A stretch of DNA of 64,000 nucleotides. It comes from a phage. Made by a program: the position numbers and the translations under genes. Location of the stretch: sequence record PZ452608.1; one strand, given 5' to 3'. The notes below the pieces were generated by a model. That model was given only the letters and a program-made list of their open reading frames with translations. It was not told the origin of the DNA and did no database searches. This document shows positions 1 to 64,000 of this stretch, piece by piece (position 1 is the stretch's first letter; each line of letters begins with the position of its first letter).

Positions 1-139
1 GGAAACCAGTTCGCATATCAAAACGAAACTTAGGTGGAGCAAATGCAGAGATAACATCTCCAGTTCGTGTAGTACGCAGTTCACCAACTGATAAAACGTG
101 GTTCAGTATATTTTTATAACTTGAATCTGCTTGTGACAT
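1..139 (-). CDS. thymidylate synthase, N-terminal fragment (gene runs off window start)
   Basis: Reverse-complement ATG at 139; translated N-terminus MSQADSSYKNILNHVLSVGELRTTRTGDVISAFAPPKFRFDMRTGF fits the ThyA N-terminal pattern (RTG..G....FG...RFDL); absent from ORF track because truncated. Confidence 0.55.
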   Translation of the reverse strand, partial: MSQADSSYKNILNHVLSVGELRTTRTGDVISAFAPPKFRFDMRTGF

Positions 140-140
140 A

Positions 141-686
141 TCAAAAGTGTCCTTTTACTTGTGGAACATAAATCTCAAAGGTTGCTTTACCATCATCTGA
201 TGGTCTTGACTGCACCTTTGCAAACACACGGCTATCATACAGTTTATCGAAGAAGTTTTCAAAAGGTAAATACACAGTGGCCTCTTCAGTAACTTTATGG
301 AAAACTGTATGGAAAACTACACCAGCATACGGCAAAGCATCGACAAGAACACCTGCACCACCAATTACAAAGACATCTTCATCAATAGAGCTATCAAGAT
401 ACTTCAAAAATGCTCCAAAGGATTCTTTACTAGCCTTAGCATACATTACATCATCTTTGTCAAAGTCTATACCCAAATATGGAACAGAGTTCGTTAAGAC
501 GAGGTTTGTACGTTCTGGTAAAGGCTTACTACCCAGAGTCTTAAAAGTCTCATTACCCATGACTACTAAGTTGTTTTTAGTGAGTCTCTTAAACTCTTGC
601 ATATCCTGTTTATGTCGAGGCCACGGCATACCAGTTGGAGTACCGAACTCCCCATGTTCACCACTTGCAAAGATTAATTTAATCAT
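141..686 (-). CDS. dihydrofolate reductase
   Basis: 181-aa ORF with DHFR-like motifs (MIKLIFA..FG.PTGMPW, LVVMGNETF, VIGGAGV); stop abuts thyA start. Confidence 0.75.
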   Translation of the reverse strand: MIKLIFASGEHGEFGTPTGMPWPRHKQDMQEFKRLTKNNLVVMGNETFKTLGSKPLPERTNLVLTNSVPYLGIDFDKDDVMYAKASKESFGAFLKYLDSSIDEDVFVIGGAGVLVDALPYAGVVFHTVFHKVTEEATVYLPFENFFDKLYDSRVFAKVQSRPSDDGKATFEIYVPQVKGHF

Positions 687-943
687 TTTGTAAATCCTTT
701 CTTAATGAACCAGTTGATAACATTCTTCACAGCTTTATTGCTATGGTAGATTAAGTGTGGTGTAGGTTGGTATGAACCATAAGCCCAGAAAGCAATGATT
801 TCATTACACTCTGTACACCTTGTACTCTCTTCAGCGATATGACCGTTGACTATTTCACTTACCTCGCCTTGCAAGTCTGTACACCCACAATGTGGACATC
901 GGATAGGTGTTCCATCAGACTCATAGCAGTGTTCAATTTTCAT
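683..943 (-). CDS. small zinc-ribbon protein
   Basis: 86-aa ORF with CPHCGC and CTEC cysteine pairs; 4-nt overlap with DHFR start. Confidence 0.4.
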   Translation of the reverse strand: MKIEHCYESDGTPIRCPHCGCTDLQGEVSEIVNGHIAEESTRCTECNEIIAFWAYGSYQPTPHLIYHSNKAVKNVINWFIKKGFTK

Positions 944-1459
944 CTATTTAACCTCAAAAACTGGTTCAAGAACCAATATAAAGTCTACACAGTCATCTTC
1001 TTCATCCAGAATACCATCAAAGTTCTTAGGAACGAAGTCGAAGAGGCTCATCACAAAACAGTCAGAAGTAACCTTTATAGTTCCTCCCATGTTCTCTACA
1101 GTTAACACTGTACGACTTTCTTTTACCTCCCTCAGAAGATTACCCACAAAGTCATCTAAGAAGTACTTCATCAATGACTTAAAACCTTTAGGATAATCTG
1201 TACCAGAGTATGTTTCAATCTGAGGTACAAGCTTAACATTTATACTAGTCTTTGTTAAGAATGTGTTAGAGAACATACTATCAGGTAGCTTACAAACAGT
1301 CTTTCCAGTACCTTCATGTTCAATCTCAACAAAACCAGCTTCGTCGCCACATGTAACTATTTTAAAAGATGCTTCATTCTCATACTGTGAAGCCATAAAC
1401 TTTTTAAGCATTTCTTTAAGGAAATCTGCATGAGCATCTTGTAAGTAGACATCAATCAT
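944..1459 (-). CDS. hypothetical protein
   Basis: 171-aa ORF, tightly packed in minus-strand operon. Confidence 0.4.
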   Translation of the reverse strand: MIDVYLQDAHADFLKEMLKKFMASQYENEASFKIVTCGDEAGFVEIEHEGTGKTVCKLPDSMFSNTFLTKTSINVKLVPQIETYSGTDYPKGFKSLMKYFLDDFVGNLLREVKESRTVLTVENMGGTIKVTSDCFVMSLFDFVPKNFDGILDEEDDCVDFILVLEPVFEVK

Positions 1460-1472
1460 AGTTAATCACCTA

Positions 1473-1832
1473 TTATGGGAACAAGCACTTAATGTCATCG
1501 TTTTTGAAAACAAAACTCGTGTAGTTGTGACCATCAACATCCAGCCAAACAGCCTGAACATCTACACCATCAAGATTGTGGTAAAGTTCTTTGATGAAGT
1601 GGTCTTTCACAATCTGGCTGCTAGTTGTTTCCAGCTTAATATTTGAGATTGCTGAACCTACAGCCATATAACCCATGACACGTTTCTTCTCAGTATGCTT
1701 AATCTTACCATCTTTGTAAGCCATAATGAGATTGGAAAGAATTTTTACACCGTAGTACTTTTCAAGGTGAGTAGGTGCACCATAAAAGCCTAATGCGAAG
1801 TTTTCAGAGTGGATAATGTTTTCACGTTTCAT
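1473..1832 (-). CDS. hypothetical protein
   Basis: 119-aa ORF in operon context. Confidence 0.4.
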   Translation of the reverse strand: MKRENIIHSENFALGFYGAPTHLEKYYGVKILSNLIMAYKDGKIKHTEKKRVMGYMAVGSAISNIKLETTSSQIVKDHFIKELYHNLDGVDVQAVWLDVDGHNYTSFVFKNDDIKCLFP

Positions 1833-1833
1833 A

Positions 1834-2133
1834 TTAATCTGCCAACCTTAAATTGAAATTAACACCAAATTTTTCACACACTTCCAACATATACTCAAGA
1901 GAGACATTCCCAGTGAGGTGGATTATGTTGGATACACGAGCTTGAGAGATACCACAAATTTTAGCGACTTGCTCTTGAGAAAGACCTCTGGATTTAATCT
2001 CTCTCTTAAAACGATGTGCAACGAAGTCTCTCATTTCGTCTACATCCATTGGACAAATATAACTCTCCATTTCAGCCTCTCTATCAGCCTCCCAATCATC
2101 TTGTGGGGCATAAGGGTCAAAAACCTCATTCAT
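1834..2133 (-). CDS. helix-turn-helix (XRE-like) DNA-binding protein
   Basis: HTH-like segment GLSQEQVAKICGISQARVSNII; start moved to internal ATG (MNEVF) preceded by GGAAGAAG RBS. Confidence 0.45.
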   Translation of the reverse strand: MNEVFDPYAPQDDWEADREAEMESYICPMDVDEMRDFVAHRFKREIKSRGLSQEQVAKICGISQARVSNIIHLTGNVSLEYMLEVCEKFGVNFNLRLAD

Positions 2134-2338
2134 CTTTCTTCTTCCGTTTACGTGAAGTATCAATTAATGAGTCTATGTTTGTAGCTCTGACCTTTTCACG
2201 TTCATCATTAAGATAATCATCAAGAGCCTTTTCAATCTGTGAATCATCTTGACAGATGACTGTAAAGACTGTAAAGCCGTCTGTATCATCAATTATCTTA
2301 CCATAACCGCTTCTGGGGTGTAACTTTTTAAGAGCCAT
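2126..2338 (-). CDS. hypothetical protein
   Basis: 70-aa ORF, lysine-rich C-terminus. Confidence 0.3.
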   Translation of the reverse strand: MALKKLHPRSGYGKIIDDTDGFTVFTVICQDDSQIEKALDDYLNDEREKVRATNIDSLIDTSRKRKKKDE

Positions 2339-2339
2339 A

Positions 2340-2723
2340 TCAGATACCTGTGCAGCTTCTGTTTTCTAAGAAATACTCAACACCGTACATAGCTTTTTGC
2401 ATCAAATCTTCTTTAAACTGGATACGATGGTTGAGCATAGCCTGTACATCAATATCATCATGGTGCTTCTCTTTAATATTTGCAGATTGCAGGAAATACT
2501 CTGCAAGAACACGATATTGATAGTCAGTCACCTTATCAGTCATCTCTGTCAAAGACTCTTCAGAGATTGGTTTCAGTAGCTCACCATTAGCCAGAACAAC
2601 ACCTTTTACAATCTGGCAAGTATCTTCTGGAACACCTGATAAGTCCACATTGGGAAGTTCTGTTGCATTGACTGGTAAATTTATTGCCATAACCATTGCA
2701 GCAGTTAATAAAATCTTTTTCAT
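2340..2723 (-). CDS. secreted/periplasmic protein
   Basis: N-terminal signal-peptide-like MKKILLTAAMVMAINLPVNA. Confidence 0.45.
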   Translation of the reverse strand: MKKILLTAAMVMAINLPVNATELPNVDLSGVPEDTCQIVKGVVLANGELLKPISEESLTEMTDKVTDYQYRVLAEYFLQSANIKEKHHDDIDVQAMLNHRIQFKEDLMQKAMYGVEYFLENRSCTGI

Positions 2724-2829
2724 AATGACCTCAAAGTTATATTAAATTTTGTATTATATTGAGTATAAAAATAAGCTATAACACCTGACTTGTCAACAGA
2801 TTTTATAGCTTATTTGGCAGATTTTTTAT

Positions 2830-3085
2830 AAGGCTACTGCCATCCTTCCATACCAAACCAAACCTTACAAGACCCAACCACACATCACTGTACTCAACAG
2901 AACTCTACCCTACCTCATTAAAAGACCCTCTTAAAGACCTTTTAAAAAGGTAAGTCTCATTTTAATGTAGCTGAGACTAACTACCCATACCAGACCCTAC
3001 CTTACCAAACCAGACCTCACCCTACCCCACCATACCGTATACTACCTCATTAAAAGACCTTGTTTAAAGACCTTTTAATGAGGAG
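2830..3085. repeat. intergenic repeat copy 1: G-poor pyrimidine/A tract plus about 65-nt conserved core with hairpin
   Basis: Core AAAAGACCCTCT.AAAGACCTTTTAAAAAGGTAAGTCTCATTTTAATGTAGCTGAGACTAACTACCCATAC at 2921-2990 is near-identical to 4309-4384; flanking CCATACC-type tracts almost lack G. Confidence 0.55.
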
Positions 3086-3110
3086 CCTCCGAAGAGGCTA
3101 CCTAGTCAAC

Positions 3111-3551
3111 TTAGAAAGGTTTTCTGCGTTGCTTGTTAATGTTAGCTTTCATAGCAGCTAAATGGTTTTGCTGTTCAATTAGTCGTGAACGTTCTTGGTG
3201 GCTAAGTGCCATAGTATTCACATTCTCAATTGCTTGAGTGGCTTGCTTTAAAGCTCGACCAATCTTACCAGACATTTTGCGTTTTGCAATAGTTGCTTGA
3301 TGCTTAGGTTCAACCACACGATAACCAACACCCATTGAAGCAACCAGATAAATCTTCTCTTCTTTAAGAAGCTTCTCAATAAACTTCTCAAGTCGGTTTA
3401 GACGTGTAAGTGCATAAGCCTTCATTTCATCTTCGTACTTAACAATGTCACCTTGATAAGTTGGCTTCACAATACCTAAGAAGGTGTCCATCTCAGAATG
3501 TGATACAGTGTCACCGTAACTAAACTTTGCTGCTAATGCTTTTGTATTCAT
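3111..3551 (-). CDS. hypothetical protein
   Basis: 146-aa ORF flanked by the repeat copies. Confidence 0.4.
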   Translation of the reverse strand: MNTKALAAKFSYGDTVSHSEMDTFLGIVKPTYQGDIVKYEDEMKAYALTRLNRLEKFIEKLLKEEKIYLVASMGVGYRVVEPKHQATIAKRKMSGKIGRALKQATQAIENVNTMALSHQERSRLIEQQNHLAAMKANINKQRRKPF

Positions 3552-3553
3552 AA

Positions 3554-4159
<606 letters not shown>

Positions 4160-4239
4160 TTAGTTGATTGTTAAGTTGTTTGTAAAGAACCCTCAACAGA
4201 AGACTCTTTAGAAACTTGGTAGATTTTTAACGTGGCTAC

Positions 4240-4480
4240 TACCATCCACCCATACCGTGCCACACCACACCGGACCGTACCATGCCCAACCCTACTACAC
4301 CAGACCTTATTAAAAGACCCTCTCCAAAGACCTTTTAAAAAGGTAAGTCTCATTTTAATGTAGCTGAGACTAACTACCCATACATTACCGCACCATATTA
4401 TACCCTACCCCACCATACTTCACTGCACCGAGCCACGCATTACATCACTTAAAAACCCTTTTCAAAGACTCTTAAGTGAT
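4240..4480. repeat. intergenic repeat copy 2 (same core as 2921-2990)
   Basis: Direct repeat of copy 1 including the AGTCTCA...TGAGACT hairpin; G-poor flanks. Confidence 0.55.
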
Positions 4481-4695
4481 GCTGGTGAGTACCCGTTGGT
4501 TTATGATGCTCAGTATACTCACCAAATTTTCTATGTCAACAACTTTTATAAAAAAGTTCTGATAGCTATATGCGTCACGAAACAAAAGATTGTAAACAAG
4601 ACACCCATTGCAAAAGATGTGTCCAAAAGCTTACTTGCAACGTATGACAATACAAAGACAACCAGTATAAACAAAATGACTGTACTGAACATAGT

Positions 4696-5796
4696 TTACT
4701 CATAATCCCTAATAACGAGACCAACAGGGAACTGTAAAGACCCCTTACGAGTCATCTTCTGGAACTGAACCGTTAAAGGTTTCCCGATAAACTCATCAGG
4801 ATGCTCAGCAAGGTACTGTTTCTTCTCATGAGTAGTCTTCCATGAGACATCTACAAAGACGTTAGGAAGAGTCTCTACAACGAACTTACCATGACCACGT
4901 TTATCAGTCTTTACACCAGTCACTTTAAACTCTTCAGTGTGCATCTTCTTGTGCTTAATCAAGAAGTATGAACGGTGACAACACTCATAGAAGGAGTCTT
5001 CAGAGATTGAACGGTACATTGCACCTTCAAACTTAACTTCAACCCACTTATCATGAGCTTCATCAAATTCTTCCCAAGAGTTTACACGACGAGACTTAAC
5101 AGGGACAACTTTACAGCCATCTCTCAAGTCATTCAATGGTGAAGTCTCAATAATATCCCTACGTTCAGGCCACGTCTTAGTGCTATCACAGATGTCATAC
5201 CAGTAAAACTTAAGAAGATGTCTGTCTGGGTTGTCTTCATTTTTAATCATGGAGACAATATCTTCTAAGTCCCACCCATGAGCATAAACCTCCCCGTCAA
5301 ACTCATCAACGTCTGCATGGAGTCTTAACATAGTCATAATGTCAGGTGTTAGCTCAGTAGGTATTTTATAAACAGTATTCTCACGAGAATAAGCCGTGAA
5401 ACTAACTGAATCATCACCTCTTGAAATTCTACAACGGACACCATCAAGTTTTGGTTGAGCATCAGCAGGGAACTTCAGATACTTTGCATGGCTAACCTTT
5501 GCAGCATCATGAGCAAGCTGTACACCTACCTTCTCAGTATTCTGTGCAGACTCTTTTGTGTAAGCGTAACCTTTACGGTCTACTTGTTTCTTATACTTAG
5601 CAGAAACTTCAAAGAGAGCTTGCTGTTCAGCGTTACGCTCATTCTTTTTACCGATGTTTTTAGGTTCTGCTGTATACTCTTCAAACATCATCTTGCCATT
5701 TTCTTTACCGTAGGTTGTAATAACTTTGTCACCTACAGCAACACATGACCAGATGTTAAAAGAGCCATCTTTATTTTGTTTGTACAGTATTGTCAT
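4696..5796 (-). CDS. ATP-dependent DNA ligase
   Basis: Adenylation motif KLDGVRC (KxDGxR), FDGEV, EGAMYR and LIKHKK motifs; start placed at ATG preceded by GAGGAATAAA. Confidence 0.65.
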   Translation of the reverse strand: MTILYKQNKDGSFNIWSCVAVGDKVITTYGKENGKMMFEEYTAEPKNIGKKNERNAEQQALFEVSAKYKKQVDRKGYAYTKESAQNTEKVGVQLAHDAAKVSHAKYLKFPADAQPKLDGVRCRISRGDDSVSFTAYSRENTVYKIPTELTPDIMTMLRLHADVDEFDGEVYAHGWDLEDIVSMIKNEDNPDRHLLKFYWYDICDSTKTWPERRDIIETSPLNDLRDGCKVVPVKSRRVNSWEEFDEAHDKWVEVKFEGAMYRSISEDSFYECCHRSYFLIKHKKMHTEEFKVTGVKTDKRGHGKFVVETLPNVFVDVSWKTTHEKKQYLAEHPDEFIGKPLTVQFQKMTRKGSLQFPVGLVIRDYE

Positions 5797-5797
5797 T

Positions 5798-5989
5798 TTA
5801 TTCCTCTGAGTGATACCAAGTATTGCAAGCATTACATGCGTAAAGCTCTAAGTCGTTTTTATCTGGTTTATGAAAACAGTTCGCTCCGCAGTGGCAACGA
5901 AACGGCTTTCCACCAACTGTCAGGATGAAGGATTGAACCTTTCCATCAGGAGTTCGTACAGCATTTTTATGCTTATCTTCTTTGTTCAT
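5798..5989 (-). CDS. small zinc-ribbon protein
   Basis: 63 aa with CHCGANC and CNACN cysteine clusters. Confidence 0.35.
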   Translation of the reverse strand: MNKEDKHKNAVRTPDGKVQSFILTVGGKPFRCHCGANCFHKPDKNDLELYACNACNTWYHSEE

Positions 5990-6144
5990 TTATCTCTTGC
6001 CTTTGTCAGATTTCATATATGACATGTTACTACGCCTTTTAATGAAATGCACAACGCATTTTGGTGTATCTTTTGCATCTTTGATGTGCAACCTTTCGAA
6101 ACTGCGCACTGTGAAGGTTGCATCTGTCATTGTTTGCTTAGGTT

Positions 6145-6351
6145 TCATTTTCTCTTACCACCAATCTCTACGTCGATAACTTGAACATCACCAGCAACAT
6201 CAAACTTATGAATGATACTTTCCACAGTGTAAGTCCAACCCTCAATGCGAACCAATTCACCTTCTCGTGGGACGATTGGGTTACGTTGAGCTACGGTTGT
6301 AGTGGAGTGAACAACATCATAACAATAGATATAGTTTACTAGGACTTCCAT
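6145..6351 (-). CDS. hypothetical protein
   Basis: Start trimmed to internal ATG with GAGG RBS to avoid about 90-nt overlap with upstream lipoprotein gene. Confidence 0.3.
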   Translation of the reverse strand: MEVLVNYIYCYDVVHSTTTVAQRNPIVPREGELVRIEGWTYTVESIIHKFDVAGDVQVIDVEIGGKRK

Positions 6352-6361
6352 CGTGAAAACC

Positions 6362-6598
6362 TCACTCAATAACCGTAGTGTGTGATTGACCATTTTTTCC
6401 ATAACTATAAGATGTTGTCGTTTGAGAGTTTGGACATCTGACAACAACAATGTCTCTACTTATGGCATCACCATGCAACTTATAGACTTTGCAATCTTGC
6501 ATCTCTGGTGGGAGGCTATAAGAAGCATTTTTATCTTCATAAGAAGGGTTGCAGCCAGCTAGAAAAATAACACCAAGCACAATTACTGATTTCCACAT
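6362..6598 (-). CDS. putative lipoprotein
   Basis: Signal peptide with lipobox MWKSVIVLGVIFLAGC. Confidence 0.45.
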   Translation of the reverse strand: MWKSVIVLGVIFLAGCNPSYEDKNASYSLPPEMQDCKVYKLHGDAISRDIVVVRCPNSQTTTSYSYGKNGQSHTTVIE

Positions 6599-6755
6599 AA
6601 TACTTCTCCTGTCTGTTGTTCACGATACTCAAGCTCTCTGAAAGTTTTGTAGTAATGAATTTTGTAGTACGCTATCTCATTACTTTTTACGTTTGTTTTT
6701 AGTAGGCTCCAATCAGAGTCTTTACCCATCCTTCCCCAGAGACTATATAACCTAT

Positions 6756-6974
6756 TCATAACAATTCCAAGATATCAATGCGTTCACCCTTAAGAACACC
6801 TGTACGGTCTCTTGCAATCTTACCGTCAACAATAAGGATATGTGCAGACCTTAAAGATTCACTATTAAAACCTTTTACGAACTTACTAGGCATCACCACA
6901 ATAAGCATCTCCTGAATCAACTCTGGAGTATAGCAGTTGTCGTGAAGTTGCTGAATAACGTCTGAAAGTGTCAT
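6756..6974 (-). CDS. hypothetical protein
   Basis: 72-aa ORF. Confidence 0.3.
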   Translation of the reverse strand: MTLSDVIQQLHDNCYTPELIQEMLIVVMPSKFVKGFNSESLRSAHILIVDGKIARDRTGVLKGERIDILELL

Positions 6975-7035
6975 GAGACCTCCTATACAAGATACAGTAT
7001 AAGGTACTCTTCCATGAGCACCTTGTCAATACTAA

Positions 7036-9735
7036 TTAGTGTACTTCAAGCCAGCTTTTACCAACCTTACCAGTACCTGTTACAAGTGTTTCTTTCTTAA
7101 GACCTAAGTTCTTAGAAGCTTGTCCATAATACCAGTCAGTAACTGCTTTCACTTCTGCCGTCATACTTTCTGGACATTCCCAGCTTGTTTCATCGTGATA
7201 TGCGCAGAGTAAACGAGCACCAATAGCTGGTTGACGACCATTTAACTTCATCAAACCTTCGTCAATCATACGACGACAAGCAAGGTTAATTGCCTCATTT
7301 TGAATCTGAGCCTCTGAACCCATCAAAAGGTAGTTCAACAGTTTGTGTGGAGATTTACACCACAACCAAGCTCCAGCAACCTTTACAAAACCCCCTTTAG
7401 AGATTGCAGCAGTCTTACCAAACACCTCTTCAAGTGCCTTTTTAGTCGCTTTGTAGTCAGCTTCCAAGTCATCTAGCAGCTTCTTAATTTTAGGCAAACG
7501 GATAAAGTAAGTCTGTTTAGTCAGTGCACCTTCCTGAGTAGTTGCAGCTTTAATTGTCTTAGCAAACTTCTCATCACCTGCACCGAACAGCAGTGCATAG
7601 ATACCATTCTTAGCTTTCTTACGACCCTTGCTAATCTCATGAAGAAGATTCTCATCCTGAGTAGCTCGACAAGTCAAGATATCCTGCTCATCATTCAAGC
7701 TAAAGTAAATACTGTTCAGTGTGTGTGCATCAGTCCCTGAATAGACAACGTAAAGGTCATTCTCAGAGTCATAGCGAAGGTACTTATCAATCTCTGGGTT
7801 GAGGTACTCATCAAAATGTTTGCAGTAATAGCGTCCATCTTCTTGACGAATAAACTCAATCTCTTCTTTACCTTGCGTTACCGCTTTGGTGAAGTCTTTG
7901 TCACCCATAAAGTTACAAAGGAGAACTAGCTGGGCTGAGTTCATGTCTACAGAGACAACATTAGTACCTTCTTCACAAATCCACACTGCCCTCATTGGCT
8001 CCCCATAGACAGCAGCACCAGACGGTACGTTTACAATACCATATTGTGTCATACGTCCAGTTGAAGTACCAAATACCATTGCACCAGCACTAAGGCGACC
8101 ATCTGGACGAATCTGGTTCAGCCAACCTTTCTCGTCATCCTTTGAGTTCTCAATAGTTCTGCGTCGGTGCATCAAAGTATAGTACTTCGCAATCTTCTGT
8201 CCAAGCTCACCTTCAATCGTATCATAAGATGATTCAGTAAGTTTTGGTGAAGTACGGATTAAGCAAGGCTCAAGCAAATCTGTGTATTTCTTCACAGACC
8301 AGTTATGCTCGATGTACTGTACACCTTCATGTTCAACATAACTCAAACCACACCGCTCAACCATTTCCTGCCACTTAGGATGCTTTGTAATCATCTTTTT
8401 ATTGTCTTTGAAACGACAAACTTTGACAGGGCGACCATCTGAGTCTTTCTTGTAATTCCAGTCATCTGGAATCCAACCAACTGATTTCAAGTAGTCTTTA
8501 ACAACTGCTACCTGAGTCATACGAGAAACTTCAAACTCAATTGGTGTATATGGTGCATCAATCAAACCTGTGTAGCGACTTGACTCAAGTTCAAAGTGGT
8601 TAACAACATGACTGTTATAGTACTTCACAGTTTTGACTGTCTTTACTGGCTTCCAGTCTTTGCATTTCTTACCAATCTTTGCGTTCAACTCATTGCAAAT
8701 TGCACGAGCATCCTTCATTGCTACAAAGCCTTCCTTGTACTCTTCACCAGTTACAGAGTTGGTTGGTGTATAGCAATTTCTCTTTTCAATGTTAAAAATC
8801 TTTGTAGTTGGCTTACCAAATGGCTTGATTTCGTATGTCTGCATCTCACCGTTACGTACCTGCTGACGGTACTTTGTCTTAGGGTACTTGGTAATCCTCT
8901 TCAGACCATCTGCATGACCGAATGTTTCAACATATTCATTCCAAGCTTTTGCAAACTCTTCTCCAGTAACTTTACCTTTGGTCTTAATAGTTGGAGGTAG
9001 ATGCGGTTCAACCTCTGAAGCAAGCTCATTAGTCAACTTGTCAAGCTCCTTTACATGAAACTCCATAAGCTCTTTATCAGCTTTCCAACCATTGATAGCC
9101 TGTTGACTCATCCAGAAAGATGTCTCTTTAGCTCGCATGTAAGTTTCATAAGTGTCTATACCACACTTCTTAAGCTTGAGATATTCATTATCCAGTGCAC
9201 GTTTAGTTTTGGCGTTAATACGGATATCTTCTACAACACGAGTGAAGATTTCTGCATTCCAAACACCCCAATGCTCAATCTCTGGCTTACGAACACCAAC
9301 ACGAGCACCCCATGCAGCCAAGCCATGAGCACCTTTATAACCCTTTGGAGTTGGTCTATCCATCCACTGAACACGAGACTGGATAAGAGAATCCTGAAAG
9401 AAATTACTCCACGGCTTACACTTTGGATTATCAAAGTTCCATAAATCAGGGGCAATGTGATTGAAAACCCACCAGTCATAACCGAGACCATTATGGATGC
9501 AAAGACGTTTTGCCTTTAACGCAAACTCAATACCTTCACGTAAGCCACCCTTAATGTACTTGGTATACTTGTGACCGAGGATAGGCTCGTCTGTAAAGAC
9601 CCATACAGGCGGCTCTTCATCGTCAGATTTATAGTCTGCGAAAGCCATTACGTGAACTTTAGTGAACTCAAGGAGTAAACCATCAGTTTCTGTATCACCA
9701 ACTAAATGTAAGTTTTTAAAATCTACGTTTTCCAT
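7036..9735 (-). CDS. DNA polymerase, family A, with 3'-5' exonuclease domain
   Basis: About 900 aa; Exo I motif DTETDGL, motif-B-like KKAKNGIYALLFGAG, motif-C-like YHDE; start set at ATG (MENVDF) preceded by GAGGGAG. Confidence 0.8.
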   Translation of the reverse strand: MENVDFKNLHLVGDTETDGLLLEFTKVHVMAFADYKSDDEEPPVWVFTDEPILGHKYTKYIKGGLREGIEFALKAKRLCIHNGLGYDWWVFNHIAPDLWNFDNPKCKPWSNFFQDSLIQSRVQWMDRPTPKGYKGAHGLAAWGARVGVRKPEIEHWGVWNAEIFTRVVEDIRINAKTKRALDNEYLKLKKCGIDTYETYMRAKETSFWMSQQAINGWKADKELMEFHVKELDKLTNELASEVEPHLPPTIKTKGKVTGEEFAKAWNEYVETFGHADGLKRITKYPKTKYRQQVRNGEMQTYEIKPFGKPTTKIFNIEKRNCYTPTNSVTGEEYKEGFVAMKDARAICNELNAKIGKKCKDWKPVKTVKTVKYYNSHVVNHFELESSRYTGLIDAPYTPIEFEVSRMTQVAVVKDYLKSVGWIPDDWNYKKDSDGRPVKVCRFKDNKKMITKHPKWQEMVERCGLSYVEHEGVQYIEHNWSVKKYTDLLEPCLIRTSPKLTESSYDTIEGELGQKIAKYYTLMHRRRTIENSKDDEKGWLNQIRPDGRLSAGAMVFGTSTGRMTQYGIVNVPSGAAVYGEPMRAVWICEEGTNVVSVDMNSAQLVLLCNFMGDKDFTKAVTQGKEEIEFIRQEDGRYYCKHFDEYLNPEIDKYLRYDSENDLYVVYSGTDAHTLNSIYFSLNDEQDILTCRATQDENLLHEISKGRKKAKNGIYALLFGAGDEKFAKTIKAATTQEGALTKQTYFIRLPKIKKLLDDLEADYKATKKALEEVFGKTAAISKGGFVKVAGAWLWCKSPHKLLNYLLMGSEAQIQNEAINLACRRMIDEGLMKLNGRQPAIGARLLCAYHDETSWECPESMTAEVKAVTDWYYGQASKNLGLKKETLVTGTGKVGKSWLEVH

Positions 9736-9795
9736 TTTTACTCCCTCTAAAATCATTAACCTCATACATTACTGCAAAAAATTATAAAAAGCAAG

Positions 9796-9830
9796 TTGAC
9801 AATGTACTTGACAAGGTGTTAATCTTTGCG
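9796..9830 (+). promoter_or_regulatory. tandem TTGACA promoter module at divergent junction
   Basis: GTTGACAATGTACTTGACAAGGTGT; near-identical module at 55802-55840. Confidence 0.45.
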
Positions 9831-9992
9831 AAGTGGGTTTTTACTTAAAAGGTTACTTAACAGTTTAACTATACAGATACTTTAAAACTCTTAAAAGATT
9901 ATTTAATAGCTTTTAAAAAGCTTTAAAGTATAACGTATAGAATACGTTAAGATAAAAGATTAAAACTTAATAGTTACTTAAAAGAGGCTTAC

Positions 9993-10415
9993 ATGCAGAA
10001 AATGTTTGTTCACCCAGACATAGCTGACTTTGTTAGAGCTTTGCAGAAGTTGGAAGAACTTGACATTGCTGCTCAACGGGAATATGCTCACCATCACAGG
10101 AGAATGGTTGATATACAACATGAAATAGAGTTATCAGAAGACTATGAAGATGACTTAAAATGCTCTGTGTTCGAGCATATGAAAGACGTTGCTATAGCTA
10201 GACGTAAAGCTAAAGATACAGTTGCTTTACTAGATTCTCTTAAAAAGAGGTTGCAAAGTGGTACAGACCTGTGTAATCTAGCATCACTGATTAACGATGT
10301 TGAAACTTCTTGGGACAGGCATTACTATCCACGTTCTGAAAAGACACTTGACTTTTCTTCATCTGAAAACTTAAAATGCTCTAGAAAGAAACTTAACCAA
10401 CTGAGAGAGAAATAA
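9993..10415 (+). CDS. hypothetical protein
   Basis: 140-aa ORF, first gene of plus-strand block. Confidence 0.45.
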   Translation: MQKMFVHPDIADFVRALQKLEELDIAAQREYAHHHRRMVDIQHEIELSEDYEDDLKCSVFEHMKDVAIARRKAKDTVALLDSLKKRLQSGTDLCNLASLINDVETSWDRHYYPRSEKTLDFSSSENLKCSRKKLNQLREK

Positions 10416-10416
10416 T

Positions 10417-11217
10417 ATGAATACTACTGTAGACCAAATGCTTAAAGAAAAAGGTATTGATGAAGCATTTTTAATCAATGCTGTAGAAAGCATGGCTATG
10501 ATTCTTCGTGGAAATAACTATACAGAACAGTTTATGCCAAAAAGCTATAACTTGCCTGAAGATAAAACTGATAACGGTGCTTTTGCAGAGCAGGTTAATA
10601 TGATGTTGTCAGATACTACACTTGCCCTTGCATCTATTGCAGTCGGTGTTGATGCGCTTGCAGAGTTCATTTTTTATGAAATGCAAAAGAATGACTATAT
10701 CAGGATGTCAGATGAAGAAAAGGAACTATTGCTGACTAAGGATACTGATTTCCTTATTGACACACTAATCTCATCAACAAGTGCTGTTATGGCAGTTCTT
10801 GAGAAGCGCATGGAAGAGAAGTTGTCACGGTATGAAAAACTTGATTGGGGCGTAGAAGAGTTAAGCCCACGAATCAAAGAAATTATCCAGCAAACTAAAG
10901 AGTCTTTGGAAGAAGCTGTTGAAAATGACTCTGTAGCTGATATAGAACCTCTTCAGGTGAAAGTTGCACTGATGATTCCAGCTATCTCTACGATGATGAA
11001 TATCGTTGCACTAATCCAACTTTCACAGATGATGGGTGTAAGTATTGAGTTCATTGAAGAGATGACTGGTGGCGTTAGTATGCAAGCAATCAATGATGTT
11101 TTGGTGAACATCGGTGCTTCAATCATTGAAGAGAAACTACGCATTAACTTCGGTGATGATTTTGTGAAGCAAATCTCAGCTATGGCTGAAAAAGAGTCTG
11201 CTGAGCAACTGCACTAA
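10417..11217 (+). CDS. hypothetical protein
   Basis: 266-aa ORF. Confidence 0.45.
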   Translation: MNTTVDQMLKEKGIDEAFLINAVESMAMILRGNNYTEQFMPKSYNLPEDKTDNGAFAEQVNMMLSDTTLALASIAVGVDALAEFIFYEMQKNDYIRMSDEEKELLLTKDTDFLIDTLISSTSAVMAVLEKRMEEKLSRYEKLDWGVEELSPRIKEIIQQTKESLEEAVENDSVADIEPLQVKVALMIPAISTMMNIVALIQLSQMMGVSIEFIEEMTGGVSMQAINDVLVNIGASIIEEKLRINFGDDFVKQISAMAEKESAEQLH

Positions 11218-11235
11218 GTCTTTATAAATCTTACA

Positions 11236-11259
11236 AGCCTCCTTAGTTGGGGGCTTTTT
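11236..11259 (+). terminator. intrinsic terminator
   Basis: AGCCTCC-TTAGTT-GGGGGCT hairpin followed by TTTTT. Confidence 0.5.
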
Positions 11260-11278
11260 AGTAATTAAAGGAGATAAA

Positions 11279-12022
11279 ATGAGTAATATTATCGCATTTA
11301 CTGGAAAGGCACGTTCTGGAAAAGACACCTCATGTTCTATTGTGAAGAACATCTTAGAGGATGAGTACGGCTACAATGTTGCTGTAATGGCCTTTGCAGA
11401 CAACCTTAAACTGTCTGCATCAAAGATATTTGACCTGACTTGGAATGACCTGTATGGTGAAACTAAAGAGACTCCACAAGTATTTGACTTATCATATCCT
11501 GAACTGATGTTTAAAGTTACGGAAGCTATGGAGTTCACCTTCAGAGATGAACGTTACCATATGGACTTCAAGCTTATGTCAGAGTTAACCGGACGATTAA
11601 TCATGGAGCTTAAGAAGGTTGCTAAACCTACCCTATTAACACGTCTGGGATTTAGTAAAAAGTATAAATTCTCATCAAGACAAATTCAACAGATTTGGGG
11701 TACTGAAGTTGTCCGTAAAGTAATGGGCGACAAGTTCTGGTCTAAAGACCTTGAAAAAAGAATGGTTAGATTCCATGAAATGTGCTCACTTAGAAATCAA
11801 TATGGTTTTGTCTTAATCAGTGATTTAAGATTTGACTCTGAAGCTGAATGGCTGAGTAGATTTGCACACCAAACTATTGAAGTAAAAAGAGACAATGTGG
11901 ACAAGGTTTCATCACATGTTTCAGAAAATGGGATTTCTACAAAATATGAGCGTGACATTATTCATAATAATGGTACTCTTGCAGACCTTGAGAACAAGCT
12001 AAGAGCCATCATTAAAGTTTAA
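11279..12022 (+). CDS. deoxynucleoside monophosphate kinase-like protein
   Basis: N-terminal P-loop FTGKARSGKDT resembling T4 gp1 dNMP kinase (SGVKRSGKDT); AGGAG RBS. Confidence 0.55.
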   Translation: MSNIIAFTGKARSGKDTSCSIVKNILEDEYGYNVAVMAFADNLKLSASKIFDLTWNDLYGETKETPQVFDLSYPELMFKVTEAMEFTFRDERYHMDFKLMSELTGRLIMELKKVAKPTLLTRLGFSKKYKFSSRQIQQIWGTEVVRKVMGDKFWSKDLEKRMVRFHEMCSLRNQYGFVLISDLRFDSEAEWLSRFAHQTIEVKRDNVDKVSSHVSENGISTKYERDIIHNNGTLADLENKLRAIIKV

Positions 12023-12030
12023 AAGAGATA

Positions 12031-12231
12031 ATGAAGATGAGAGTAAAAGACAATTTTAAAGTTATTGACCACCGTTTAGTGGAACTCTCATCTCTTTCCA
12101 ATGAGGTAATGATTGAACGTCTTAAGAGAGTTGAATCACGAAGGAAAGAGATTGCAGATGAAATTCATGAACTGGACAAGATTGAAAATGGATTGAAGGC
12201 AGAACTACAACGAAGAGGTGCTAATGTCTAA
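12031..12231 (+). CDS. hypothetical protein
   Basis: 66-aa coiled-coil-like ORF. Confidence 0.35.
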   Translation: MKMRVKDNFKVIDHRLVELSSLSNEVMIERLKRVESRRKEIADEIHELDKIENGLKAELQRRGANV

Positions 12232-14209
12232 AGGTCGTAAATTGAAAGAGGCTGGTCAGTTTGTTGGTCATTGTGCATGTCCACGTTGTGGTTCATCAGA
12301 TGCTGGTTCAATCTACCACCATGACGATGATTCTTATTCGATGACTTGCTTTAGCTGTAACAAAGGTTTCCCAGAGTGGGATTTTGATAAAGGACAAATC
12401 GTGAGCACTTATTCTACTGGTTCAGATAATAAAAACCGTACTTTCCGTGGAATGGATTTAGACGATGTAAAAGAAAACCTAGAAGCAATGGACTTGAAAG
12501 ATAGGAAGATTCCTGCAAAAGTCCTTGAACGCTTAGGTATCAAGGTTGACATTGACAGTGACGGTGAAATTGATGCGCACTTCTATCCAACTTACAAACG
12601 TAATGAAGATGGTAAGCTAGAACATGTTGGCTACCGTGTTCGTCACCGTTACCCAGAAGACCATCCAAAAGAGCACCTACGTGGTAAGCTAAAAGACTTT
12701 TCTGGTGGTGTTGGAGACATTAAAGGTGAACTGGCAATGTTCGGCTCATGGATTGCTCCAGAAGGTGGTAACCGTCTATTCATCTGGGAAGGTGAGATGG
12801 AATGTGCGACAGCAATCTACATGACTTCTTTGGCGATTAAAGATAAGTCTCGTCGTAAGAATTACTGTCACGTATCTGTTCCGTCAGGTGCAAACATTAA
12901 GTCTATCAAAGATAACTATCAGTACATTACATCATTTGATGAAATTTACTTGTGCTTTGATAACGATGAAGCAGGTGCTAAAGCTACCAAAGAGGCTGCT
13001 GGTATCCTACCTATTGAGAAGGTTCGTTTATTCCAGTATCCAGAGGGTGTAAAAGACCTTAACGAATGGTGGACAAAGTTCTATAAAGAGAAAGACACAG
13101 TTCTTGAAGGGTTTAAGCAGCGTATCTACAATGCACCCCGTTACTGCCCTGCTGGAATCAAGAACTTCGCAGATGGTTTTGAGGCAATGAAGAATCGTGG
13201 TCAGATTCCATTGATTCCTTTCCCAGAATCTTTCGGAGATTTGAACAGGCTGACTTATGGTGGTTACGGTTTAGGCGAGATTACAACTCTGGCAGCACCA
13301 TCTTCAGTAGGTAAATCAGCATACACTCGTGAAATGATTTACACTGCTTGGAAAGATACTGATTACAATATTGGTGTAATTCCGGTTGAAGATACCTATG
13401 AAGAGTTGATGGAGATGCTCTGTGCAATCCACCTGAGCAAGCAGATTTCTGAGATTCCTTATGACGAACGTGATTGGGATGAATTGAAGGAAGCACACGC
13501 AGAACTATCTAAAGGTCGTCGTATCCACATCGTAGACCATCAAGGGGCAATTGACCAAGATAACTTGCTGGAGTTTGTTGACTATCTTGTTAACAGCCTT
13601 GATTGTAAGATTATTATTCTTGACCCTATTACGTTGGCTCTGTCACGTTCAGATACGGATGAAGAGGAAGTTTTATCTGAGCTATTGCGTCGTTGCAAAC
13701 GCTACCAGTATGCACAAGTGAACGTCTGTCACGTTCGTAAGAGTGCAGGTGGTCAGAAGGCTAACTCTGAAGGTGGGGATATCTCTGAAGAGGATATTAA
13801 AGGCTCTGGTGCGTATTTCCAGATTTCTATGAACAACATTCTGTTAATGCGTAACAAGGTTGACCCAGACCCTGTTAAGAAAAACTTGACAAAAATCAAA
13901 CTAACTAAATGTCGTCGTCATGGTAAGTCAACGGGTATTGCTGGTCATACTTGGTACAATCCAGATACAGGACGCCTCATCAAAGCATCTGGTTGCGGAG
14001 TTGACATTGATGGTGCAGCAGAAAATATTCGCCAACAGTTTGGTATTGGTGAAGCTGAAGACCATTACGATGACTCTTTGCCACATTATGAGGATGAAGT
14101 GTTTGACCGTGAGACTGGTGAAGTCTATACTGAAGAGCAGCGTCAAAGCTCAACGATTCCACCTGTATTAAGTGAGGATGCAGATGACTGCCCATTCGAA
14201 ACTGAGTGA
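12224..14209 (+). CDS. DNA primase/helicase (zinc-ribbon plus DnaB-like helicase)
   Basis: N-terminal Cys4 zinc ribbon (CPRCGSS...CFSCNKG), Walker A APSSVGKSAY; start at ATG with GAGG RBS rather than track GTG. Confidence 0.7.
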   Translation: MSKGRKLKEAGQFVGHCACPRCGSSDAGSIYHHDDDSYSMTCFSCNKGFPEWDFDKGQIVSTYSTGSDNKNRTFRGMDLDDVKENLEAMDLKDRKIPAKVLERLGIKVDIDSDGEIDAHFYPTYKRNEDGKLEHVGYRVRHRYPEDHPKEHLRGKLKDFSGGVGDIKGELAMFGSWIAPEGGNRLFIWEGEMECATAIYMTSLAIKDKSRRKNYCHVSVPSGANIKSIKDNYQYITSFDEIYLCFDNDEAGAKATKEAAGILPIEKVRLFQYPEGVKDLNEWWTKFYKEKDTVLEGFKQRIYNAPRYCPAGIKNFADGFEAMKNRGQIPLIPFPESFGDLNRLTYGGYGLGEITTLAAPSSVGKSAYTREMIYTAWKDTDYNIGVIPVEDTYEELMEMLCAIHLSKQISEIPYDERDWDELKEAHAELSKGRRIHIVDHQGAIDQDNLLEFVDYLVNSLDCKIIILDPITLALSRSDTDEEEVLSELLRRCKRYQYAQVNVCHVRKSAGGQKANSEGGDISEEDIKGSGAYFQISMNNILLMRNKVDPDPVKKNLTKIKLTKCRRHGKSTGIAGHTWYNPDTGRLIKASGCGVDIDGAAENIRQQFGIGEAEDHYDDSLPHYEDEVFDRETGEVYTEEQRQSSTIPPVLSEDADDCPFETE

Positions 14210-14461
14210 TAGTTATAAAAGAGAGGGGTTCACACCCTTCTTTGAAGAAAAAAGTTTAAATAAATTTCAGGAAGAGTGTTTGACAAAGATTGATAGGTTC
14301 TATAGAATGCTCTACATGAAATGTGATGGAGGTGTTGAGGTAGAAGAAAAGTTCCATCACAGCATAATCACAGTCACTATTACTATACCTGAACATAATA
14401 TTGGTTGGCTGTTTGTAATAAAAGAAAATGTGTTTGAATATCAAGTATATCGGAGAATATC

Positions 14462-14611
14462 ATGAAACACTCTAAAGCATTTGAAAAAGTTTTTGGGGAT
14501 TCCTTAAAAGCCACTGCTGGAAAACCAGCAAAATACTATGAAGAAAAACGTGTAAGAACTGGAAAAACTGCACGTAAAGCAGCTTCTAAAGATAAGCACA
14601 ACTTCCAGTAA
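14462..14611 (+). CDS. small basic protein (49 aa)
   Basis: Not in ORF track (<60 aa); GGAGA RBS; ATG overlaps stop of the 14172-14465 frame (ATGA). Confidence 0.25.
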   Translation: MKHSKAFEKVFGDSLKATAGKPAKYYEEKRVRTGKTARKAASKDKHNFQ

Positions 14612-14683
14612 TTAGTATTTGACAAGAGAGTATCAACAAACTAGAATTGGTACTCTTCATAAATTGAGATAGAGGTTTAAATA

Positions 14684-15541
14684 ATGTCTAAAGTTGTTAA
14701 AATGAAAGCTCCGGTAGAGAAGTACAACGGTACTGAACGTCAAACTCTGCGTTACCTGCTGAAAGATGTCTGGTTTTATTACCTGAACACTTCACCACGT
14801 CCGGGAAAAGGTAAGTCTATTGATAAGAAATTCCCAGGCAAAGACTGTAACTACAGCGTATCAATTCTGGCAGAAGACGGTAACAAACTGTTTAAAGAGT
14901 TTACTAAGTCTAAGAAAAATCCAGAAGGCTGGGATAAAGTCACTACTGAAGCAGTTGATGCAGATGACTTCGAAGAGAAGTTTGGTTGTAAACCACCTTT
15001 TGAAGCAGACACTTACTACATCTTGAAAGTAAGTCGTGCAGCAGCTTATAAAGATGGTGCTGTATGGACAGCTAAACAGTCATTCCCTGTAATGCTGATT
15101 GAAGAAGTAAATGGTAAGCGTGTAGCTGTTAAGCAGCCGATGAAGAAAATCAAAGCTCAAGCATCTGATAAACATGAAGATGACAAGAACTATGATGTAA
15201 TTCATCCAGATATTGCAGTTGGTAACGGTTCTTTTGGTAGTGTGATTCTTTCTACTCACTTCTACACTTTTGAGAACAATGTTCTGACAAAACCTATTCA
15301 GGAACAGTTTATCATTGATACTCTTGTACCTTACACTGGTGGTAACGGTGCTAACGGTGAACCTGAACTGGATGAAGATGAATTGGCTATGCTTGGTCTT
15401 GATGGTGTTGAAGATAACGGTGAAATCACTGAAGAAGACGCAACAGACCACAAACCTTCGAACGATTCTGATGATGGCGATGATGAAGACTTGCCGGACC
15501 CAGATGACGAAGAAGATGAAGACTTCGATACAGAAGACTAA
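14684..15541 (+). CDS. single-stranded DNA-binding protein (putative)
   Basis: Highly acidic C-terminal tail (DDGDDEDLPDPDDEEDEDFDTED) typical of phage SSBs; sits in replication cluster. Confidence 0.45.
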   Translation: MSKVVKMKAPVEKYNGTERQTLRYLLKDVWFYYLNTSPRPGKGKSIDKKFPGKDCNYSVSILAEDGNKLFKEFTKSKKNPEGWDKVTTEAVDADDFEEKFGCKPPFEADTYYILKVSRAAAYKDGAVWTAKQSFPVMLIEEVNGKRVAVKQPMKKIKAQASDKHEDDKNYDVIHPDIAVGNGSFGSVILSTHFYTFENNVLTKPIQEQFIIDTLVPYTGGNGANGEPELDEDELAMLGLDGVEDNGEITEEDATDHKPSNDSDDGDDEDLPDPDDEEDEDFDTED

Positions 15542-15560
15542 TCTCTAAAAGTTACTTTAA

Positions 15561-15587
15561 AGCCCTGTACTTAGTATGGGGCTTTTT
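15561..15587 (+). terminator. intrinsic terminator
   Basis: AGCCC...GGGGCT hairpin followed by TTTTT. Confidence 0.5.
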
Positions 15588-15603
15588 CATATGGAGAGTC
15601 ATA

Positions 15604-16650
15604 ATGGAGAAGTACACATTAACAAAGCTTCCCGATTCAGTTACACATGTCTTTATTGACTCTGACAGCATTGCCTATAAAGGTGCTTGTGTAGTTGAGA
15701 AAGCAAAGTATAAATACGTTAATAAACTCACAGCAGAAGAATCTGAACCATTTGATAATGCGAAAGATGCTGCAAGATGGTTAGCAGACCAGAGAATCCT
15801 TGTGGAAGAGCTTGGCCTGACATTTGAGGAAGATGAATGGGAAAGACAAACTTGGAAAGAAGCTAAGAGTGAAAAAGAAGCTATCATGGCTACTCAACAG
15901 GTGCTTCAGGAATGGCTTAAGATTGTTGGTAAAGAAAGAACTTGGGTAGGTTATTTAACAGAGAAGGGTGTGCATAAACATAAAGACATTAAAGGTCTTG
16001 AGCACCAATATCAAGGTAATCGTAAAGATGCTGTCACACCAACACACTTAGTCGCTTGTCGTGAATACCTTTTATCCAGACCAGAGTTCAAGCTCTTAAA
16101 GGGGGGCTTCGAAGCCGATTCCATCGTAATTGCTAAAGCTGAAAAGATGGGTAAGAAGGCTGCTCTTATGAGTATTGACAAAGACCTTCGACAAGCTGAA
16201 GGGACTTATTGTATTGATATGACTTATGAAAAGTCACCACTAATTTTTATTGCTGATAATAATGTTGGTGATATCTGGGATTGCCCTATCAAATCAAAAC
16301 CAAAAGCTGCAAAAACAGTTGGTGTAGGTTTTAAATTTTTGTGTTATCAGGCTGTTGCTGGAGATAATGCAGACAACTACTTCGGCCTTAAAGGTGCTGG
16401 TAAAGTAGCTGTGATGAATGCTTTAGATGGTAAAGAGACCTATAAAGAGTGTCTTGATGCTATCTATGAACTCTATGCTAAAAAAGAGTCTTACACCTAT
16501 GTGTCATGGGATGGACAGACTGTTACCAAAACACCATTAGAGTTAATGGAACAGCATTTCTTCCTAGCTTATCAAGAGCGAAATAAATCAGATATTTTTT
16601 CATTTGAAAAGTATGGTTGGACTCCAAATGTTGACTCAGCAGATACTTAA
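15604..16650 (+). CDS. 5'-3' exonuclease / flap endonuclease (FEN-like)
   Basis: H3TH-like motif AVAGDNADNYFGLKGAGKVA (compare GDxxDNIPGVxGIGxK); acidic N-terminal FIDSDS. Confidence 0.5.
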   Translation: MEKYTLTKLPDSVTHVFIDSDSIAYKGACVVEKAKYKYVNKLTAEESEPFDNAKDAARWLADQRILVEELGLTFEEDEWERQTWKEAKSEKEAIMATQQVLQEWLKIVGKERTWVGYLTEKGVHKHKDIKGLEHQYQGNRKDAVTPTHLVACREYLLSRPEFKLLKGGFEADSIVIAKAEKMGKKAALMSIDKDLRQAEGTYCIDMTYEKSPLIFIADNNVGDIWDCPIKSKPKAAKTVGVGFKFLCYQAVAGDNADNYFGLKGAGKVAVMNALDGKETYKECLDAIYELYAKKESYTYVSWDGQTVTKTPLELMEQHFFLAYQERNKSDIFSFEKYGWTPNVDSADT

Positions 16651-17128
16651 AGAATATCTACACTATGACCCCGAAACAGGGGTCTTTACGTGGATAAAGA
16701 AAGCAGCTAACAGAACAGTTATAGGTTCCATTGCGGGTACACCACATAAGCGGGGCTATATTAGGATAAAAATTAAAAGAAAATCCTATATGGCTCATGA
16801 TTTAGCAATCCTGTACACAGATGGTTTCCTGCCTAACAGGGTAGACCACCGCAACGGTATTACTAATGATAATCGGAGATTAAATCTAAGGGTTTGCACA
16901 CAAGCTGAAAACTCTTGGAACAGAAGAACGCACTCCAACAACACATCTGGAGTTAAGGGTGTATCTTTCTATAAGGCTAACCAAAAATGGAAGGCCAGAA
17001 TTATGACACACGGGGTATCTCATTTTCTGGGGTATTTTGACAGTATTGAAGATGCCAAAGATGCAGTCACAAAGAAAAGAGAAGAACTACATAAAGAGTT
17101 TTCAAATCACGGAGAAGCTTATGAATGA
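16613..17128 (+). CDS. HNH homing endonuclease (HNH plus AP2-like domain)
   Basis: YDPETGVFTW start, VDHRNGITNDNRRLNLRVCTQAEN HNH motif, GVKGVSFY...WKARI AP2-like; start ambiguous (track uses TTG at 16604). Confidence 0.6.
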   Translation: MVGLQMLTQQILKEYLHYDPETGVFTWIKKAANRTVIGSIAGTPHKRGYIRIKIKRKSYMAHDLAILYTDGFLPNRVDHRNGITNDNRRLNLRVCTQAENSWNRRTHSNNTSGVKGVSFYKANQKWKARIMTHGVSHFLGYFDSIEDAKDAVTKKREELHKEFSNHGEAYE

Positions 17129-17622
17129 AGATTAAAGGATTTGGCAATTGTCCCACCTACGGCCATTGGGTATCTTTGTGTGGGGAAGTTGACCCCACTA
17201 AACATTTTGGTTTTGTCTATTTAGTACACTGTAAGAAAACCGGACAATATTATATCGGAAAGAAACAGCTTAATAGTGTGACTAAAAGAAAAGTTGCTGG
17301 CAAGACTCGGAAGAAGGTAGTCACTAAGGAGAGTGATTGGATGACTTATGAAACTTCTTCTGAGTATATTAAAAAAGATATTGAGAGCTTTGGAAAAGAA
17401 TTTTTTGACTTTTACATTATTCAGACCTACTACACAAAAGGTGGCCTAGTCTATGGTGAAGCAAACCTTCAACATAAATTCGATGTAATGACAAAAAGGA
17501 TTGACTCTAAGCTCAGACTCTTCTACAATGCCAATATTGCAGCAATTAAGTTTATTACTAAAGAAACTTATGAAGATGCTGAAAAAAGAATCCATAAGGT
17601 AATGAAAGCAAACTGTGCTTGA
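17125..17622 (+). CDS. GIY-YIG-like endonuclease domain protein
   Basis: FGFVYLVHCKKTGQYYIGKK resembles GIY-(10-11)-YIG motif; GGAGAAG RBS. Confidence 0.4.
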   Translation: MKIKGFGNCPTYGHWVSLCGEVDPTKHFGFVYLVHCKKTGQYYIGKKQLNSVTKRKVAGKTRKKVVTKESDWMTYETSSEYIKKDIESFGKEFFDFYIIQTYYTKGGLVYGEANLQHKFDVMTKRIDSKLRLFYNANIAAIKFITKETYEDAEKRIHKVMKANCA

Positions 17623-17643
17623 TAACTATTGAGAGAGAATAAA

Positions 17644-17892
17644 ATGTTTAATAAAAGCAAAGCTGTGAGTCATGTAGCAAAAGTTGACAGTAAGATTGAA
17701 GAACTTGAGCGCATTCTTGCAAATGCTAGAGAGTCGATAATTAAAGAGGTTGAAGCTGTTGAATCTCAAATGCAGCACCTAATGCTTAAACGCCAAGAGC
17801 TACGTGAACATCTGGAATATATTGAAACACGAGAGCTAAAGGTTAACAGATATTTTAAGGAGTCCGAATGTTTAACTCAAGAGAATCAGTAA
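17644..17892 (+). CDS. hypothetical protein
   Basis: Coiled-coil-like ORF; ATG start with GAGAGAGA RBS (track start is TTG). Confidence 0.35.
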   Translation: MFNKSKAVSHVAKVDSKIEELERILANARESIIKEVEAVESQMQHLMLKRQELREHLEYIETRELKVNRYFKESECLTQENQ

Positions 17893-18623
17893 AAAACTGG
17901 AATCTTCGTTGCGGAAAAACTCAAAAACAACCATACAGTAATGAGTATTGGGAGTCTTTGAAATCTCAATCTCTGTGTATGCTTGAAGAAGCAAAAGAGC
18001 TTGTAAAAGCAATTGAAGAGAAAGACCCCATTGAGACACTGGATGCTCAGGCAGATTTGCAATATGTTCTTGACGGTTTGATTTACCTGTCACAACATGA
18101 CCATAACGGTGCTATGAAAGCTGTTTGCCACAATAATGACCTGAAGTACACAGACGACTATGAAGAAGCTTTAAAGCGTCTTGCAGATATTGAGAAGCGT
18201 ACTGGTCAAGAGTGTATCATCAGAATGTCAGTAGTTGATGGTAAAGAGTGGTATGCGATTGTTCGTGCAGCCGATGGGAAGATTATGAAGCAATCAAATC
18301 TCCCTAAAGTTCAGCTTGGTGAATACATTGTAGAACTTGAAAGCCAAGAACTTTTTGTGGTAGTATCTGACACATGCGTTATCTGCAAAGGTATTGTATG
18401 TAGCTTAAAGGATTTGGGTGTAGATGGTTTTGTAGAAGTTAATCCAATTACCTCTAAAGCAGATAAAGATTTCTGTAAAGAGAATGGACTATGGATTGCA
18501 GATATTGTCTACTATGATGGTGAGCAGTTCCATGTAACCTCATACCCGAAACTGAATTATGATGCTAATAACCTGAAGTGCTGGTTAAAAGGGGTTGGTT
18601 ATAATGGATTCACAGAACATTAA
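17868..18623 (+). CDS. hypothetical protein
   Basis: 251-aa ORF, AAGGAG RBS. Confidence 0.4.
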   Translation: MFNSRESVKNWNLRCGKTQKQPYSNEYWESLKSQSLCMLEEAKELVKAIEEKDPIETLDAQADLQYVLDGLIYLSQHDHNGAMKAVCHNNDLKYTDDYEEALKRLADIEKRTGQECIIRMSVVDGKEWYAIVRAADGKIMKQSNLPKVQLGEYIVELESQELFVVVSDTCVICKGIVCSLKDLGVDGFVEVNPITSKADKDFCKENGLWIADIVYYDGEQFHVTSYPKLNYDANNLKCWLKGVGYNGFTEH

Positions 18624-18927
18624 TAAAGAAGGTGTGGCTCAGAAGAGCCACTTCTCAAACTACAATATCTCTATGACGGTGTTTATGAATGACCCGTTAC
18701 TTGAGAAGTATGGTGAGACTCCAGATACACTTCTGGATAATGAACAAGTTTTAAAAGCAGTCCTGTACAAATACGGGATTGATATTGAGAAAGAGTATTC
18801 TTTTGAAATCTGTCAACACAGGAATACTTTTGGTAAAGTTGTAATGGCTCCACTCTTCATGGGTGTAGAAAGAACTGACTATGGTTGGTTATATCTAAAA
18901 AGAAACTTGGAGAAATACCGTGTCTAA
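18604..18927 (+). CDS. hypothetical protein
   Basis: ATG start with AAGGGG RBS (track start is TTG). Confidence 0.35.
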   Translation: MDSQNINKEGVAQKSHFSNYNISMTVFMNDPLLEKYGETPDTLLDNEQVLKAVLYKYGIDIEKEYSFEICQHRNTFGKVVMAPLFMGVERTDYGWLYLKRNLEKYRV

Positions 18928-19252
18928 AGCAAAAAAGTTATCTTATGATGACATTATCTCAGGTGCTAAATTAGGTGTTGATAGTATCGGACAAGATGTT
19001 AAGCACGGAGACACAGTTATGTACTGTGATGACCGAAGAGGCAGAAGTGCAATCTTGTTTGGAAGAGTTGTTTGCAAGACGCGAGGCAATTACGTTGTTG
19101 AAGACATGAATGTGGATGTCACAAAACAGCTTGAAATAATTATGAATAGTAATATATCATGGTTCGTCAATTGTATGCACACTTCGTCAGTCACAAAGGT
19201 AAGTGATAAGTTTTACGATATGTGGCAGAATGAGCAAATTTTCAAGATTTAA
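18920..19252 (+). CDS. hypothetical protein
   Basis: 110-aa ORF, apparent GTG start with GGAG RBS. Confidence 0.35.
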   Translation: MSKAKKLSYDDIISGAKLGVDSIGQDVKHGDTVMYCDDRRGRSAILFGRVVCKTRGNYVVEDMNVDVTKQLEIIMNSNISWFVNCMHTSSVTKVSDKFYDMWQNEQIFKI

Positions 19253-19298
19253 ACTAGGGAGCCTCTTCGGAGGCTCTTCTCATCTGTAGGATTCAAAA

Positions 19299-21533
19299 AT
19301 GATTAAGACAATTAAAAAATCAAACGGTACAGTGGTAAGTTTTGACCCAGAAAGACTGAATAAGTGGGCATCATGGGCAGATAAGCGTGGAATCATCTGG
19401 TCAGAAGTCACTATGGAAGCCATGAAACGTGTCTATGAAGGTTGCACCACAAAAGAGATGCACCAAGCCATGATTGATGTTTGTGTTGATAAACAAACTC
19501 AAGAGTACTCAGACATGGCTGGACGGCTACTTCTGGGGATTATCTACAAAGAAGCCTTTGGAGGCTTTACTAAGGTTCCTACGCTGGTTACCTTCGTTAA
19601 AAATATGGAGAGAGCAGGACTTTGGGAGAAGATGGACTATTCTCAGGAAGAGCTTGAATATCTGCAAGGGTACATTGTGCACTCAAAAGATATCTCTTAC
19701 GGCTATGCAGTGTTGAAACAGTTCAGAGATAAATATGGTATCCGTGATATTAAAACGGGAAGACTTTTTGAATCACCACAATTTATGTTTATGGGTATGG
19801 CTATGAAAGCCTTTGAGAAGCAACCAAAGCACCGTAGACTGCAAGATGTGATTAAACTGTACACTTACCTATCTGACCTGAAGATTAATGCTCCTACGCC
19901 TTATCTGAATGGTTTACGTGCTACTAAGTCAGGTTATGCGTCATGCTGTTTGATTAAGGCAAATGATACTGCTGAGTCACTTGGTATTGCTGCAAAGGTT
20001 GCTTATGACATGACTACAAAGCAAGCTGGTATTGGTATGCTGATGGAGACTCGCACTATTGGTGATGGTATCCGTCAAAATACTATTGAGCACATGGGTA
20101 AGCTACCTTATTACAAGCTTGTACGTTCATCTGTAGAGGCAAACAAACAGAAGAGTCGTGGTGGTTCAGCTAATAACTTCTACACTGCTCTAGACCCGCA
20201 GATTGAAGATTTACTGCGTTTGAAGCACCCTACAACGGTTCCTTCTAAACGTATTAATGAGATGGACTACTCATTCGGTACAAACGATTATTTCTGGCAG
20301 TGTGTTCAGTATGATACAGATTGGTTGCTATTCTCTTACAAAGATGCACCAAAACTCTATGACATGTTCTACACAGCATCTGCTGATGAGTTTGCTATGG
20401 CAGTTGGTCATGCAGTACATTCAGGTGTTAAACACAGACGAGTCAAGGCTCGTGAAATTGCTAAGCTGTTTATTCAACAGCGTTATGCTACAGGTCGTGT
20501 GTATCCATTCTTCACTAACAATGCAAACACACATACACCATTTAAAGAACCATTGAAGATGTCAAATCTTTGTATGGAAATTGTATTGCCAGTGTATGGT
20601 TTTGAGAAAGAGACAGACCTTTACAGAGACGATGCTGTGAAAGAGGATGGTGAGGTAGCTCTTTGCTTCCTAGCTAGTTTGGTTGCAGGGAGAATTTCAG
20701 AAGATGAATACGCTGACGTTGCTTATTATGCTCTTGCAATGGTTGACTCCGTTATTGACCTTATGGATTATCCGTATCCGTCGATGCGTAACCATGTTCA
20801 GAAGCGTCGTTCTGTTGGGATTGGCCTTACAAATGTGGCTCATTACCTTGCGAAGAACTACGTGAACTATTCTTCAAGAGCAGGTAAGACGAAGCTTCAT
20901 GAGCTTGCTGAAATGCACTCTTACTACTTACACGAAGCTTCTTTGAGACTTGCTAAAGAACGTGGTGTACCTGAGTATATGAAGTTCACTAAGTATCCTG
21001 AAGGGTGGGTTCCTCCAAAGACAGCTAACAAGAAGATTGATGAAAAGCATGATGCGAAACTACGATATGATTGGGATGACTTAGCACAACGTATCAAAGA
21101 GAATGGTGGAATCCGAAACTCTGTATTAGAAGCTTACATGCCTAATGAGAGTTCTTCACTAGCAACTAATACGACAAATGGCTTGTACCCAATTCGTGAC
21201 TTTATTTTAACTAAAAAGTCTGCAACTGGTAACGTACTGTTTATTGTTCCAGATTATGAAGAGTTGAAGTATGTCTATGAAATTGCTTGGGATATTGACA
21301 CCTTTGATATGATTGATTGTTATGCAATTGCTCAAAAGTTCACTGGTCAAGCTATCTCTTCAGACTTCTATGTTGACTATGCAAAGTCTAAGAAGGTATC
21401 ATTGGCTCAAGCTCTGAAGTACATGATTTATGCCAACTCGGTAGGTATGAAAACCATGTACTACCTTAACAGTCGCATTGGTGTAGGTAAATCTGCACTG
21501 CAAGATGCTTATTGCGAGGGCTGCGGTGTTTAG
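19299..21533 (+). CDS. nrdA: ribonucleotide reductase class I large subunit
   Basis: 744-aa ORF assigned by size and operon context with nrdB and glutaredoxin-like gene; no active-site motif was checked. Confidence 0.75.
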   Translation: MIKTIKKSNGTVVSFDPERLNKWASWADKRGIIWSEVTMEAMKRVYEGCTTKEMHQAMIDVCVDKQTQEYSDMAGRLLLGIIYKEAFGGFTKVPTLVTFVKNMERAGLWEKMDYSQEELEYLQGYIVHSKDISYGYAVLKQFRDKYGIRDIKTGRLFESPQFMFMGMAMKAFEKQPKHRRLQDVIKLYTYLSDLKINAPTPYLNGLRATKSGYASCCLIKANDTAESLGIAAKVAYDMTTKQAGIGMLMETRTIGDGIRQNTIEHMGKLPYYKLVRSSVEANKQKSRGGSANNFYTALDPQIEDLLRLKHPTTVPSKRINEMDYSFGTNDYFWQCVQYDTDWLLFSYKDAPKLYDMFYTASADEFAMAVGHAVHSGVKHRRVKAREIAKLFIQQRYATGRVYPFFTNNANTHTPFKEPLKMSNLCMEIVLPVYGFEKETDLYRDDAVKEDGEVALCFLASLVAGRISEDEYADVAYYALAMVDSVIDLMDYPYPSMRNHVQKRRSVGIGLTNVAHYLAKNYVNYSSRAGKTKLHELAEMHSYYLHEASLRLAKERGVPEYMKFTKYPEGWVPPKTANKKIDEKHDAKLRYDWDDLAQRIKENGGIRNSVLEAYMPNESSSLATNTTNGLYPIRDFILTKKSATGNVLFIVPDYEELKYVYEIAWDIDTFDMIDCYAIAQKFTGQAISSDFYVDYAKSKKVSLAQALKYMIYANSVGMKTMYYLNSRIGVGKSALQDAYCEGCGV

Positions 21534-21588
21534 TTTTAACAACTATGAGGGTCGTAAAAGACCCTCTAAAAATAACTTTGGAGAGAGT

Positions 21589-21846
21589 ATGAAGGACTTA
21601 ATAGCAAATCATGAGTGGCCAATTTATCTGCTCTACAAACCTCGGAAAACGTTGTACTATGTAAGTAGCACAGATATGATGATAAAACAAAATGATGACT
21701 CATGGGTTGATGGTGTGTCATACATCTCTACAGCAGATGGTAAAATCTATGCAAGACCATATGAAATGTTCAATGAAGAAAATTGGGAAGTTCTAGACCG
21801 AAAACAAGCCTTAGAAATGATAAAGAAAGGAGAAATCACACTATGA
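21589..21846 (+). CDS. hypothetical protein
   Basis: ATG with GGAGAGAG RBS after a hairpin (GAGGGTC..GACCCTC) downstream of nrdA. Confidence 0.35.
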   Translation: MKDLIANHEWPIYLLYKPRKTLYYVSSTDMMIKQNDDSWVDGVSYISTADGKIYARPYEMFNEENWEVLDRKQALEMIKKGEITL

Positions 21847-22916
21847 TTAACCAACACCCAATCTTTTTAGGTGGTGAGAGAAAGACATTTGACTCACTTA
21901 ATAAGCACTACCCAAAAATCTTTGAGCTATATAAACAACAAAAAGCGCAAGACTGGTCAGAAGATGAGTTTCCTTTTGAACAATCACGTCTTGATTTTGA
22001 GAGTGTGCCAGCATCAATGTCAGGTGTAATGCTTGAGATTCTTAAGTGGCAGTGGGAAGCAGATACCCAAGTTGCTAAGAGCTTGGCATTCGCCTTTGCA
22101 CCATTCATCTCTGATGACATCTATGCAACTGCAATTATGAAGCAGTCTGAGATTGAAAACCTACATGCTCTTACTTACTCAGAGATTGTAAGGCAATGTA
22201 TTAAAAACCCTGAAACAATCTTAGATGAGATTAACCAGAATGTTGCTGTACAAGACCGATTAAAAACTGTGAATCGTGTTCTTGAAGAATTACTGGATGA
22301 AGGTATAAACTATCGCCTGAGTTATGTCCGTGATTCACTTCTTGACAAAGACCCTTTACACTTCCATAAAGTGATTCTGAAAGGGCTGTTTGCAGTGACT
22401 GCACTTGAAGGTATATCTTTTATGGCATCCTTTGCATGTACTTTTGCACTTGATGCTCAAGATAAATTTCAGGGTATTGCTCAAGCTGTCCAGAAAATTA
22501 TGCTTGACGAAATCCTTCACACTAAAATTGATATTGAAGTTTTAAAAGAAACTTTAAGAGATGATGAGTGGCAGAAAGCTTTTCAACAAATTCTTCCAGA
22601 GATTAAAGTAATCTTAGATGAAGTAGTTGAAAGTGAAGAGAAATGGTCGTATTATATCTTCTCTGAAGGACGTGCTGTAGTTGGGTTAAATACAAAACTT
22701 CTTCATGAGTGGGTTTACTATAATGCTGCCCCACTGTATGATATGTTTGGTATTCCCAGAGATTTTGTAGCTCCTAAAGAACCACCTTTGAAGTATATGA
22801 TTAAGAAGATGGAAATTGATAAAGAGCAGAATGCTAATCAGGAGCAACAGAACGGTGCGTACCTGTTGAATACTGTTGTAGATGATTTGAATAGTGGATT
22901 TTTAGAGGTTCCTTAA
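21843..22916 (+). CDS. nrdB: ribonucleotide reductase class I small subunit
   Basis: Assigned by size and position after nrdA; start at ATG (MINQHPIF) with AAAGGAG RBS; no di-iron motif was checked. Confidence 0.7.
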   Translation: MINQHPIFLGGERKTFDSLNKHYPKIFELYKQQKAQDWSEDEFPFEQSRLDFESVPASMSGVMLEILKWQWEADTQVAKSLAFAFAPFISDDIYATAIMKQSEIENLHALTYSEIVRQCIKNPETILDEINQNVAVQDRLKTVNRVLEELLDEGINYRLSYVRDSLLDKDPLHFHKVILKGLFAVTALEGISFMASFACTFALDAQDKFQGIAQAVQKIMLDEILHTKIDIEVLKETLRDDEWQKAFQQILPEIKVILDEVVESEEKWSYYIFSEGRAVVGLNTKLLHEWVYYNAAPLYDMFGIPRDFVAPKEPPLKYMIKKMEIDKEQNANQEQQNGAYLLNTVVDDLNSGFLEVP

Positions 22917-23158
22917 TGACTTATGTGATTTACTCCAAAACTGGATGCCCTCAGTGTGAGACTGCAAAGAATTTTGCAAAAACTCGTGGTATTGACCATG
23001 TTGTGAGAATGTTAGGGCAGGATTATGAACTGTCAGACCTGATGGATATTGCACAGATGCCAGTTCGTCAGATGCCATTCATCATGAAAACTGATGGACA
23101 AAACCTAAAGCCTGTTGGGACGCTACAGAATTTTATGGCAGAGGTGAATAATGCTTAA
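22916..23158 (+). CDS. glutaredoxin-like protein (NrdH-type)
   Basis: 80 aa with CPQC redox motif, directly after nrdB. Confidence 0.6.
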   Translation: MTYVIYSKTGCPQCETAKNFAKTRGIDHVVRMLGQDYELSDLMDIAQMPVRQMPFIMKTDGQNLKPVGTLQNFMAEVNNA

Positions 23159-23357
23159 ACGCATTTGGGAAGGTTTGGTTGTTGATGCACCAGCTATTGT
23201 GATTGGTATGCTGATTGTTAACCTATTTACTGATTTTGAACAAGGTTCATTGTTTGGGGCCATGTTACTATGGGTTATCTTTGAAATATTAGAGATACAG
23301 TTAGGCATCACTGAAAAACTTAGAAAACTCGTTTCTAAGTTTTCTAAAAAGATTTAA
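23151..23357 (+). CDS. small hydrophobic protein
   Basis: 68-aa hydrophobic ORF. Confidence 0.25.
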   Translation: MLKRIWEGLVVDAPAIVIGMLIVNLFTDFEQGSLFGAMLLWVIFEILEIQLGITEKLRKLVSKFSKKI

Positions 23358-23363
23358 AATGAA

Positions 23364-23386
23364 AGGGTCTCTTCGGAGACCTTTTT
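23364..23386 (+). terminator. intrinsic terminator (UUCG tetraloop)
   Basis: GGGTCTC-TTCG-GAGACC followed by TTTTT. Confidence 0.55.
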
Positions 23387-23405
23387 AGCATGTAAAGGGG
23401 CAATA

Positions 23406-25550
23406 ATGAACAAAGTACAGATTATTAAAAAGAACGGCTCACTTGAAGAACCCGATATCAAAAAAGTTTTAGCAGCAGTAGCTAAGTCAGCTAACAGGGT
23501 TGGATATAAAGAACTTCCACCAGATGTTACCCAAGCTCTTGAGTCAGCATTTATGAGGATTTTGGTAAAGTCCACTAAGCAGAATAATTTGCTTATCTCG
23601 GTAAATGATATTCACAGTATTGTTGAAGGTGCTTTGGCAGAGGTCAATCACGAGATTTATGAGTCTTACTCAACATACAGAAATTACCGTAAAGAGGTTG
23701 CTCAAAATTGGGACGAACTCTACCAGAAGACTAAAGATACACTCTTCTTAGGTGACCGTGAAAATGCTAACTTTGACAGCAGTTTAATTTCTACGAAAGG
23801 TTCAATTATCCGTGGTTACCTGACTAAAGAAATCTTTAAACAGTATCATCTAACACCAGAGGAACTTGAAGCCATTGAGAAAGGCTTTATCTATATCCAC
23901 GATTTGAGAGACCTGATTTTTGGTGGTATTAACTGTTGCCTGTTTGACATTGGTAAAGTACTAAAAGGTGGCTTTGAAATGTCCGGCATTGAGTACTGTG
24001 AACCTAAATCTGTACTGTCAGCGTTGCAGGTTATTGGTGACGTAGTACTTTCAGCAACTGCACAGCAATTTGGTGGTTTTACTTTAGCAGAGATTGATAA
24101 GGTACTTGTACCGTATGCTAAGAAGTCTCTACGCTATCATGCTGAGAAAGCATCATCTTATGGTATTCCTAAAGAGCATTACCACAATTATGTAATGGAG
24201 CAGTTACAAATTGAACTGACTCAAGGTTTTCAGTCACTTGAGATGAAACTAAATACCGTACCTTGTAGCCGTGGTGATTTTGCATTCACAACTTTAACAT
24301 TTGGTTTACTTGACTCAGATATGTCTAATGAGGATAATCGACTACAATACATGATTGCAAGTACTCTCCTAGATGTTCGTATGAATGGACAAGGCAAGAG
24401 TAAAAAACCTGTTGTATTCCCTAAACTGGTCTATATTTATGACCAGAAGAGACATGATGAGAATATCTGTCAAGGTCACCTGTACAGTAAAGCTATTGAG
24501 TGTTGCTCTAAAGCAATGTACCCAGATTTCTTAAGTGTGTCTGGTCATGGTGCTGTAGCAGAGGCTTTTGAGCGTTCTGGTAAGGTAATTTCACCGATGG
24601 GTTGCAGAGCCTTCTTATCTCCATATTTTAATGAGGATGGGGAAGAGTTTTACGTTGGTCGTGCTAACATTGGTGCTGTATCTTTGAACTTGCCAATGAT
24701 TTACCAGTACTCTAAAGAGAATGGTTTAGATTTCTGGAAAGAGCTTGATAAGTACCTAGAGATGATTCGCAACTTCCACAAGAAACGCTACGAAATGATT
24801 GCTAATATGCCAGCAAGTTCTAACCCTCTTGCGTTCACACAAGGTGGTCTGTACAAAGGAACTAAGAAACCTACTGACAAGGTTGGTTGGGATATTGTGA
24901 AGTCCTTCACAGCTTCTTTTGGTGTTACTGCGCTTGATGAGTTGTCTGTTCTTGCTGAAGGTAAACGACTTCATGAAGTTGGAAGCTATAGTTTTACATA
25001 TGATGTTCTGGCATACATTAACATGAAAACCGAAGAGTTTAAAAATGAAGATGGCTTCTTATATGCCGTCTATGGTACTCCAGCAGAATCACTATGTGGG
25101 ACTCAGCTAAAACAGTTCAGAGATATGTTTGGGGTTATCAAAGGTGTTTCCGATAAGGAATACTTTACAAACAGTTTCCATATGAATGTTGCAGCAGACA
25201 TCTCACCATTTGAGAAGCAGGACTTAGAAGAGCCATTCTTCCATATCTGTAGAGGCGGTAGAATCCAGTATGTAAGAGTAGCTAACCCAGAAAACTTATC
25301 AGCACTTAAGAGCTGTATTACAAGAGGGATGTTGAAAGGTTTCTATCAGGGACTTAACTTTGACTTAGCAATCTGTGAACATTGTGGTAACAGGCCAAAG
25401 GCTGATGTTGAAGAATGTGAAGTTTGTCACTCACATGATATCTCTGTGATTAACAGGGTGTGTGGGTATCTTGGATGGACTAAGATTAAAGGTGAATCCC
25501 GAATGAACGATGCAAAAATCGCTGAGATTCGTGACAGAGTTTCTATGTAA
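23406..25550 (+). CDS. nrdD: anaerobic ribonucleoside-triphosphate reductase
   Basis: 714 aa; C-terminal cysteine cluster and glycyl-radical-like RVCGYLG motif. Confidence 0.8.
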   Translation: MNKVQIIKKNGSLEEPDIKKVLAAVAKSANRVGYKELPPDVTQALESAFMRILVKSTKQNNLLISVNDIHSIVEGALAEVNHEIYESYSTYRNYRKEVAQNWDELYQKTKDTLFLGDRENANFDSSLISTKGSIIRGYLTKEIFKQYHLTPEELEAIEKGFIYIHDLRDLIFGGINCCLFDIGKVLKGGFEMSGIEYCEPKSVLSALQVIGDVVLSATAQQFGGFTLAEIDKVLVPYAKKSLRYHAEKASSYGIPKEHYHNYVMEQLQIELTQGFQSLEMKLNTVPCSRGDFAFTTLTFGLLDSDMSNEDNRLQYMIASTLLDVRMNGQGKSKKPVVFPKLVYIYDQKRHDENICQGHLYSKAIECCSKAMYPDFLSVSGHGAVAEAFERSGKVISPMGCRAFLSPYFNEDGEEFYVGRANIGAVSLNLPMIYQYSKENGLDFWKELDKYLEMIRNFHKKRYEMIANMPASSNPLAFTQGGLYKGTKKPTDKVGWDIVKSFTASFGVTALDELSVLAEGKRLHEVGSYSFTYDVLAYINMKTEEFKNEDGFLYAVYGTPAESLCGTQLKQFRDMFGVIKGVSDKEYFTNSFHMNVAADISPFEKQDLEEPFFHICRGGRIQYVRVANPENLSALKSCITRGMLKGFYQGLNFDLAICEHCGNRPKADVEECEVCHSHDISVINRVCGYLGWTKIKGESRMNDAKIAEIRDRVSM

Positions 25551-25704
25551 AACTTGACATGGTGGTGTGAGTCTTGATAGGCTTACATCACCTTTTTTAT
25601 TGGATGTTAGATATGGCAGAGAGTATTATTGGGTTGTTCATAGGTTCTGTCTTACTAGGGTTCTTTTTAGAACTCTCTTATTGTGAATTAAGAGGCAAGT
25701 TAAA

Positions 25705-25905
25705 ATGTTTAAAATATCAAAAGCGTTGATATACATTCTCCACATTCTAATCTTCTTCTTTGGGGTTAGTGTTATGGTATGGGGTTTTTCAGACCCACAA
25801 TGGAGTTTCGCATATCAGGGTCAGATGGATTTATGGTCATGCTTCAAACCATTTTTAGGGTTAGTCATAGCATTCAGTGCATTGCCAACTAAGGTGAAAT
25901 TATGA
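25705..25905 (+). CDS. small membrane protein
   Basis: Two hydrophobic segments. Confidence 0.3.
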   Translation: MFKISKALIYILHILIFFFGVSVMVWGFSDPQWSFAYQGQMDLWSCFKPFLGLVIAFSALPTKVKL

Positions 25906-26297
25906 TTAAGTTGAACAAAAAACAGTTAGAGTGGATTAAAGATTATGCCTCAGAGTGTGGCTCTTGCGAAAAGAATCACGTAAGATATTCAACATTCCAT
26001 ACGACCTTCACATTGTACATCAGCGACAACGTTCTAAGTGATTCCGTAGAAGATGGCGTAGCGTTACCTAATGAATTGCTTGACAAATTAGCTGTAGTCT
26101 CTGGAACTTGGTCTGAAGAAGACGGTCATGAATTATCTAACGATGTTGTCTTCTACACTCTTGAAAACATTATGAATCCAGAGTACATTATACTAATGAC
26201 TTGTGCACAAGATTGTGTGCCATTACAAAACTTCATTAAAGAACACTGCGAAGAATTTATTACTAAACAGGTTCCTTGTCAGGTGGTGTTTGAATGA
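25902..26297 (+). CDS. hypothetical protein
   Basis: 131-aa ORF. Confidence 0.4.
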   Translation: MIKLNKKQLEWIKDYASECGSCEKNHVRYSTFHTTFTLYISDNVLSDSVEDGVALPNELLDKLAVVSGTWSEEDGHELSNDVVFYTLENIMNPEYIILMTCAQDCVPLQNFIKEHCEEFITKQVPCQVVFE

Positions 26298-26593
26298 GTA
26301 AAACAATTCGAAGAAAAGGTTTAAAGAACGTTCATGGACTCTATGAGTGGAGAAATGAGGTACGTAACAGAGAAAATGCTTCAGATGTCTACTTCCATTC
26401 TGATATGATGTCCAGAAAAGGTGGCTCTTACGACTTCACAAGCCAGCCTTGTAGAGAGATTAAGAAGGCCACTAAACGTCTTACAAGAACACAAATAAGG
26501 CAGCTTTCTAAGACATCCTTCTTAGATGAAGATTTTGATATTGATAGCAAGTCTCCAAAGAAAGCCGCTAAGAACACTTATATGTATTGGTGA
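26294..26593 (+). CDS. hypothetical protein
   Basis: 99-aa ORF. Confidence 0.4.
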   Translation: MSKTIRRKGLKNVHGLYEWRNEVRNRENASDVYFHSDMMSRKGGSYDFTSQPCREIKKATKRLTRTQIRQLSKTSFLDEDFDIDSKSPKKAAKNTYMYW

Positions 26594-26602
26594 GGTAACT
26601 AG

Positions 26603-27088
26603 ATGAATTACATGGAGATTCGACCATTTGACACAGCTAATGGTGAAGGGGTTCGTGTAAGCCTCTTCGTAGCTGGTTGTAAGCATCACTGTGAAGGTTG
26701 CTTTAATAAGGAATCTTGGAAGTTTAATGCTGGTAAAGAGTTCACTTATGCAAACCTTTATGGCATCATTAAGTTAATGGATGATAATGCCATCAGTGGG
26801 CTGTCAATACTTGGTGGAGAACCTCTAGATGATAGAAATATTCAAGAGGTTACCAACATATGCAAACGTATTAAAACCGTTTACCCAGAAAAATCTATCT
26901 GGCTCTGGACAGGTTTTCAGTTACATGAAAAAATTCACCTTGATGTGATGAAATATGTTGACGTGGTGATTGATGGTAAGTATGATTCATCTAAACCAAC
27001 AGTTAAACCGTATCGTGGTTCAGATAACCAAAACCTCTGGAGAAAAGAGTACGGATGGCAAGGTGATTGTCAGTGGAGAGCAGAGTAA
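26603..27088 (+). CDS. nrdG: anaerobic RNR activating protein (radical SAM)
   Basis: CKHHCEGC (CxxxCxxC) radical-SAM cluster motif; near nrdD. Confidence 0.7.
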   Translation: MNYMEIRPFDTANGEGVRVSLFVAGCKHHCEGCFNKESWKFNAGKEFTYANLYGIIKLMDDNAISGLSILGGEPLDDRNIQEVTNICKRIKTVYPEKSIWLWTGFQLHEKIHLDVMKYVDVVIDGKYDSSKPTVKPYRGSDNQNLWRKEYGWQGDCQWRAE

Positions 27089-27212
27089 ATCTCGTTATAA
27101 AGTAGGTTATCGGTAAAAGCCACTTTACAATGTTCTACAGAACAAACTTAACCGTTGGTATCACTGAAGAAGAACTTAAAACATTTTGTGAAAAGATTGA
27201 GAGAGATATGAA

Positions 27213-27470
27213 ATGGGACTCTGGAATAGTTTTAAATCAAAAGTGAAAGCAGCACTAGCTTCATTAGGTATGCTCACTGGTGTTGATGTGACTCATCTTA
27301 TGCAGAACTTCAAGATGGATGAGAAACTGGCTAATGAGATTATGAAAAGCATCTATGTAGGCCGTGGCAAAGGTGGTAAGAAGCAAGCCCATCGTCCGAC
27401 TGGTGCAGCAGCAATTAAACGCGCAGCTAAGAAAGCTCGTAACCGTAAACGTAATAAGAAGGCTAAATAA
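27213..27470 (+). CDS. small basic protein
   Basis: Lys/Arg-rich C-terminus. Confidence 0.35.
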   Translation: MGLWNSFKSKVKAALASLGMLTGVDVTHLMQNFKMDEKLANEIMKSIYVGRGKGGKKQAHRPTGAAAIKRAAKKARNRKRNKKAK

Positions 27471-27472
27471 TC

Positions 27473-27793
27473 ATGAGCAAAGTTTATAACACTCGTAAAT
27501 TACAGATTTTCTTACTGTGCCAGTTTATGGCTAGAGAACATAACTCCTACTATTGTGGTACAGGATTCATTAGTGATAATGATGGCTCATATCTCCCATT
27601 CAAAGAGGCTGTAAAACTCTTCAATGAAGAGAAAAGCTCTGAGAAAGGTATTGAAAAGGTTAAATTAACCTATAGTAAGAAAGATAAGAAGATTATCTGC
27701 CTAGATAACTTTGTGAAAGTTACCAAAGAAACTAAAGAGTTAATGGAAGAAAGTGAAATTCCATTCACAAGAATCTTGAAAGTAGCTCAGTAA
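27473..27793 (+). CDS. hypothetical protein
   Basis: 106-aa ORF. Confidence 0.35.
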   Translation: MSKVYNTRKLQIFLLCQFMAREHNSYYCGTGFISDNDGSYLPFKEAVKLFNEEKSSEKGIEKVKLTYSKKDKKIICLDNFVKVTKETKELMEESEIPFTRILKVAQ

Positions 27794-27844
27794 ACAGATA
27801 CTATAAGGGGACTGTAAAGGTTCCCTTTTTATTTTGGAGGTAAA

Positions 27845-28360
27845 ATGTATCTGTCAAACCTGAAACGTTCGGTTGCAATGTCAGTTCTAAGACTCAGCTT
27901 TGATGAGCGTCAAGAGTTTATAGACTCCCACAAATATGACCCTTCAAATTCTAATCACATGGTTCTTTGGAATCGTGGTAACTTACGTGAAAGAGCACTT
28001 GTCCGTTATTACCCACACTACACAATAGATAACCTGTATGAATGGTGTGTTGTGAAGAACACCATTGCAACACTGAACAATCTTTGCAGGTATACGGGTA
28101 AGCAAATATTTACATTAGGTCATCACAAACCTGTTACAAAAGGTGGTGAACATCACTGTGCAAACTGGTTTATCCAAACTAAAGCTGATAACCAGAAGCA
28201 AGGAGATAGCCTCCTAAGTATCCCTAAGATGACCTATGAAGAGCAAGAGAAATATATCAAAAATAATATGCCAGATGTGCTTGACAACAACTATACAGAT
28301 TTGGCAATATCTCTCCTGTTGAAGTTCGAGACAGTTTATAGGGCAACTTATAATGACTAA
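27845..28360 (+). CDS. hypothetical protein, possible HNH-like nuclease
   Basis: GHHKPVTKGGEHHCANW...N..K segment is HNH-like; weak. Confidence 0.3.
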   Translation: MYLSNLKRSVAMSVLRLSFDERQEFIDSHKYDPSNSNHMVLWNRGNLRERALVRYYPHYTIDNLYEWCVVKNTIATLNNLCRYTGKQIFTLGHHKPVTKGGEHHCANWFIQTKADNQKQGDSLLSIPKMTYEEQEKYIKNNMPDVLDNNYTDLAISLLLKFETVYRATYND

Positions 28361-28631
28361 AGAAAAGTGGGAGATTTTACCATTAGTCAGTGAAGGAGGT
28401 AATGGTTGTGAAATGTACATGATACGTGGTCATGTTCCAGAGCCAATTGCACTTGAGATGGTAAACAACTTTACAGATGGTTCTTACAAAGACTTAGGCG
28501 AACCAACTGTCAAGCAACAATGGGTTAAACCTGTACCAGACAGCACAGGTAACTGTAGTGTACTTTATCACGTTGTAGACCCTGCAAAATGCAAATCTGC
28601 AATGGCAGTAACAAACGTAACTTTTGATTGA
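28353..28631 (+). CDS. hypothetical protein
   Basis: 92-aa ORF. Confidence 0.35.
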   Translation: MTKEKWEILPLVSEGGNGCEMYMIRGHVPEPIALEMVNNFTDGSYKDLGEPTVKQQWVKPVPDSTGNCSVLYHVVDPAKCKSAMAVTNVTFD

Positions 28632-28642
28632 GAGAGAAAACT

Positions 28643-29524
28643 ATGAAAACATCTATCCGTGTTACAGTTCATTCACCAACTAAAGGGACTCATGAAGAAG
28701 AGTTTAACATCGTCCAATTCCCTTCTGGTGAGATTGGTGGACACTTTTCGCCAGAGTTTGTTGATTTTACTGCTTATGCAGCATCATCCATCAACAATGT
28801 GATTATGATTGTAAAAGGTTATGACAAGGACACATTGTTTGCTGTGGCACTTGCTAAAGAAGCAATTGATGATTTAATTCCTCATGATTATGCTTTAAAG
28901 ACTGTCATCTTTTACTACTTACCAAATGCACGATATGACCGTCACATGTTTAAAGGTGACGCAGCAGCTTTAAAGGTTTTTGCTAAACAGATTAATGCAA
29001 TGGGATTTGGCGCAGTCTGTGCAGTTGACCCTCACAGCTATGTACCAGATAACCTGTTTAACTGCTTCCAGAGTATTCCTCAAAAGGAGATTGCAGTCCA
29101 CTATGCAAATGACCCACTGGTTGATTACTTAGTAGCCCCAGATGCAGGTGCTGCTAAGAAGGTTGCAGAGACCGCTAAAGAGGTGGATAAACCATATATC
29201 ACAATGTCTAAGGTGCGTAACCTTAAGACTGGTGAAATTACTGGTATGCGAATCCTTGATGATGTTGATTTGACAGATAAAACCGTCATGATTCTGGATG
29301 ATATCTGTGATGGTGGTCGAACCTTCATAGAAGCAGCTAAGCATCTCCGTGAAGCAGGTGCAAAACGTGTGGAACTCTATGTAACACATGGTATCTTCTC
29401 TAAAGATGTTGAAAACCTTCTTGACAATGGTATTGACCATATCTACACTACAAACTCTTTAGGGGAAGCTAAAGACCGTGGCTTAACACATTATGGTCAA
29501 GTTACTGTAGCAAACCTTGATTGA
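28643..29524 (+). CDS. ribose-phosphate pyrophosphokinase family protein (Prs-like; possible ADP-ribose pyrophosphokinase)
   Basis: PRTase motif VMILDDICDGGRTF, C-terminal VTHGIFS...TTNS and N-terminal NARYDRH resembling Prs; ATG start with GAGAGAGA RBS. Confidence 0.65.
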   Translation: MKTSIRVTVHSPTKGTHEEEFNIVQFPSGEIGGHFSPEFVDFTAYAASSINNVIMIVKGYDKDTLFAVALAKEAIDDLIPHDYALKTVIFYYLPNARYDRHMFKGDAAALKVFAKQINAMGFGAVCAVDPHSYVPDNLFNCFQSIPQKEIAVHYANDPLVDYLVAPDAGAAKKVAETAKEVDKPYITMSKVRNLKTGEITGMRILDDVDLTDKTVMILDDICDGGRTFIEAAKHLREAGAKRVELYVTHGIFSKDVENLLDNGIDHIYTTNSLGEAKDRGLTHYGQVTVANLD

Positions 29525-29533
29525 AACTTTATA

Positions 29534-29554
29534 GGGGCTTAAAAGCCCCATTTT
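29534..29554 (+). terminator. intrinsic terminator
   Basis: GGGGCTTAAAAGCCCC then ATTTT. Confidence 0.5.
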
Positions 29555-29569
29555 GAGAGAGATTAAAAG

Positions 29570-31351
29570 ATGACTAAATCACTTTATGCAGTACCAGCAG
29601 GTTTAAATGCAGATGCTTACAAATCTGGTCATGTTTACCAGTATCCTAGTGCAACAGAATACTTGATGTTCAACCTGACACCACGTAGTGATAAATGGTT
29701 TAACAGCCCTTTAGCAATTGACGGTGTAGTGGCTTTTGGTATTCAACGTTTTGTTAAAGATTACTTGATAGACCACTGGAACGCCACTTTCTTTGAACGT
29801 GATAAAAAAGAAGCCATTGATGAAATCTTAGAAGTCATGAATGGTGTTCTGGGTAAAGATGCTATCGGTCGAGAGCATTGGGAAGCACTTCACGACTTAG
29901 GTTATCTACCAGTTGAAGTATACGCTGTAGAAGAAGGTACAGTTGTCCCTATGCGTGTCCCAATGATTGTCTTCCAGAACACTGTTTCAGGTTTCCATTG
30001 GGTAGCGGGATATCTGGAAGATGCTTTCTCTGCTGAGATTTGGAAGGCTTGTACCATTGCAACTATTGCATTGCATTATAAACGCATCTGTAAGAAGTGG
30101 GCTGACCTTACTTGCGACAATGACTTACATTTACCTTATCAGTGCCATGACTTTGCTATGCGTGGTATGTCCGGCTTTACTGATGACGCATTTAACGCTG
30201 TAGGCCACTTAACCAGCTTTAAAGGGACTGATAGCTTCCCTGCTGTATATACAGCTAAACGCATCTACGGACAGTCTTACCCAGTCTCTGATATTGGTGG
30301 TTCTGTACCAGCCACTGAACACTCTGTAATGTGTGCAAACATTGCTTGGGAAGGTGGTAATGAGTTGGTTGAAGAAGAAAGACGCTTTAAAGGTGAGTTG
30401 CAAACCTTCCGTCGCTTCTTAACAGAAACTTATCCAACTGGTATTGCAAGTATTGTTTCAGATACTTATAACTTCTGGAGAACTGTGTCAGAAATCTTAC
30501 CAGCACTCCGTAAAGAAATTATGGAACGTGACGGTAAACTGGTGATTCGTCCTGATTCTGGAGACCCTGTACATATTGTCACAGGTTATAAAGCAATCCA
30601 CTTAGAATGTGCTAAGAAGGCTTATTACGAGCACCTAAGCAAGCTGGAAGCCAGTGACACAATGCTGAATGCTGTTCTGAACATGAAGCTTGAAAATATC
30701 AGCTATGGTATTGCTGGATGGCTACTGTCAGAAGGCTACGAAATGGTTGTTGACAGAGAAGACTTTGAAGTTGCTGACACAGTGATGTTGAAAAATGCTT
30801 ATATGGTTGGTTCTGCAAACGTTGTAACACGTCCTGTAGCTGAGATTGATGGAGCTATTAAGACTCTGTATAACATCTTTGGAGGAACTATTAACTCTAA
30901 AGGTTTTAAGGTACTGGATGAGCACATTGGACTTATCTATGGCGACTCTATCACGTTGGAACGTGCAAACGAAATCCTGAAGCGTCTGTATGAAATGGGG
31001 TTTGCAAGCTCTAACGTGGTGTTTGGTGTAGGCTCTTACACTTACCAGTACATGACTCGTGACACCTTTGCATTTGCTGTCAAAGCAACTCTTGCAAGCA
31101 TTGGTGGCAAAGAGATTATGCTTGCAAAAGACCCTAAAACAGATAGTGGTGTTAAGAAATCTGCCTTTGGTGGTGTAGCACCTATGTGGGATGGTGAGAA
31201 TTTGAAAGCTGTAGATGGCTATGGATTCCAGAGCTTTGCAGATGCACTTGAACATCCAGCTTGTGCTTTACGTTTAGTCTTTAGCGACTCTGAGCAGTAC
31301 GGTTACACAACTCTTGGTGATATTCGAAATAATATTGACAAGCAGCTTTAA
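29570..31351 (+). CDS. nicotinamide phosphoribosyltransferase family protein (NadV/NAMPT-like)
   Basis: ADAYKSGHVYQYP, HDFAMRGMSG (DFGxRG), FKGTDSF motifs of the NAMPT family; 593 aa. Confidence 0.7.
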   Translation: MTKSLYAVPAGLNADAYKSGHVYQYPSATEYLMFNLTPRSDKWFNSPLAIDGVVAFGIQRFVKDYLIDHWNATFFERDKKEAIDEILEVMNGVLGKDAIGREHWEALHDLGYLPVEVYAVEEGTVVPMRVPMIVFQNTVSGFHWVAGYLEDAFSAEIWKACTIATIALHYKRICKKWADLTCDNDLHLPYQCHDFAMRGMSGFTDDAFNAVGHLTSFKGTDSFPAVYTAKRIYGQSYPVSDIGGSVPATEHSVMCANIAWEGGNELVEEERRFKGELQTFRRFLTETYPTGIASIVSDTYNFWRTVSEILPALRKEIMERDGKLVIRPDSGDPVHIVTGYKAIHLECAKKAYYEHLSKLEASDTMLNAVLNMKLENISYGIAGWLLSEGYEMVVDREDFEVADTVMLKNAYMVGSANVVTRPVAEIDGAIKTLYNIFGGTINSKGFKVLDEHIGLIYGDSITLERANEILKRLYEMGFASSNVVFGVGSYTYQYMTRDTFAFAVKATLASIGGKEIMLAKDPKTDSGVKKSAFGGVAPMWDGENLKAVDGYGFQSFADALEHPACALRLVFSDSEQYGYTTLGDIRNNIDKQL

Positions 31352-31365
31352 AAGTATATGATAAG

Positions 31366-31387
31366 AGGCTCCTACGGGAGCCTTTTT
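31366..31387 (+). terminator. intrinsic terminator
   Basis: GGCTCC-TACG-GGAGCC then TTTTT. Confidence 0.55.
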
Positions 31388-31404
31388 AATTTCTGGAGAA
31401 GATT

Positions 31405-31740
31405 ATGAAAATCAAAGAGATGAACATCAACATTGTCTTAGAAGAACGTTGGGAGAATATTAAGAAACCTGAAGATGGTAAAAAGTTCCTTAACAAAATT
31501 TTAGTAGCAGCTAAAGAAGAACTGAATGGCAAGATTGCAGCAGCAGTCACAATAAAAGTTTGTGTAAAAGGTCTTCCAGACAACCACCAATTTGCGCTTG
31601 ACGAGTTTAAAAAAAGCTTCTACAATCCAAACAAACAGATGCTTGAAAGTAACTTTGCAGTATCTACAAGTATCGTCCATGACAGAAGCTTTATCCTTTA
31701 CAAAAATATGAGAGGTGAGTCATGCAAGCATATTGGATAG
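31405..31740 (+). CDS. hypothetical protein
   Basis: 111-aa ORF. Confidence 0.4.
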   Translation: MKIKEMNINIVLEERWENIKKPEDGKKFLNKILVAAKEELNGKIAAAVTIKVCVKGLPDNHQFALDEFKKSFYNPNKQMLESNFAVSTSIVHDRSFILYKNMRGESCKHIG

Positions 31741-31898
31741 AAATTTTACTGTCACTTGGTAGCGTAGCAGTATTTGTTTACCTTCTTTGCAAGTACTATG
31801 CAGAGTACAAGAAGTGTGATTACTGCAATGGGGAAGGGTATACAAGAGCAGGTTGTTGCCCTATGTGTGGTGGTTCTGGTAAAATGTTTAATAAGTAA
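31722..31898 (+). CDS. small membrane-anchored zinc-finger protein (57 aa)
   Basis: Not in ORF track; N-terminal hydrophobic segment then CDYCNGEG...CPMCGGSG (two CxxCxGxG repeats); AGAGGTGAG RBS. Confidence 0.3.
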   Translation: MQAYWIEILLSLGSVAVFVYLLCKYYAEYKKCDYCNGEGYTRAGCCPMCGGSGKMFNK

Positions 31899-31926
31899 TT
31901 TAACAGTAAACTAAGAGGAAAGTATT

Positions 31927-34293
31927 ATGCGCATGGTAAATGACCACGCAGAAGTGATTAAGAGTTCAACTTCTTTAGAGACGTCTCAAGCACAGATTAC
32001 AATGACACCTGAGATGTTCAGCCTTTTGAGTTCTGGTGTATATACCTTTAAAGAAAGGGCAGTGATTCGTGAACTGTCATGTAACGCAGTAGATGCTCAG
32101 AAAGAAGCTGGAAAAGAGAACATTCCGTTCCATGTGCATTTACCTACTCGTTTTGAGCCTTACTTTGAAGTTCGTGATTTTGGAACTGGATTGACTCATG
32201 ATAAAGTTATGAGTTTGTACCTAAACTACGGGGCTTCTACGAAGAATGACTCTAATGACTACATTGGTGCAATGGGTATCGGCTCAAAATCCCCATTTGC
32301 AATTGCTCAGTCATTCACAGTATCTAGCTATGTTGATGGTGTTGTTAATAAGTACTCTGTTTATCTTGAGAATGGTATCCCTCAAGTAACTAAGCTGACC
32401 ACTAACCCAACAAAAGAACCTAATGGTTTAGCTGTACGTGTGGCAGTTGCTGACCACCGTATCTCAAAGTTCTTTGAAGAAGCTGGAAATGTGTACTCAT
32501 ACTTCACTGTAAAACCAGAAAGTAATATTGAGTACGACGATGTATTAGCAGATATGAACGTCATTGCCCGTGAAGAAGGTGTTTATGATGCCATGATTCA
32601 TAAGCAAAGCTGGCGTTCTAGTGGTAACAGGACAGAGTTTAATGTGGTGATGGGTAATATTGCCTATCCAGTGAACATGGAAGCATTACTTGGTGATGAT
32701 TTCTTCAAAGTCTTGCCAGAGTTTTTCCGTAGGAGCGTAGACCTTGTAAACATCTACATGCCTATTGGTTCAGTTGCTATAGCAGCTTCTCGTGAAGCAT
32801 TGCAGATGAATGATACGACAAAAAATGTTATCATCGAGGCTACCAAAAAGATAACTGAAGCAATTACAAAGGATGTTATCAAGAAAGTTAATAGCCAACC
32901 TACACTCATGGATGCTGCACAGGCTTATGCAGAGCTACGTTTGAACTCACGAGAGATGTTTAATGCTGTGTGTCCAAAGCTAGAGTGGGGAGGCATTAAG
33001 CTTGATTCTCTGGAAGAAGAATTGTTAAACATTCGTCGTGGAATTATCTACGCAGAAGACGGCTCAGTCATTTATGAACGTGACGGTAAAGGCAATATTA
33101 AGGTTGATAGGAACGGGAACAATATCCCTAAAGTAGATTATCTTTATGACCCAGTTGCTTATGTCAAGTTCAACTCTTTAGAGAGTAAGATTCGTGCAAC
33201 AGCACTTTCCTACACTCAAGAGGCAAGCATGTTCAATATCTTTGGTGCAATGCGTAAAAGCCAAATTGAACAGTTTTTGTTCGTGATTAATGACCGTCGC
33301 AATAAAAACGGTACTGAGAAGACTGTAGGACGCAATCAAATTTTGCGTGGTGCATGTCGAGACTACGCCAGTGAGTCAAATCTGTTTCACAGATACAATG
33401 GTATTGTCTTTGTATTCTCGACTGAAAAAGAGTTAGATGATTTAATCAATCTACACAAACTTGATAAAAGCTTGTTAAAGATTGTGAAGATGTCTGATAA
33501 GGAACACCACTATCAGCGTAAAGAAGCTGTAAGGGGTGTTGTAAAACTCTGGAAAGCTGTTCCAGCAGAAACTAAAGCTTCATACAAAGAGGTGTCAGAA
33601 GACTTAGACACAATTGAAGAGCCTCAGCTTTATATTAAGGCAGTAGGTGACACAGTTGATGGTAGATGTTTTTGCTCATCTCCAGAGGATGTAGCTAAGT
33701 CAGTTGCTAATGTTACAGGCAAGACAGTCTATGTTTTCCGAAAAGCAAATTGGAAAAAGATACCAGAAGACTGGATTGAAGTAGATGAGAAGCTCTTGAA
33801 CGACAGCTTAACTGATGTTCATTGGATTAACCATAACAGGTATATGACACGCATCTACATGGATGGTGTCCTCGACCTTACAAGCAGTTGGATTATTGCC
33901 AGAAACTTTACGTTCAATAACAGGAAGATTTCTCGCGGGTATTGTTATTCAAGGGATACTATTAAGACAATCTTCTTAGAAGGGAATGAAGATGCTGTTG
34001 AGGCAATGTTCGGTAAGATTCAGTATGTGGCTGCACCGTTTGCATACACTTACACTATCAGTGTTCTTCAGGATTTGAAGTCATGCCTTGATAATGACAC
34101 AAAACTGTACAAAAAGATTAAAAAAGCAGGTGACCGCATGGTTATCAAGCTGACAAACTATCTTTCAAAAAGAAAACAAGAAAACTTCTTGCTTTCACAC
34201 TTAGATTGGAATAAAGTATCACCTATCGAAGTGAGTAAGTTTTTAGGCTTTAATGTGAAATGTGTTCCAGAAGGTACAACAATTTACGATTAA
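31927..34293 (+). CDS. GHKL-ATPase domain protein, rIIA-like
   Basis: Bergerat-fold motifs: N-box ELSCNAVDA, G1 DFGTGL, G2 GIGSKS; 788 aa followed by a 369-aa partner. Confidence 0.45.
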   Translation: MRMVNDHAEVIKSSTSLETSQAQITMTPEMFSLLSSGVYTFKERAVIRELSCNAVDAQKEAGKENIPFHVHLPTRFEPYFEVRDFGTGLTHDKVMSLYLNYGASTKNDSNDYIGAMGIGSKSPFAIAQSFTVSSYVDGVVNKYSVYLENGIPQVTKLTTNPTKEPNGLAVRVAVADHRISKFFEEAGNVYSYFTVKPESNIEYDDVLADMNVIAREEGVYDAMIHKQSWRSSGNRTEFNVVMGNIAYPVNMEALLGDDFFKVLPEFFRRSVDLVNIYMPIGSVAIAASREALQMNDTTKNVIIEATKKITEAITKDVIKKVNSQPTLMDAAQAYAELRLNSREMFNAVCPKLEWGGIKLDSLEEELLNIRRGIIYAEDGSVIYERDGKGNIKVDRNGNNIPKVDYLYDPVAYVKFNSLESKIRATALSYTQEASMFNIFGAMRKSQIEQFLFVINDRRNKNGTEKTVGRNQILRGACRDYASESNLFHRYNGIVFVFSTEKELDDLINLHKLDKSLLKIVKMSDKEHHYQRKEAVRGVVKLWKAVPAETKASYKEVSEDLDTIEEPQLYIKAVGDTVDGRCFCSSPEDVAKSVANVTGKTVYVFRKANWKKIPEDWIEVDEKLLNDSLTDVHWINHNRYMTRIYMDGVLDLTSSWIIARNFTFNNRKISRGYCYSRDTIKTIFLEGNEDAVEAMFGKIQYVAAPFAYTYTISVLQDLKSCLDNDTKLYKKIKKAGDRMVIKLTNYLSKRKQENFLLSHLDWNKVSPIEVSKFLGFNVKCVPEGTTIYD

Positions 34294-34372
34294 AGTGTTT
34301 GACAAGGGGCTTTGAAGCCCCTTAGAATAGCCTCACAAATTGATTGATTAACTAACAAGAGAGAGTAATAAG

Positions 34373-35482
34373 ATGACTACTAAAACTAAAGCACAGATTG
34401 ACGCAGAAATTTACAAACTGGTTAAAGAAGGTAAGCTGACTAAAACAGCTATTGCACAGAAGTTCAATACTTCAACCCGTTCAGTTGGTCGTGCTGTAGA
34501 GCGTCATGAAGCAACCTTAAAAGGCAAGAAGAAGGCAACTTCTACACCAGCTACGAAGACTTTGAAACAAGTTGCTAAGACTTTTAAAAAGAAAGCTGGC
34601 AAACCAGTTGAAAAGGTCGTTAAAGACACTGTACAGAAAGCTCCAGTAAATAAACTGCACGAAGCTATGCAGAAAGATGACAAGATTGAGTACATGATTA
34701 CTGGTGATTCTGTAATTATGACTTATGGTTCAGAATCTGAAATTGTTGAGTCTACTCATCCGAACTATCAAGAGATTGTAGTTCATGTTGTGAAAGGTGA
34801 GTTCAAGAAAGCATTTGAACTGATGAACATTCGTAAGTCTATCGAAAACTTCACTCAGGGTGCTATCACAATCAAAGGCGACAAGCTATTCTACGGTGCT
34901 GTTGAGATGCGTTCTACTCTGGTTGACCGTATTCTTCACATGATGAAAACTGGCGATAAAGGTTTTGAACGACTTGTAATGTTCTTCGAAAAACTGATGG
35001 AAAACCCATCTAAAGATTCTGTAGAACAACTTTGGGGATTTGTATCTCACCTTGATGTTGAAATTGATGAAGAAGGCTACATCATTGGTTGGAAGAAAGT
35101 CTCTACTCGTGAAGGCAAGCTGGTTGACTCTCACACCTACAAAGTGCCTAATGATTTGGGTAACATTGTAGAAATGCCACGTTGGATGGTTGATAATAAC
35201 CGTAACGTAACTTGCTCTCAAGGTCTTCATGTTGGTGCTTGGGATTATGTTCGTTGCTTCTCAGGTGATACAATCCTGAAGGTTCGCGTACATCCACGAG
35301 ATGTTGTATCTGTTCCAACTGATTACAATGATATGAAGATGCGTTCCTCTCGTTATGAAGTTGCAGCAATCGTTGATAATCAACGTAAAGTGCTGGAAGC
35401 ATGGGACGGTAAGACTGAAGCTTTGCATGTCATCGTTGGCACTGCTGGTGAACTCATCTCTCAACGTAAACGTGAAATCTAA
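34373..35482 (+). CDS. hypothetical protein (possible rIIB-like partner)
   Basis: 369-aa ORF immediately downstream of rIIA-like gene; assignment by position only. Confidence 0.3.
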   Translation: MTTKTKAQIDAEIYKLVKEGKLTKTAIAQKFNTSTRSVGRAVERHEATLKGKKKATSTPATKTLKQVAKTFKKKAGKPVEKVVKDTVQKAPVNKLHEAMQKDDKIEYMITGDSVIMTYGSESEIVESTHPNYQEIVVHVVKGEFKKAFELMNIRKSIENFTQGAITIKGDKLFYGAVEMRSTLVDRILHMMKTGDKGFERLVMFFEKLMENPSKDSVEQLWGFVSHLDVEIDEEGYIIGWKKVSTREGKLVDSHTYKVPNDLGNIVEMPRWMVDNNRNVTCSQGLHVGAWDYVRCFSGDTILKVRVHPRDVVSVPTDYNDMKMRSSRYEVAAIVDNQRKVLEAWDGKTEALHVIVGTAGELISQRKREI

Positions 35483-35498
35483 TAAGTAATTTCTTAAA

Positions 35499-35522
35499 AG
35501 GCTGCTTCGGCGGCCTTTTTTA
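35499..35522 (+). terminator. intrinsic terminator (UUCG tetraloop)
   Basis: GGCTGC-TTCG-GCGGCC then TTTTTT. Confidence 0.55.
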
Positions 35523-35582
35523 TTTGTATTTTGTGCAGAGTGCTGTATAATTGATGTCACGATAAACTAAACAGGAGAACCA

Positions 35583-36131
35583 ATGAAGAAATTGATTCTA
35601 GGTTTGTGCTTAATGTTTACAGCACACTTATCTTATGCAGTTGACTGCCCAGAACTATCAATTAGCCAAAAAGTGAACATGTTAAAAGCTTACCAGTATG
35701 GTGAGAATAACATGGGTAAAGGTTGGGGTATCACTCTAGCAGCTATAGCCTTACAAGAGTCAGAGTTAGGTCTGAAGGTAGAAAATAAAAAGACCCATGA
35801 CTATGGTATCTTCCAGAATCACTTGAAGACTGTTGTAAAGCGTAACAAAATTAGTCCTAATGTTGCTAAAAAGAAACTCTTAAAAGATTTTGACTATGCC
35901 GCAAAAGAAACACATAAAGAGCTTGAGTTTTGGACGAAGGTGCATGGTCACCCAAAGTCAAAGAAGACTTTACAAAAAGTTTTAGCATCATATAATGCTG
36001 GGTATTCGTACAGAATCCCTAAAGCTAAGAAATATTCTCAAGATGTCTATAACAACATGAAAGTTATTGCTCAATGTGAATTTGCAACAAACATTTCTAA
36101 GGTAAACCATGAAAAAATTAAAAAAGTCTGA
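35583..36131 (+). CDS. secreted lytic transglycosylase-like protein
   Basis: Signal peptide MKKLILGLCLMFTAHLSYA; ALQESELG...YGIFQ resembles SLT-domain catalytic region. Confidence 0.4.
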   Translation: MKKLILGLCLMFTAHLSYAVDCPELSISQKVNMLKAYQYGENNMGKGWGITLAAIALQESELGLKVENKKTHDYGIFQNHLKTVVKRNKISPNVAKKKLLKDFDYAAKETHKELEFWTKVHGHPKSKKTLQKVLASYNAGYSYRIPKAKKYSQDVYNNMKVIAQCEFATNISKVNHEKIKKV

Positions 36132-36804
36132 TGAAGTCCTGTGCCACGCTTATGACTTACATCCTCATGAGTTAGGTCTTGATTCCTGTGTATGGACTCC
36201 AGAACAGTGTAGGGATTTTGAAGACACTGCAAGAGAAGTTGTATGTTCACTGGAAGAGTTCCACACATCAGAACCAATTGTGAACGTTGTGGACAAAGAG
36301 ACTGGACAAACTATAGGTGTAAGGCGCGATAGTTTAGTCATAGTCAATAAAGACCTTGTAGAAAAAGGTAACCTCATCTTAGCAGATATTGATGGTGTTC
36401 TTACAAATTTTAATCACGAAGATTGCTCAACGGAATTGACTGATGGGTCATTCTCACAGTACACTAATCTTCTTGATTCTGTAAGAGCAAAGCCAACATA
36501 TGTTTTCAACATTATTGATGCAATTGCAAATCATGCAGCAGTTGGACTCTTGACAGCAAGAGGTGAATCTCAGAGAATACCTACTGAGATGTTTTTAAGG
36601 CACAATATAGAGCATGATTACTTGCTTTTTATGCGTGGTTTTGGAACTAACTCTATAAGTGCAGAAAGTTTGAAAGTGAGGATGATTCAGTCTTGCATTC
36701 TTCCTTACTTTAATATAGTATGCTTTATAGAAGATACAGAGAATAATGTTCAGAAGGTAAACAGAATCCTTCCACACATTAAAACTATGTTAGTTAAACA
36801 TTGA
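36109..36804 (+). CDS. HAD-family phosphatase-like protein (possible 5'-nucleotidase)
   Basis: HAD motif I ADIDGVLT. Confidence 0.4.
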   Translation: MKKLKKSDEVLCHAYDLHPHELGLDSCVWTPEQCRDFEDTAREVVCSLEEFHTSEPIVNVVDKETGQTIGVRRDSLVIVNKDLVEKGNLILADIDGVLTNFNHEDCSTELTDGSFSQYTNLLDSVRAKPTYVFNIIDAIANHAAVGLLTARGESQRIPTEMFLRHNIEHDYLLFMRGFGTNSISAESLKVRMIQSCILPYFNIVCFIEDTENNVQKVNRILPHIKTMLVKH

Positions 36805-36815
36805 GAGAAGAACTT

Positions 36816-37280
36816 ATGAACAATATCATTACGGTAGCACTGGACGATACGGCAAACAAATCTGAAGTAGTTCGTAAAATGATTCAAGGTAACTTTGAAG
36901 GTAAAATTTTCCGTGCTGTTAATGTAAAAGCTGATGGTAGCATTCGCGAATATCGTGCATTGTTGAACGTTAAGAAGCACGTAAAAGGTGTTGGTTCAAC
37001 GACTGCACACAAAGAAAACCTGATGACTATCTATGATATGGGTAAGGCTTCAGAGTTAGGTGCTGAGGGTATCGTTAAAGAAGGTGCTCCGTATCGCTCT
37101 TTCAATCTGGAAACTACTCTTATGCTTTCCTTTACAAGTGGTTCCAAAACAATCACTTATCTCTTTACTGATGCTGCAACGGTATCTGCTATTAAGGATA
37201 GCACTGTCAAAGCTGGCGTAGTTGCTGCTGCAAAAGCTTCTTCGATGGCTGCGAATATCCTTGCTAAAGTCCTCGGTTAA
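36816..37280 (+). CDS. hypothetical protein
   Basis: ATG start (track start is TTG); followed by terminator. Confidence 0.4.
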   Translation: MNNIITVALDDTANKSEVVRKMIQGNFEGKIFRAVNVKADGSIREYRALLNVKKHVKGVGSTTAHKENLMTIYDMGKASELGAEGIVKEGAPYRSFNLETTLMLSFTSGSKTITYLFTDAATVSAIKDSTVKAGVVAAAKASSMAANILAKVLG

Positions 37281-37292
37281 GGTTAAGATACA

Positions 37293-37313
37293 GGCTCCTT
37301 CGGGAGCCTTTTT
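37293..37313 (+). terminator. intrinsic terminator (UUCG tetraloop)
   Basis: GGCTCC-TTCG-GGAGCC then TTTTT. Confidence 0.55.
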
Positions 37314-37332
37314 CATTTCAGGAGATTGTTAA

Positions 37333-37680
37333 ATGACATTTAAAGAGTTCTGTCAAGCTACTTTCATAGTTGTTTTCTTAGTTGGGGCAGGTGTCTGGGG
37401 AGGATACTCTTACAGAGACTACCAAGTTGCTGAAACTGAGCTAAACAATGAGAAGCTGATAAGTGTTGCTAAAGATGCTTATCAGGAAGGATTAGCTACA
37501 CTGAGCACCAATTACAAAAATGATTTGAAAGATGTGCTTGCTAAGAATAAGCACACAAAAGAGGTACTAACGTATGAAAAAACTAAGCCAGAGTTTTATA
37601 ATGTTTGTGTTACTGATAATTATGTCAGGGTGTTCAACGAACAAAGTGAACAGTACATTCAAAAACTCCCAAGTAAGTGA
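37333..37680 (+). CDS. membrane-anchored protein, candidate i-spanin
   Basis: N-terminal TM (FIVVFLVGAGVWGG) plus helical periplasmic-type region; overlapped out of frame by a lipoprotein gene. Confidence 0.35.
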   Translation: MTFKEFCQATFIVVFLVGAGVWGGYSYRDYQVAETELNNEKLISVAKDAYQEGLATLSTNYKNDLKDVLAKNKHTKEVLTYEKTKPEFYNVCVTDNYVRVFNEQSEQYIQKLPSK

Positions 37681-37843
37681 GGGTGACAAGTACACTCAAG
37701 AAGAATCACGGTATATCATCAAAGGTAACACAGGCAGTGATGTAGCAGCAGCACTTGAGTTCTACCGTGACGGCTTTTACCAGTGTACAATTAAAGCTAA
37801 TAACCTTATTGACATGATTTTATTAGGGAATAAGCAGCAATGA
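37574..37843 (+). CDS. lipoprotein, candidate o-spanin
   Basis: Signal peptide with lipobox LLIIMSGC; starts inside the 3' end of 37333-37680 in another frame. Confidence 0.35.
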   Translation: MKKLSQSFIMFVLLIIMSGCSTNKVNSTFKNSQVSEGDKYTQEESRYIIKGNTGSDVAAALEFYRDGFYQCTIKANNLIDMILLGNKQQ

Positions 37844-38109
37844 CAGAGAATCAAGACACTTTCTATGTAGAAGGTTACTTACTGTTGCCACGACCAAAAG
37901 AAACTTATATGCGAATTGATTTCTTACCAACCATTATGGATAATGTGATGTGTCATATCTTTATGCAAGGTGTCACAGCACAGCTTAAGCATGTTGGTAA
38001 AGATTGCAAAATAAAGGTTGACACTCATCCAGAAATCAAAGAGAATCACTACACATGGTTCTTACCAGATTCTAAAGAAATCTTAGCAGTTCTTAAAACG
38101 AGGAAGTAA
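37840..38109 (+). CDS. hypothetical protein
   Basis: 89-aa ORF. Confidence 0.35.
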   Translation: MTENQDTFYVEGYLLLPRPKETYMRIDFLPTIMDNVMCHIFMQGVTAQLKHVGKDCKIKVDTHPEIKENHYTWFLPDSKEILAVLKTRK

Positions 38110-38111
38110 CT

Positions 38112-38435
38112 ATGCAGATTAATGGAAGAGACTTTGTAGCCGTTTACTACGAGAAAGATAAAGAAGTTGGCGTAGCGCAAGTATCTTATGGCAATGGTGG
38201 GTGGCTATATGGAACAATCGCAGTAGTTGGAACGAGAAGTGATACAAAAACTTTTAAAGATTGTGTTGACCTTCTTGAAGAATCCATTCAGAATCATTGG
38301 TGTCTGATATGGATGACTGACAACGAAGTGATAGAACGCTTCAAAAAGGTTGATATCAACATTGATAGTATTGAGCATGTTGATTTATATGAGCTAACTG
38401 AGAAGGTAAATTATGAAAGCTCTAGAGGTAATTGA
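38112..38435 (+). CDS. hypothetical protein
   Basis: 107-aa ORF. Confidence 0.35.
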   Translation: MQINGRDFVAVYYEKDKEVGVAQVSYGNGGWLYGTIAVVGTRSDTKTFKDCVDLLEESIQNHWCLIWMTDNEVIERFKKVDINIDSIEHVDLYELTEKVNYESSRGN

Positions 38436-38640
38436 TAAAGATACTGGAGAAGTCGTATCTGCATGTGTTTTCATGAGCGATGACACAGTAATACCGTTTT
38501 ACAATCTTGATGGTTTTAGTTTTACAGGGATAACTCCAGAAGAATACTTTGAAGACCTTACCTTTGCCAGAATTTCTATAGATACATTCTATAAATGCTT
38601 CTATGATGAAGGTAAAGAATTACGAGAAACTGAACTATAA
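38413..38640 (+). CDS. hypothetical protein
   Basis: 75-aa ORF. Confidence 0.3.
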   Translation: MKALEVIDKDTGEVVSACVFMSDDTVIPFYNLDGFSFTGITPEEYFEDLTFARISIDTFYKCFYDEGKELRETEL

Positions 38641-38652
38641 GGTGTATGTTAT

Positions 38653-38853
38653 ATGGCTGACTTCTGCAAAGACTGTTCTATAGAAATGTTTGGACGTGAT
38701 ACAGGTGACTTAAAAGGTCTTATCACTGAAGATGACTTTAAAGCTGGCTATGCAATGCCAGTAATCTGTGAAGGTTGTGGATGTATCTGGGTAGACCATG
38801 AGGGGCAACGTGTAAAACCTTCAGAAGATAAAGAATCTTGGGAGAGATGTTAA
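38653..38853 (+). CDS. small zinc-ribbon protein
   Basis: CKDC...CEGCGC cysteine pairs. Confidence 0.3.
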   Translation: MADFCKDCSIEMFGRDTGDLKGLITEDDFKAGYAMPVICEGCGCIWVDHEGQRVKPSEDKESWERC

Positions 38854-39639
38854 ATGGGTATTGTAAAAATAATCAATGGTGATATCTTTGCCGCATTTGA
38901 TAAAGGTAAGTTTGACATCATCGGTCACGGTTGCAACTGTATGAATTTAATGGGTGCAGGTATCGCTGACAAGATTTCTAAACTTTACCCAAAAGCATAT
39001 GAGACCGATACAGAAGTTTATCTATATGCAGGTGGTATAGGACACAAACCCTGTGAAAATTTACTGGGTAATTTCTCTGTAGCACGTTTAAAACAAGGTC
39101 GTATAGCTAACCTTTACACTCAGCTTAAGACTGGTAAAGATGCCCGATACAGTGCTTTAGAGTCATCTTTGAAACAGCTTAACAGATACTGTGAAGTTAA
39201 TCAGTTGAGGAAAGTTGGTTTACCTATGATTGGTGCAGGTATCGGTGGGTTGGACCCTCAAGCCGTCACAGTTATCATCAATCAGGTGATGAAGAGTGTA
39301 GATGTTTATCTATATGTCTATGAAGGAGAGATGTACCACAAGTTACGCTCAGGTTGGAATAACTACTGTGAACCAGAATACTTTGCAGGTGTAGTAACGT
39401 TCAAAGATGATACAGTTACCCTCTTCAGACGAAGAAAAGGTAAGATACATCAAAGTAACCCTCCGGTTGAGAAGATGTCTCTAAGTAACGCTCTAGTTAC
39501 CCACCTGTCGAAGAGCAATCACAGGATAGCCGTAACATTTGGCAGTGATGCAGATACATATATTTATGCAAGAACTGATGAGGATATCGAGACGGTCTTC
39601 TCTTCACCGGAAGTTACCTTCTTAGACGCAAAGAACTAA
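38854..39639 (+). CDS. macro-domain protein (ADP-ribose binding/processing) with C-terminal extension
   Basis: IINGDIFAAFDKGKFDIIGHGCNCMNLMGAGIA and VGLPMIGAGIGGLDP resemble macro-domain motifs. Confidence 0.5.
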   Translation: MGIVKIINGDIFAAFDKGKFDIIGHGCNCMNLMGAGIADKISKLYPKAYETDTEVYLYAGGIGHKPCENLLGNFSVARLKQGRIANLYTQLKTGKDARYSALESSLKQLNRYCEVNQLRKVGLPMIGAGIGGLDPQAVTVIINQVMKSVDVYLYVYEGEMYHKLRSGWNNYCEPEYFAGVVTFKDDTVTLFRRRKGKIHQSNPPVEKMSLSNALVTHLSKSNHRIAVTFGSDADTYIYARTDEDIETVFSSPEVTFLDAKN

Positions 39640-39670
39640 GAAACTCTGTATAATATTCACAATAGACTAA

Positions 39671-39715
39671 GCCTTCCTTATCTGGTAAATTTTTCAGGTA
39701 AGGAGGGCTTTTTCA
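39671..39715 (+). terminator. intrinsic terminator (long imperfect stem)
   Basis: GCCTTCCTTA...TAAGGAGGGC then TTTTT. Confidence 0.4.
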
Positions 39716-39900
39716 TTTCAGGATTGTGCAGGTAGAGTTCTGTAGAGAAATCTGTAGAGAGAATTTTGAACTCCAAAGAGAAAATTCATTTTCAAACTGT
39801 GCAGGTAATCTCCAAAGAGCTTTTTCATTTTCAAAAAGTGCACCCCGCTCAGGTCGGGCAAGAAAAATCATTTTAGAATTGTGCAGGTAGGTTTTTATGG
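39716..39900. repeat. repeat-rich non-coding region
   Basis: TGTGCAGGTA x3 at about 80-bp spacing, TCTGTAGAGA x2, CTCCAAAGAG x2, CCCTCTCCCC x2. Confidence 0.5.
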
Positions 39901-40065
39901 AGAGCCATACCAACCCCTCTCCCCCTATTACCCCCTCTCTCCCCAAAAGTCAAGAGAAAAATTTGTAGCGGATTGAAAAATAATTCTTGATTTGTGTTCT
40001 GTTTTGTGGTAGTCGTGTGCGCACGTTTCATTACAGTTTTTCCAAAAATATTTTTAAAATTTTTC

Positions 40066-40157
40066 TTGACTCTTTGAACGGGGTTATCTAGTATTTGCAT
40101 CAACGGGGAGGGAATGACCTTCCCCACTAAATAAAGTCCTAAACTGGAGATTCAAAA
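40066..40157 (+). promoter_or_regulatory. type A leader module: sigma70-like promoter, 5' stem-loop, conserved leader and SD
   Basis: TTGACT-17-TAGTAT, then CAACGGGGAGGGAATGACCTTCCCC hairpin, then ACTAAATAAAGTCCTAAACTGGAGATTCAAAAATG; repeated before ORFs at 41718, 42582, 43809, 44706, 45304, 45636. Confidence 0.5.
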
Positions 40158-40538
40158 ATGGCATACCGTGCACCTAAATTCATCAACAAAGACAACTTTC
40201 GCAACGCACTGGAGAAGTCACTTGATGAGAATTTTAAAGGTAACGTTATTGTTGTTCACTCGTTCAATTTCAAGTATGATATTAACGGGAATAAAATCAA
40301 CCATTACACGGCGACAATGCTAGATGGTACTCTTTCAAGTGAAAAAGCCATTTTACATGCACTTGCTGGACGTGGTAAAAACCTGATAAGATGCGATAAG
40401 AGACGTTATCAGGGTGGCGCATATGGTTACGATGATGCTGTTTATCATCTTGAAAATATGGGCTATCAAGTAGAAAAAGCTGGAGTGTCTCAAATAATCG
40501 GTAGTGATGGTTATGTAACAATCTTCAAAATTAACTGA
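40158..40538 (+). CDS. hypothetical protein (array gene 1)
   Basis: 126 aa; type A leader with GGAG SD. Confidence 0.5.
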   Translation: MAYRAPKFINKDNFRNALEKSLDENFKGNVIVVHSFNFKYDINGNKINHYTATMLDGTLSSEKAILHALAGRGKNLIRCDKRRYQGGAYGYDDAVYHLENMGYQVEKAGVSQIIGSDGYVTIFKIN

Positions 40539-40626
40539 TAAAGTACTTTACAAGGGGCTTATAGTTCGATAAAGTAAGCCCCAGATAAAGAGCTTTACCA
40601 CTAAATCCTAAATTGGAGATTCAAAA
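40539..40626 (+). promoter_or_regulatory. type B leader module: GC hairpin plus conserved leader and SD
   Basis: TAAAGTACTTTACA-AGGGGCTTA..TAAGCCCC-AGATAAAGAGCTTTACCACTAAATCCTAAATTGGAGATTCAAAAATG; repeated before ORFs at 41006, 42076, 42873, 44143. Confidence 0.45.
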
Positions 40627-40917
40627 ATGGCTACTATCAAAAACGTTGTAATTCCTGTAAAAACTCGTGATGACGCTCGCATCATGGCGAAAAAGTTAGG
40701 CGGGAAAGTGGTTGACAACGGAAAACAATCTGCTGTAAGATGGGGTGTGAAGGCTGATAAACAGTTGAAGTTAAAAAATTCACCAATAAATCTTTTTACA
40801 TGTGTAAACACTATCGGAAAGACAAATGTATACACGAAAAAGGCATATATTAGACGCGTAGCCTTAACATCTCCAATTCGTACAATGAGAGGTTATGCAA
40901 AGCTGAAAATTAGCTGA
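40627..40917 (+). CDS. hypothetical protein (array gene 2)
   Basis: 96 aa basic protein; type B leader. Confidence 0.5.
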   Translation: MATIKNVVIPVKTRDDARIMAKKLGGKVVDNGKQSAVRWGVKADKQLKLKNSPINLFTCVNTIGKTNVYTKKAYIRRVALTSPIRTMRGYAKLKIS

Positions 40918-41005
40918 TAAAGTACTTTACAAGGGGCTTAAAAGTTGGTATCTTAAGCCCCAGATAAAGAGCTTTACCACTCAATCCTAAACTGGAGATT
41001 CAAAA

Positions 41006-41302
41006 ATGAAATTATCAAATAAAGTTCGTGAAAATCTAAGCAAATTACTCAACAAAATTGATTTCATTGAAACATCAAGAAATAGCCATGATGTTATGGA
41101 ATGGTTACACGGCAAAATAAAAGGTCGTCGTGTAGTGATTTGCTTATGGAATAGTTGCAGGGAGTATAAAAAACCTGTATTGCAAGTTAATATCTATGAT
41201 GATACTCTTAAAAGTCCTGTCAAATCTAAAAGTGATTTATTAGAATCTTATGAGATAACTGTAAGTGGCAAAGTATCACGTAAAGAGGAAGCACCATGTT
41301 AA
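41006..41302 (+). CDS. hypothetical protein (array gene 3)
   Basis: 98 aa; type B leader. Confidence 0.5.
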   Translation: MKLSNKVRENLSKLLNKIDFIETSRNSHDVMEWLHGKIKGRRVVICLWNSCREYKKPVLQVNIYDDTLKSPVKSKSDLLESYEITVSGKVSRKEEAPC

Positions 41303-41628
41303 TGACTGGTATCACTGCAATCATTGCCATTTTCGCGCTCTATAAGGCATATAAAGCCTATAATCTAGCAAATAAGGCAATCACACAACAGGTTAGCAAT
41401 AGCCTTGTAATGAGCTTTCTAGAGCGGTTGAGCGATGAACAATTAAAGCGGTTAGAAATGAGCTTCAGATTCAGGGCGAGAACTTATCAAATCAGCGACA
41501 TTTTCAAAGATGATTTTCAATTAGTCGATGATTATAATTCTCTGATAAATGCTTTAAATATTAGTGACTTAAAAGACTATCATACTGTAATTGTTCAAGA
41601 GTTGAGCAAACGAAAACAAAACTGTTGA
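41296..41628 (+). CDS. hypothetical protein (array gene 4)
   Basis: 110 aa; overlaps upstream gene, no leader module. Confidence 0.35.
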   Translation: MLMTGITAIIAIFALYKAYKAYNLANKAITQQVSNSLVMSFLERLSDEQLKRLEMSFRFRARTYQISDIFKDDFQLVDDYNSLINALNISDLKDYHTVIVQELSKRKQNC

Positions 41629-41717
41629 CACTGATTTTTAGATAGATTAAATTACACATCAACGGGGAGGCAATAAACACCCCACTAAATAAAGCCCTTA
41701 AACTAGGAGATTCTAAA

Positions 41718-41990
41718 ATGTATACTACTAACAACGGTCGCACTTTAAATGTCACTCTACGTCACTATGTAGACGGTGTGATGCACTTTGAGGATTTACA
41801 GGCTGAGCAACATATCTTAGATTGGCAAGTCGCAGGACTCCAAAAAACTGCTACCGGATACGGCAAAAAGATTCCAACTAGCTGGAAAGTATACTATGAA
41901 GGACGTTTGCGCAGAATTTATCAGGATGTATGTAGCAATAGCACATCAAGTTACATCATAGTAAAAGGTAAAAAACTGCATTTAGTATAA
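41718..41990 (+). CDS. hypothetical protein (array gene 5)
   Basis: 90 aa; type A leader (TTGACA-17-TAAATT). Confidence 0.5.
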   Translation: MYTTNNGRTLNVTLRHYVDGVMHFEDLQAEQHILDWQVAGLQKTATGYGKKIPTSWKVYYEGRLRRIYQDVCSNSTSSYIIVKGKKLHLV

Positions 41991-42075
41991 AGTACTTTAC
42001 AGGGGGCTTATTAGTCTGTACAGTAAGCCCCAGATAAAGAGCTTTACCACTCAATCCTAAATTGGAGATTCTAAA

Positions 42076-42480
42076 ATGGCTATTAATAATCGTGAGTTGT
42101 CAATCTTAAAAGCACGTTTAACCGTTAATCGAATCAATGTTATTACATCATCAGCACCGGATGAAACATTGCACAACATTATCGGAAAGATTCAAAGCGT
42201 TATCTTAGACGTTGAAAACGTAAAAAACTCATTGGCTGACGTTGCAGCAGGTATCACGCTAGACGGTGCACAATATGAAATGGTCGACATGTTAGGCAAA
42301 TCTAAGGTAATGAATAAAGAGTTAGACTTGAAAATGTTTAGATTTGCCGTGAAAGTGTGGCTATCTGTTGAGTATGATGCTAATTTTGCAATCGCTGATT
42401 TCTTTGCCACTTGGTTACAACGTAATTTGGCAAATCATGACTTTCGTGACATCTGCGACGCAATTTATGCAGAACTCTAA
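42076..42480 (+). CDS. hypothetical protein (array gene 6)
   Basis: 134 aa; type B leader. Confidence 0.5.
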   Translation: MAINNRELSILKARLTVNRINVITSSAPDETLHNIIGKIQSVILDVENVKNSLADVAAGITLDGAQYEMVDMLGKSKVMNKELDLKMFRFAVKVWLSVEYDANFAIADFFATWLQRNLANHDFRDICDAIYAEL

Positions 42481-42581
42481 AAATTTTATTGACACTGATT
42501 TTTAGATAGATTAAATTACACATCAACGGGGAGGGAATGACCTTCCCCACTAAGTAAAGTCCTTAAACTAGGAGATTCAAA

Positions 42582-42779
42582 ATGGCTATTATCAACGGTT
42601 TAACCATTGAAACCACGCACATCAAAGACATTAAAGTTGGTGATGTAGTTCTTTCCCACGGCGTAGAAAAAACAGTCACTGCAAAGGATATCAAAGATGA
42701 TTCTTTCATGGGTAGAACTCTCTTCGGTGATTCTTATTGCTTAGGTTATCTTGCAGTTTTAAAAGTTGTCAAAAATTAA
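42582..42779 (+). CDS. hypothetical protein (array gene 7)
   Basis: 65 aa; type A leader. Confidence 0.45.
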   Translation: MAIINGLTIETTHIKDIKVGDVVLSHGVEKTVTAKDIKDDSFMGRTLFGDSYCLGYLAVLKVVKN

Positions 42780-42872
42780 CTGATAAAGTACTTTACAAGG
42801 GGCTTATAGTTCGATAAAGTAAGCCCCAGATAAAGAGCTTTACCACTAAATCCTTAAACTAGGAGATTCAAA

Positions 42873-43415
42873 ATGAAATGCTTTCACGGTACTACTCAAG
42901 AAAACTTTATCAACCTGATTAATAACGGTGATAAACCATCAGGTGTATGGAATTGTTCGGATATGGACGGCAATTTTTACGTGTACCCAGAAAATAAACT
43001 CTATGGTGATGATGAGGAAGAGATAGCATCGGAAGGTATCCAGCAAGCTCTAGGAAATGCCACTATCACGGCAGCTTTTCAGATGAAAACTCAAAATATT
43101 GTTATCTTAGAACTTGACATTCCAGAGGATGAGCTAAATGATGATTATTCTTGTGATAACATGTCAAATATAGCAAGCTTTACAGAGTACTTTGATGTAA
43201 ATTGGATTAAAAAGGTCTATACAACAGAGTTCAACGCTATGTATTCACCTTTTTGTCTCCCTTCACTGGATAACCCAAATTTAAATTATCTTGATGAAAC
43301 ATTGGAGCTACTTGCTAAAAGTATCCAACAATCCGACAGTATTCAGGTTTTTTGTGACATCATGGATACACTGACAGAAAACATTGTAGAGAGTGATTTA
43401 AAGGTCTTTTTCTAA
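42873..43415 (+). CDS. hypothetical protein (array gene 8)
   Basis: 180 aa acidic protein; type B leader. Confidence 0.5.
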   Translation: MKCFHGTTQENFINLINNGDKPSGVWNCSDMDGNFYVYPENKLYGDDEEEIASEGIQQALGNATITAAFQMKTQNIVILELDIPEDELNDDYSCDNMSNIASFTEYFDVNWIKKVYTTEFNAMYSPFCLPSLDNPNLNYLDETLELLAKSIQQSDSIQVFCDIMDTLTENIVESDLKVFF

Positions 43416-43481
43416 AAACCTATACATTCACCTTATAAACACTGATTAACCCCTTACAGGGGCTTTTAGAGGGCTTAAATC

Positions 43482-43715
43482 ATGCTTACAACCATTTATC
43501 TCATCCTTTCCATTTGTAACGGCCATTCATGTGACTTTAAAGGGCTTGAAGAGTTTACAGGAAGTAAAGAAAATGCTATTCAAGTTTGCCAGATAGCAAG
43601 ACAAGACTACCCCGCCAGTGATGATATACAATGTTACTTTAAGACAGAAGATGACGAAGGAATCTATTTCGACAGTGTCGATGGTCAATATGAAATTATC
43701 ATTGAAAAAGACTAG
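43482..43715 (+). CDS. hypothetical protein with N-terminal hydrophobic segment (array gene 9)
   Basis: 77 aa; preceded by a different hairpin (CCCCTTACAGGGG). Confidence 0.4.
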   Translation: MLTTIYLILSICNGHSCDFKGLEEFTGSKENAIQVCQIARQDYPASDDIQCYFKTEDDEGIYFDSVDGQYEIIIEKD

Positions 43716-43808
43716 ACAAGCCTGATAAAAGTCTGTAAATTATCAATCAACGGGGAGGGAATGACCTTCCCCACTAAGTAAAGTCCTTAAACTAGGAGAT
43801 TCCAAAAA

Positions 43809-44057
43809 ATGTATACTAAAACTCAACTAAAAAACATGGTTAGCAATGGCTTAATGGATGAAGTCTATAAAGAGTGTAGACGCTACGGGGAAATTAAGGA
43901 TAAGACTAGTTATGAGTATACCCACACAATAGACTTTAAAACCAATGAGAAGAGGACTGACCTTGTTACTGTAGTAGTGATTGAGTATAAACGAATTATT
44001 TGGACCTTTGAGCTAGTAAAAGGTGAGTGCACAGAGATAGAATATAAAGACGCTTAA
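43809..44057 (+). CDS. hypothetical protein (array gene 10)
   Basis: 82 aa; type A leader. Confidence 0.5.
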   Translation: MYTKTQLKNMVSNGLMDEVYKECRRYGEIKDKTSYEYTHTIDFKTNEKRTDLVTVVVIEYKRIIWTFELVKGECTEIEYKDA

Positions 44058-44142
44058 AGTACTTTACATGGGGCTTATTAGTCTGTATAGTAAGCCCCAG
44101 ATAAAGAGCTTTACCACTCAATCCTAAACTGGAGATTCTAAA

Positions 44143-44484
44143 ATGGCTTATGTAACCGTAATTACCGATAAAGCTGGCTCATCTTGGTCAACTCAAGTAA
44201 GTGATAAGATGTCACCTATGCAGTGCCTAAAATACTTTGAACAGTGGAACAAAGGCGAGGGTGTAAGCCCCTTTCAAGTGATGCAAATCATCCATACAGA
44301 TAACGAAGGGAATAAAACGACCTTGAACAGTGAATACTACGCAAGCCGTTTTGAAACGAGAAGTAAAACAATGAAGCTTTTACGTGAATCCGGTTATGCA
44401 CATATTGCCGCTTTAATCTGGGATGACCTGCTAAAAAGTCAGCGTATCAGCTATGTAAAGCCTGAAAAAATCTTCATAAGTTAA
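44143..44484 (+). CDS. hypothetical protein (array gene 11)
   Basis: 113 aa; type B leader. Confidence 0.5.
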   Translation: MAYVTVITDKAGSSWSTQVSDKMSPMQCLKYFEQWNKGEGVSPFQVMQIIHTDNEGNKTTLNSEYYASRFETRSKTMKLLRESGYAHIAALIWDDLLKSQRISYVKPEKIFIS

Positions 44485-44705
44485 TCAATAACTTACAAAA
44501 AACTTTTAAAAAAGTGTTGACAATACCCATTGACATTGGTAACTTTGTTCGAGGGGGTTATCTAAAAGGGATTCACTTAATAGATTCTTTATAGATAAAC
44601 TTAAAAAATTGCTTGCAAAGGCAAATCAAAACAAGTATAGTACTAATCAACGGGGAGGGAATGACCTTCCCCACTAAGTAAAGTCCTTAAACTAGGAGAT
44701 TCAAA

Positions 44706-45236
44706 ATGAACAAGTTTCAAGCTATCAACTACATTCGCTCATCTAACGTTATGACTAAACCCGTTAAAGATACCTTCGAATTTCGTTGCAACGGTGTACA
44801 CTTTGCAACTATCACTAAATCAGAAAACGGGGCTTATTATATACATCGTCGTAATGTTTCTACTGTTGTAGTATCTCACTTTATGCAAGCTGTAGCAGAA
44901 CTGTTACCGCTATTCTTAGGTATTTACTTAGATGAGTGTAAAAACGTTCGCAACCACGTTAAAGACCTTTTAAATGGTTATAAAATGGCTTATGAACGTT
45001 CTATCAAGAATCTTAACAAGTTCTATAAAGCCCCTGAAAACACCGTATCAATAGCTTATGATGTAAGTGGTGAAATGGTCAACCTCTCCAATGTAGAACA
45101 AATTGGCCTTTATGATTTACGTCCTAGCGGTTATTCTAAGACTCTCGGTGAAGGCTTATCCTTCAATATCAAGAACTTAGAAAAAACTTTAAAAGATATT
45201 GAAAAAGATATTGACGAGACAATCAAAAGTCTGTAA
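44706..45236 (+). CDS. hypothetical protein (array gene 12)
   Basis: 176 aa; type A leader with TTGCAA-17-TATAGT. Confidence 0.5.
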   Translation: MNKFQAINYIRSSNVMTKPVKDTFEFRCNGVHFATITKSENGAYYIHRRNVSTVVVSHFMQAVAELLPLFLGIYLDECKNVRNHVKDLLNGYKMAYERSIKNLNKFYKAPENTVSIAYDVSGEMVNLSNVEQIGLYDLRPSGYSKTLGEGLSFNIKNLEKTLKDIEKDIDETIKSL

Positions 45237-45303
45237 ATTGTCAATCAACGGGGAGGGATTAACCTTCCCACTAAGTAAAGTCCTTAAACTAGGAGATTCA
45301 AAA

Positions 45304-45567
45304 ATGGAACACGTAGAATTAACCACACTATTGCAGATTGCAACTGACAAAGAAGACGTAGCGTTGTTTCACCGTATCGAAAGTGATTTGTTCAATGGTG
45401 AAATCATTAAAGAATCTTACGAAGTTGTCGGATTCAAAGATGGTAAAGCATTTGGCTTTTTTGACCTCGACAAAAGCAAAGCGGTTACAATGTACGATGT
45501 TCTATCTTGTGAAATTCTGACAAAATACAACGAAAAAAGGCTTGCAACCTACGCCAATATGCAGTAA
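45304..45567 (+). CDS. hypothetical protein (array gene 13)
   Basis: Start at ATG (MEHVELT) right after type A leader rather than the upstream in-frame ATG of the track ORF. Confidence 0.45.
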   Translation: MEHVELTTLLQIATDKEDVALFHRIESDLFNGEIIKESYEVVGFKDGKAFGFFDLDKSKAVTMYDVLSCEILTKYNEKRLATYANMQ

Positions 45568-45635
45568 ATTACTAAACAACGGGGAGGGAATGACCTTCCC
45601 CACTAAATAAAGTCCTAAACTGGAGATTCTAAATT

Positions 45636-45884
45636 ATGTCAACTATCCGCGTAACTGTTAATGCTTATGGCTGCCACCAACTTGATGCAAAATTCGATAT
45701 CGGTGGAACAGATAACACCTTTGACCTTATCAAAATGCTGATTCAGCAGGTGATACCAGATTATAACCCTACTGATGACTTCTGGAAAGATGCCGTAAAA
45801 GAAGCCATAAACGAGGAATCTCACTACCATTATTGGGGTGACTTGATTGTCTCTCTGTACTACAGCAAACAAGGTTACAACTAA
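45636..45884 (+). CDS. hypothetical protein (array gene 14)
   Basis: 82 aa; type A leader. Confidence 0.5.
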   Translation: MSTIRVTVNAYGCHQLDAKFDIGGTDNTFDLIKMLIQQVIPDYNPTDDFWKDAVKEAINEESHYHYWGDLIVSLYYSKQGYN

Positions 45885-45891
45885 TCGACGC

Positions 45892-45948
45892 AGCGGGGCT
45901 AAATAGCCCCAGATACCTGAAAAGCTCCTTCTCATAGGGGCTTTTTTA
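45892..45948 (+). terminator. tandem terminator hairpins ending plus-strand block
   Basis: GGGGCTAAATAGCCCC then AGCTCC..GGGGCTTTTTT. Confidence 0.45.
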
Positions 45949-45959
45949 CGTCTATAAAG

Positions 45960-47450
45960 AGACTCTATACAATCCCTTTCCTTTCCTTCCTAGAATCTAT
46001 CCCGTACCTTAAAAGCAATAACTCTATAGCTTACTCTATAGCCCCTTATCAAATCAACTTAAATATAAGCCCATAACCCGAAAGGGAAGGGCAACCATTT
46101 AAACGCTCTATAAAGCCCTATAACAGCCTTATCAACCTAACTTAAGCAATCATATTAACCCACTCTAAAAAGCCCTTTATAGAGCTTTCTAGAGCCTTAA
46201 AAGAATCTTATAAGGGTACAAGCTTATAAGCTGGCTAGTATCTTGTGAATATCTAAACAACCCCTTGATAGTCACTAAAAAGTATGTTATAGGGGCTATA
46301 GAGTTACTTCAAAGTTACGTAAAAAGAGCTATAAAGTTACGTAAATGCTAGCCCCCTTAACATTTTCTTAACAATTTCTTAACAATCCCTACATAGTTAT
46401 GCTTGTTAGAGACTTGTTAGCCCCTTGTTAAATCTCTGTTAAGACCATGTAAAAGCCTTGTAAAAGTCTTTGGCATAGCCTTAAAAGCTTCTGTAAAGCC
46501 CTATAAAGAGCTATCCATACAGTTGAGGGGTAGATACTAGTAAGAGGCTTAAAAGAACTTATAAGGGGCTATAGAGAGCTTTTAAGAGGTATGTTTAAGG
46601 AATCACTAAGAGGGAAAGGGAAACGATAAGAAAAGAGATAGTGACCATGTTAATAGCTTGTTAAAAAGATTAAACACTTGTTAGGAACTTGTTAATTATC
46701 TTAATTGGTATTGTTACCAATCCCTACAAAATAACTCTTTAAAATTAACTTGTTAGCTCTTGTTAGTCATCTGTTAAGATTCTGTAAAGCCTATTCAGCA
46801 CTTGTTAAGAATCTATTAAGCTCTTGTTAGTTCTGTTAAGAAACTGTTAAGACCTTTGAAGAGTTGTTAAGAAGATGTGAGAGTTGTTAAGGAATTGTTA
46901 AGGATATTTTAAAATTCTGCAAAGGGGGTGTTACAGGGCTGTTAAGGGCTACCAAGCAGATATACATCCTAATCAGATATTTTTCAGTTCCTTCAAAGAC
47001 CCTAAAAAAATGACTTGATAGTCCTATTTTATAAAAATTTTAAGATTCTGAATAATTACCCAGACAGTCTTTTAAAAATACAGGTAGAAACAGGCTTATA
47101 AGATACCTTGTTAGTACCGTGTTAGACCTTGTGAGATAAGGTCTGTAAAGGTATTCCTGTTAAGTTTGTTAAAACAGTCTATATAGAGGCTTAGTAGTGT
47201 CTAGTGAACACCTATAGAGAGTGTCATAGCTTACATAGAGATTAAGAGGTGTATAGAGGCTTCTAAGAGGGTGTAGAGGGATGGTTAAGGCGATTGTATA
47301 GGTTGTTAAGAAGGCTTGTTAGAAGAGTGTTTAGAGGGCTATTTAGAAGGGTTATACAGAGGGGCTATTAAGACCACTAGATAGTTACTAAGACACTATA
47401 TAGTACTATATAACTATATATATATAGAGAGTAAGATTAAGAAGGTTGTT
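45960..47450. repeat. ORF-free repeat-dense region (iteron-like arrays)
   Basis: No ORF of 60 aa or more on either strand; dozens of YTGTTAAG/CTGTTAAG/TTGTTAG units at roughly 10-12 bp spacing (46380-46450, 46640-46900), CTATARAG-type units (45960-46330, 47160-47300), AT-rich ACTATATAGTACTATATAACTATATATATATAGAGAG near 47390-47440. Confidence 0.55.
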
Positions 47451-47523
47451 AAGAAGGATAGATATTTTATTCACATATGATGGTGACCCAGAGGTTGGGA
47501 CAACCGATAAAATTTTATAAAAA

Positions 47524-47550
47524 TTAAAAAGCCCCCGATTAAGGAGGCTC
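47524..47550 (-). terminator. intrinsic terminator for minus-strand block
   Basis: On minus strand GAGCCTCC..GGGGGCT hairpin then TTTTT. Confidence 0.45.
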
Positions 47551-47560
47551 TTAAGATATT

Positions 47561-48109
47561 TTAAATCAGTGTTTCCAGAACTGTTTTTAGTGATGACTTG
47601 GTTGTCTGATAAAAATGAGTAAAGCCATTGTTGTTATCAAATACCTGCATCATGATATCATCCCCCTTGATTGGGTACACTCGGATATCATAGTGAAAAC
47701 CATTAAAGACACAAGAGCCATTACAGAATGCACTAAAGTCATCCACTGAGATATACTCTTCATGTCCTGTGATTTTTATACAAACACCTTTACTCGGTCT
47801 CTTAGGGTTGATATCTTCCATCACAGACATACTCTGTCCACCAAGAGACACCATAGTGACCACTTTACGGTTCTTCTGTCTAAAGTACATCTTAACTTTC
47901 TGCAAAGTGTCTTCATAGAACGGATAAGACCTTTCTACAAAGATTCCTTCAAGTGGCTCTTTACCATTTTCAACTTCTCGGTTATGCCGTACTGCAAAGA
48001 TAATTTGTTCGAACCAGTCAAGATTTTCTTCGGAGAGTGCTTCCCGAACATCCTTCCAGTCAAGGACTAGATAGTTACCTTCAACATCTTTTAAGTTATC
48101 TTTTTCCAT
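47561..48109 (-). CDS. hypothetical protein
   Basis: Track ORF 47561-48184; start trimmed to internal ATG to avoid 62-nt overlap (uncertain). Confidence 0.35.
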   Translation of the reverse strand: MEKDNLKDVEGNYLVLDWKDVREALSEENLDWFEQIIFAVRHNREVENGKEPLEGIFVERSYPFYEDTLQKVKMYFRQKNRKVVTMVSLGGQSMSVMEDINPKRPSKGVCIKITGHEEYISVDDFSAFCNGSCVFNGFHYDIRVYPIKGDDIMMQVFDNNNGFTHFYQTTKSSLKTVLETLI

Positions 48110-48122
48110 ATCTATCACACCA

Positions 48123-48587
48123 TTATCGTAAAACTTGATATTCTGGTACTGCGAATTTATTACTATTGTTCTTGATGAGGTCATCCTCTGAAACTAAAAA
48201 TGTAATACCACATAAGTGTCTGTAACGACTATCATACTCGAATATCTTAAACAGATATTTACCATCATGATAAACCTGTTGCACTTCACCTTCTGCAACA
48301 ATCTCGCCTGTAATAAAATTTTTTAGTTTATACACATTACCGACCTTAGGTACTGTTTTCATCTCAGGCTCTTTTAGTGCTACACCTATTTTTACATCAC
48401 CGAGTAAATGAGAACTCTCAAAAGCTACGTGTTTCATATAGGCTTCTGAGCATTCCCAAATAAAACAATGTACAAGAACCTTAGCAGCATGTCTTGAGCA
48501 GTTCAACTTATCACAAATTTCTGTGTACATCTCATCTTTAGTAGAATTGTCAAGCATTGCTCTTTGCACTACTTCTTTAATTTTCAT
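48123..48587 (-). CDS. hypothetical protein
   Basis: 154-aa ORF. Confidence 0.4.
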   Translation of the reverse strand: MKIKEVVQRAMLDNSTKDEMYTEICDKLNCSRHAAKVLVHCFIWECSEAYMKHVAFESSHLLGDVKIGVALKEPEMKTVPKVGNVYKLKNFITGEIVAEGEVQQVYHDGKYLFKIFEYDSRYRHLCGITFLVSEDDLIKNNSNKFAVPEYQVLR

Positions 48588-48999
48588 AAGCTCTCCGAAT
48601 AACCCTATTAAGCATCTCTAAAGTCAGCTTTCCAGATTCTAAATGCGGCATAACAAGCTTTAAAGCTTTTTCAACATCATGCACAATATCAATTATACCT
48701 TCTTCATAGGCTTCTACGAGGATATCTTTTACACCGATATAGCCTTCATTGATAATGATTTGCATATCAAAATCTTCTGATTGCTTGTTTAACTTACCTC
48801 TCCAATACCCATCAGCATTAAAAGATATCACTTCACACTCTTTAAAATCCATATCATCTGCATGGAATGGAGTAATTATTGTGCATTGGATTGGGTACTC
48901 TACACCAGTGGTGTCAACATCAAAGACCTTCACAGAAGTAAGTGGTTTCTTTGTTTTAGAGCAGTAAACTGTCAATCTTTTACCAATAAGCTCTTTCAT
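48577..48999 (-). CDS. hypothetical protein
   Basis: 140-aa ORF. Confidence 0.4.
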   Translation of the reverse strand: MKELIGKRLTVYCSKTKKPLTSVKVFDVDTTGVEYPIQCTIITPFHADDMDFKECEVISFNADGYWRGKLNKQSEDFDMQIIINEGYIGVKDILVEAYEEGIIDIVHDVEKALKLVMPHLESGKLTLEMLNRVIRRAYEN

Positions 49000-49051
49000 T
49001 TCGCTACCTTCTAAGTTCTACAAAGGGGCTATCAAGTAACCCCTCAAGCTA

Positions 49052-49276
49052 CTACTCAGACTTTTCAGTCTTCTTATCGGATTTCTTACTAGTCTTCTTC
49101 TCAGCTTTCTGTTCAGGTTCCTTCTCAGAAGTTACCTTGATAACCATGTCAAGAAGCTCTGATAGGTCACTCTTCAGAAGCGTTACAGGCTGCTCATTAT
49201 AGAAGTTTTTGTCAAGATAGACTTTGAACTCTTCAATAGAAGGAAATCCAAAAATTGGTACAGGCGTCTTAATCAT
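49052..49276 (-). CDS. hypothetical protein
   Basis: 74 aa with Lys/Glu-rich C-terminus. Confidence 0.35.
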   Translation of the reverse strand: MIKTPVPIFGFPSIEEFKVYLDKNFYNEQPVTLLKSDLSELLDMVIKVTSEKEPEQKAEKKTSKKSDKKTEKSE

Positions 49277-49352
49277 TACTTAGTCTCTCCATAGGCATCT
49301 TTTAAGATTGCCTTGTTAATCATTTCAGCGATTGCAAAACGAACACATACAG

Positions 49353-49856
49353 CTATAATTGTAGGTTGCATTCTTTACTTACCTCTTCAAGTTTAACCTC
49401 AGAGTCCTTAAGTCGTTTCTTATGAACTCTGAATCTTATTAGTGAGATGATAATACCAGCTAAAGGAACAGTATACAAGTACCAGATATCATGTAGCTTT
49501 GCAGTAATCTGTGCAATGGTCAAATCTTGAGCTATGGAACTGATTGCTGATACTGCCAGTAACATTGCTAAGAAGAAAGCCAGTATCATAACAATATTCA
49601 GACAACCTCTGGCATGGTATTCATGCTTAATGCACTTATTCTTTTCGTCAACAACCCTGTTGTAGTCGTTTGTAAAGTCTCTGTAGAAAGCTTTCAAGTA
49701 TTCTTTATTGTAGCCTTCAAAGCAACCTGTACCGTACCAATAATCACCACCAAAATGTGCTATGATACCGGTATCTCCATTTGGTTTGGTTACTCTTAGA
49801 GAGACATGATGACCAGTCTTCTGGTAATCTATCTTATATCTTTCTTCGTAAATCAT
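49353..49856 (-). CDS. membrane protein
   Basis: Hydrophobic stretches (LNIVMILAFFLAMLLAV, LAGIIISLI); start trimmed to internal ATG. Confidence 0.4.
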   Translation of the reverse strand: MIYEERYKIDYQKTGHHVSLRVTKPNGDTGIIAHFGGDYWYGTGCFEGYNKEYLKAFYRDFTNDYNRVVDEKNKCIKHEYHARGCLNIVMILAFFLAMLLAVSAISSIAQDLTIAQITAKLHDIWYLYTVPLAGIIISLIRFRVHKKRLKDSEVKLEEVSKECNLQL

Positions 49857-50071
49857 TTTCCAACCCCTCTCAATCTCTTGTTCCATTCAAGGTCAACAAA
49901 TCTTTGTAGTGCTTTGCCTCTAGGTGTTACACCTTTTAAATCTGCATCGTAACAATGGTAAAAGTCACCTTCAGCGTGTTTACCATAGCATTTTCTGATA
50001 TTCTGGCTTCTGCGATACTGTTCTAACAAGGACAGTTTGTAGTAATCTTCAACTGTAGTTAGTTTTTTCAT
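49853..50071 (-). CDS. hypothetical protein
   Basis: 72-aa ORF. Confidence 0.35.
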   Translation of the reverse strand: MKKLTTVEDYYKLSLLEQYRRSQNIRKCYGKHAEGDFYHCYDADLKGVTPRGKALQRFVDLEWNKRLRGVGK

Positions 50072-50613
50072 TCTTTCACCATAGCATTTCTGAACTGGCG
50101 TTGTGTTTCTCTTGTAATTTCGTTTGGAGTAAACCCTGCTTTTAGCATATCTCTGAAAAGAACTTCTAAGTGGTCCCTCTCAATGATGTAAATGGCATTC
50201 TGAATAGCTGTTTTACGCTCCTTCAGGTCGCTGCTAATCTCTTCGCACTTGCTTGTAAGTTCTGTGTCAACTTTCTTATAGACTGGCATAACATGTGCAT
50301 AACAACCTTTATTGGTCTCCATGAAGAATTTAAAAGATTCCTCAGAGTCCTTTAGAGCAATCCCTATAAAGTCCTTGTAAGCACCTGTGAAAGATAAGGA
50401 ATCAATCTCAGCAGTTGAGTATACAGTCCCTGCACACAGTCTTGCAGAAGTACTGAATGTGTGGTTTGGTGTTGTGTCAAAGTCTAAGTTCTTCAGTGGT
50501 CGGAAATAAACTATACCATTGTGTGAGATGTGTGTTACAACAGCCTCAACGCTCTTTGAAGGATTCTGTTTAACATACAAAATAATTTTATCGTGTTCTT
50601 TCACTTTAGCCAT
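50068..50613 (-). CDS. hypothetical protein
   Basis: 181-aa ORF. Confidence 0.4.
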   Translation of the reverse strand: MAKVKEHDKIILYVKQNPSKSVEAVVTHISHNGIVYFRPLKNLDFDTTPNHTFSTSARLCAGTVYSTAEIDSLSFTGAYKDFIGIALKDSEESFKFFMETNKGCYAHVMPVYKKVDTELTSKCEEISSDLKERKTAIQNAIYIIERDHLEVLFRDMLKAGFTPNEITRETQRQFRNAMVKE

Positions 50614-50685
50614 ATCTATTCTCCAAAAACTAAAAAGGGAACTACCTCTCGATAGCTCCCATCATAATCAATATTGTATACTCGG

Positions 50686-51267
50686 TCAAGAGTATTTTTT
50701 AGGCAGTAATGCACTGCGCTTGTTGCTCTCTTCACTCAGCAGTGCAATAAATTCATCACCTTTACCCTTCCACGGACTAAATGTAGGGATATGTTCTCTG
50801 ATAGCATCAATCACTGTTTTCAGGGCGTTATTTTTTAACCACCAATCAGACACTGCTGAGGCTACAATATAATAAGCACCATCATCTGTGAAGATTGGCT
50901 CAGAGATACATGGTGAAATCATAGTGGTGATGATAGAGCCGTTATTCATGTAATATGTTCTTTTTTCAACCTTATCAAGAAGTTTATGAAGGTCTGCAAA
51001 GAGACTCACAACCTCTTTATGGTCAATATCTTTTTCAAGATTTGCTCTATATTTCAGCAGTGCAGCATCAACCTCTTTATCATTGAATTTGAAGTATTGG
51101 ACTTCTTCATTCACACATACACTGATATTGTTGGTGTTTATCGTCAATTTGCACAGTTTGACTGGAGAATTGATGTTGGTCTGAAAAAGTGCTACACAGC
51201 CTTCTACATTTCCGAAATGTTTTACTAATGTAACTTCTGGTTGGATATGCTCATGTTCTTCTGACAT
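50686..51267 (-). CDS. hypothetical protein
   Basis: 193-aa ORF. Confidence 0.4.
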   Translation of the reverse strand: MSEEHEHIQPEVTLVKHFGNVEGCVALFQTNINSPVKLCKLTINTNNISVCVNEEVQYFKFNDKEVDAALLKYRANLEKDIDHKEVVSLFADLHKLLDKVEKRTYYMNNGSIITTMISPCISEPIFTDDGAYYIVASAVSDWWLKNNALKTVIDAIREHIPTFSPWKGKGDEFIALLSEESNKRSALLPKKYS

Positions 51268-51611
51268 TACAGTTTCCTCATTAAATACTTTTTAAGTTGT
51301 GTGTTAGGTTTCTCAAAAACTTCTATAGAAGATATCTTAACAGATTCACCACGCATACCAGTATGTTTGAATATGTAGTACTCTAACATCCCTATGTACT
51401 TTGCTGGTAAGTCATGCTTGACATATACCGTCACAGAATCTTCAAATTCAACGACCTTTGTACCATCTTTGTAGTTGAACTCTTTAGGATGGTTGTAGTT
51501 GTCAATGTCATACATTAAAAAGAGTCTTTTACGTTGTAAGTCAAGCTTATTTGTTAAAGACTCTTTAATATCTGAGAAGTTTTTGTACACTGTGACATGG
51601 AGCTTACTCAT
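51267..51611 (-). CDS. hypothetical protein
   Basis: 114-aa ORF. Confidence 0.4.
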   Translation of the reverse strand: MSKLHVTVYKNFSDIKESLTNKLDLQRKRLFLMYDIDNYNHPKEFNYKDGTKVVEFEDSVTVYVKHDLPAKYIGMLEYYIFKHTGMRGESVKISSIEVFEKPNTQLKKYLMRKL

Positions 51612-51897
51612 CGTTAAACTCTCTGACGAAGAAATAGTTGACTTTGTTATTACCTACCATAAGGTCAAAGCAGGTATTTTCAAAAGGTTTGTTGTAGGCA
51701 TCGTATGAAATATATGGGTCAGCTACTTGCTTAGTGCTTAACTTCTTACTTGATGGATTTAAGAGGCCACCATACAGCTTCTTGATAGCCTCTTCTACAA
51801 CAGACCAGATAATTTCGTCAGTAATTTCTTCGTACAGGTCAAGTTCACGCTCTAGTGAGAAGTCACAAATAGGGAAAACAACCTGTACTTTACTCAT
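51604..51897 (-). CDS. hypothetical protein
   Basis: 97-aa ORF. Confidence 0.4.
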   Translation of the reverse strand: MSKVQVVFPICDFSLERELDLYEEITDEIIWSVVEEAIKKLYGGLLNPSSKKLSTKQVADPYISYDAYNKPFENTCFDLMVGNNKVNYFFVREFNDE

Positions 51898-52286
51898 TAA
51901 CGAATAACCTGTGAGACTTGAATTGCTTCAGTTACTGACAAGTCACCTACTTTCTCTTCTTTGATAAAAGTGAAGGTGAGTTCAACAGGTTCTTGCTCTT
52001 CTTGCTCAACTGGAATGCCATTAAGCTCATCGCGGATTGATTGGGTTGTCCAATCCTCCCCACCATCTGGATAATGGATGGCGTAAAGAGGGAACTCCAT
52101 ATCATACCAGCCAAATACAGGGCAACCATCTGCATCATCTCGCATTCTGCGAAGGGTGCTACCTGAGCCTGTAAAGCGAAGACTAATATTTCCATTACAC
52201 TCAAAAATCACTGCGTCAGCAAGTCCAGCATCTTCTCGACCATCATGGCCAAAGGTGTCAACTTTTACTTGAATCTCTTTATTCAT
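51897..52286 (-). CDS. hypothetical protein
   Basis: 129-aa ORF. Confidence 0.4.
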   Translation of the reverse strand: MNKEIQVKVDTFGHDGREDAGLADAVIFECNGNISLRFTGSGSTLRRMRDDADGCPVFGWYDMEFPLYAIHYPDGGEDWTTQSIRDELNGIPVEQEEQEPVELTFTFIKEEKVGDLSVTEAIQVSQVIR

Positions 52287-52677
52287 AAAAACCTCTCTCT
52301 GCTTGTTCTATTTTTGCTCTTAAAGTTTCGCAATGCTGTAGATGGTAGTTAGCTTCTTGTTCATGTGTTGCTAACTGCCTTTCCAGAACAGATTTATAGT
52401 AACCTGCAAGTTGCTCTTTTGTCAATGGGTGCTCTGAAATAATATCAAGTCCACTTTCACCGAGAGGGTTGAATTGTCCATGTTCGTTGACATTGTAAGT
52501 CTCAAACTTGAACAGGCCATTGTTCACAGACTCAATAGGTGACAGTTCAACAAGCTCTACAGTAAACCGTGTATATACCTTGTCACCTCTTGAAACCACA
52601 TTGTTCCCGACAATGCGTACAAGCGAGCCATTACGAGTGTACTTAAAAGTCCCAAAGTCACTAGCCCAAAGTTTCAT
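52279..52677 (-). CDS. hypothetical protein
   Basis: 132-aa ORF. Confidence 0.4.
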   Translation of the reverse strand: MKLWASDFGTFKYTRNGSLVRIVGNNVVSRGDKVYTRFTVELVELSPIESVNNGLFKFETYNVNEHGQFNPLGESGLDIISEHPLTKEQLAGYYKSVLERQLATHEQEANYHLQHCETLRAKIEQAERGFYE

Positions 52678-52692
52678 AGTTTTCTCCTTAGA

Positions 52693-52718
52693 AAATAAAA
52701 AAGGCTCCCGAAGGAGCC
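52693..52718 (-). terminator. intrinsic terminator (UUCG tetraloop) after endolysin gene
   Basis: Minus strand GGCTCC-TTCG-GGAGCC then TTTTTT. Confidence 0.55.
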
Positions 52719-52728
52719 TATGAAGATA

Positions 52729-53193
52729 TTACTTTGGGTATACACTGTCAAGATAAATGTCAGCTTCCATTCTACGTCTGTTTTTCAGTCCGTTTGAAGT
52801 GACCTTCTTACCTTTGACTGTAACCTTGTTCCACCACTGCATAGCTTCTGCACAACCCACCTTATTACCAGCATTGTGGCGCTTGATAAATGTGGAATCC
52901 TGCATAGCTGTGATACCAATGTTGTATGTTTCACTTACAAGTGCGTCAAACTCATTCTGAGAAGTTGGAACATTGACGGCTTTGTTCACTGCTGCAACAA
53001 ACTTTTCAACATCTGCGAGAAGATACTGTTCAGCTTGTTCAGCGGTAATCTTCATACCCATCTTAACAGGTTTTCCGTCAATACGGATTGTCCCATACCC
53101 GATTGTTGGGATTCCGGCAGAATCTTCGTAAGCCTCTAACTCCAGACCTTCGAAGAACTTAATAGCATCTAAACCTTTTCTTGAGAGTTGCAT
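52729..53193 (-). CDS. endolysin, phage lysozyme (GH24-like)
   Basis: FEGLELEAYEDSAGIPTIGYGT catalytic-region pattern of T4/lambda-type lysozymes. Confidence 0.75.
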   Translation of the reverse strand: MQLSRKGLDAIKFFEGLELEAYEDSAGIPTIGYGTIRIDGKPVKMGMKITAEQAEQYLLADVEKFVAAVNKAVNVPTSQNEFDALVSETYNIGITAMQDSTFIKRHNAGNKVGCAEAMQWWNKVTVKGKKVTSNGLKNRRRMEADIYLDSVYPK

Positions 53194-54326
53194 TACGCCT
53201 CCCCTGCTGGGTTAACTGTAACTGTTGCTGCATTAGATGTTACAGAGCCACCTGCACCAGTAACTACACAGGTGTAGCTTCCTGCATCAGCAGCGGTCGC
53301 ACCTTCTTTGGTGTAAGTTGCAGTAGTTGCATCGAGGATGTCTTCCTCACCTTTCTTCCACTGGTAACCTGTCGCACCTGTTGCCACAACATTCAGCGTT
53401 AAGGTCTCACCTTCATTGATTTCTTGATTGGTTGGCTGTTGAGTAATTACTGGAAGTGCGTTCACAGTTACTACAGCAGCATTAGATGTCACTGCACCAC
53501 CCGCACCTGTTACAACGCAAGTATATGAGCCTGCATCTGCTGGCAGAGCACCAGACTTGCTATAGGTAGCATTTGTAGCTGAAGGAATGTCAGAGCCATC
53601 TTTCTTCCACTGGTAACCTGTCGCACCTGTTGCAGTCACTTCCAAGTTAATGCTTCCACCCTCATTGACAGTCTGACCAGAAGGCTGCTGTGTAATCACA
53701 GGCAGTGCATTAACAGCAACTGTTGCCGCATCTGAGGTAACACTTGTTCCAGCCTCTCCAGATACAACACAAGTGTATGAGCCAGCATCAGAAGGTACTA
53801 CAGACTGTTTTGTATAAGTTGCAGAGGTGGCACTAGGAATATCCTCTCCATCCTTTTTCCATTGATATCCAGTGGCATTCGTTGCAATAACACTTAGGGT
53901 AAGCGTACCACCTTCATTTACTGTTTGATTGGTTGGTTGCTGAGTGATTGCTGGTGGCTTGATAGCATCCTTCAACTTAGCATTCAACATTGAGAATGGT
54001 TTAACTCTTGCCAGCCATTCACAATAAATTGTGTCAACGTCTTTACCATTGATAATTGCATATTGTAAGTCCATGAAGAAGTCAGAAGTTCTCATTTGAG
54101 CACCAATGCTGTAAAGCAACTCATCACTAAATGGAACTTTGTAGTCTGGTTTGTAGTCAAACTCATCGACTTCTGCAATATCAGCTTCAGGCCAATACGA
54201 ACTGTAGGTAAGCGGTAAAATAGCCTCTTGATATGTTCTAAAATCATATCTCTTACCAGCCTTTACGTTTGCAATGAAGCCCTTCACAAACTCTTTGAAG
54301 TCTGGGTAAGTCTTTGCTTTAATCAT
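53193..54326 (-). CDS. Ig-like domain repeat protein
   Basis: Three tandem repeats of about 85 aa (ITQQP.NQTVNEGG.L.L.V.AT.ATGYQWKK.G.DI...ATY.K...AGSYTCVV.G); N-terminal 125 aa paralogous to the upstream gene product. Confidence 0.55.
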   Translation of the reverse strand: MIKAKTYPDFKEFVKGFIANVKAGKRYDFRTYQEAILPLTYSSYWPEADIAEVDEFDYKPDYKVPFSDELLYSIGAQMRTSDFFMDLQYAIINGKDVDTIYCEWLARVKPFSMLNAKLKDAIKPPAITQQPTNQTVNEGGTLTLSVIATNATGYQWKKDGEDIPSATSATYTKQSVVPSDAGSYTCVVSGEAGTSVTSDAATVAVNALPVITQQPSGQTVNEGGSINLEVTATGATGYQWKKDGSDIPSATNATYSKSGALPADAGSYTCVVTGAGGAVTSNAAVVTVNALPVITQQPTNQEINEGETLTLNVVATGATGYQWKKGEEDILDATTATYTKEGATAADAGSYTCVVTGAGGSVTSNAATVTVNPAGEA

Positions 54327-54694
54327 TTCTTTTCAGCCTCTAAATGTGCGTTTAGTCTAAAATAACCTTTGTGATTCGGAGATACATCACCAACGACAAT
54401 ACCTTTAACCTTATAGCCTTTACCAATTACATACTGGATATCCATAAGGAATCTTCCAAGACCAACAATATGGAACATTGGGTATAATAGATTCTCAGAG
54501 TCTGGAATATTGATTTCAGGTTTGTAGGTACGCTGTTCGCTTGTTGGTGTAATATCTTCTTCAGGCCATTTACTGAGTCTCCATGTCAAAGGTGTTGGGA
54601 TAACATCATTAAGGTTGTACCTTTCACCATTTTGCACGGAATTGATATAGGATTGTAGGAAGCAATAAAAGTCTTTTGCACTCTTAGCTTTCAT
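54323..54694 (-). CDS. hypothetical protein, paralog of N-terminal domain of Ig-like protein
   Basis: Shares M.KAK..F..F....V..G.RY....PLT....WPE.DI...YKP....P.S..LLY..FMD.QY.I..G pattern with 53193-54326 N-terminus. Confidence 0.45.
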   Translation of the reverse strand: MKAKSAKDFYCFLQSYINSVQNGERYNLNDVIPTPLTWRLSKWPEEDITPTSEQRTYKPEINIPDSENLLYPMFHIVGLGRFLMDIQYVIGKGYKVKGIVVGDVSPNHKGYFRLNAHLEAEKK

Positions 54695-54741
54695 TAAATA
54701 TCCTTATAAATAGTTAAAGGGGCATAAGCCCCTATTCACAC

Positions 54742-55332
54742 TTAAGCTTTGGTCTTAAGTAGGTTCTTAAGTTTTTTAAGATTCATACTCTCATCAAACT
54801 TAAAACCAAATCCATTGACATAATCAATGAACTCGGATTTCTTACTGAGTGACAATGCGTAACTCATATCAAAGTTCTTACTTGTTTCTGCGTCTGGACT
54901 AGAGTTCACATCAAATGAAATTTCCGTAGGCTCTTGCTTACTTTTTCTCATATTATCAACCAACAAACATGTATAGTTTGCTGGATAGAAATTTACACTA
55001 CCATCAACGTAGCTGTACTTATTATTATGGATAAGGTTGGAAAATACCTTAAGGAATGTTTCTGAGTCGTGGCAAACAAGTTTGAATTGGCTGCTCTCTC
55101 CAAGCGCAACTAATGAATACGGACTTTCACTATCAAAGTCATAATTTGGATTCGATGCCGTTACTGTTACACGCATCAAGTTATTAGCAATAGTCTTCTG
55201 TTTAAAAGAATTTTGAACATAGTGAAGACCTCTATCACACTGATTGACTAGCTCTTTAAGTAGGTCATTTGCATATGGTGAATTAATTGATACAGAGCCA
55301 TCACTATTGTAATTAAAACTTACTGTTAACAT
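54742..55332 (-). CDS. hypothetical protein
   Basis: 196-aa ORF. Confidence 0.4.
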   Translation of the reverse strand: MLTVSFNYNSDGSVSINSPYANDLLKELVNQCDRGLHYVQNSFKQKTIANNLMRVTVTASNPNYDFDSESPYSLVALGESSQFKLVCHDSETFLKVFSNLIHNNKYSYVDGSVNFYPANYTCLLVDNMRKSKQEPTEISFDVNSSPDAETSKNFDMSYALSLSKKSEFIDYVNGFGFKFDESMNLKKLKNLLKTKA

Positions 55333-55559
55333 TTTTCAGTTCTCCTGCGATTTATAATTTTGCTGCAATAGAGAAACGAAGTAAACTCACTGGAAGAAAC
55401 CATTAAGTGTTGTTCACTAGATTGAGCCATTGCCCTGAAATACATTCCAGTCAAAGCATCATAGTGACTATTCTTTCCAATTGAGGTTATATAGCCATGA
55501 CTCTTTGCAGTTTGATATAAATCTATAATATCTGCGATTTCTAATTGGGAACTACACAT
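55326..55559 (-). CDS. hypothetical protein
   Basis: 77-aa ORF. Confidence 0.3.
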   Translation of the reverse strand: MCSSQLEIADIIDLYQTAKSHGYITSIGKNSHYDALTGMYFRAMAQSSEQHLMVSSSEFTSFLYCSKIINRRRTEKC

Positions 55560-55723
55560 AGATAATCCTCTTGTCTTCTGTAATTTTGAAAGAACAGGTA
55601 CAGACCAATTTCAGAGGATGAATAGTAGATTAACTCTACCCTTTTTGATTCCTTACAGTGATTGGTATTCTTACCTTTCTTCGGTTTATTTGATTTTCTC
55701 ATTAAGTCTCCTTTGTAGAACAA
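55541..55723 (-). CDS. hypothetical small basic protein
   Basis: 60-aa ORF, first of minus block; weak. Confidence 0.25.
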   Translation of the reverse strand: MFYKGDLMRKSNKPKKGKNTNHCKESKRVELIYYSSSEIGLYLFFQNYRRQEDYLCVVPN

Positions 55724-55801
55724 GGCAGACCTACAGCTTTAACTAAGATGGTACAGTAATCCATACAACAAGTCAAGAACTATTGCAAGTTAAAAAAGTT
55801 G

Positions 55802-55840
55802 TTGACAAAGTACTTGACAAGGTGTAGGCTTATAAATACT
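55802..55840 (+). promoter_or_regulatory. tandem TTGACA promoter module (paralog of 9796-9830)
   Basis: GTTGACAAAGTACTTGACAAGGTGTAGGCTTATAAAT. Confidence 0.45.
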
Positions 55841-55951
55841 TAGAAGATAACTTAAAAGGTTCCTCTAAAAAGGCTATTTAAACAGATATCTTTCTGGATA
55901 TCTATCTTTTATCTTAAAAGCCTTTTAAGAGGTCTTATAAGAGGCATACCA

Positions 55952-56323
55952 ATGAAAAACAGAACAAACAAAGGCCAGTTTAAAAAAGGCCAATCTGGAA
56001 ACCCATCTGGAAGACCAAAAGGCTCTCGCAACAAAAGCTCACTTGTAAAAGCTCAACTGACCATTGATAATTCTGCTGAGTTTGCTGCAAAGTTGTTTGA
56101 AGCGATTGTTACAAGGGATGCTGCTAAGCTTGCAGAGTTCGGGTTAAACACAGACGATGTAACCATCAAGAGCATGATTGAAGTCGGTAAAACTATCATG
56201 ACCCACTCAGCAGGTGAGATGAAAGCAATTGCAGCAGACACTAAGAAGACTCCTGATAACGGCGGTCAGTCTCAGACAGATAACAAACCAACGTTCTCTG
56301 CTGTTGCAACCCTTAAAAAATAA
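55952..56323 (+). CDS. hypothetical protein with GNPSGRPKG motif
   Basis: 123 aa; N-terminal KGQSGNPSGRPKGSRN. Confidence 0.4.
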   Translation: MKNRTNKGQFKKGQSGNPSGRPKGSRNKSSLVKAQLTIDNSAEFAAKLFEAIVTRDAAKLAEFGLNTDDVTIKSMIEVGKTIMTHSAGEMKAIAADTKKTPDNGGQSQTDNKPTFSAVATLKK

Positions 56324-56404
56324 TTTTAAAAGATGTTGACAGACTCTATAAAGTTGCTCTAAAGTCTGTCACATCAAACAACAAATGAGAGAAGAGAGTA
56401 AAAT

Positions 56405-57820
56405 ATGAGCGAATTATTTAAACATGCGCACCTTCATGCAGGTCGAACTGAAAATGGTGCTGTAAACCATACTTCATCAATGTCTGCTCTTGTAGACTTT
56501 TACAAAGCTGCTGGTTCAAGCCGTAGCAATGTAGAAATCTTACCAGACCTGTTCTACAAAGCTTTGCGTGAGGATGTTGATGTTGCAGTTCGTATTTTAC
56601 TGCATATGCGAGATGTACGAGAAGGTATGGGTGAGCGTAAAGCCTTCAGAACTGTTTTACTTCAAGCGATTGAAGACAAAGTTTTAGAGTCTACGCAGGT
56701 TCTTCGCATTATGGATAAGATTGCAGAACTTGGTCGTTTTGATGACTTCAAAATCTTCGTAGGTACTCGTTTCGAGACAGATGCCTTCAAACACTTAGAA
56801 GCAGCATTACTAGACCCTGCAACAGCAGGTTTGGCGGCTAAGTGGTTACCACGAGTCAAACCACGTCATAAGCAGTTTGTAAAACGTTTCTGCAAGTTTG
56901 CCAACTTGAGTGAGAAAGAGTACCGCACACTGTTGTCTGCACTATCTGATACAGTTGAGCAAAAAATCTCTGCTAATGAGTTTGGTAAGATTGACTACAG
57001 TAAGATTCCTTCACTTGCTGCTGCACGTTACCAAAAACTGTTTAACCGTAAAGATGGAGAGCGTTACAAAGCTTACATCGAGTCCTTATCAAAAGGTGAG
57101 ACTAAGATTAACGCTGGTGCTGTTTACCCATACGATGTGATTAAATCTGTCAAGTATGGTAATGCAGATGTTGCTAATGAGCAGTGGAAAGCACTACCAA
57201 ACTGGATGGCAGAAGGTGAAAACATCTTGTGTATGTCTGATGTATCAAGTTCAATGTCTTGGGTGAATTTTGGCTCCATTACTGCTCTGGATATTGGTGT
57301 ATCACTTGCCTTGTATGTAGCAGAACGCAATACAGGTTGCTTTAAGAATGAGTTGATGGTTTATTCGACAAACCCTCACTTCATCGAACTGAGTGGTGAT
57401 TTACGAAACCGTCATCGTCAGGTGATGCGACACGTTGAATATGGCTCAACTAACTTACAAGCAGCTTTTGACCGCATTCTTGAAACAGGTAAAAGAAACA
57501 ACTTGACTCAGAAAGATATGCCAAGTAAGCTTATCATCTTCTCCGATATGGAGTTTAATCAGGTTGATGGAGCTAACGGTCGTACAAACTTTGAAGCAAT
57601 TCAGAGTAAGTACAAAAAAGCTGGATATGAGATGCCACAACTGGTATTCTGGTACTTAGCAAACCGTAATGGTACTTGCGAAGTATCTGTTAAGGATAAC
57701 GGTGTAGCAATGGTATCAGGGTTCTCTCCAGCCACTTTAAAAGCTCTGCTTGGTGGTGAGAAGTTTGACCCAATCAGTGTAATGCTCAAAGCAGTAATGA
57801 TTGACCGTTATATCTGGTAA
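56405..57820 (+). CDS. vWA (MIDAS) domain protein with N-terminal helical domain; possible Ro60/TROVE-like
   Basis: 471 aa; MIDAS-like DxSxS (CMSDVSSSMSW) and downstream IIFSDMEFN; long helical N-terminal region; TROVE assignment is inference only. Confidence 0.4.
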   Translation: MSELFKHAHLHAGRTENGAVNHTSSMSALVDFYKAAGSSRSNVEILPDLFYKALREDVDVAVRILLHMRDVREGMGERKAFRTVLLQAIEDKVLESTQVLRIMDKIAELGRFDDFKIFVGTRFETDAFKHLEAALLDPATAGLAAKWLPRVKPRHKQFVKRFCKFANLSEKEYRTLLSALSDTVEQKISANEFGKIDYSKIPSLAAARYQKLFNRKDGERYKAYIESLSKGETKINAGAVYPYDVIKSVKYGNADVANEQWKALPNWMAEGENILCMSDVSSSMSWVNFGSITALDIGVSLALYVAERNTGCFKNELMVYSTNPHFIELSGDLRNRHRQVMRHVEYGSTNLQAAFDRILETGKRNNLTQKDMPSKLIIFSDMEFNQVDGANGRTNFEAIQSKYKKAGYEMPQLVFWYLANRNGTCEVSVKDNGVAMVSGFSPATLKALLGGEKFDPISVMLKAVMIDRYIW

Positions 57821-57838
57821 AAAGTTTTAAAAAGGGTA

Positions 57839-57867
57839 TTGACAATGTGTTTAATACCCTTTAATAT
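57839..57867 (+). promoter_or_regulatory. sigma70-like promoter upstream of tRNA array
   Basis: TTGACA-17-TAATAT, overlapping AAGGGTA/TACCCTT inverted repeat. Confidence 0.5.
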
Positions 57868-57985
57868 GTTCTACATAGAAACGAAATGAGAGCTTTTCTA
57901 AGATGCTGAAAAATATTTTAAAAAAGTTCTTGACAACCACTAAAAAATAATGTTAAAGTGGTTACATAGAGTTTGAAAAGTTTAT

Positions 57986-58062
57986 CTCTGTTTAGCTCAG
58001 CTTGGTAGAGCGTTCCGTTTGGGGCGGTAAGGCCGGAGGTTCAAGTCCTCCAACAGAGACCA
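57986..58062 (+). tRNA. tRNA-Pro (anticodon TGG)
   Basis: Manual fold: 7-bp acceptor CTCTGTT/AACAGAG, GCTC/GAGC D-stem, loop TTTGGGG, T-arm GGAGG-TTCAAGT-CCTCC, CCA encoded. Confidence 0.75.
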
Positions 58063-58069
58063 AATTAAT

Positions 58070-58147
58070 GTTCCAGTAGACAAAATGGTAAAGTCACCAC
58101 TCTTTCAAAGTGGATATCTGAGGGTTCAAATCCCTTCTGGAACGCCA
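58070..58147 (+). tRNA. tRNA-Glu (anticodon TTC)
   Basis: Acceptor GTTCCAG/CTGGAAC, anticodon stem CCACT/AGTGG, loop CTTTCAA, CCA encoded. Confidence 0.7.
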
Positions 58148-58238
58148 GTTTTGACAGAAGACCAATTACAGCAAACTTAATCTACTCATCTGAAAGTTAA
58201 TCGGACAAAGAAGATATTTGGTCTGGTCATTAAGAATT

Positions 58239-58314
58239 GCGGGTATAGAGAAAGGGCGTCTCACATGTCTCATTAGCATGGTATCGGCAGGTTCGACTCC
58301 TGCACCCGCCTCCA
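58239..58314 (+). tRNA. tRNA with anticodon CAT (Met or Ile-lysidine type), atypical
   Basis: Acceptor GCGGGTA with one mismatch, D-stem GAGA/TCTC, anticodon stem CATGT/GCATG, loop CTCATTA (T at position 37), T-arm GCAGG-TTCGACT-CCTGC. Confidence 0.5.
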
Positions 58315-58398
58315 AATTTACAGAAGACCGTTTACAGCAATATTTATTAAATTTTTAGCGGAAAAAATTGAAAGATACGGTCTGGTAATACTAAACAT

Positions 58399-58475
58399 GG
58401 TTAGGAAGCACATAAGGTATGTGCGGTCGCCTGTTAAGCGAATGGCACAGGGTTCGAATCCCTGACTAACCGCCA
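58399..58475 (+). tRNA. tRNA-Asn (anticodon GTT)
   Basis: Acceptor GGTTAGG/ACTAACC (one mismatch), D-stem GCAC/GTGC, loop CTGTTAA, T-arm CAGGG-TTCGAAT-CCCTG. Confidence 0.65.
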
Positions 58476-58484
58476 AATTTAAAT

Positions 58485-58572
58485 GTGTCGTTATCCCGTA
58501 GATGGTAGCGGTGGGGACTGTAAATCCCTTGTCATTGAGACTCGGTAGGTTCGACTCCTACACGGCACACCA
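58485..58572 (+). tRNA. tRNA-Tyr (anticodon GTA), long variable arm
   Basis: 88 nt; acceptor GTGTCGT/ACGGCAC, loop CTGTAAA, T-arm GTAGG-TTCGACT-CCTAC. Confidence 0.7.
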
Positions 58573-58577
58573 ATAAA

Positions 58578-58655
58578 GGTTATGTAGTTTAATCTGGTTA
58601 AAATACTCCCCTGTCACGGGAGATGATGAGGGTTCGAATCCCTTCGTAACCGCCA
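58578..58655 (+). tRNA. tRNA-Asp (anticodon GTC)
   Basis: Acceptor GGTTATG/CGTAACC, anticodon stem CTCCC/GGGAG, loop CTGTCAC. Confidence 0.75.
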
Positions 58656-58838
58656 ATTTTGATAGGGCTATTTAGCCCCTCCCTTAAAGGGTTCTTACGA
58701 GTATTCTTTAAAGGAGCAGAAGACCAAATTCAGCAAGTTACTTAAAATTTCAAGCCAATTTAATTTTGAAAAATTTAAAACTTGGTCTGGCTCAACAAAT
58801 TTACAGAAGACCGTTTACAGCAAAACTTAAACAATCTA

Positions 58839-58912
58839 TTTCTCCGGTAAAGAAAAGGCGAAGGTTCGATTCCTTCACTCGGCAGATGTCGAGTTGGTGT
58901 AATGGTAGCACT
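58839..58912 (+). other. circularly permuted or rearranged tRNA-like gene (Thr-type anticodon GGT)
   Basis: 58839-58884 encodes anticodon arm (TTTCT-CCGGTAA-AGAAA), T-arm (GAAGG-TTCGATT-CCTTC), acceptor 3' strand ACTCGGC and discriminator; after a 3-nt linker, 58888-58912 encodes complementary acceptor 5' strand GTCGAGT plus D-arm (GTGT-AATGGTA-GCAC). Confidence 0.4.
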
Positions 58913-58943
58913 TAAGATGATAAACAACGGTCTGGTAATTACC

Positions 58944-59073
58944 TTTGTAGATAAGTTATTAAGCTTACTTGTGAGTATGCGACCACAAAGGGTGAATGGG
59001 TAAATTCTAGATTTAAACCCAAAAAGGCACATCGCTACAGACCTTAAGCAAGTCTGGGTAGCTTATCTACAAA
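58944..59073 (+). other. structured element: 12-bp perfect inverted repeat enclosing about 106 nt
   Basis: TTTGTAGATAAG (58944-58955) and CTTATCTACAAA (59062-59073); internal hairpin GGGTAAAT..ATTTAAACCC. Confidence 0.4.
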
Positions 59074-59084
59074 GATAATTTAAT

Positions 59085-59160
59085 GGAAGTGTAGCAGAAT
59101 GGTGATGCGGCAGACTTTTAATCTGACAGGCGATGGGTTCGAATCCCTCCACTTCTACCA
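59085..59160 (+). tRNA. tRNA-Lys (anticodon TTT)
   Basis: Acceptor GGAAGTG/CACTTCT (G-U at 1:72), loop CTTTTAA, T-loop TTCGAAT with weak T-stem, CCA encoded. Confidence 0.65.
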
Positions 59161-59164
59161 ATAT

Positions 59165-59241
59165 GGTTCAGTCGCAGATAAGGTAATGCAAGGGTCTCAT
59201 AAGCCCTATGAATGTGGGTTCGATTCCCATCTGAACCTCCA
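59165..59241 (+). tRNA. tRNA-Met (anticodon CAT)
   Basis: Acceptor GGTTCAG/CTGAACC, anticodon stem AGGGT/GCCCT, loop CTCATAA, T-arm TGGGTTCGATTCCCA. Confidence 0.7.
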
Positions 59242-59242
59242 A

Positions 59243-59318
59243 GCTGGTATAGTTAAGAAGGTTATAACACTCCCCTGATAAGGGAACATCGGTGGTTCGA
59301 TTCCACCTACCAGTACCA
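59243..59318 (+). tRNA. tRNA-Ile (anticodon GAT)
   Basis: Acceptor GCTGGTA/TACCAGT, D-stem GTTA/TAAC, loop CTGATAA, T-arm GGTGG-TTCGATT-CCACC. Confidence 0.75.
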
Positions 59319-59333
59319 ATTTCAATAAAGTTG

Positions 59334-59362
59334 TTGACATTGAGATGTGACTACTTTATAGT
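59334..59362 (+). promoter_or_regulatory. sigma70-like promoter inside tRNA array
   Basis: TTGACA-17-TATAGT. Confidence 0.5.
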
Positions 59363-59566
59363 AACCTTAGTTTTCGTTGCGTAGCGTCTATTTTGCAAAT
59401 TTAAAATAAATGCAAACGACAATGTTTTTCTGGCAGTAGCTTGATAGGCTAAACACCAGTGAGGTCTTCCAATCCCTCATCAAAGAATTTGGCGTACTAG
59501 CCCACGGTATGATTAATAAGGTGGGCATCTTTAAGGGCTTTCTAAGAGAGTCTTTAAAGATAATTA

Positions 59567-59648
59567 CGGGGCGTATCTCAGCGGTCTTCTAAACCGCCGT
59601 TAACCGAGTAAGTGGAGTATGCGGGTTCGAGTCCTGCCGCCTCGACCA
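59567..59648 (+). tRNA. atypical tRNA-like gene (possible anticodon TCT, Arg-type); no canonical D-arm
   Basis: Acceptor CGGGGCG/CGCCTCG, T-arm GCGGG-TTCGAGT-CCTGC, CCA; perfect stem-loop GCGGT-CTTCTAA-ACCGC only 7 nt after acceptor, plus 23-nt extra segment. Confidence 0.4.
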
Positions 59649-59797
59649 ATTTAGTTAGCAGATTACTTAGACGACCTAAACGGGTCTTCCTGTAGGGAGG
59701 TGGTCTGTATCTCATGTTTTCCAGAACATGTAAATAATCTGAGAAGGGGCTTTACAGTGTTGAGATAATACGGTAAGCTTTGAATTATAGTTTTAAT

Positions 59798-59868
59798 AGG
59801 GGTGAGCTATGGCAGCAATAGAGTCTCCAAAATTCTTGATTAGAGTTCGAATCTCTACACCCCTGCCA
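59798..59868 (+). tRNA. short tRNA, probable tRNA-Trp (anticodon CCA), reduced D-arm
   Basis: 71 nt; acceptor AGGGGTG/CACCCCT, anticodon arm AGAGT-CTCCAAA-ATTCT, T-arm TAGAG-TTCGAAT-CTCTA. Confidence 0.45.
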
Positions 59869-59882
59869 GAACAGGTGCTTGT

Positions 59883-60287
59883 ATGAAACTTTGTAGAAAA
59901 TGTTCTCAAGAAAAGCCTTTAAGCTGCTTTCATAAAAGAGGTAATGGCTATCAGTCTGCTTGTAAAGATTGTAAAGCTAAGTACTCAGCAAAGAGATACA
60001 AAGAAGACCCTACTTATAAAGCAAAAAGAAAAGTTAGGGCAAAATATGACAAAAAGAGGAACAGAGAGTTCCTTAGTAGATATAAAAAGTTTTGCAAATG
60101 CAGAATATGTGGCGAATCTGAGCCAGTAGCTTTGGATTTTCATCACTTAGACCCTAAAGAGAAAGATTTTGCTCCAAGCAATCTTAAAACTTACTCTAGA
60201 GGCACTATTAAGCGTGAAGTCCGTAAGTGTGTTGTGCTTTGTTCAAACTGTCATAGGAAAGTTCATGCAGGACTGTTAAGTATTTAA
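59883..60287 (+). CDS. HNH homing endonuclease
   Basis: 134 aa with CRKC, CKDC, CRIC cysteine pairs, HH motif (LDFHHLDP) and CSNCHRKVH; embedded in tRNA array. Confidence 0.6.
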   Translation: MKLCRKCSQEKPLSCFHKRGNGYQSACKDCKAKYSAKRYKEDPTYKAKRKVRAKYDKKRNREFLSRYKKFCKCRICGESEPVALDFHHLDPKEKDFAPSNLKTYSRGTIKREVRKCVVLCSNCHRKVHAGLLSI

Positions 60288-60300
60288 CAGTCTTATTAGG

Positions 60301-60388
60301 GGTAGGTAGCGGCTAATGGCAGCCAAACAGTCTTGAAAACTGTTGCCACTGTAGAGATACGGTGAGGGTTCGACTCCTTTACTTACCG
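60301..60388 (+). tRNA. tRNA-Ser (anticodon TGA), long variable arm; CCA not encoded
   Basis: Acceptor GGTAGGT/ACTTACC, anticodon arm ACAGT-CTTGAAA-ACTGT, 20-nt variable arm. Confidence 0.7.
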
Positions 60389-60544
60389 CCTAATAAGATT
60401 TACTCCGTCCATGCTTGTTCGCATTGTCGGTTTATCCCTCGTGTATTGTCGTACACTGTCAAAGCACCTAGTAGGTGTCACGGAGAAGAGATAATATCAA
60501 GCTCTCCAAAGGTTCTAGTCACCGGATTAAACAAGACTATGCAA

Positions 60545-60565
60545 AGACCTATTTAGGTCTTTTTA
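60545..60565 (+). terminator. intrinsic terminator inside tRNA array
   Basis: AGACC-TATTT-AGGTCT then TTTTT. Confidence 0.5.
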
Positions 60566-60644
60566 GAGGGCTTCTAAGGTTATTAGTCGCTTGTTGTGGA
60601 ACCTTGTTGCTCAGGTTCTTAGAAGTTCTCTAAAAAGATTTAAT

Positions 60645-60721
60645 GCACCTATAGCCCAACTGGTAGAGGCAGCAGACTTAGAATCTGCTCAGTGTGAGTT
60701 CGAATCTCTCTAGGTGTACCA
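60645..60721 (+). tRNA. tRNA with Leu-type anticodon TAG but short (type I) variable loop
   Basis: Acceptor GCACCTA/TAGGTGT, anticodon arm GCAGA-CTTAGAA-TCTGC, 5-nt variable loop, T-arm GTGAG-TTCGAAT-CTCTC. Confidence 0.55.
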
Positions 60722-60728
60722 AATTAAT

Positions 60729-60804
60729 GCAGGTGTAGCAAAATGGTTATGCGGCTGACTCTTAATCAGTAAGACGATGGGTTCAATTCCCTCCACCTGT
60801 ACCA
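60729..60804 (+). tRNA. tRNA-Lys (anticodon CTT)
   Basis: Acceptor GCAGGTG/CACCTGT, anticodon arm GCTGA-CTCTTAA-TCAGT, T-loop TTCAATT. Confidence 0.6.
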
Positions 60805-60810
60805 AACAAT

Positions 60811-60886
60811 GGGGTCATAGTTTATATGGTTAAAATTCGAGTTTTGCAAACTTGGGAACTGAGTTCAATTCTCAGTGACTCCACCA
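60811..60886 (+). tRNA. tRNA-Ala (anticodon TGC)
   Basis: Acceptor GGGGTCA/TGACTCC, anticodon arm CGAGT-TTTGCAA-ACTTG, T-arm CTGAG-TTCAATT-CTCAG. Confidence 0.7.
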
Positions 60887-60892
60887 ATTAGT

Positions 60893-60967
60893 GCATCCAT
60901 AGTTTAAACGGGAAAATTACAGTCTTCCAAACTGAGGTTGAGGGTTCGATTCCCTCTGGATGCTCCA
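60893..60967 (+). tRNA. tRNA-Gly (anticodon TCC)
   Basis: Acceptor GCATCCA/TGGATGC, loop CTTCCAA, T-arm GAGGG-TTCGATT-CCCTC. Confidence 0.7.
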
Positions 60968-60974
60968 AATTAAT

Positions 60975-61050
60975 GCTCCTATCGTATAATTGGTTATTAC
61001 GGTTGCCTTGTAAGCAACTTATCAGGGTTCGAGTCCTTGTGGGAGCACCA
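60975..61050 (+). tRNA. tRNA-Thr (anticodon TGT)
   Basis: Acceptor GCTCCTA/TGGGAGC, anticodon arm GTTGC-CTTGTAA-GCAAC, T-arm CAGGG-TTCGAGT-CCTTG. Confidence 0.75.
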
Positions 61051-61146
61051 ATTCGGAGGTCAAGTGAAAGACCGCTTTGAGTCAACTGAAGACCGTAACA
61101 AATTCCACGAAGTTGAGTTAGCGGCACAACTTCAGACCTCTTTCAT

Positions 61147-61221
61147 ACTCGCTTAGTTTATATGGTAAAACATCACCCTTACAAGATGAAGAAAAAGGTT
61201 CAAGTCCTTTAGTGAGTACCA
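61147..61221 (+). tRNA. tRNA-Val (anticodon TAC)
   Basis: Acceptor ACTCGCT/AGTGAGT, loop CTTACAA, T-arm AAAGG-TTCAAGT-CCTTT. Confidence 0.65.
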
Positions 61222-61222
61222 T

Positions 61223-61300
61223 GTTCCAGTATCCCAATTGGCAGAGGATGCAAGCTCAAACCTTGTATTAGTGACGGTTCGAATCCGTCTTGGAACACCA
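61223..61300 (+). tRNA. tRNA with Leu-type anticodon CAA but short (type I) variable loop
   Basis: Acceptor GTTCCAG/TTGGAAC, anticodon arm (AT)GCAAG-CTCAAAC-CTTGT(AT), T-arm GACGG-TTCGAAT-CCGTC. Confidence 0.55.
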
Positions 61301-61305
61301 ATTTT

Positions 61306-61381
61306 GCAGGATTAGTTCAAATGGAAAGAGCAACAGTCTACGAAGCTGTTAATAGGGGTTCGAATCCCTTATCCTGCGCCA
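61306..61381 (+). tRNA. tRNA-Arg (anticodon ACG)
   Basis: Acceptor GCAGGAT/ATCCTGC, anticodon arm ACAGT-CTACGAA-GCTGT, T-arm AGGGG-TTCGAAT-CCCTT. Confidence 0.7.
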
Positions 61382-61398
61382 GATAAAAAGGTGATACT

Positions 61399-61641
61399 AT
61401 GCAAACATTAACAGTAGTTGAACATGAAAACTGTGAGAGTATTGAGTTTGTCAGGGTCATTGGTGTTGAACACCACATTTTCTTAAAAGTGGGATACTTA
61501 TGTGACCCCACTAGAGTAGAAAGATTTATACGTGATTGTTTTGGTGGTAGACATCTGAAGAGTGTTATTTTTGAGACAGTTTTACCAGAAGGTTTAGAAA
61601 CGAATAATAACATTTACCTCCTTACGAGGATTAGACAATGA
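61399..61641 (+). CDS. hypothetical protein
   Basis: 80-aa ORF inside tRNA array, AAAGGTGA RBS. Confidence 0.4.
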   Translation: MQTLTVVEHENCESIEFVRVIGVEHHIFLKVGYLCDPTRVERFIRDCFGGRHLKSVIFETVLPEGLETNNNIYLLTRIRQ

Positions 61642-62195
61642 GATACTTAAAGTATGCTTCATGGATTTTCTTAGCTTTGTTAGAGCCATTTGCAGCAATC
61701 TTAGCAGTTATCTTAGCACCTTTTGTAGTTCCATTCTACAGTGAGAAGAAAGGACACTTGCCTTTCGGGTTCAGATGGATGGAGACTTATGACAACCCAA
61801 TTGATGGTGATGCAGGTCATATCAAACGATGGGCTAAGATTAGAAAGATTGGTAAGCTTGGTGTCTACATGCAGAGAGTTGGATGGCTCTGGAGAAACAA
61901 AGCTTATAACTTCTCTTACCATGTATTAGGAAGAGATGTAAAAGATGTTACTAAGTGGAAAGGTAATATCAACGTAAGTTCTAACCCTGAAGATAATCAG
62001 ACTGGTTATCTCCTAATGTGGAACAGTAATGCTTGGGGGTTATTCGCTTTTGTGCCGTCAATCAAAATCTTTGGTAAACAATTTTACTGGAGAATTTATA
62101 TTGGGTGGAAACTTAAAAGCGTTGTCCCAGAAGAAAGAGCATTTTCAAGGGAAAGAGTTATGTTGGCATTCTTTATTCATCCACTAAGAAAGTAA
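61638..62195 (+). CDS. membrane protein
   Basis: N-terminal TM (WIFLALLEPFAAILAVILAPFVVPF); 185 aa. Confidence 0.4.
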   Translation: MRYLKYASWIFLALLEPFAAILAVILAPFVVPFYSEKKGHLPFGFRWMETYDNPIDGDAGHIKRWAKIRKIGKLGVYMQRVGWLWRNKAYNFSYHVLGRDVKDVTKWKGNINVSSNPEDNQTGYLLMWNSNAWGLFAFVPSIKIFGKQFYWRIYIGWKLKSVVPEERAFSRERVMLAFFIHPLRK

Positions 62196-62203
62196 AGATT
62201 TAA

Positions 62204-62279
62204 AGGGGATTAGTTTACAAGGTTAAAACCTCGGTCTTTGAAATCGAAGAAGTTGGTTCAATTCCAACATCCCCCGCCA
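62204..62279 (+). tRNA. tRNA-Gln (anticodon TTG)
   Basis: Acceptor AGGGGAT/ATCCCCC (1:72 mismatch), anticodon arm TCGGT-CTTTGAA-ATCGA, T-arm GTTGG-TTCAATT-CCAAC. Confidence 0.65.
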
Positions 62280-62281
62280 AT

Positions 62282-62360
62282 GCTCCATTACTCCAATTGG
62301 CAGAGAGGCCAGACTTAAAATCTGTGTTATGTATCGGTTCGAATCCGATATGGAGTACCA
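62282..62360 (+). tRNA. tRNA with Leu-type anticodon TAA but short variable loop
   Basis: Acceptor GCTCCAT/ATGGAGT, anticodon arm CCAGA-CTTAAAA-TCTGT, T-arm ATCGG-TTCGAAT-CCGAT; D-arm paralogous to 61223-61300. Confidence 0.55.
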
Positions 62361-62365
62361 AATTT

Positions 62366-62441
62366 AGCGGTATAGCATAACTGGCAATGCAGCAGTCTCT
62401 GAAGCTGTCCTATTAAGGTTCAAATCCTTATGCCGCTGCCA
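62366..62441 (+). tRNA. tRNA-Gln (anticodon CTG)
   Basis: Acceptor AGCGGTA/TGCCGCT, D-stem GCAT/ATGC, loop CTCTGAA, T-arm TAAGG-TTCAAAT-CCTTA. Confidence 0.7.
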
Positions 62442-62472
62442 CTTCTAAGGATTCTTACGAGAGTCCTTAAAT

Positions 62473-62548
62473 GTGGCCTTATCATAAATGGTAATGACCC
62501 ATGCTGTGAACATGGTCTATACGGGTTCAAATCCCGTAGGTCACCCCA
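62473..62548 (+). tRNA. tRNA-His (anticodon GTG)
   Basis: Acceptor GTGGCCT/AGGTCAC, anticodon arm CCATG-CTGTGAA-CATGG, T-arm ACGGG-TTCAAAT-CCCGT. Confidence 0.75.
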
Positions 62549-62553
62549 ATTTA

Positions 62554-62630
62554 TAGTCCAAGTAGCTTATATGGTTAAAGCGCGTGTCTGAAAAACATGA
62601 GAAGAGGGTTCAAATCCCACTGGACTACCA
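62554..62630 (+). tRNA. tRNA-Phe (anticodon GAA)
   Basis: Acceptor TAGTCCA/TGGACTA, anticodon arm CGTGT-CTGAAAA-ACATG, T-loop TTCAAAT; exact 5' boundary uncertain by 1 nt. Confidence 0.65.
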
Positions 62631-62646
62631 ATTTCAAAGGTGCTTA

Positions 62647-63381
62647 ATGAAAGAGATGACAGAACAAGGTAAGGAGATTTTCAATCTCTTAAAAACCGGT
62701 AAAGGGTTTTCTAACCCCCTTATTACTGGTGCAGCAGTTCTCGGTGGAACCGTAGCTGCCTCTACATCACTTGTAAGCTCTATTAGCTCTGTATCAGACC
62801 CTACAGTAAAGGATAAGCTTGTTGCTGCTGGACTTACAACAGTTCTGCTTAACAGCTTTACCACGAGTCTGACAAGCACTACATCAACTACCAAAACACT
62901 AACAGATTACGGTCAAAAGTCCATTGATGAGTTTTCATCACGTATGCAGGTAGCAAAAGGTTACTCAAATGTTATGGGTGCAGCAGGTGAACAAGTTGGC
63001 TGTACACCATTTAGTGGTATTATGGGTGTTGCTACAGAGTATGGTCAAAAAGCTATTGATACGATTAACAGTGCACTAGATAGTGTTAATGGTGTGTTAA
63101 GTGACTTACAAGATGCTATTGACAAAGGTCTTGATACTATTTCTGATTTAGCTGAGCAAGCTGTTAGTAAGATTAATGAAGGTATTTCAAAAATTACAGC
63201 TTATGCAGATGAAGTTGTGCAGATGATTGAAGAAGAAGCTGCTCTTATTGCAGAGTACCTTAAAACGAATATCAATGGGTTCTTAGCAGGTATCTTACCA
63301 GACTGGTTTGATGATGCTTGTAAAACTGGTGTAATTGACACTATTGCAACACCAGAAATGAAGAACGCATTACAGAAATAA
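62647..63381 (+). CDS. hypothetical Ser/Thr-rich protein
   Basis: Track ORF starts inside tRNA-Phe; start moved to first ATG after the tRNA (MKEMTEQGK). Confidence 0.4.
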   Translation: MKEMTEQGKEIFNLLKTGKGFSNPLITGAAVLGGTVAASTSLVSSISSVSDPTVKDKLVAAGLTTVLLNSFTTSLTSTTSTTKTLTDYGQKSIDEFSSRMQVAKGYSNVMGAAGEQVGCTPFSGIMGVATEYGQKAIDTINSALDSVNGVLSDLQDAIDKGLDTISDLAEQAVSKINEGISKITAYADEVVQMIEEEAALIAEYLKTNINGFLAGILPDWFDDACKTGVIDTIATPEMKNALQK

Positions 63382-63383
63382 AT

Positions 63384-63476
63384 GGAAGATTAACCCTAAA
63401 AGGTAAGGGAGCAGTTTGCTAAACTGCCAGTAGCTGAGAAATCGGTGTACCAGTTCAAGTCTGGTATCTTCCTCCA
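63384..63476 (+). tRNA. tRNA-Ser (anticodon GCT), long variable arm
   Basis: 93 nt; acceptor GGAAGAT/ATCTTCC, anticodon arm GCAGT-TTGCTAA-ACTGC. Confidence 0.75.
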
Positions 63477-63480
63477 ATTT

Positions 63481-63556
63481 GAATCCGTGACAGAAACGGC
63501 TATGTGCCTGTCTGCAAAACAGGTTTATAAGGGTTCGAGTCCCTTCGGATTCTCCA
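63481..63556 (+). tRNA. tRNA-Cys (anticodon GCA)
   Basis: Acceptor GAATCCG/CGGATTC, anticodon arm CCTGT-CTGCAAA-ACAGG, T-arm AAGGG-TTCGAGT-CCCTT. Confidence 0.75.
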
Positions 63557-63593
63557 AGTTATTTTACTCTCTCTCAATTAAAATAATAATAAT

Positions 63594-63663
63594 GCCCTGC
63601 TATAAGTATTCTTCCTTTCGCTACCGAAGAGTATTTTTAGACAGGGCTTTTTTACAGAGTTAT
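63594..63663 (+). terminator. compound terminator after tRNA array
   Basis: GCCCTGC...ACAGGGC enclosing inner hairpin, then TTTTTT. Confidence 0.45.
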
Positions 63664-63728
63664 ACTTTATAGGAAGACTTATACAGTATGTCTCTGACGT
63701 ACATTGTGGTTTCTCCTTGACGGTCTCT

Positions 63729-63752
63729 GTGCCGTCTTTTTTAAGGGGAAAC
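63729..63752 (+). terminator. intrinsic terminator
   Basis: GACGG-TCTCTGTG-CCGTC then TTTTTT. Confidence 0.55.
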
Positions 63753-63778
63753 ATGGTTAACTATTTGGAGAAAACATA

Positions 63779-63979
63779 ATGAGCGAGACCGTTTATAAAG
63801 AACTTTATGAAGCTAATAAAAAGCTAGAATTTATGCAGAATACTATCATGGCAATTGCAGACAGATTGTCTGTAGCAACAGGTATTGATATTAAAGAAGC
63901 ATCTATGGATGCACTTCTTGATGCTGTTGATGCAAAGTTCGAAGTTAAGAAAGAAGAGACTGCTACAGACTCTGAATAA
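63779..63979 (+). CDS. hypothetical acidic protein
   Basis: 66 aa, GGAG RBS. Confidence 0.4.
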   Translation: MSETVYKELYEANKKLEFMQNTIMAIADRLSVATGIDIKEASMDALLDAVDAKFEVKKEETATDSE

Positions 63980-64000
63980 TTCTATTTGCGGAGGTGCTTA

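What the first reader, a model, noticed from the sequence alone, without database searches (positions are those of the whole stretch)
39716..40065. Repeat-rich non-coding leader upstream of the small-gene array
Seen in sequence: about 350 nt without credible ORFs holds TGTGCAGGTA three times at about 80-nt spacing (near 39725, 39798, 39880), TCTGTAGAGA twice, CTCCAAAGAG twice, TTTTCATTT units and a C-rich CCCCTCTCCCC pair. It sits between the terminator of the macro-domain gene and the first type A promoter, and may be an operator array or a small non-coding RNA locus controlling the array.
Basis: seen in the sequence. Interest (0 to 1): 0.45.

Follow-up and report, generated by a model that had tools for sequence, protein, structure and literature searches.

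The report
Conserved four-copy protein-binding repeat array
The repeats are real: they form a non-coding array of four same-direction DNA recognition sites that every examined lineage but one (L160) of Felix O1-like phages keeps just downstream of the same gene (one gene further in L161), most likely a landing pad for a still unidentified phage DNA-binding protein and not a small RNA.

Summary
The window is 100% identical to phage wV8 (Felixounavirus) over the 2 kb compared. It is an asymmetric, bipartite core (W5-TCATTTT-N6-GTGCAGGTA) present four times in one orientation (39713, 39786, 39825, 39868), unique in the ~88.5-kb genome apart from one promoter-embedded copy at ~35514.

The core is better conserved (93.5%) than codon position 2 of the neighbouring gene (83%). 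No ORF survives across genera, so wV8 "gene 13" is an artefact. There is no Rfam hit, no unusual fold, no covariation and no promoter of its own.

The same 3-4-copy array sits after the macro-domain gene in seven Ounavirinae lineages. All copies change together by lineage (GTGCAGG, GTGCATA, GTGCTCT). That is the signature of co-evolution with a phage-encoded binding protein.

Published barcode insertions into the Bas63 array cost no fitness.

Best reading: an iteron-like or operator-like DNA-binding array at the boundary of two early operons, probably regulatory. A replication origin is the main rival. The 3' third of the reported interval is separate: an allelic C-rich tract, a decayed promoter copy and the UP element of the first array promoter.

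The parts
39669..39710 (+). Intrinsic terminator of the macro-domain gene (17-pair stem, then a T-run). The T-run is also the W5 part of array copy 1.
   Evidence: Terminator scan; annotated as a terminator in EU877232.
39708..39734 (+). Array copy c1: CTTTTTCATTTCAGGATTGTGCAGGTA. It is also weakly promoter-like (TTTTCA-17-TAGAGT, 8/12; by my reading of the alignment 9/12 in relatives with TATATT, TATAGT or TATTAT).
   Evidence: 41.3 bits.
39739..39762 (+). Tandem 12-nt TCTGTAGAGA(AA) pair inside the long c1-c2 gap. A related TCTGTA(C/G)AGA element is kept in other lineages, including L161.
39781..39807 (+). Array copy c2: AAAATTCATTTTCAAACTGTGCAGGTA, preceded by CTCCAAAGAG.
   Evidence: 36.9 bits.
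39820..39846 (+). Array copy c3: CTTTTTCATTTTCAAAAAGTGCACCCC, preceded by CTCCAAAGAG. Its right half deviates at the last positions in several lineages.
   Evidence: (24.4 bits).
39863..39889 (+). Array copy c4: AAAAATCATTTTAGAATTGTGCAGGTA.
   Evidence: 38.0 bits.
39905..39946 (+). C-rich, G-poor tract (four C-runs, so a G4-type motif on the minus strand). It is one of two alternative alleles: many Felix O1-like genomes carry an unrelated sequence here, so it is not a fixed part of the element.
   Evidence: two alleles; 57% conservation; G+C 0.52 against 0.39 for the window.
39947..39995 (+). Conserved block AAAAGTCAAGAGAAAAATTTGTAGCGGATTGAAAAATAATTCTTGA (86-90% conserved). The AAAAGTCAAG-N-GAAAAAT part is kept even in Yersinia phage P778. 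It contains an inverted copy of the promoter's TTTTTCTTGACT segment.
   Evidence: (I3).
39988..40016 (+). Decayed promoter-like copy TTGATT-17-TAGTCG (no T at -7). Probably non-functional or factor-dependent.
   Evidence: Read from the sequence and alignment; not called by the promoter scan.
40043..40094 (+). A/T block AAAAATATTTTTAAAATTTTT, which resembles (consensus recalled from memory) the UP element of strong promoters, followed by the first promoter of the small-gene array, TTGACT-17-TAGTAT.
   Evidence: Promoter scan; invariant A/T block in alignment A1. The UP-element assignment is inference.
40101..40157 (+). 5'-leader cassette (hairpin GGGGAGGGAATGACCTTCCCC plus RBS) shared with five other genes of the array (wV8 'DR_6'). 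It is not part of the repeat array.
   Evidence: D3.
35514..35549 (+). Single core-like site just after the rIIB terminator, embedded in the -35/spacer of the gene-3 promoter: TTTTTTATTTG-TATTT-TGTGCAG-AGTGCTG-TATAAT. TGTGCAG is kept in 19 of 20 aligned genomes (L027 has TGTGTAG) while neighbouring spacer bases vary.
39726..39890 (+). Annotated wV8 'gene 13' (54 aa, GTG start). It is not a gene.

Best explanation
The core of the finding (39708-39889) is an array of four directly repeated, asymmetric, bipartite recognition sites on double-stranded DNA for a sequence-specific DNA-binding protein encoded by the phage. Each unit has an A/T-rich left half (W5-TCATTTT) and a G/C-containing right half (GTGCAGGTA) whose centres are about one helical turn apart. 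Units repeat every 39-45 bp, with a double-length first gap. The array lies in a large non-coding gap directly after the terminator of the gene 3-12 (macro-domain) early operon and about 180 bp upstream of the UP-element promoter that starts the small early-gene array. Shown here: the sites are real, non-coding, under purifying selection, unique in the genome, present across the subfamily, and co-evolving as a set. Inferred: the bound protein regulates early-region transcription. It would repress the gene-3 promoter through the single embedded site. At the array it would form a multi-protein complex at the operon boundary, acting as a roadblock or insulator against read-through and/or modulating the adjacent promoters. 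The binding protein was not identified. gp092 (Cro/C1-type HTH) is the only recognisable candidate, and it would normally be expected to bind palindromic sites.
For: (1) Four copies occur in one orientation and are unique in the ~88.5-kb pseudo-genome assembled from the window plus wV8 record sequence. (2) The 13 specified core positions are 93.5% conserved over 25 distinct genomes, against 83% and 73% at codon positions 2 and 3 of the flanking gene and 81% in the spacers. (3) Arrays of 3-4 copies in the same syntenic place, after the macro gene, were read in Felixounavirus, Suspvirus, Mooglevirus, Kolesnikvirus, Yersinia phage P778, Pectobacterium phage Arno162 and the uncultured contig L161. 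(4) Each lineage's right-half variant (GTGCAGG, GTGCATA, GTGCTCT) is in 3-4 of its 4 copies (4/4 in phiEa104 and P778), and Arno162 also changes the left half. Unit identity within a genome is 0.77-0.84, against 0.37-0.66 between distant lineages. (5) The element is neither coding nor a structured RNA, and no sigma-70-like promoter precedes the array. (6) A single core overlaps the -35/spacer of the gene-3 promoter; TGTGCAG is kept in 19 of 20 aligned genomes (L027 has TGTGTAG), even where the upstream gene is unrelated (L074). (7) Barcode insertions in Bas63 'gene 96', which spans c1-c4, score +0.24 to +0.98 like dispensable genes, consistent with an accessory regulatory element built from redundant sites. 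(8) No similar sequence exists in E. coli genomes, plasmids or 185,579 bacterial species genomes.
Against: No binding protein is identified. The macro protein's C-terminal domain has no DNA-binding-like structural match, and neighbouring genes have no DNA-binding domains. The cores lie about 180-350 bp from the nearest strong promoter, and none of the other promoter cassettes of the downstream array carries the core, so a simple operator role for 'the array' is not evident. The promoter-embedded single site was found only in Felixounavirus- and Mooglevirus-type genomes. It is absent within 3-6 kb in Kolesnikvirus, P778, Arno162 and L161, and in wV8 its matrix score (9.8) is within the shuffle range. 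Spacings (35-47 bp) are not in a constant helical phase. One distant relative (L160) has no array next to its macro gene.
Confidence: 0.45

Rival explanations
1. Iteron-type origin of replication. The four direct repeats would bind a phage initiator that opens DNA nearby, helped by transcription from the adjacent strong early promoter.
For: The architecture is iteron-like: asymmetric direct repeats in one orientation, a single cluster per genome, and lineage-specific co-variation as for Rep and iteron pairs. The array sits in the largest conserved non-coding gap of a gene-dense genome. An A/T-rich block and a strong promoter lie within 200 bp. No origin has been described for this subfamily in the searched literature.
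Against: The replisome is T7-like (Toprim plus DnaB_C primase-helicase, a DNA polymerase), and no initiator was found in the RefSeq annotation of the replication region or among the ten proteins I scanned against Pfam. In six of seven lineages the array is followed by a G+C-rich segment, not an A/T-rich unwinding element. The wV8 A/T block is about 150 bp away and is better explained as a UP element. The 35-47-bp period is long and variable compared with the ~20-22-bp periods I recall for classical iterons. GC skew shows no inflection here, although skew follows gene orientation and so is uninformative. Barcode insertions in the Bas63 array are neutral, and L160 lacks the array next to its macro gene.
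Confidence: 0.25
2. RNA-level repeat element. Read-through or unrecognised transcripts would carry four copies of an unstructured motif that titrates an RNA-binding protein, for example as a decoy for a type III toxin (pseudo-ToxI-like) or another host defence nuclease.
For: The 35-47-nt period and the 3-4 copies fall in the range of type III antitoxin arrays (ToxI is 36 nt per PMC3475682; the periods of other families are from memory), and a phage-borne mimic is known (PMC3475682). Variation by lineage and host genus would also fit co-evolution with an RNA-binding partner. The neighbouring genes look like early accessory or anti-defence genes (macro domain; NAD-salvage genes were counters in PhageMaP).
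Against: No sigma-70-like promoter lies upstream in any lineage, and in wV8 the array begins inside a terminator T-run. Units are only 60-84% alike, are separated by variable spacers and have a double first gap, unlike near-identical head-to-tail antitoxin repeats. There is no Rfam hit even at E<=10, no covariation and no bacterial or plasmid counterpart. Bas63 g96 scored as dispensable in the two defence-panel sheets I read and is not mentioned in the main text.
Confidence: 0.08
3. Cluster of tandem weak or factor-dependent promoters that fire into the downstream early-gene array.
For: Copy c1 reads TTTTCA-17-TAGAGT, which is 9/12 in several relatives by my reading of the alignment. The core-like site at ~35514 is part of a real-looking TATAAT promoter. 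Tandem early promoters are common in virulent phages (T7 A1-A3, from general knowledge).
Against: c2-c4 score 5/12 or less, and their -10-like hexamers are not conserved between genera. The promoter scan finds none in 39640-40060. Erwinia, Yersinia and Pectobacterium units have no -10 at the equivalent position. If this were a special promoter class, it should recur upstream of other genes, and it does not.
Confidence: 0.07
4. Functionless tandem duplication or remnant of decayed promoter cassettes.
For: The downstream region is full of duplicated promoter and leader cassettes, and a decayed promoter copy exists at 39988-40016.
Against: The cores are more conserved than coding positions. They are maintained in seven lineages whose macro proteins are only 34-40% identical. 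The cores are absent from the promoter cassettes.
Confidence: 0.02

Closest known systems
Iterons of plasmid and phage replication origins (lambda ori/O protein, P1 oriR/RepA, F/RepE, SPP1 oriL/G38P)
   Same: Direct repeats in one orientation, asymmetric sites, 3-5 copies, one cluster per replicon, and sequence that co-varies with the lineage as expected for a cognate binding protein.
   Different: The period is 35-47 bp with variable spacers, where I recall ~20-22 bp abutting repeats for classical iterons. No adjacent A/T-rich unwinding element is seen in most lineages, no initiator gene was found, the replisome is T7-like, and insertions are tolerated in Bas63.
Multi-site operator regions of phage transcription regulators (for example phi29 p4 sites between the A2c/A2b/A3 promoters, or lambda OR/OL)
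   Same: Several closely spaced sites for one regulator in an intergenic control region between early transcription units, with an additional site overlapping a promoter.
   Different: The sites are asymmetric direct repeats and not dyads. Most copies do not overlap any promoter, and the regulator is unknown.
F-plasmid sopC-type centromere (12 tandem 43-bp repeats bound by SopB)
   Same: Tandem units of about 40-45 bp, each holding one protein-recognition core, all in one orientation.
   Different: sopC cores are inverted repeats. The phage is virulent with no known partition need, and no ParA or ParB genes were recognised; gp092 gives only a weak generic HTH_ParB hit.
ToxI / pseudo-ToxI type III antitoxin RNA repeats (PMC3475682)
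   Same: Non-coding tandem repeats with a 35-47-nt period in a phage intergenic region, with copy-number variation (3-4).
   Different: Repeats are imperfect and separated by spacers, there is no promoter, no Rfam or bacterial counterpart was found, and no predicted structure.
Promoter-early stem-loop (PeSL)-like repeated promoter cassettes of T4-type and PAK_P1-like phages (PMC4309531)
   Same: This describes the downstream small-gene array of this window (repeated sigma-70 promoter plus hairpin plus RBS cassettes).
   Different: The four-copy core array has neither -35/-10 hexamers nor the hairpin, and shares no sequence with those cassettes.

Membership tests
Iteron-type replication origin | Cluster of directly repeated, same-orientation binding sites, unique in the replicon | tested here: met
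   Four copies on the + strand only; no other cluster in the ~88.5-kb pseudo-genome.
Iteron-type replication origin | Adjacent A/T-rich DNA-unwinding element | tested here: not met
   The 60 nt after the array are G+C-rich in six of seven lineages (0.52-0.72 against 0.38-0.44 for the locus). The wV8 A/T block lies about 150 bp away and abuts a -35 hexamer, as a UP element does.
Iteron-type replication origin | Cognate initiator protein encoded by the replicon, usually adjacent | tested here: inconclusive
   The flanking genes have no DNA-binding or Rep domains. The macro protein's C-terminal domain has no significant fold match. The primase-helicase is T7 gp4-like. Most phage genes are of unknown function.
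Iteron-type replication origin | Replication starts at the site, or the site is required for replication | not testable with these tools
   The only indirect evidence is that PhageMaP barcode insertions in the Bas63 array are neutral and that GC skew is uninformative.
Operator array of a transcription regulator | Sites overlap or adjoin promoters that they control | tested here: inconclusive
   One single site overlaps the gene-3 promoter. c1 overlaps a weak promoter-like sequence. c2-c4 overlap none, and the strong promoter is about 180 bp away.
Operator array of a transcription regulator | Sequence-specific regulator encoded by the phage | tested here: inconclusive
   gp092 is a Cro/C1-type HTH protein, but no link to the motif could be tested. 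Lineage co-variation implies a phage-encoded partner.
Type III antitoxin (ToxI-like) RNA array or phage pseudo-antitoxin | Near-identical head-to-tail repeats without spacers | tested here: not met
   Units are 0.62 identical in wV8 (0.61-0.84 across lineages), with variable spacers and a double first gap.
Type III antitoxin (ToxI-like) RNA array or phage pseudo-antitoxin | Transcribed from its own promoter | tested here: not met
   No sigma-70-like promoter lies upstream in four lineages, and the array starts in a terminator T-run in wV8. Consensus scan only; there are no expression data.
Type III antitoxin (ToxI-like) RNA array or phage pseudo-antitoxin | Similarity to a bacterial antitoxin array next to a toxin gene | tested here: not met
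   The genome contigs pattern scan gave only two unrelated low-complexity hits. There was no match in plasmids or E. coli genomes and no Rfam hit at E<=10.
CRISPR mini-array or solitary repeat unit (RNA anti-CRISPR) | Repeat resembling a host CRISPR repeat with a conserved hairpin | tested here: not met
   The small CCCG...CGGG hairpin between c3 and c4 is replaced by ATAAAAA or AGAAAAA in many relatives. The 12-18-nt 'spacers' are too short, and there is no Rfam CRISPR-DR hit.
Genome terminus, direct terminal repeat or pac site | Located at the physical ends of virion DNA | tested here: not met
   The mapped ends of the relative UAB_Phi87 (608-bp DTR) lie next to the wV8 gp055 homologue, about 22 kb away (PMC4837284).
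Described non-coding RNA family (Rfam 15) | Covariance-model match at or near the gathering score | tested here: not met
   Only tRNAs pass in the window. In 39600-40200 the best hits are E>=0.44 and centre on the terminator hairpin.
Repeated early promoter cassette (PeSL-like) | -35/-10 hexamers at 16-18-bp spacing plus a leader hairpin, repeated before genes | tested here: not met
   The cassettes of the downstream genes share no sequence with the cores, and the scan finds no promoter in 39640-40060.

The most novel reading that the evidence does not exclude
The array is the missing cis-acting site of an undescribed phage system. One reading is the first defined replication origin of the Ounavirinae, which would imply an unknown initiator working with a T7-like replisome. 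The more radical reading is an expressed repeat RNA that decoys a host defence nuclease and diversifies with host genus (GTGCAGG in Escherichia/Salmonella phages, GTGCATA in Erwinia, GTGCTCT in Yersinia/Pectobacterium). The decoy reading is the most novel one that my evidence does not exclude, because I have no expression data.
Probability: 0.08. Interest if true: 0.8.

Novelty: new variant of a known kind. Interest (0 to 1): 0.5.

Why it matters
Felix O1-like phages are used for Salmonella typing, biocontrol and therapy, yet their early regulation and replication initiation are unknown. The Felix O1 genome paper states that temporal control of transcription is not understood (PMC3185647). This array is the most conserved non-coding feature found in the early region. 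It is present in almost all examined lineages of the subfamily and is routinely mis-annotated as small ORFs (wV8 gene 13, Bas63 g96/g97, Mordin gp014, Sf13 gp091, probably also P778 ORF122 and UAB_Phi87 ORFs 48-50). Because the sites co-vary by lineage, the array gives a direct handle for finding its partner protein by DNA pull-down or one-hybrid screening. That would allow testing whether it is a regulatory switch or the origin. It also marks a place where engineered insertions are tolerated, as in Bas63.

Tried and rejected
- **Genome terminus or pac site:** rejected. The mapped DTR of UAB_Phi87 is about 22 kb away.
- **Protein-coding:** rejected. ORFs are frame-shifted or stopped in relatives and match no PHROG family.
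- **Known RNA family or structured RNA:** rejected.
- **Decayed promoter cassettes:** rejected for the array. This applies only to 39988-40016.
- **CRISPR-like repeat or anti-CRISPR RNA:** the c3-c4 hairpin is not conserved.
- **C-rich tract as an essential G4, R-loop or rut element:** it is one of two alleles and is absent from many Felix O1-like genomes.
- **Host-site mimic:** no similarity in E. coli genomes, plasmids or bacterial species genomes. By-eye comparison with IHF, Fis, DnaA, CRP, OmpR, sigma-54, sigma-E and boxA consensus sequences recalled from memory gave no convincing match. This was not a formal test.
- **Host factor as partner:** made unlikely by lineage co-variation among phages of closely related hosts.
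- **Macro protein C-terminal domain as the binder:** the AlphaFold model (pLDDT 78) has no significant PDB match, best E = 0.25, weakly PH-like. A homologue search with the C-terminal part alone found nothing.
- **GC-skew inflection:** none. Skew tracks gene orientation.
- **Co-evolution test with a promoter-embedded single site in other lineages:** no such site within reach.
- **Relaxed metagenome pattern scan:** mostly chance repeats.
- **ToxI sequence:** it could not be retrieved from the held paper text, which lacks the figures.
Full report
**Identity and context**

The window is 100% identical to Escherichia phage wV8 (Felixounavirus, Ounavirinae) over the 2 kb compared. Window coordinate equals wV8 coordinate plus 32000 in this region. 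The window is not byte-identical to the wV8 record elsewhere.

The reported interval lies in a 518-nt gap with these limits:
- Upstream is the macro-domain 'phosphatase' gene 12 (38854-39639, Pfam Macro).
- Downstream is gene 14 (40158-40538), the first gene of a run of small early genes that each have their own promoter and leader cassette.
- The terminator of gene 12 is at 39669-39710, and the first array promoter (TTGACT-17-TAGTAT) is at 40066-40094.

**Checking the observation**

TGTGCAGGTA (three times), TCTGTAGAGA (twice) and CTCCAAAGAG (twice) occur nowhere else in 64 kb.
- CCCCTCTCCCC is exact only once.
The true repeat is an asymmetric core of about 27 nt, W5-TCATTTT-N2-A-N3-GTGCA(GGTA), with four copies on the + strand at 39713, 39786, 39825 and 39868 (spacing 73, 39, 43).
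- The four copies score 24-41 bits against a maximum of 10.6 in shuffles.
- In a pseudo-genome of about 88.5 kb, built from the window plus the rest of wV8, this is the only cluster.

**What it is not**

- **Not coding.** wV8 'gene 13' (39726-39890) is broken by a 2-nt indel in most Felixounaviruses and by stop codons in other genera. The minus-strand ORFs annotated in other records are not conserved either, and there is no PHROG match.
- **Not a described or structured RNA.** Only tRNAs pass Rfam thresholds. The region gives nothing better than E = 0.44, and those hits sit on the terminator hairpin. Folding energies equal those of shuffles on both strands (z = 0.04 and 0.17). RNAalifold on 22-24 distinct relatives gives covariation terms near zero.
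- **Not the genome terminus.** The experimentally mapped 608-bp terminal repeat of the relative UAB_Phi87 lies next to the gp055 homologue, about 22 kb away.
- **Not a decayed copy of the downstream promoter cassettes,** which share no sequence with the core.
- **Not similar to anything bacterial.** There is no match in E. coli genomes, plasmids or 185,579 bacterial species genomes.

**Conservation**

Over 25 distinct related genomes, the 13 specified core positions are 93.5% conserved. This compares with:
- 81% for the spacers between cores
- 83% at codon position 2 of the adjacent macro gene
- 73% at codon position 3 of that gene

The gap after the macro gene and the four-copy array are syntenic in Felixounavirus, Suspvirus, Mooglevirus and Kolesnikvirus. 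Si3-like genomes have three copies.

Pattern scans of IMG/VR gave 28 contigs, all 51-94 kb. All genuine arrays show the Ounavirinae spacing signature.

**The decisive comparison**

Homologues of the macro protein down to 33% identity led to more distant phages.

| Lineage | Repeat unit | Spacing |
|---|---|---|
| Uncultured contig L161 (macro protein 34% identical, GC-richer) | GGACTAACGAG-CTTTTTCATTCTGAAACTGTGCAGG, 4 copies, in an 800-nt gap one gene after the macro gene | 91/35/45 |
| Yersinia phage P778 | TCGCACTC-NN-AAAYTCATTTY-AAAAAC-GTGCTCT, 4 copies | 67/47/47 |
| Pectobacterium phage Arno162 | GTCACATTGCAAAACTCGTTGGAAAAAAGTGCTCT, 4 copies | 89/47/47 |
| Erwinia phages (Kolesnikvirus) | GTGCATA in all 4 copies | 37/37/39 |

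- The architecture is constant: four copies, one orientation, and in six of the seven lineages a longer first gap (Kolesnikvirus is evenly spaced at 37/37/39).
- The recognition sequence changes by lineage, in 3-4 of the 4 copies at once (4/4 in phiEa104 and P778).
- Units are more alike within L161, P778 and Arno162 (0.77-0.84) than between lineages (0.37-0.66).
- This concerted change is expected for sites that co-evolve with a lineage-specific trans-acting partner encoded by the phage.
- It argues against a host factor, because RNA polymerase, IHF, Fis and similar proteins are nearly invariant among these enterobacterial hosts (general knowledge).
- One distant relative, L160, has no array next to its macro gene.

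**A second site**

One more core-like site exists in wV8, at 35514-35549, directly after the rIIB terminator. There the sequence T6-ATTTG-N5-TGTGCAG-N7 precedes a perfect TATAAT, so the site overlaps the -35/spacer of the promoter of the gene 3-12 operon.

In an alignment of 20 genomes:
- TGTGCAG in that spacer is kept in 19 of 20 (L027 has TGTGTAG), while the neighbouring spacer bases vary.
- The terminator stem shows compensatory changes.
- In L074 the upstream gene is unrelated.

This looks like an operator. It means the operon that ends at the array begins with a single copy of the same motif.

Caveats:
- In wV8 the matrix score of this site (9.8) is within the shuffle range. It is 22.5 in the L074 metagenome contig, which has a Mooglevirus-like array spacing.
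- No such site was found within 3-6 kb in Kolesnikvirus, P778, Arno162 or L161.

**Published functional data**

In Bas63 (MZ501086), the array is annotated as minus-strand 'gene 96' (c1-c4). The following segment is 'gene 97'.

PhageMaP inserts a short barcode at Cas9 cut sites. Results:
- g96 insertions score +0.24 to +0.98 in two lab hosts and two defence-panel sheets, like dispensable genes. Essential genes score about -1 to -3.
- g97 has no data.
- g96 is not mentioned in the main text.

Individual insertions in the array are therefore tolerated. This weakens a strictly essential role, such as a sole origin that needs intact geometry. Because the four sites are redundant, it does not exclude function.

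**Origin or regulator**

For an origin:
- iteron-like layout
- uniqueness in the genome
- co-variation by lineage
- a nearby strong promoter

Against an origin:
- The replisome is T7-like (Toprim plus DnaB_C primase-helicase, a DNA polymerase), and no initiator was found in the RefSeq annotation of the replication region or among the ten proteins I scanned against Pfam.
- The segment after the array is G+C-rich in six of seven lineages, not an A/T-rich unwinding element.
- The wV8 A/T block abuts a -35 hexamer and resembles, as I recall it, the UP-element consensus (inference).
- GC skew merely follows gene orientation.
- The Bas63 insertions are neutral.

For a regulator:
- the position at the boundary of two early operons
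- the promoter-embedded copy
- dispensability under laboratory conditions
- the presence of a Cro/C1-type HTH protein, gp092

Against a regulator:
- the distance to the nearest strong promoter
- the absence of the core from the other early promoter cassettes

I tested one specific idea, that the adjacent macro protein's uncharacterised C-terminal domain is the binder. It folds confidently (pLDDT 78, pTM 0.71) into a small, mostly beta domain with no significant PDB match. This gives no support to the idea.

**Anatomy of the rest of the reported interval**

- **39905-39946:** a C-rich, G-poor tract that is one of two alleles. Many Felix O1-like genomes, including Bas63, carry an unrelated sequence here.
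- **39947-39995:** a strongly conserved block (AAAAGTCAAGAGAAAAAT...TTCTTGA), partly kept even in Yersinia phage P778.
- **39988-40016:** a decayed promoter copy (TTGATT-17-TAGTCG).
- **40043-40065:** the UP-like A/T block of the promoter at 40066-40094.

These are neighbours of the array and not part of the repeat family.

**Verdict**

The finding is real and is more than chance. It is a subfamily-wide, non-coding array of four protein-recognition sites on DNA that co-evolve as a set.

| Reading | Estimated likelihood |
|---|---|
| Regulatory binding platform for a phage-encoded protein at an early-operon boundary | about 0.45 |
| Iteron-type origin | about 0.25 |
| RNA decoy | about 0.08 |
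| Promoter cluster | about 0.07 |
| Functionless duplication or decayed cassette | about 0.02 |

The searches I ran in the held literature found no description of it. Genome records usually cover it with spurious small ORFs.

Noticed in passing
window 39726-39890; Bas63 MZ501086 64142-64457; L003 1042-1230; L005 960-1238; L162 3772-4026: The array region is annotated as small hypothetical ORFs on either strand in different records (wV8 gene 13, Bas63 g96 and g97, Mordin gp014, Sf13 gp091, P778 ORF122, and UAB_Phi87 ORFs 48-50 per PMC4837284). The wV8 gene 13 frame and the wV8 77-aa minus-strand frame, the two I tested, are not conserved across genera; the other records' ORFs cover the same repeat region, so all look like ORF-calling artefacts.
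   Followed up: yes
window 39890-39946 versus L158 12317-12385: There are two unrelated alleles of the ~55-nt segment after copy c4. One is C-rich (four C-runs, so a G-quadruplex-type motif on the minus strand) and occurs in wV8, SUSP2, Mooglevirus and Si3-like genomes. The other is GGTGGGGATGTCGCCATTTCTCACAAGGCTACC-type and occurs in Felix O1-like genomes and Bas63. This is a mosaic boundary right at the end of the array.
   Followed up: partly
window 40527-45635: The downstream small genes are each preceded by one of two repeated cassette types. One is TTTACA-17-TAAAGT with a GGGGCTTA...TAAGCCCC hairpin. The other is TTGACA-type with the CAACGGGGAGGGAATGACCTTCCCC leader hairpin plus an RBS. 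They resemble the PeSL or repeated early-promoter cassettes of T4-type and PAK_P1-like phages.
   Followed up: partly
window 38653-38853: Gene 11 (66 aa) has a CxxC...CxxCxC pattern suggesting a small zinc-ribbon protein. It overlaps the start of the macro gene and has no Pfam or PDB match (PHROG 2210, unknown function).
   Followed up: partly
window 39310-39636 (macro protein residues 153-261): The C-terminal ~95 residues of the macro-domain protein fold confidently (pLDDT 78) into a small, mostly beta domain with no significant match among solved structures. This part diverges much faster between lineages than the macro domain does.
   Followed up: partly
window 57986-63556: A cluster of 26 tRNA genes is found by ARAGORN (24 pass Rfam), all on the + strand.
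   Followed up: no
window 1-64000 versus EU877232: The window is not byte-identical to the wV8 record. wV8 4000-12000 is not an exact substring of the window, and the join across the record ends is offset by 2 nt. The source is therefore a near-identical, differently opened genome (O157 typing phages 8 and 11 and SP22 are also 99.9-100% identical over the 2 kb compared).
   Followed up: partly
one search hit list (GU169904.1 and 'Campylobacter' records): A 147-kb record named Staphylococcus phage SA1 and two Campylobacter-named records contain about 92% identical Felix O1-like sequence. They are probably chimeric or contaminated deposits.
   Followed up: no
L021 about 4430-4621: In this IMG/VR contig the array breaks off after copy c3 and continues into unrelated G+C-rich sequence. 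It is probably an assembly chimera.
   Followed up: no
L161 5180-5440: Upstream of its four-copy array, the distant phage L161 has further repeat families in the same 800-nt gap: GCTACGAAGCTGGGGTACG three times and CCAGAAACGC several times.
   Followed up: no
window 35583-35640: Gene 3 begins with a lipoprotein-type signal peptide (MKKLILGLCLMFTA...). Its coding sequence gives a chance partial match to the core motif in L033.
   Followed up: yes

What the first reader, a model, noticed from the sequence alone, without database searches (positions are those of the whole stretch)
40066..45884. Tandem array of 14 small ORFs, each a cassette with one of two conserved hairpin-leader modules
Seen in sequence: about 5.8 kb holds 14 ORFs of 65-180 aa with no recognisable domains. 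Most are preceded by one of two near-identical modules. Type A carries a sigma70-like promoter (TTGACA/TTGCAA-17-TAAATT/TAGTAT), a GGGGAGGG-AATGA-CCTTCCCC stem-loop placed at the predicted 5' end of the transcript, then ACTAAATAAAGTCCTAAACTGGAGATTCAAAAATG. Type B carries TAAAGTACTTTACA, a GGGGCTTA..TAAGCCCC hairpin, then AGATAAAGAGCTTTACCACTMAATCCTAAAYTGGAGATTCWAAAATG. Type B conservation runs back into the last codons and stop of the upstream ORF (..AAAATTARCTGATAAAG), which looks like a recombination joint for cassette shuffling. Gene content between modules is unrelated while modules are near-identical. This is the layout expected of a hypervariable early host-takeover or anti-defence island, and the regulatory logic (promoter plus 5' stabilising hairpin versus internal hairpin) does not match a standard terminator.
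Basis: partly seen in the sequence, partly recalled or inferred. Interest (0 to 1): 0.8.

Follow-up and report, generated by a model that had tools for sequence, protein, structure and literature searches.

The report
Promoter–hairpin gene cassettes in phage wV8
A 5.8-kb stretch of E. coli phage wV8 holds 14 small unknown genes, most with their own near-identical promoter-plus-hairpin-plus-ribosome-site module; this matches the "PeSL" cassettes already described in T4-like phages, here found in the unrelated Felix O1 group.

Summary
The window is Escherichia phage wV8 (Felixounavirus). Window 40066-45884 holds 14 small + strand ORFs from 14 different unknown-function PHROG families. Twelve are preceded by one of two repeat modules, 7 type A and 5 type B, which occur nowhere else in the genome.

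TTTACA-N17-TAnnnT is kept in all 33 unique copies from 14 genomes, and the hairpin sits between -35 and -10. In type A the hairpin starts about 2-4 nt after the predicted transcript start. Both layouts match the promoter-early stem-loops (PeSLs) of T4-like phages.

The type B stem shows compensatory changes, with 30 G·U pairs against 0 A·C. That points to a + strand RNA role.

Across 13 relatives the gene order is collinear, but cassettes come and go (9-19 per genome). 89 of 96 homology breakpoints lie in modules. An 83-nt exact repeat has overwritten the last codons of gp20.

Early timing is only partly supported, and an anti-defence role is untested. The repeats are already annotated as plain direct repeats.

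Verdict: a new member of a known kind, of moderate interest.

The parts
40066..45884 (+). Whole cassette array: 14 small ORFs (wV8 gp14-gp27) and 12 promoter/stem-loop/leader modules
40066..40157 (+). Type A module 1, upstream of gp14. TTGACT-N17-TAGTAT (40066-40094); hairpin GGGGAGGGAATGACCTTCCCC (40105-40125); leader with SD GGAG.
40158..40538 (+). gp14, 126 aa, phrog_4495, function unknown
40527..40626 (+). Type B module 1, upstream of gp15. AT-rich 5' edge overlaps the gp14 stop. TTTACA (40547)-N17-TAAAGT (ends 40575). Hairpin 40554-40582. Predicted start near 40583. Leader AGATAAAGAGC...GGAGATTC.
40627..40917 (+). gp15, 96 aa, phrog_5089
40906..41005 (+). Type B module 2, upstream of gp16. 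TTTACA (40926)-N17-TATCTT; hairpin 40933-40961.
41006..41628 (+). gp16 (98 aa) and overlapping gp17 (110 aa). They form a two-gene cassette adjacent in all but two of the relatives compared (IME338 lacks gp16; LF82P3 lacks both).
41625..41717 (+). Type A module 2, upstream of gp18. TTGACA contains the TGA stop of gp17. N17-TAAATT. Weakened hairpin 41664-41683 (-7.5 kcal/mol).
41718..41990 (+). gp18, 90 aa, phrog_3436
41986..42075 (+). Type B module 3, upstream of gp19. TTTACA (41996)-N17-TACAGT; hairpin 42003-42031.
42076..42480 (+). gp19, 134 aa, phrog_4327
42489..42581 (+). Type A module 3, upstream of gp20. TTGACA-N17-TAAATT; hairpin 42528-42548.
42582..42779 (+). gp20, 65 aa, against 67 aa in six relatives. 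Its last codons were overwritten by the gp14-type flank of the 83-nt repeat.
42772..42872 (+). Type B module 4, upstream of gp21. TTTACA (42792)-N17-TAAAGT; hairpin 42799-42827. Positions 42772-42854 are identical to 40527-40609.
42873..43415 (+). gp21, 180 aa, phrog_3303, homologue of Bas63 g107. The model gives weak matches to the ADP-ribosyltransferase fold.
   Evidence: preprint 10.1101/2024.10.10.617714
43449..43466 (+). Canonical T-run terminator (CCCCTTACAGGGGCTTTT) between gp21 and gp22. It replaces a module here.
43482..43715 (+). gp22, 77 aa, phrog_4640. Always found paired with gp21 in relatives.
43713..43808 (+). Type A module 4, upstream of gp23. TAGACA contains the TAG stop of gp22. 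N17-TAAATT; hairpin 43752-43772.
43809..44057 (+). gp23, 82 aa, phrog_23636. Present in only 3 of the 13 genomes in the cassette map.
44053..44142 (+). Type B module 5, upstream of gp24. TTTACA (44063)-N17-TATAGT; hairpin 44070-44098.
44143..44484 (+). gp24, 113 aa, phrog_4318
44613..44705 (+). Type A module 5, upstream of gp25. TTGCAA-N17-TATAGT; hairpin 44652-44672.
44706..45236 (+). gp25, 176 aa, phrog_4725
45211..45303 (+). Type A module 6, upstream of gp26. TTGACG lies inside gp25. The -10 TAAATT contains the TAA stop of gp25. Hairpin 45250-45269.
45304..45567 (+). gp26, 87 aa, phrog_7022
45542..45635 (+). Type A module 7, upstream of gp27. TTGCAA lies inside gp26. The -10 TAAATT contains the TAA stop of gp26. 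Hairpin 45581-45601.
45636..45884 (+). gp27, 82 aa, phrog_4559, last cassette
45895..45948 (+). End of the array. A type-B-like hairpin relic (GGGGCTAAATAGCCCC+AGATA, 45895-45915) is followed by a T-run terminator.
   Evidence: terminators annotated at the same place in ASO1B and Barry

Best explanation
The region is a hyperplastic accessory-gene array. Each small ORF, or ORF pair, is an autonomous cassette. It is served by a composite module with four parts: an AT-rich edge holding the upstream stop codon, a host sigma70-type promoter, a G/C-clamped stem-loop, and a conserved translation-initiation leader.

There are two architectures.
- Type A places the stem-loop just after the start site. 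Its own transcript therefore begins with a 5'-terminal hairpin preceded by only about 2-4 unpaired nt. I infer that this protects the transcript from 5'-end-dependent decay.
- Type B places the stem-loop between -35 and -10, overlapping the -10. Its own transcript starts just 3' of the hairpin. Only read-through RNA from the upstream cassette carries the hairpin. I infer that it acts there as an attenuator or as a barrier to 3' exonucleases.

The roughly 90-nt modules are near-identical and all point the same way, so they also act as portable homology. Recombination and gene conversion between them delete, duplicate, insert or replace cassettes without breaking expression. This is the PeSL mechanism proposed for T4-like phages.

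Shown here: the anatomy, its conservation, the covariation, and the breakpoint pattern. Inferred: promoter activity, the RNA roles of the hairpins, and that the modules cause the recombination rather than merely marking where it is tolerated.
For: Promoters:
- Every type A anchor in 14 genomes (55 of 55) has TAnnnT exactly 5 nt upstream and a hexamer matching TTGACA at 4 or more of 6 positions 17 nt further up. Background frequencies are 2.4% and 5.5%.
- In type B, 33 of 33 unique copies keep TTTACA, a 17-nt spacer (18 in one copy) and TAnnnT, with 11 different hexamers.
- In the type B loop the only invariant columns are the TA of that hexamer.
- An independent scan finds all 5 type B promoters and 6 of the 7 type A promoters in the window.
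- Stop codons are embedded in the -35 (TGA, TAG) or the -10 (TAA).

Hairpins:
- The type B 9-bp stem is paired in 348 of 351 cells over 39 unique hairpins. With the 3' partner slid by 1-3 nt, 126-192 cells pair.
- Double compensatory changes occur at stem positions 3, 7, 8 and 9.
- There are 30 G·U pairs and 0 A·C, so selection acts on the + strand RNA. One search shows the GGTG/CACC stem form in an Erwinia phage.
- All 36 type A hairpin variants fold with the stem starting at nucleotide 4-6 of the folded RNA. That RNA begins at the second A of TCAAC, or one base later in the variant-aware register. Energies are -4.2 to -15.2 kcal/mol.

Hypervariability and recombination:
- Coverage of the array by relatives at about 88-92% identity ranges from 26% to 100%.
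- The cassette map is collinear, with 9-19 cassettes per genome and about 26 families.
- The 5' half of each module travels with the upstream gene.
- The two leader variants are found mixed on both module types.
- 89 of 96 HSP ends lie within modules ±8 nt, which cover 24% of the array.
- Tandem cassette duplications occur in Michonne (gp15 family) and Sf14 (gp24 family).
- An 83-nt exact intragenomic repeat has replaced the last codons of gp20.

Distribution and precedent:
- The modules are found only in this array of wV8.
- They are spread across Ounavirinae: 288 phage records for type B and 246 for type A, including Erwinia phages for type B.
- PeSLs are defined with the same parts, with GGGG...CCCC stems and, for the T4/PST pair, a TTTACW-N17-TAYWAT promoter.
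Against: - No transcript 5' or 3' ends, promoter activity or RNA half-lives have been measured for any Ounavirinae phage in the library I could search.
- Module copies are related by descent and by gene conversion. Copy counts therefore overstate independent support.
- Whole-gene indels that survive selection must end in intergenic DNA. Breakpoint enrichment in modules therefore does not prove that the modules cause recombination.
- Type A hairpins show no strand asymmetry in stability: -10.9 kcal/mol on the + strand against -10.6 on the - strand, p = 0.59.
- Neither hairpin has a U-tract, so any terminator or attenuator role would be non-canonical.
- Felix O1 RT-PCR puts several array ORFs at 25 min rather than 5 min.
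Confidence: 0.7

Rival explanations
1. The modules are conserved only because every cassette needs the same strong promoter, hairpin and ribosome site, or a shared regulator binding site. Cassette gain and loss would then come from ordinary illegitimate recombination, filtered by selection for intact genes. The modules would be regulatory and not recombinogenic.
For: The most conserved positions are the functional ones: -35, TA...T, the stem and the SD. Breakpoints in intergenic DNA are expected under selection alone (caveat). Gene order is collinear rather than shuffled.
Against: An 83-nt perfect repeat extends beyond any functional motif into coding sequence and has rewritten the end of gp20. 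The two leader variants are found mixed on both module types. Junctions carry homology to both parental modules; for example Felix O1 locus positions 4376-4401 match both 42562-42587 and 44125-44150 of the window. Tandem duplications are flanked by modules.
Confidence: 0.15
2. The hairpins are RNA-processing or decay signals, for example RNase III or RNase E entry or stop sites. They would cut long polycistronic early transcripts into stable monocistronic mRNAs. The promoter-like hexamers would be secondary or inactive.
For: The type B stem is selected at the + strand RNA level, with 30 G·U against 0 A·C. The hairpins lack U-tracts. True terminators occur only at 39669-39710, 43449-43466 and about 45920-45948, so read-through units spanning several cassettes are plausible.
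Against: This does not explain the invariant TTTACA, the fixed 17-nt spacing, or the TA kept in an otherwise variable loop. It also does not explain the fixed 5-nt offset of the type A hairpin from a -10. Stems of 7-9 bp are short for RNase III, from my own knowledge.
Confidence: 0.1
3. The modules are selfish, MITE-like or REP-like intergenic repeats that have spread within the array. They would have no necessary role in expressing the ORFs.
For: There are many near-identical copies, they contain palindromes, and they are annotated only as direct repeats in the wV8 record and in the Felix O1 paper.
Against: All copies share one orientation. Each ends exactly at an SD and ATG and begins at a stop codon, so the modules supply the only visible expression signals. 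They are confined to one array. They are conserved in position across four genera, and the 5' halves are tied to specific upstream genes.
Confidence: 0.05

Closest known systems
PeSLs (promoter-early stem-loops) of T4-like phages RB49/phi1, T4/PST and KVP40/nt-1 (Arbiol et al. 2010, PMC2839356; Comeau et al. 2014, PMC4122927)
   Same: - A composite intergenic motif with the upstream stop in an AT-rich edge, a sigma70-like promoter with a 17-nt spacer, a GGGG...CCCC stem-loop, and then SD and ATG.
- The stem-loop lies between -35 and -10, overlaps the -10, or lies just downstream of the -10.
- The motifs are concentrated in a hyperplastic region upstream of ORFans.
- Indels and replacements between close relatives are bounded by the motifs.
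- The T4/PST promoter form TTTACW-N17-TAYWAT resembles type B.
   Different: - The host genome belongs to a different subfamily, Ounavirinae.
- blastn with either module returned hits only under Enterobacteriaceae- and Erwinia-phage organism names, all fetched examples being Ounavirinae, plus a few records with other names that were not inspected. It is therefore an analogue, not a demonstrable homologue.
- There are just two sharply defined architectures, and they share a long conserved leader.
- All copies sit in a single array of about 5.8 kb next to the genome end, not in many hyperplastic regions.
- Promoter activity, terminator activity and mini-circles were shown experimentally for PeSLs. 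None has been tested here.
5'-terminal stem-loop mRNA stabilisers (ompA 5' UTR type; Emory, Bouvet and Belasco 1992, from my own knowledge)
   Same: The type A hairpin starts about 2-4 nt from the predicted 5' end. This fits the rule that a 5' hairpin protects only when very few unpaired nucleotides precede it.
   Different: The start site has not been mapped and no stability data exist. The hairpin could equally serve as an attenuator for upstream transcription.
Morons and integron cassettes
   Same: Single accessory genes carry their own expression signals and are gained or lost as units.
   Different: Morons are not flanked by conserved linkers and are often in the opposite orientation. Integrons use an integrase and attC sites with one common promoter. 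Here each cassette has its own promoter, and no integrase was looked for or seen near the array.
Rho-independent terminators
   Same: A G/C-rich hairpin directly after a stop codon. Several GenBank records annotate the module hairpins as terminators, some on the minus strand.
   Different: No U-tract follows either hairpin, and the scan finds none at the modules. Real T-run terminators exist separately, at 39669-39710, 43449-43466 and about 45920-45948.

Membership tests
PeSL (promoter-early stem-loop) cassettes | Sigma70-like -35 and -10 hexamers with a spacer of about 17 nt | tested here: met
   Type A: 55 of 55 anchors. Type B: 33 of 33 unique copies. This is at consensus level only; activity was not measured.
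PeSL (promoter-early stem-loop) cassettes | A stable stem-loop, typically GGGG...CCCC, inside or directly next to the promoter | tested here: met
   In type B the stem lies between -35 and -10 and overlaps the -10. In type A it starts 10-11 nt after the -10.
PeSL (promoter-early stem-loop) cassettes | The upstream stop codon lies in the AT-rich 5' edge, and SD plus start codon lie at the 3' end | tested here: met
   One search shows stops embedded in the -35, the -10 or the AT-rich edge. All 12 modules end in GGAG plus 7-11 nt plus ATG.
PeSL (promoter-early stem-loop) cassettes | Preferential location in a hyperplastic region, upstream of ORFans | tested here: met
   Copies occur only at 40066-45635 of the 88-kb genome. 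All 14 ORFs are of unknown function. The adjacent gp5-gp12 block has no modules.
PeSL (promoter-early stem-loop) cassettes | Insertions, deletions and replacements between close relatives are bounded by the motifs | tested here: met
   89 of 96 HSP ends lie in modules. See also the cassette map and the 83-nt conversion tract.
PeSL (promoter-early stem-loop) cassettes | Experimentally shown promoter and terminator/attenuator activity, and excised mini-circles | not testable with these tools
   Needs reporter assays, 5'/3' end mapping and outward-facing PCR.
PeSL (promoter-early stem-loop) cassettes | Sequence homology to the T4-like PeSLs, or residence in a T4-like genome | tested here: not met
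   The genome is a Felixounavirus. Module blastn listed no record under a T4-like phage name among the organism names shown. It works like a PeSL but is not a demonstrable homologue.
Intrinsic (Rho-independent) terminator | G/C-rich hairpin followed at once by a U-tract | tested here: not met
   The hairpins are followed by ACTAAATAAAG (type A) or AGATAAAGAG (type B). The scan finds no terminator at any module.
5'-terminal stabilising hairpin | Hairpin within about 0-4 nt of the primary transcript 5' end | tested here: inconclusive
   The geometry fits if the start is 7-8 nt after the -10. The start site has not been mapped.
Curated RNA families (Rfam 15) | A covariance-model match at or above the gathering score | tested here: not met
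   There is one chance-level hit in 39400-47700 (E = 0.5) and none at the modules.

The most novel reading that the evidence does not exclude
The two module types form a dedicated, integron-like cassette exchange system of a virulent phage subfamily. Recombination between same-orientation modules would excise circular promoter+ORF units. These could re-enter at any module of a co-infecting Ounavirinae genome. The array next to the genome end would then be an actively exchanging pool of accessory genes shared among phages of Escherichia, Salmonella, Shigella, Citrobacter and Erwinia. The hairpins and an SD-masking mini-helix would give every newcomer the same expression programme.
Probability: 0.2. 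Interest if true: 0.7.

Novelty: new member of a known kind. Interest (0 to 1): 0.42.

Why it matters
PeSL-mediated modular shuffling has been documented only in T4-like phages. Its authors wrote that there was no evidence for it elsewhere (PMC2839356).

Here the same architecture appears in an unrelated subfamily that is widely used for phage typing, biocontrol and therapy (Felix O1, wV8, Bas63). It shows clean covariation and a conversion footprint. This suggests convergent use of promoter/stem-loop linkers as a general way for virulent phages to hold and exchange accessory genes.

It also has practical uses:
- It gives concrete predicted start sites for the 12 module-preceded cassettes (14 uncharacterised genes in all).
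- It marks natural, expression-ready insertion sites for engineering these phages.
- It explains why this region differs so much between otherwise about 90%-identical therapeutic phages.

Tried and rejected
- RNAalifold on plain MAFFT alignments recovered only 6 pairs for type B and 3 for type A, because loop and stem indels shift the register. I replaced it with a register-anchored pair count for type B and per-sequence folds for type A.
- The strand-asymmetry test on type A hairpins was negative. I claim + strand RNA selection only for type B.
- Pfam found nothing above threshold for the 14 ORFs, and PHROGs gave only unknown-function families.
- Rfam found nothing.
- Literature searches for Felix O1 group transcriptomics, stem-loops or hypervariable regions found nothing relevant. 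The wV8 genome paper does not mention repeats, promoters or terminators.
- I fetched VpaE1 and two 'VpaE1_ev' genomes hoping for laboratory-evolved derivatives that would show recent cassette change. Their origin is not stated in the records, so I draw no conclusion beyond added diversity.
- The plain-terminator reading was rejected because no U-tract follows the hairpins.
- The MITE-like reading was rejected because orientation and placement are fixed.

Full report
**Identity of the window**

Window 40000-46000 is 100% identical to Escherichia phage wV8 (EU877232.1, Felixounavirus, Ounavirinae), record 8000-14000. Window position therefore equals record position plus 32000. The GenBank record already marks the modules as direct repeats DR_1 to DR_9, without interpretation. 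The Felix O1 genome paper lists a 57-bp and a 39-bp direct repeat, which are the type B hairpin and the type A promoter, again without comment (PMC3185647). The wV8 paper does not mention them.

**Observation**

Fourteen + strand ORFs of 65-180 aa lie between 40158 and 45884. None reaches a Pfam threshold. They belong to 14 different PHROGs, all of unknown function.

Twelve ORFs are preceded by a module:
- Seven are type A, upstream of gp14, gp18, gp20, gp23, gp25, gp26 and gp27.
- Five are type B, upstream of gp15, gp16, gp19, gp21 and gp24.
- gp17 overlaps gp16, and gp22 follows a T-run terminator.

The module cores occur 5, 5 and 12 times in the window, against 0, 0 and 0.17 in shuffles. 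They occur only at 40066-45635. The remaining 24.7 kb of the genome has none.

**Type A anatomy**

All seven copies have a TTGACA-like -35, a 17-nt spacer, a TAnnnT -10, exactly 5 nt, then (T/A)CAAC and a GGGG...CCCC hairpin. I anchored on the hairpin alone in 14 genomes. All 55 anchors have TAnnnT at the fixed offset and a -35 matching TTGACA at 4 or more of 6 positions, 17 nt upstream. Background frequencies are 2.4% and 5.5%.

The upstream stop codon is often part of the promoter:
- TGA lies inside TTGACA (gp17).
- TAG lies inside TAGACA (gp22).
- TAA lies inside TAAATT (gp25 and gp26).

A start 7-8 nt after the -10 puts the first stem base 2-4 nt from the RNA 5' end. All 36 hairpin variants fold with the stem starting at nucleotide 4-6 of the folded RNA (which begins at the second A of TCAAC, or one base later in the variant-aware register), at -4.2 to -15.2 kcal/mol.

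**Type B anatomy, corrected**

Across 14 genomes there are 71 copies and 33 unique sequences. TTTACA is invariant. The spacer is 17 nt, or 18 in one copy. The next hexamer is always TAnnnT, with 11 different hexamers.

In the alignment, the only invariant columns inside the otherwise variable loop are the TA of that hexamer. This is the conservation pattern of a sigma70 -10 element (my own knowledge). The independent promoter scan calls all five window copies.

The hairpin therefore sits between -35 and -10 and overlaps the -10. The predicted start is the A of AGATAAAG, just 3' of the stem.

**Hairpin covariation**

I used a register-anchored count over 39 unique type B hairpins, representing 90 copies in 18 genomes. 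The results:
- A 9-bp stem pairs in 348 of 351 cells. With the 3' partner slid by 1-3 nt, only 126-192 cells pair.
- Double compensatory changes occur at position 3 (G-C to U-A in an Erwinia phage), at positions 7 and 8 (U-A and A-U swapped), and at position 9 (five pair types).
- There are 30 G·U pairs and no A·C. The stem is therefore selected as + strand RNA.

Type A shows no such strand asymmetry. Rfam has no matching family.

**Shared leader**

Both module types end in the same leader, CCT(T)AAAYT(A)GGAGATTC followed by A-rich sequence and ATG. Only two forms occur: CCT...GGAG (85 copies) and CYTT...AGGAG (50 copies). Mixed forms are never seen. The pyrimidine tract can pair with the SD. 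Erwinia phage copies show CCTT:AAGG and CCTC:GAGG. The helix is weak, at -1 to -4.6 kcal/mol, and the two sites are only 6 nt apart. I regard SD masking as a lead only.

**Comparative genomics**

Of 255 phage records that match the array, only 10 cover at least 80% of it. Relatives at about 88-92% identity cover 26-100% of it, in several pieces.

I made a cassette map for wV8 and 12 relatives (Felixounavirus, Mooglevirus, Suspvirus). It shows one collinear order with single cassettes present or absent. There are 9-19 cassettes per genome and about 26 families. The upstream gp5-gp12 block is tightly packed, conserved and free of modules.

Further patterns:
- The 5' half of each module follows the upstream gene. 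For example, gp22 is always followed by type A, and gp18 always by type B.
- The two leader variants are found mixed on both types.
- 89 of 96 HSP ends, or 46 of 52 distinct positions, fall within modules ±8 nt. Modules so defined are 24% of the array.
- Junctions overlap both parental modules.
- Michonne has a tandem gp15-family duplication and Sf14 a tandem gp24-family duplication. One family occupies two different slots at 40% identity.

In wV8 itself, an 83-nt exact repeat (40527-40609 = 42772-42854) carries the native 3' end of gp14 into gp20. As a result gp20 is 65 aa, against 67 aa in six relatives.

Type B is found in 288 phage records (1445 places), including 29 Erwinia phages. Type A is found in 246 records (1259 places).

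**Comparison with known systems**

PeSLs of T4-like phages are defined by the same parts. These are the upstream stop in an AT-rich edge, a sigma70-like promoter, a GGGG...CCCC stem-loop in one of five positions relative to the promoter, and SD plus ATG. They share the same genomic behaviour: they sit in hyperplastic regions upstream of ORFans and bound the indels between close relatives (PMC2839356). The T4/PST form is TTTACW-N17-TAYWAT (PMC4122927).

Type B is the 'between -35 and -10 / overlapping -10' class. Type A is the 'downstream of -10' class. Every structural PeSL criterion is met. Sequence homology and T4-like residence are not met. Activity and mini-circles are untestable here.

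No paper in the searchable library links PeSL-like elements to the Felix O1 group.

**Function of the genes**

In Felix O1 RT-PCR, ORFs 16, 20, 21 and 22 of the array peak at 5 min, and ORFs 17, 19 and 23 peak at 25 min (ORF mapping).

In Bas63 the array is genes 98-111. Only g107, the gp21 homologue, is discussed; it is more important on E. coli S17-1. All the validated defence counters and triggers named in the preprint text (g40, g77, g79, g80, g84, g85, g123, g130) lie outside the array (preprint 10.1101/2024.10.10.617714).

'Host takeover' is therefore plausible for one cassette. 'Anti-defence' is untested.

**Verdict**

This is a PeSL-type promoter/stem-loop cassette array in a new phage lineage. 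Confidence is about 0.7. The main uncertainty is the complete lack of transcript mapping. A second uncertainty is whether the modules drive recombination or merely tolerate it.

Noticed in passing
window 39713-39885: Four direct copies of TCATTTYNNNANNGTGCA at 39713, 39786, 39825 and 39868 lie between the gp12 terminator and the first cassette promoter. They are unique in the window. The same four-fold repeat (TTTTCATTTT..AA..GTGCATAG) is conserved at the same place in Erwinia phage Coenus. They could be iteron-like or regulator-binding sites. Function is unknown.
   Followed up: partly
window 46351-46953 (within the gene-free stretch 45885-47560): The annotated 581-bp direct terminal repeat of phage Pr103Blw maps here at 88% identity. 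The cassette array therefore ends about 470 nt from the physical end of the genome and is transcribed towards it.
   Followed up: partly
[not shown]
   Followed up: partly
window, last ~25 nt of every module (e.g. 40137-40150, 42562-42576): A pyrimidine tract 6 nt upstream of the SD is complementary to it: TCC:GGA, TCCT:AGGA, and in Erwinia phage CCTT:AAGG and CCTC:GAGG. Only matched forms occur in 135 copies. This could be a weak SD-masking helix (-1 to -4.6 kcal/mol).
   Followed up: partly
window 40527-40609 and 42772-42854: An 83-nt exact intragenomic repeat starts inside coding sequence. It is read as K-I-N-stop in gp14 and K-N-stop in gp20, and it shortens gp20 by 2 aa relative to six relatives. 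This is a gene-conversion footprint.
   Followed up: yes
window 45895-45915: A type-B-like hairpin (GGGGCTAAATAGCCCC followed by AGATA) with no TTTACA promoter and no leader lies after the last cassette, just before the T-run terminator. It looks like a relic of a lost downstream cassette.
   Followed up: no
window 44485-44612: The unusually long spacer between gp24 and gp25 (about 220 nt in Felixounaviruses, about 200 nt in Michonne and SUSP1) has two TTGACA hexamers. It also has a GGGGGTTATCTAAAAG stretch resembling the promoter of module A1 (GGGGTTATCTAGTAT). It may be a degenerate extra promoter.
   Followed up: no
window 39905-39945: A C/T-rich tract (CCAACCCCTCTCCCCCTATTACCCCCTCTCTCCCC) lies in the 518-nt non-coding leader upstream of the array. 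A similar C-rich tract is present in the Erwinia phage.
   Followed up: no
L010 (Michonne) 4563-5250; L012 (Sf14) 9523-10280: Tandem duplications of single cassettes, each copy flanked by modules: the gp15 family in Michonne and the gp24 family in Sf14. This is expected from unequal crossing-over between modules.
   Followed up: partly
(phage collection): One record named as a Staphylococcus phage and one named as a Campylobacter phage carry these Ounavirinae modules. They are probably mislabelled or contaminated records.
   Followed up: no

What the first reader, a model, noticed from the sequence alone, without database searches (positions are those of the whole stretch)
45900..47560. 1.6-kb ORF-free region packed with phased short direct repeats
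Seen in sequence: no ORF of 60 aa or more on either strand between the convergent plus and minus gene blocks, unusual for a compact phage genome. Two sub-arrays carry dozens of YTGTTAAG / CTGTTAAG / TTGTTAG units at about 10-12 bp spacing (46380-46450 and 46640-46900). Other stretches carry CTATARAG-type units (45960-46330, 47160-47300), a direct repeat AAAGTTACGTAAA, and an AT-rich block (ACTATATAGTACTATATAACTATATATATATAGAGAG near 47390-47440). Helical phasing of a short motif next to an AT-rich unwinding-type element is the signature of iterons, a centromere-like partition site, or another high-occupancy protein-binding array; no specific binding protein can be named.
Basis: seen in the sequence. 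Interest (0 to 1): 0.7.

Follow-up and report, generated by a model that had tools for sequence, protein, structure and literature searches.

The report
Phage genome ends with phased repeats
The gene-free 1.6 kb stretch is where this Felix O1-like phage's packaged DNA begins and ends: a roughly 600-base terminal repeat and its flanks, filled with short motifs spaced one DNA turn apart that most likely guide cutting and packaging, much like the poorly understood repeat arrays at the ends of phage T7.

Summary
The window is Escherichia phage wV8 (Felixounavirus). Between convergent gene blocks, 45,936-47,560 has no ORF above 28 aa. TGTTA occurs 29 times against about 3 expected, and lag-11 autocorrelation reaches z = 9.3.

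Relatives ZX4221 and NBEco004 carry exact 591- and 628-bp repeats at both record ends, mapping to window 46351 and 46953. UAB_69's annotated DTR maps to 46349-46955. Erwinia phage M7, a fourth genus, has an exact 444-bp repeat with homologous boundaries. Papers report 581-613 bp DTRs in the genus.

The wV8 DTR (about 46351-46953) holds 22 of the 29 TGTTAR heptamers. Three inverted copies sit at its left end and 19 forward copies run to its right end, so both ends finish on an outward-facing TGTTAAGGG. Fourteen sites are positionally invariant in 11 phages of three genera. Indels favour 11 and 22 bp.

The closest analogue is the T7 concatemer junction (13 CCTAAAG units, 13-bp period).

Best reading: DTR plus concatemer-processing and packaging signals, with an unidentified binding protein. 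An iteron origin or a centromere is not supported. The kind is known; the array detail is undescribed in the literature I could search. Interest is moderate.

The parts
45636..45884 (+). gp27, last gene of the plus-strand block (rightmost gene of the packaged genome); function unknown
   Evidence: wV8 annotation. PHROG 4559, unknown function. No Pfam hit.
45895..47552 (.). Whole non-coding concatemer-junction region, from terminator to terminator
   Evidence: No ORF above 28 aa. Conserved in more than 250 phage records.
45895..45947 (+). Two hairpins that end the plus block: GGGGC-TAAATA-GCCCC, and AGCTCCT-TCTCAT-AGGGGCT followed by T6
   Evidence: Read directly from the sequence. The second was not listed by the consensus scan. 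Michonne and Moogle annotate a terminator at the homologous place.
45948..46350 (.). Left non-coding flank. It carries CTCTATAG / CTATAAAG / CTTAAAAG units followed by C-runs; the plus strand is C-rich (GC skew -0.3 to -0.5). These units are inverted relative to the same unit class to the right.
   Evidence: (inverted pairs I7, I17, I19). Identity to the other genera is 0.76, with blocks at 0.9.
46311..46345 (.). Two copies of AAAGTTACGTAAA, each containing the palindrome TTACGTAA. Copy 2 (46333-46345) lies 6 bp outside the left DTR boundary and is near-invariant.
   Evidence: copy 2 identity 0.98/0.94; copy 1 0.54/0.69.
46351..46953 (.). Direct terminal repeat, 603 bp (boundaries +/-2 nt; the UAB_69/M7-type boundaries give 46349-46955). 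It is present once in this window, as in a concatemer or a collapsed assembly.
   Evidence: The exact terminal repeats of ZX4221 (591 bp) and NBEco004 (628 bp) map to 46351 and 46953. UAB_69's annotated DTR maps to 46349-46955. The record ends of pEP20, CRP22, BPS15Q2 and ECOH1 also fall here. M7 has a 444-bp exact repeat with homologous ends.
46356..46384 (-). Three inverted heptamers (CTTAACA, the reverse complement of TGTTAAG) at 11-bp spacing, directly inside the left DTR end
   Evidence: Nearly invariant in 11 phages.
46402..46443 (+). Four forward TTGTTAR units at exactly 11-bp spacing. The orientation switch lies at about 46395.
   Evidence: Three of the four are present in all 11 phages.
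46444..46645 (.). Central DTR segment with TGTAAAAG / CTTAAAAG / CTATAAAG / GGGGCTATAGAG units. It contains the predicted curvature peak of the window (about 46430-46500).
   Evidence: Curvature comes from one search, which used wedge parameters recalled from memory, so this is weak evidence.
46646..46946 (+). Main forward array: 15 TGTTAR heptamers at 9-11 bp or multiples. The last one (46940) is the outward-facing TGTTAAGGG at the right DTR end.
   Evidence: 11 of the 15 are positionally conserved in all 11 phages.
46704..46725 (.). wV8-specific 22-bp (two-unit) insertion, absent from the 10 other aligned phages
   Evidence: identity 0 across these columns.
46954..47526 (.). Right non-coding flank. 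It starts with the invariant AAGCAGATATACATC, then carries 7 more TGTTAR units and G-rich TATAGAG / TAAGAGG units (GC skew +0.3 to +0.5).
47395..47431 (.). AT-rich block: three CTATATAR units plus a (TA)n tract whose length varies between phages
47527..47552 (-). Rho-independent terminator that ends the minus block
   Evidence: 10-pair stem plus T-run. Annotated in wV8 at 15531-15548.
47561..48184 (-). gp28, last gene of the minus block (leftmost gene of the packaged genome); function unknown
   Evidence: PHROG 4330, unknown function.

Best explanation
The region is the concatemer junction of a T7-style, fixed-end phage. It contains the direct terminal repeat (DTR, about 603 bp, window 46351-46953 +/-2) and the two non-coding flanks that separate it from the outward-facing terminal genes.

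Shown:
- The homologous segment is exactly duplicated at both ends of related genome records, and is annotated or published as the DTR.
- The two boundaries are the best-conserved spots in the region.
- The DTR is densely tiled with TGTTAAG-type heptamers at about 11-bp spacing, and their positions are conserved across genera.

Inferred:
- The heptamer arrays, and the related CTATARAG-type units in the flanks, are cis-acting binding sites for a sequence-specific protein. This could be an unidentified small-terminase-like factor or another junction-binding protein. It would load head-to-tail on one face of the helix and build a higher-order complex.
- Because the array flips orientation about 45 bp inside the left boundary, both DTR ends terminate in an outward-facing TGTTAAGGG(N3-7)|(W)AGCA.
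- That symmetry fits terminase nicking opposite strands at the two boundaries, followed by strand-displacement synthesis that duplicates the repeat during packaging (the classical T7 model).
For: Identity and spread: the window is 100% identical to wV8 EU877232 13900-15560, and 197 further records carry at least 80% of the region.

Physical ends:
- ZX4221's first and last 591 bp are identical and map to 46351 and 46953.
- NBEco004 has a 628-bp exact repeat at the same two boundaries.
- UAB_69 has a repeat_region annotated 'DTR' that maps to 46349-46955.
- pEP20, CRP22, BPS15Q2 and ECOH1 are opened at one or the other boundary.
- Erwinia phage M7 (Kolesnikvirus) has an exact 444-bp repeat at both record ends, with homologous boundary sequences.

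Published DTRs in the genus:
- 608 bp by Bal31 digestion plus run-off sequencing in UAB_Phi87, where wV8 TerL clusters with DTR-type terminases (PMC4837284).
- 613 bp by PhageTerm in Ro111lw, a close relative of O157 typing phage 12, which is 100% identical to this region (PMC6454146).
- 581 bp in Pr103Blw (PMC8303462).

Functional constraint:
- The boundaries show 0.96-0.97 identity across 11 phages.
- The region is 77-83% identical to Suspvirus and Mooglevirus. The neighbouring gp27 is 65-72% (partial in Moogle) or gives no blastn match in Sf15, Michonne and Felix O1.
- TGTTA core columns score 0.88-0.90 against 0.66-0.78 for spacers in the distant genera.
- Each phage has 17-20 forward plus 3-5 reverse heptamers in its DTR, and 14 sites are present in all 11.
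- The pairwise indel spectrum peaks at 11 and 22-24 bp, and DTR lengths are 8 or 9 mod 11 in 9 of 11 phages.

Symmetry:
- The two DTR ends are inverted repeats of each other (pairs I1, I2, I12, I13).
- A single strand of the DTR folds end-to-end, z about -2.9 on both strands.
- A TGTTAAGGG 9-mer is shared at both boundaries, p about 0.02.

Precedent: the T7 junction has 13 CCTAAAG units in and beside its 160-bp repeat, with lag-13 z = 7.4.
Against: - No end determination exists for wV8 itself, and the window holds only one copy of the repeat.
- The boundary differs by 2 nt per side between record sets.
- No binding protein is identified. No small terminase is annotated or detectable upstream of terL.
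- An array spread over 1.6 kb is far larger than characterised terminase recognition sites.
- The function of the analogous T7 arrays is itself unproven (my own knowledge).
- The boundary symmetry is only modestly significant.
- Conservation shows constraint but does not say which process imposes it.
Confidence: 0.75

Rival explanations
1. The arrays lie in the DTR but serve a function other than packaging. They could be a binding track for a host or phage regulator or nucleoid protein acting on the first DNA to enter the cell. Possible roles include end protection, recruitment or titration of a host factor, silencing or activation of the terminal genes, or promotion of end-to-end recombination.
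For: The 7-bp core plus 4-bp spacer in head-to-tail arrays is the geometry used by OmpR/PhoB-family regulators: the pho box is 7+4 bp, and the PhoP box is TGTTTA-N5-TGTTTA (my own knowledge, not tested). The DTR is present twice per genome and is at whichever end enters first. The heptamer is conserved in phages of Escherichia, Salmonella, Shigella, Citrobacter and Erwinia. No terminase small subunit was found.
Against: There is no evidence for any particular binder. TGTTAR differs from the PhoP box at a conserved position. The tight link between array orientation and the two cut sites is more easily explained by end processing. Flank unit types differ between genera (TTCTAAG in M7), which suggests a co-evolving phage factor rather than a fixed host factor.
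Confidence: 0.15
2. The region is an iteron-type replication origin: repeats bound by an initiator next to an AT-rich unwinding element.
For: There are phased direct repeats, an AT-rich block at 47395-47431 and one DnaA-box match at 47467. T7 has secondary origins (phiOL, phiOR) next to its terminal arrays (annotation; my own knowledge). An origin and a DTR could coexist.
Against: The units have a 7-8 bp core at an 11-bp period, not the 17-22 bp typical of iterons. No initiator gene is adjacent. DnaA boxes are not enriched: 7 in 64 kb, 1 here, and that one is mutated in VpaE1, UAB_69, SUSP2 and Mooglevirus. The AT block is repeat units plus a length-variable (TA)n tract. Cumulative GC skew shows a maximum here, not a minimum, and tracks gene orientation.
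Confidence: 0.07
3. The region is a non-functional satellite: slippage-generated 11-bp tandem units tolerated in a non-coding spacer around the ends.
For: Indels occur in whole units (11 or 22 bp), there is a wV8-specific 22-bp insertion, and the (TA)n tract varies in length. This shows that slippage does occur.
Against: Fourteen heptamers are positionally invariant across three genera. Cores are more conserved than spacers. The region is more conserved than the adjacent gene gp27. The same heptamer and architecture persist in Kolesnikvirus.
Confidence: 0.02
4. The region is a centromere-like partition site or a non-coding RNA locus.
For: R1 parC also uses 11-bp iterons (my own knowledge). The region is bracketed by terminators, so an independent transcript is conceivable.
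Against: The phage is virulent and no ParA/ParB/ParR was detected. No Rfam family matches: the best hit has E = 0.33 and overlaps the terminator. Promoter-like sites score only 9 of 12 and are barely above shuffles. The fold z-scores are equal on both strands, as expected for DNA-level inverted repeats rather than an RNA.
Confidence: 0.01

Closest known systems
Direct terminal repeats already reported for Felix O1-like phages: UAB_Phi87 608 bp, Ro111lw 613 bp, Pr103Blw 581 bp, the UAB_69 GenBank 'DTR' feature, and the Erwinia phage M7 record ends
   Same: This is the same homologous DNA segment. The boundaries of UAB_69, ZX4221 and NBEco004 map onto window 46349-46955 or 46351-46953, and the boundary sequences are conserved in M7.
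   Different: Those reports give only a length or a feature. None of the papers I could search describes the phased heptamer arrays, the orientation switch or the inverted boundary sites. The wV8 record is opened at rIIA and leaves the segment unannotated.
Phage T7/T3 concatemer junction: a 160-bp terminal repetition with the SRL/SRR short-repeat arrays (Dunn and Studier 1983; my own knowledge, with the sequence checked here)
   Same: Both are fixed-end phages with a short DTR lying in a non-coding junction. Both have a 7-bp unit repeated head-to-tail at roughly one helical turn, inside and beside the repeat. T7 has 13 CCTAAAG units at a 13-bp period, lag-13 z = 7.4. In both, the function of the arrays is unresolved.
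   Different: There is no sequence homology (CCTAAAG against TGTTAAG). In T7 most units flank the repeat; here 22 of 29 lie inside it. The period is 11 bp rather than 13. The DTR is four times longer and the whole arrayed region about three times longer. T7 has phage-RNA-polymerase promoters (phiOL, phiOR) at the junction, and none is evident here.
Terminase recognition sites built from repeated elements: lambda cosB (R1-R3 plus an IHF site), P1 pac (seven TGATCA/G hexamers around the cut) and SPP1 pacL/pacR (my own knowledge)
   Same: In these sites, short repeated motifs flank a defined cleavage site and are bound by a small terminase that bends or wraps the DNA.
   Different: Those sites span about 100-200 bp with 3-7 repeats. 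Here there are roughly 50 units over 1.6 kb and two cut sites 600 bp apart. No small terminase gene is recognisable.
Iteron replication origins (lambda ori, P1 oriR, plasmid iterons) and the R1 parC centromere (ten 11-bp iterons bound by ParR) (my own knowledge)
   Same: These are arrays of direct repeats in helical phase, bound cooperatively by a dedicated protein. parC shares the 11-bp period.
   Different: No initiator or partition genes are adjacent. The array is tied to the genome termini. The phage is virulent. DnaA and AT-rich features are not conserved.

Membership tests
Short exact direct terminal repeat of a fixed-end (T7-type packaging) phage | The same sequence is present at both ends of virion DNA | tested here: met
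   This is met for homologous segments in relatives: ZX4221 591 bp, NBEco004 628 bp and M7 444 bp are exact at both record ends, and UAB_69 carries a DTR feature. It was not directly testable for wV8, because the window holds a single collapsed copy.
Short exact direct terminal repeat of a fixed-end (T7-type packaging) phage | The termini are unique and not permuted | not testable with these tools
   No reads or virion DNA are available. The published evidence for relatives is Bal31 plus run-off sequencing (PMC4837284) and PhageTerm (PMC6454146; PMC8303462). It is consistent that independent records converge on the same two boundaries.
Short exact direct terminal repeat of a fixed-end (T7-type packaging) phage | The boundary sequences are conserved in the query genome | tested here: met
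   The left boundary is ...AAGTTACGTAAATGCTA|GCCCCCTTAACA and the right boundary is ...TGTTAAGGGCTACC|AAGCAGATATACATC. Both are near-invariant in 11 phages of 3 genera and recognisable in M7.
Short exact direct terminal repeat of a fixed-end (T7-type packaging) phage | The large terminase belongs to a DTR-type clade | not tested
   terL starts at window 64001, just outside the window. PMC4837284 places wV8 TerL in the Felix O1-like DTR cluster.
T7-type short-repeat arrays at the concatemer junction (SRL/SRR) | A heptamer-scale unit is repeated head-to-tail at about one helical turn, in or next to the terminal repeat | tested here: met
   wV8: 29 TGTTAR units, lag-11 z = 9.3. T7: 13 CCTAAAG units, lag-13 z = 7.4. 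This is an analogy of architecture only.
T7-type short-repeat arrays at the concatemer junction (SRL/SRR) | Sequence homology to the T7/T3 arrays | tested here: not met
   The unit, the period and the placement all differ. The DNA searches with the region returned no T7-like phage: the organism tallies list only Escherichia, Salmonella, Shigella, Citrobacter, Erwinia and a few other names, and every listed hit is Ounavirinae.
Iteron-type replication origin | An adjacent initiator (Rep, O or DnaA-like) gene | tested here: not met
   Eight flanking proteins have no Pfam hit and match only PHROGs of unknown function.
Iteron-type replication origin | A conserved AT-rich unwinding element and DnaA boxes next to the iterons | tested here: not met
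   The AT block is repeat units plus a variable (TA)n tract. The single TTATTCACA is not enriched (7 in 64 kb) and is altered in several relatives.
Iteron-type replication origin | Replication initiates here | not testable with these tools
   This needs marker-frequency data or 2D gels. GC skew is confounded by gene orientation.
Centromere-like partition site (parS/parC) | Adjacent ParA/ParB or ParM/ParR genes and a plasmid or prophage lifestyle | tested here: not met
   No such domains occur in the neighbours. Felixounaviruses are virulent.
Terminase small-subunit recognition site (cosB/pac type) | Bound by a small terminase encoded next to terL | tested here: inconclusive
   The genes upstream of terL (window 62620-63979) match only families of unknown function. 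None of the listed records names a small terminase there; of 292 matching records, 60 were shown, and among those with annotation all give 'hypothetical protein' or bare gp numbers. Binding cannot be tested.
Structured non-coding RNA | A match to a known RNA family, or strand-specific structure | tested here: not met
   Rfam gave nothing relevant. Fold z-scores are -2.9 and -2.8 on the two strands, which points to DNA-level inverted repeats.

The most novel reading that the evidence does not exclude
The roughly 22 positionally conserved, helically phased TGTTAAG heptamers inside the DTR, together with the unit arrays in both flanks, may form a polymerisation track for an unidentified sequence-specific protein. 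This could be a non-canonical small terminase or a dedicated 'junction' protein. It would assemble outward from the orientation switch at about 46395 and so define both nick sites. In that case the array would measure and delimit the terminal repeat. Whole-unit (11-bp) length changes would then be tolerated because they preserve register. This would give a concrete mechanism for how short terminal repeats are recognised and duplicated, a question still open for T7.
Probability: 0.2. Interest if true: 0.65.

Novelty: new member of a known kind. Interest (0 to 1): 0.38.

Why it matters
Practical value: it fixes where the wV8 genome, and more than 250 related genomes, really begin and end. Most of these records are opened arbitrarily or annotate spurious small ORFs across this DNA. 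It also explains a conspicuous 'gene desert'.

Scientific value: it provides a second, much larger and deeply conserved example of phased short-repeat arrays at a short-DTR concatemer junction. The example spans four genera, with cut-site flanks that are near-invariant in three of them. How terminases of fixed-end phages recognise the junction, make two cuts hundreds of base pairs apart and duplicate the repeat is still poorly understood. It is especially unclear in phages with no recognisable small terminase. Felix O1-like phages are genetically tractable and widely used for typing and biocontrol, so the arrays offer a testable system.

Tried and rejected
- Rfam scan of 45500-48000: only a sub-threshold Phe-leader hit on the terminator.
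- Sigma-70 promoter scan: only 9-of-12 matches inside the region, barely above shuffles.
- Pfam and PHROGs on 8 flanking proteins and on 3 proteins upstream of terL: no DNA-binding, Rep, Par or small-terminase signal. The records listed (60 of 292 matching records) also name no small terminase.
- DnaA-box scan: one match, not enriched and not conserved.
- Whole-region Fourier analysis: the peaks are no better than the best shuffles because the phase drifts. Autocorrelation was the informative statistic.
- Intrinsic-curvature model: there is one strong peak in the DTR, but the regional mean is only modestly raised and the parameters were recalled from memory. I treat it as weak.
- GC skew: it is uninformative because it follows gene orientation.
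- I first misjudged Erwinia phages as lacking the array after reading an unrelated gap in FIfi106. This was corrected by an IMG/VR pattern scan that recovered phage M7.
- The UAB_Phi87 record start (near the tRNAs) is not at the DTR, so it could not be used for mapping.
- REP10 and MET-P1-301 have terminal overlaps of 77 and 544 bp that look like assembly artefacts, so I did not use them.
- The DR_1-DR_9 repeats annotated upstream are hairpin-plus-RBS cassettes, not the same units.
- Literature searches found no description of the arrays or of T7 SRL/SRR in the open library. The PhageMaP Bas63 preprint text gives no data for this locus.
- The first variable-gap pattern scan of viral contigs failed.
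Full report
**What the window is.** The 1,661-bp finding is 100% identical to Escherichia phage wV8 (EU877232.1 13900-15560) and to three O157 typing phages. A further 197 phage records, nearly all Felixounavirus, carry at least 80% of it at 80-95% identity. The window is a permuted copy of the wV8 record, with window position = record position + 32,000 in this part. In wV8 the stretch is unannotated except for one terminator. The two founding genome papers do not discuss it.

**Checking the observation.**
- No ORF longer than 28 aa exists in any frame between 45,940 and 47,555.
- The plus-strand block ends with gp27 (45636-45884) and two hairpins. The minus-strand block ends with gp28 (47561-) and a strong terminator at 47527-47552.
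- TGTTA occurs 29 times against 2.9 +/- 1.6 in dinucleotide shuffles. TGTTAR occurs 26 times against 1.75. The CTATARAG/CTCTATAR/CTTAWAAG class occurs 18 times against 0.8.
- Of the 17 TGTTAR-N3-6-TGTTAR pairs in the whole 88.5-kb genome, 14 are here.
- Autocorrelation peaks at lag 11 (z = 9.3), with shoulders at lags 10 and 12 and harmonics at 21-22 and 31-33. The three 1.5-kb stretches with the highest lag-11 identity in the window all overlap the region.
- Long-range phase is not kept, so the whole-region Fourier signal is weak. The period is about 11 bp rather than 10.5.

**What it is.** A more sensitive search showed that many related GenBank records start or stop inside this region, and that one of them (UAB_69) has a feature labelled DTR under the match. 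I fetched record ends and mapped them.
- ZX4221's first and last 591 bp are identical and map to window 46351 and 46953.
- NBEco004 has an exact 628-bp repeat with the same two boundaries.
- pEP20 is opened at 46953, and CRP22, BPS15Q2 and ECOH1 at about 46351.
- UAB_69's annotated DTR maps to 46349-46955.
- The laboratory behind UAB_69 determined a 608-bp DTR in the sister phage UAB_Phi87, using Bal31 digestion and run-off sequencing. It placed wV8's large terminase in the same DTR-type cluster (PMC4837284).
- PhageTerm gave 613 bp for Ro111lw, a close relative of typing phage 12, which is identical to this region (PMC6454146). It gave 581 bp for Pr103Blw (PMC8303462).
- An IMG/VR pattern scan for three phased heptamers recovered Erwinia phage vB_EamM-M7 of the genus Kolesnikvirus. 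Its record carries an exact 444-bp repeat at both ends.
- The M7 repeat begins TTAGCCACTTTTACATTTCGTTAACAA and ends ...GCGGCCACTAA|GTAGATATACA. These are plainly homologous to the wV8 boundaries TGC|TA|GCCCCCTTAACATTTTCTTAACAA and GGGCTACC|AA|GCAGATATACA.

The wV8 direct terminal repeat is therefore window 46351-46953, give or take 2 nt per side. The window shows it as a single copy, as in a concatemer junction or a collapsed assembly. In the packaged genome, gp28 and the minus block sit at the left end and gp27 and the plus block at the right end. Both blocks are transcribed toward the ends.

**Anatomy.**
- The left flank (45948-46350) carries CTCTATAG/CTATAAAG/CTTAAAAG units followed by C-runs.
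- The same unit class reappears to the right in the opposite orientation (GGGGCTATAGAG and similar). GC skew flips from about -0.4 to about +0.45 near 46400-46500.
- Just outside the left boundary lies a near-invariant AAAGTTACGTAAA containing the palindrome TTACGTAA.
- The DTR opens with three inverted heptamers (CTTAACA at 46356-46384).
- It switches orientation at about 46395, then has four forward TTGTTAR at exactly 11 bp.
- Next comes a central segment of TGTAAAAG/CTTAAAAG/CTATAAAG units, then 15 more forward TGTTAR units up to 46946.
- Both DTR ends therefore finish in an outward-facing TGTTAAGGG, followed 3-7 nt later by the cut and then (W)AGCA (shared 9-mer, p about 0.02).
- The two DTR ends are inverted repeats of each other (I1, I2, I12, I13). 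A single strand of the DTR is predicted to pair end-to-end (z about -2.9 on either strand).
- The right flank starts with the invariant AAGCAGATATACATC. It carries seven more heptamers and G-rich TATAGAG units.
It is three CTATATAR units plus a (TA)n tract of variable length.

**Evidence of function.** I aligned 11 phages from Felixounavirus, Suspvirus and Mooglevirus.
- The region is 77-83% identical between genera. The adjoining gp27 is 65-72% identical (partial in Moogle) or gives no blastn match in Sf15, Michonne and even Felix O1.
- The boundary zones are 0.96-0.97 conserved.
- TGTTA core columns are 0.88-0.90 conserved in the distant genera, against 0.66-0.78 for spacer columns.
- Every phage keeps 17-20 forward and 3-5 reverse heptamers in its DTR, and 14 sites are present at the same aligned position in all 11.
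- Indels cluster at 11 and 22-24 bp. DTR lengths (559-633 bp) are 8 or 9 modulo 11 in 9 of 11 phages, so change occurs in whole units and register is preserved.
- M7 keeps the heptamer, the orientation switch and the boundary flanks, but uses a different 11-bp unit (TTCTAAG) in its left flank.

This pattern excludes neutral satellite DNA. It points to a sequence-specific binder, more probably encoded by the phage than by the host.

**How it most likely works.**
- Shown: this is the DTR and the surrounding concatemer junction of a fixed-end phage.
- Inferred: the phased units are binding sites that assemble a nucleoprotein complex on one DNA face. The complex marks the junction and presents the two symmetric boundary sites to terminase.
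- Nicks on opposite strands at the two boundaries, followed by strand-displacement synthesis, would duplicate the repeat. This is the classical T7 model (my own knowledge), and the inverted symmetry of the boundaries is what that model predicts.
- The binder is unknown. The three genes upstream of terL match only families of unknown function, and none of the listed records names a small terminase.
- The intrinsic-curvature model gives one strong peak in the DTR, but it rests on parameters recalled from memory.

**Rivals.**
- Iteron origin: there is no initiator gene. The single DnaA-like box is neither enriched nor conserved. The AT block is repeat units. The skew maximum follows gene orientation.
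- Partition site: the phage is virulent and has no Par genes.
- ncRNA: there is no Rfam match, no convincing promoter, and the fold signal is independent of strand.
- A non-packaging role for a DTR-resident array (host-factor binding, end protection, early entry) cannot be excluded. The 7+4-bp head-to-tail geometry resembles OmpR/PhoB-family sites, but that is only a recalled resemblance.

**Comparison with known systems.** The DTR itself is already known for the genus. The closest architectural analogue is the T7 concatemer junction. I checked the T7 sequence and found 13 CCTAAAG units (2 left of, 3 inside and 8 right of the 160-bp repeat) at a 13-bp period, with lag-13 z = 7.4. The present case shares no sequence homology with T7. 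It differs in unit, period (11 bp), scale (about 50 units over 1.6 kb) and placement (mostly inside the repeat). I found no paper in the searchable library that describes these arrays.

**Verdict.** The true identity is the genome terminus and direct terminal repeat, with conserved phased heptamer arrays. It is a new, well-conserved member of a known kind, of moderate interest.

Noticed in passing
window 40101-45629 (e.g. 40101-40153, 42521-42584, 45577-45629): The DR_1-DR_9 repeats annotated in wV8 are recurring cassettes placed directly before the ATG of many small early genes. Each is a hairpin (GGGGAGGGAATGACCTTCCCC or GGGGCTT...AAGCCCC) followed by ACTAAATAAAGTCCTAAACTGGAGATTC. They look like shared 5'-UTR/RBS or RNA-processing modules. 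They are not the DTR units.
   Followed up: partly
window 46704-46725: A 22-bp (two-unit) insertion, TTGGTATTGTTACCAATCCCTA, is present only in wV8 among the 11 aligned phages. It contains the inverted repeat TTGGTA/TACCAA.
   Followed up: no
between window 46968 and 46969 (alignment insertion): VpaE1 (Felixounavirus) and Moogle (Mooglevirus) share an identical 24-bp insertion, ATGAGGTAGATTCTACCGAATCAA, 15 bp outside the right DTR boundary. Their closer relatives lack it. This patchy distribution suggests recombination between genera at the junction.
   Followed up: no
window 45636-45884 (gp27) compared with L015:137-385: wV8 gp27 and Felix O1 ORF23 have the same length and position but give no blastn match, while the adjacent non-coding DNA is 92% identical. 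There is a sharp mosaic boundary at the end of the plus block.
   Followed up: partly
L021:4850-4990 (Erwinia phage FIfi106): Four repeats of about 30 bp (CTATGCACAAATTSAAAATGAAAAAC) lie in a 460-bp gap just upstream of a terminator. That terminator is 91% identical to the wV8 terminator at window 47517-47560. This locus is different from that phage's DTR.
   Followed up: no
L106:70-240 (IMG/VR contig 3300046374_000002, 60 kb): A contig with no blastn similarity to wV8 starts with at least 14 CTAACA units (the reverse complement of TGTTAG) at a spacing of 9-13 bp, at its very end. It may be an independent case of a terminal heptamer array.
   Followed up: no
window about 1253 and 63084; wV8 record 55058 (outside the window): These are the only three phased TGTTAR pairs outside the region, against about 0.5 expected. 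The one at wV8 55058 lies in the intergenic gap between tail-fibre gene 83 and gene 84.
   Followed up: no
window 57986-63556: A cluster of 26 tRNA genes lies on the plus strand, ending about 450 bp before terL, which starts at window 64001.
   Followed up: no
L013/L014 (MET-P1-301), L009/L010 (REP10): Some 'complete' records carry terminal overlaps of 544 bp or 77 bp inside the DTR that do not reach the conserved boundaries. These are probably assembly artefacts rather than true ends.
   Followed up: partly
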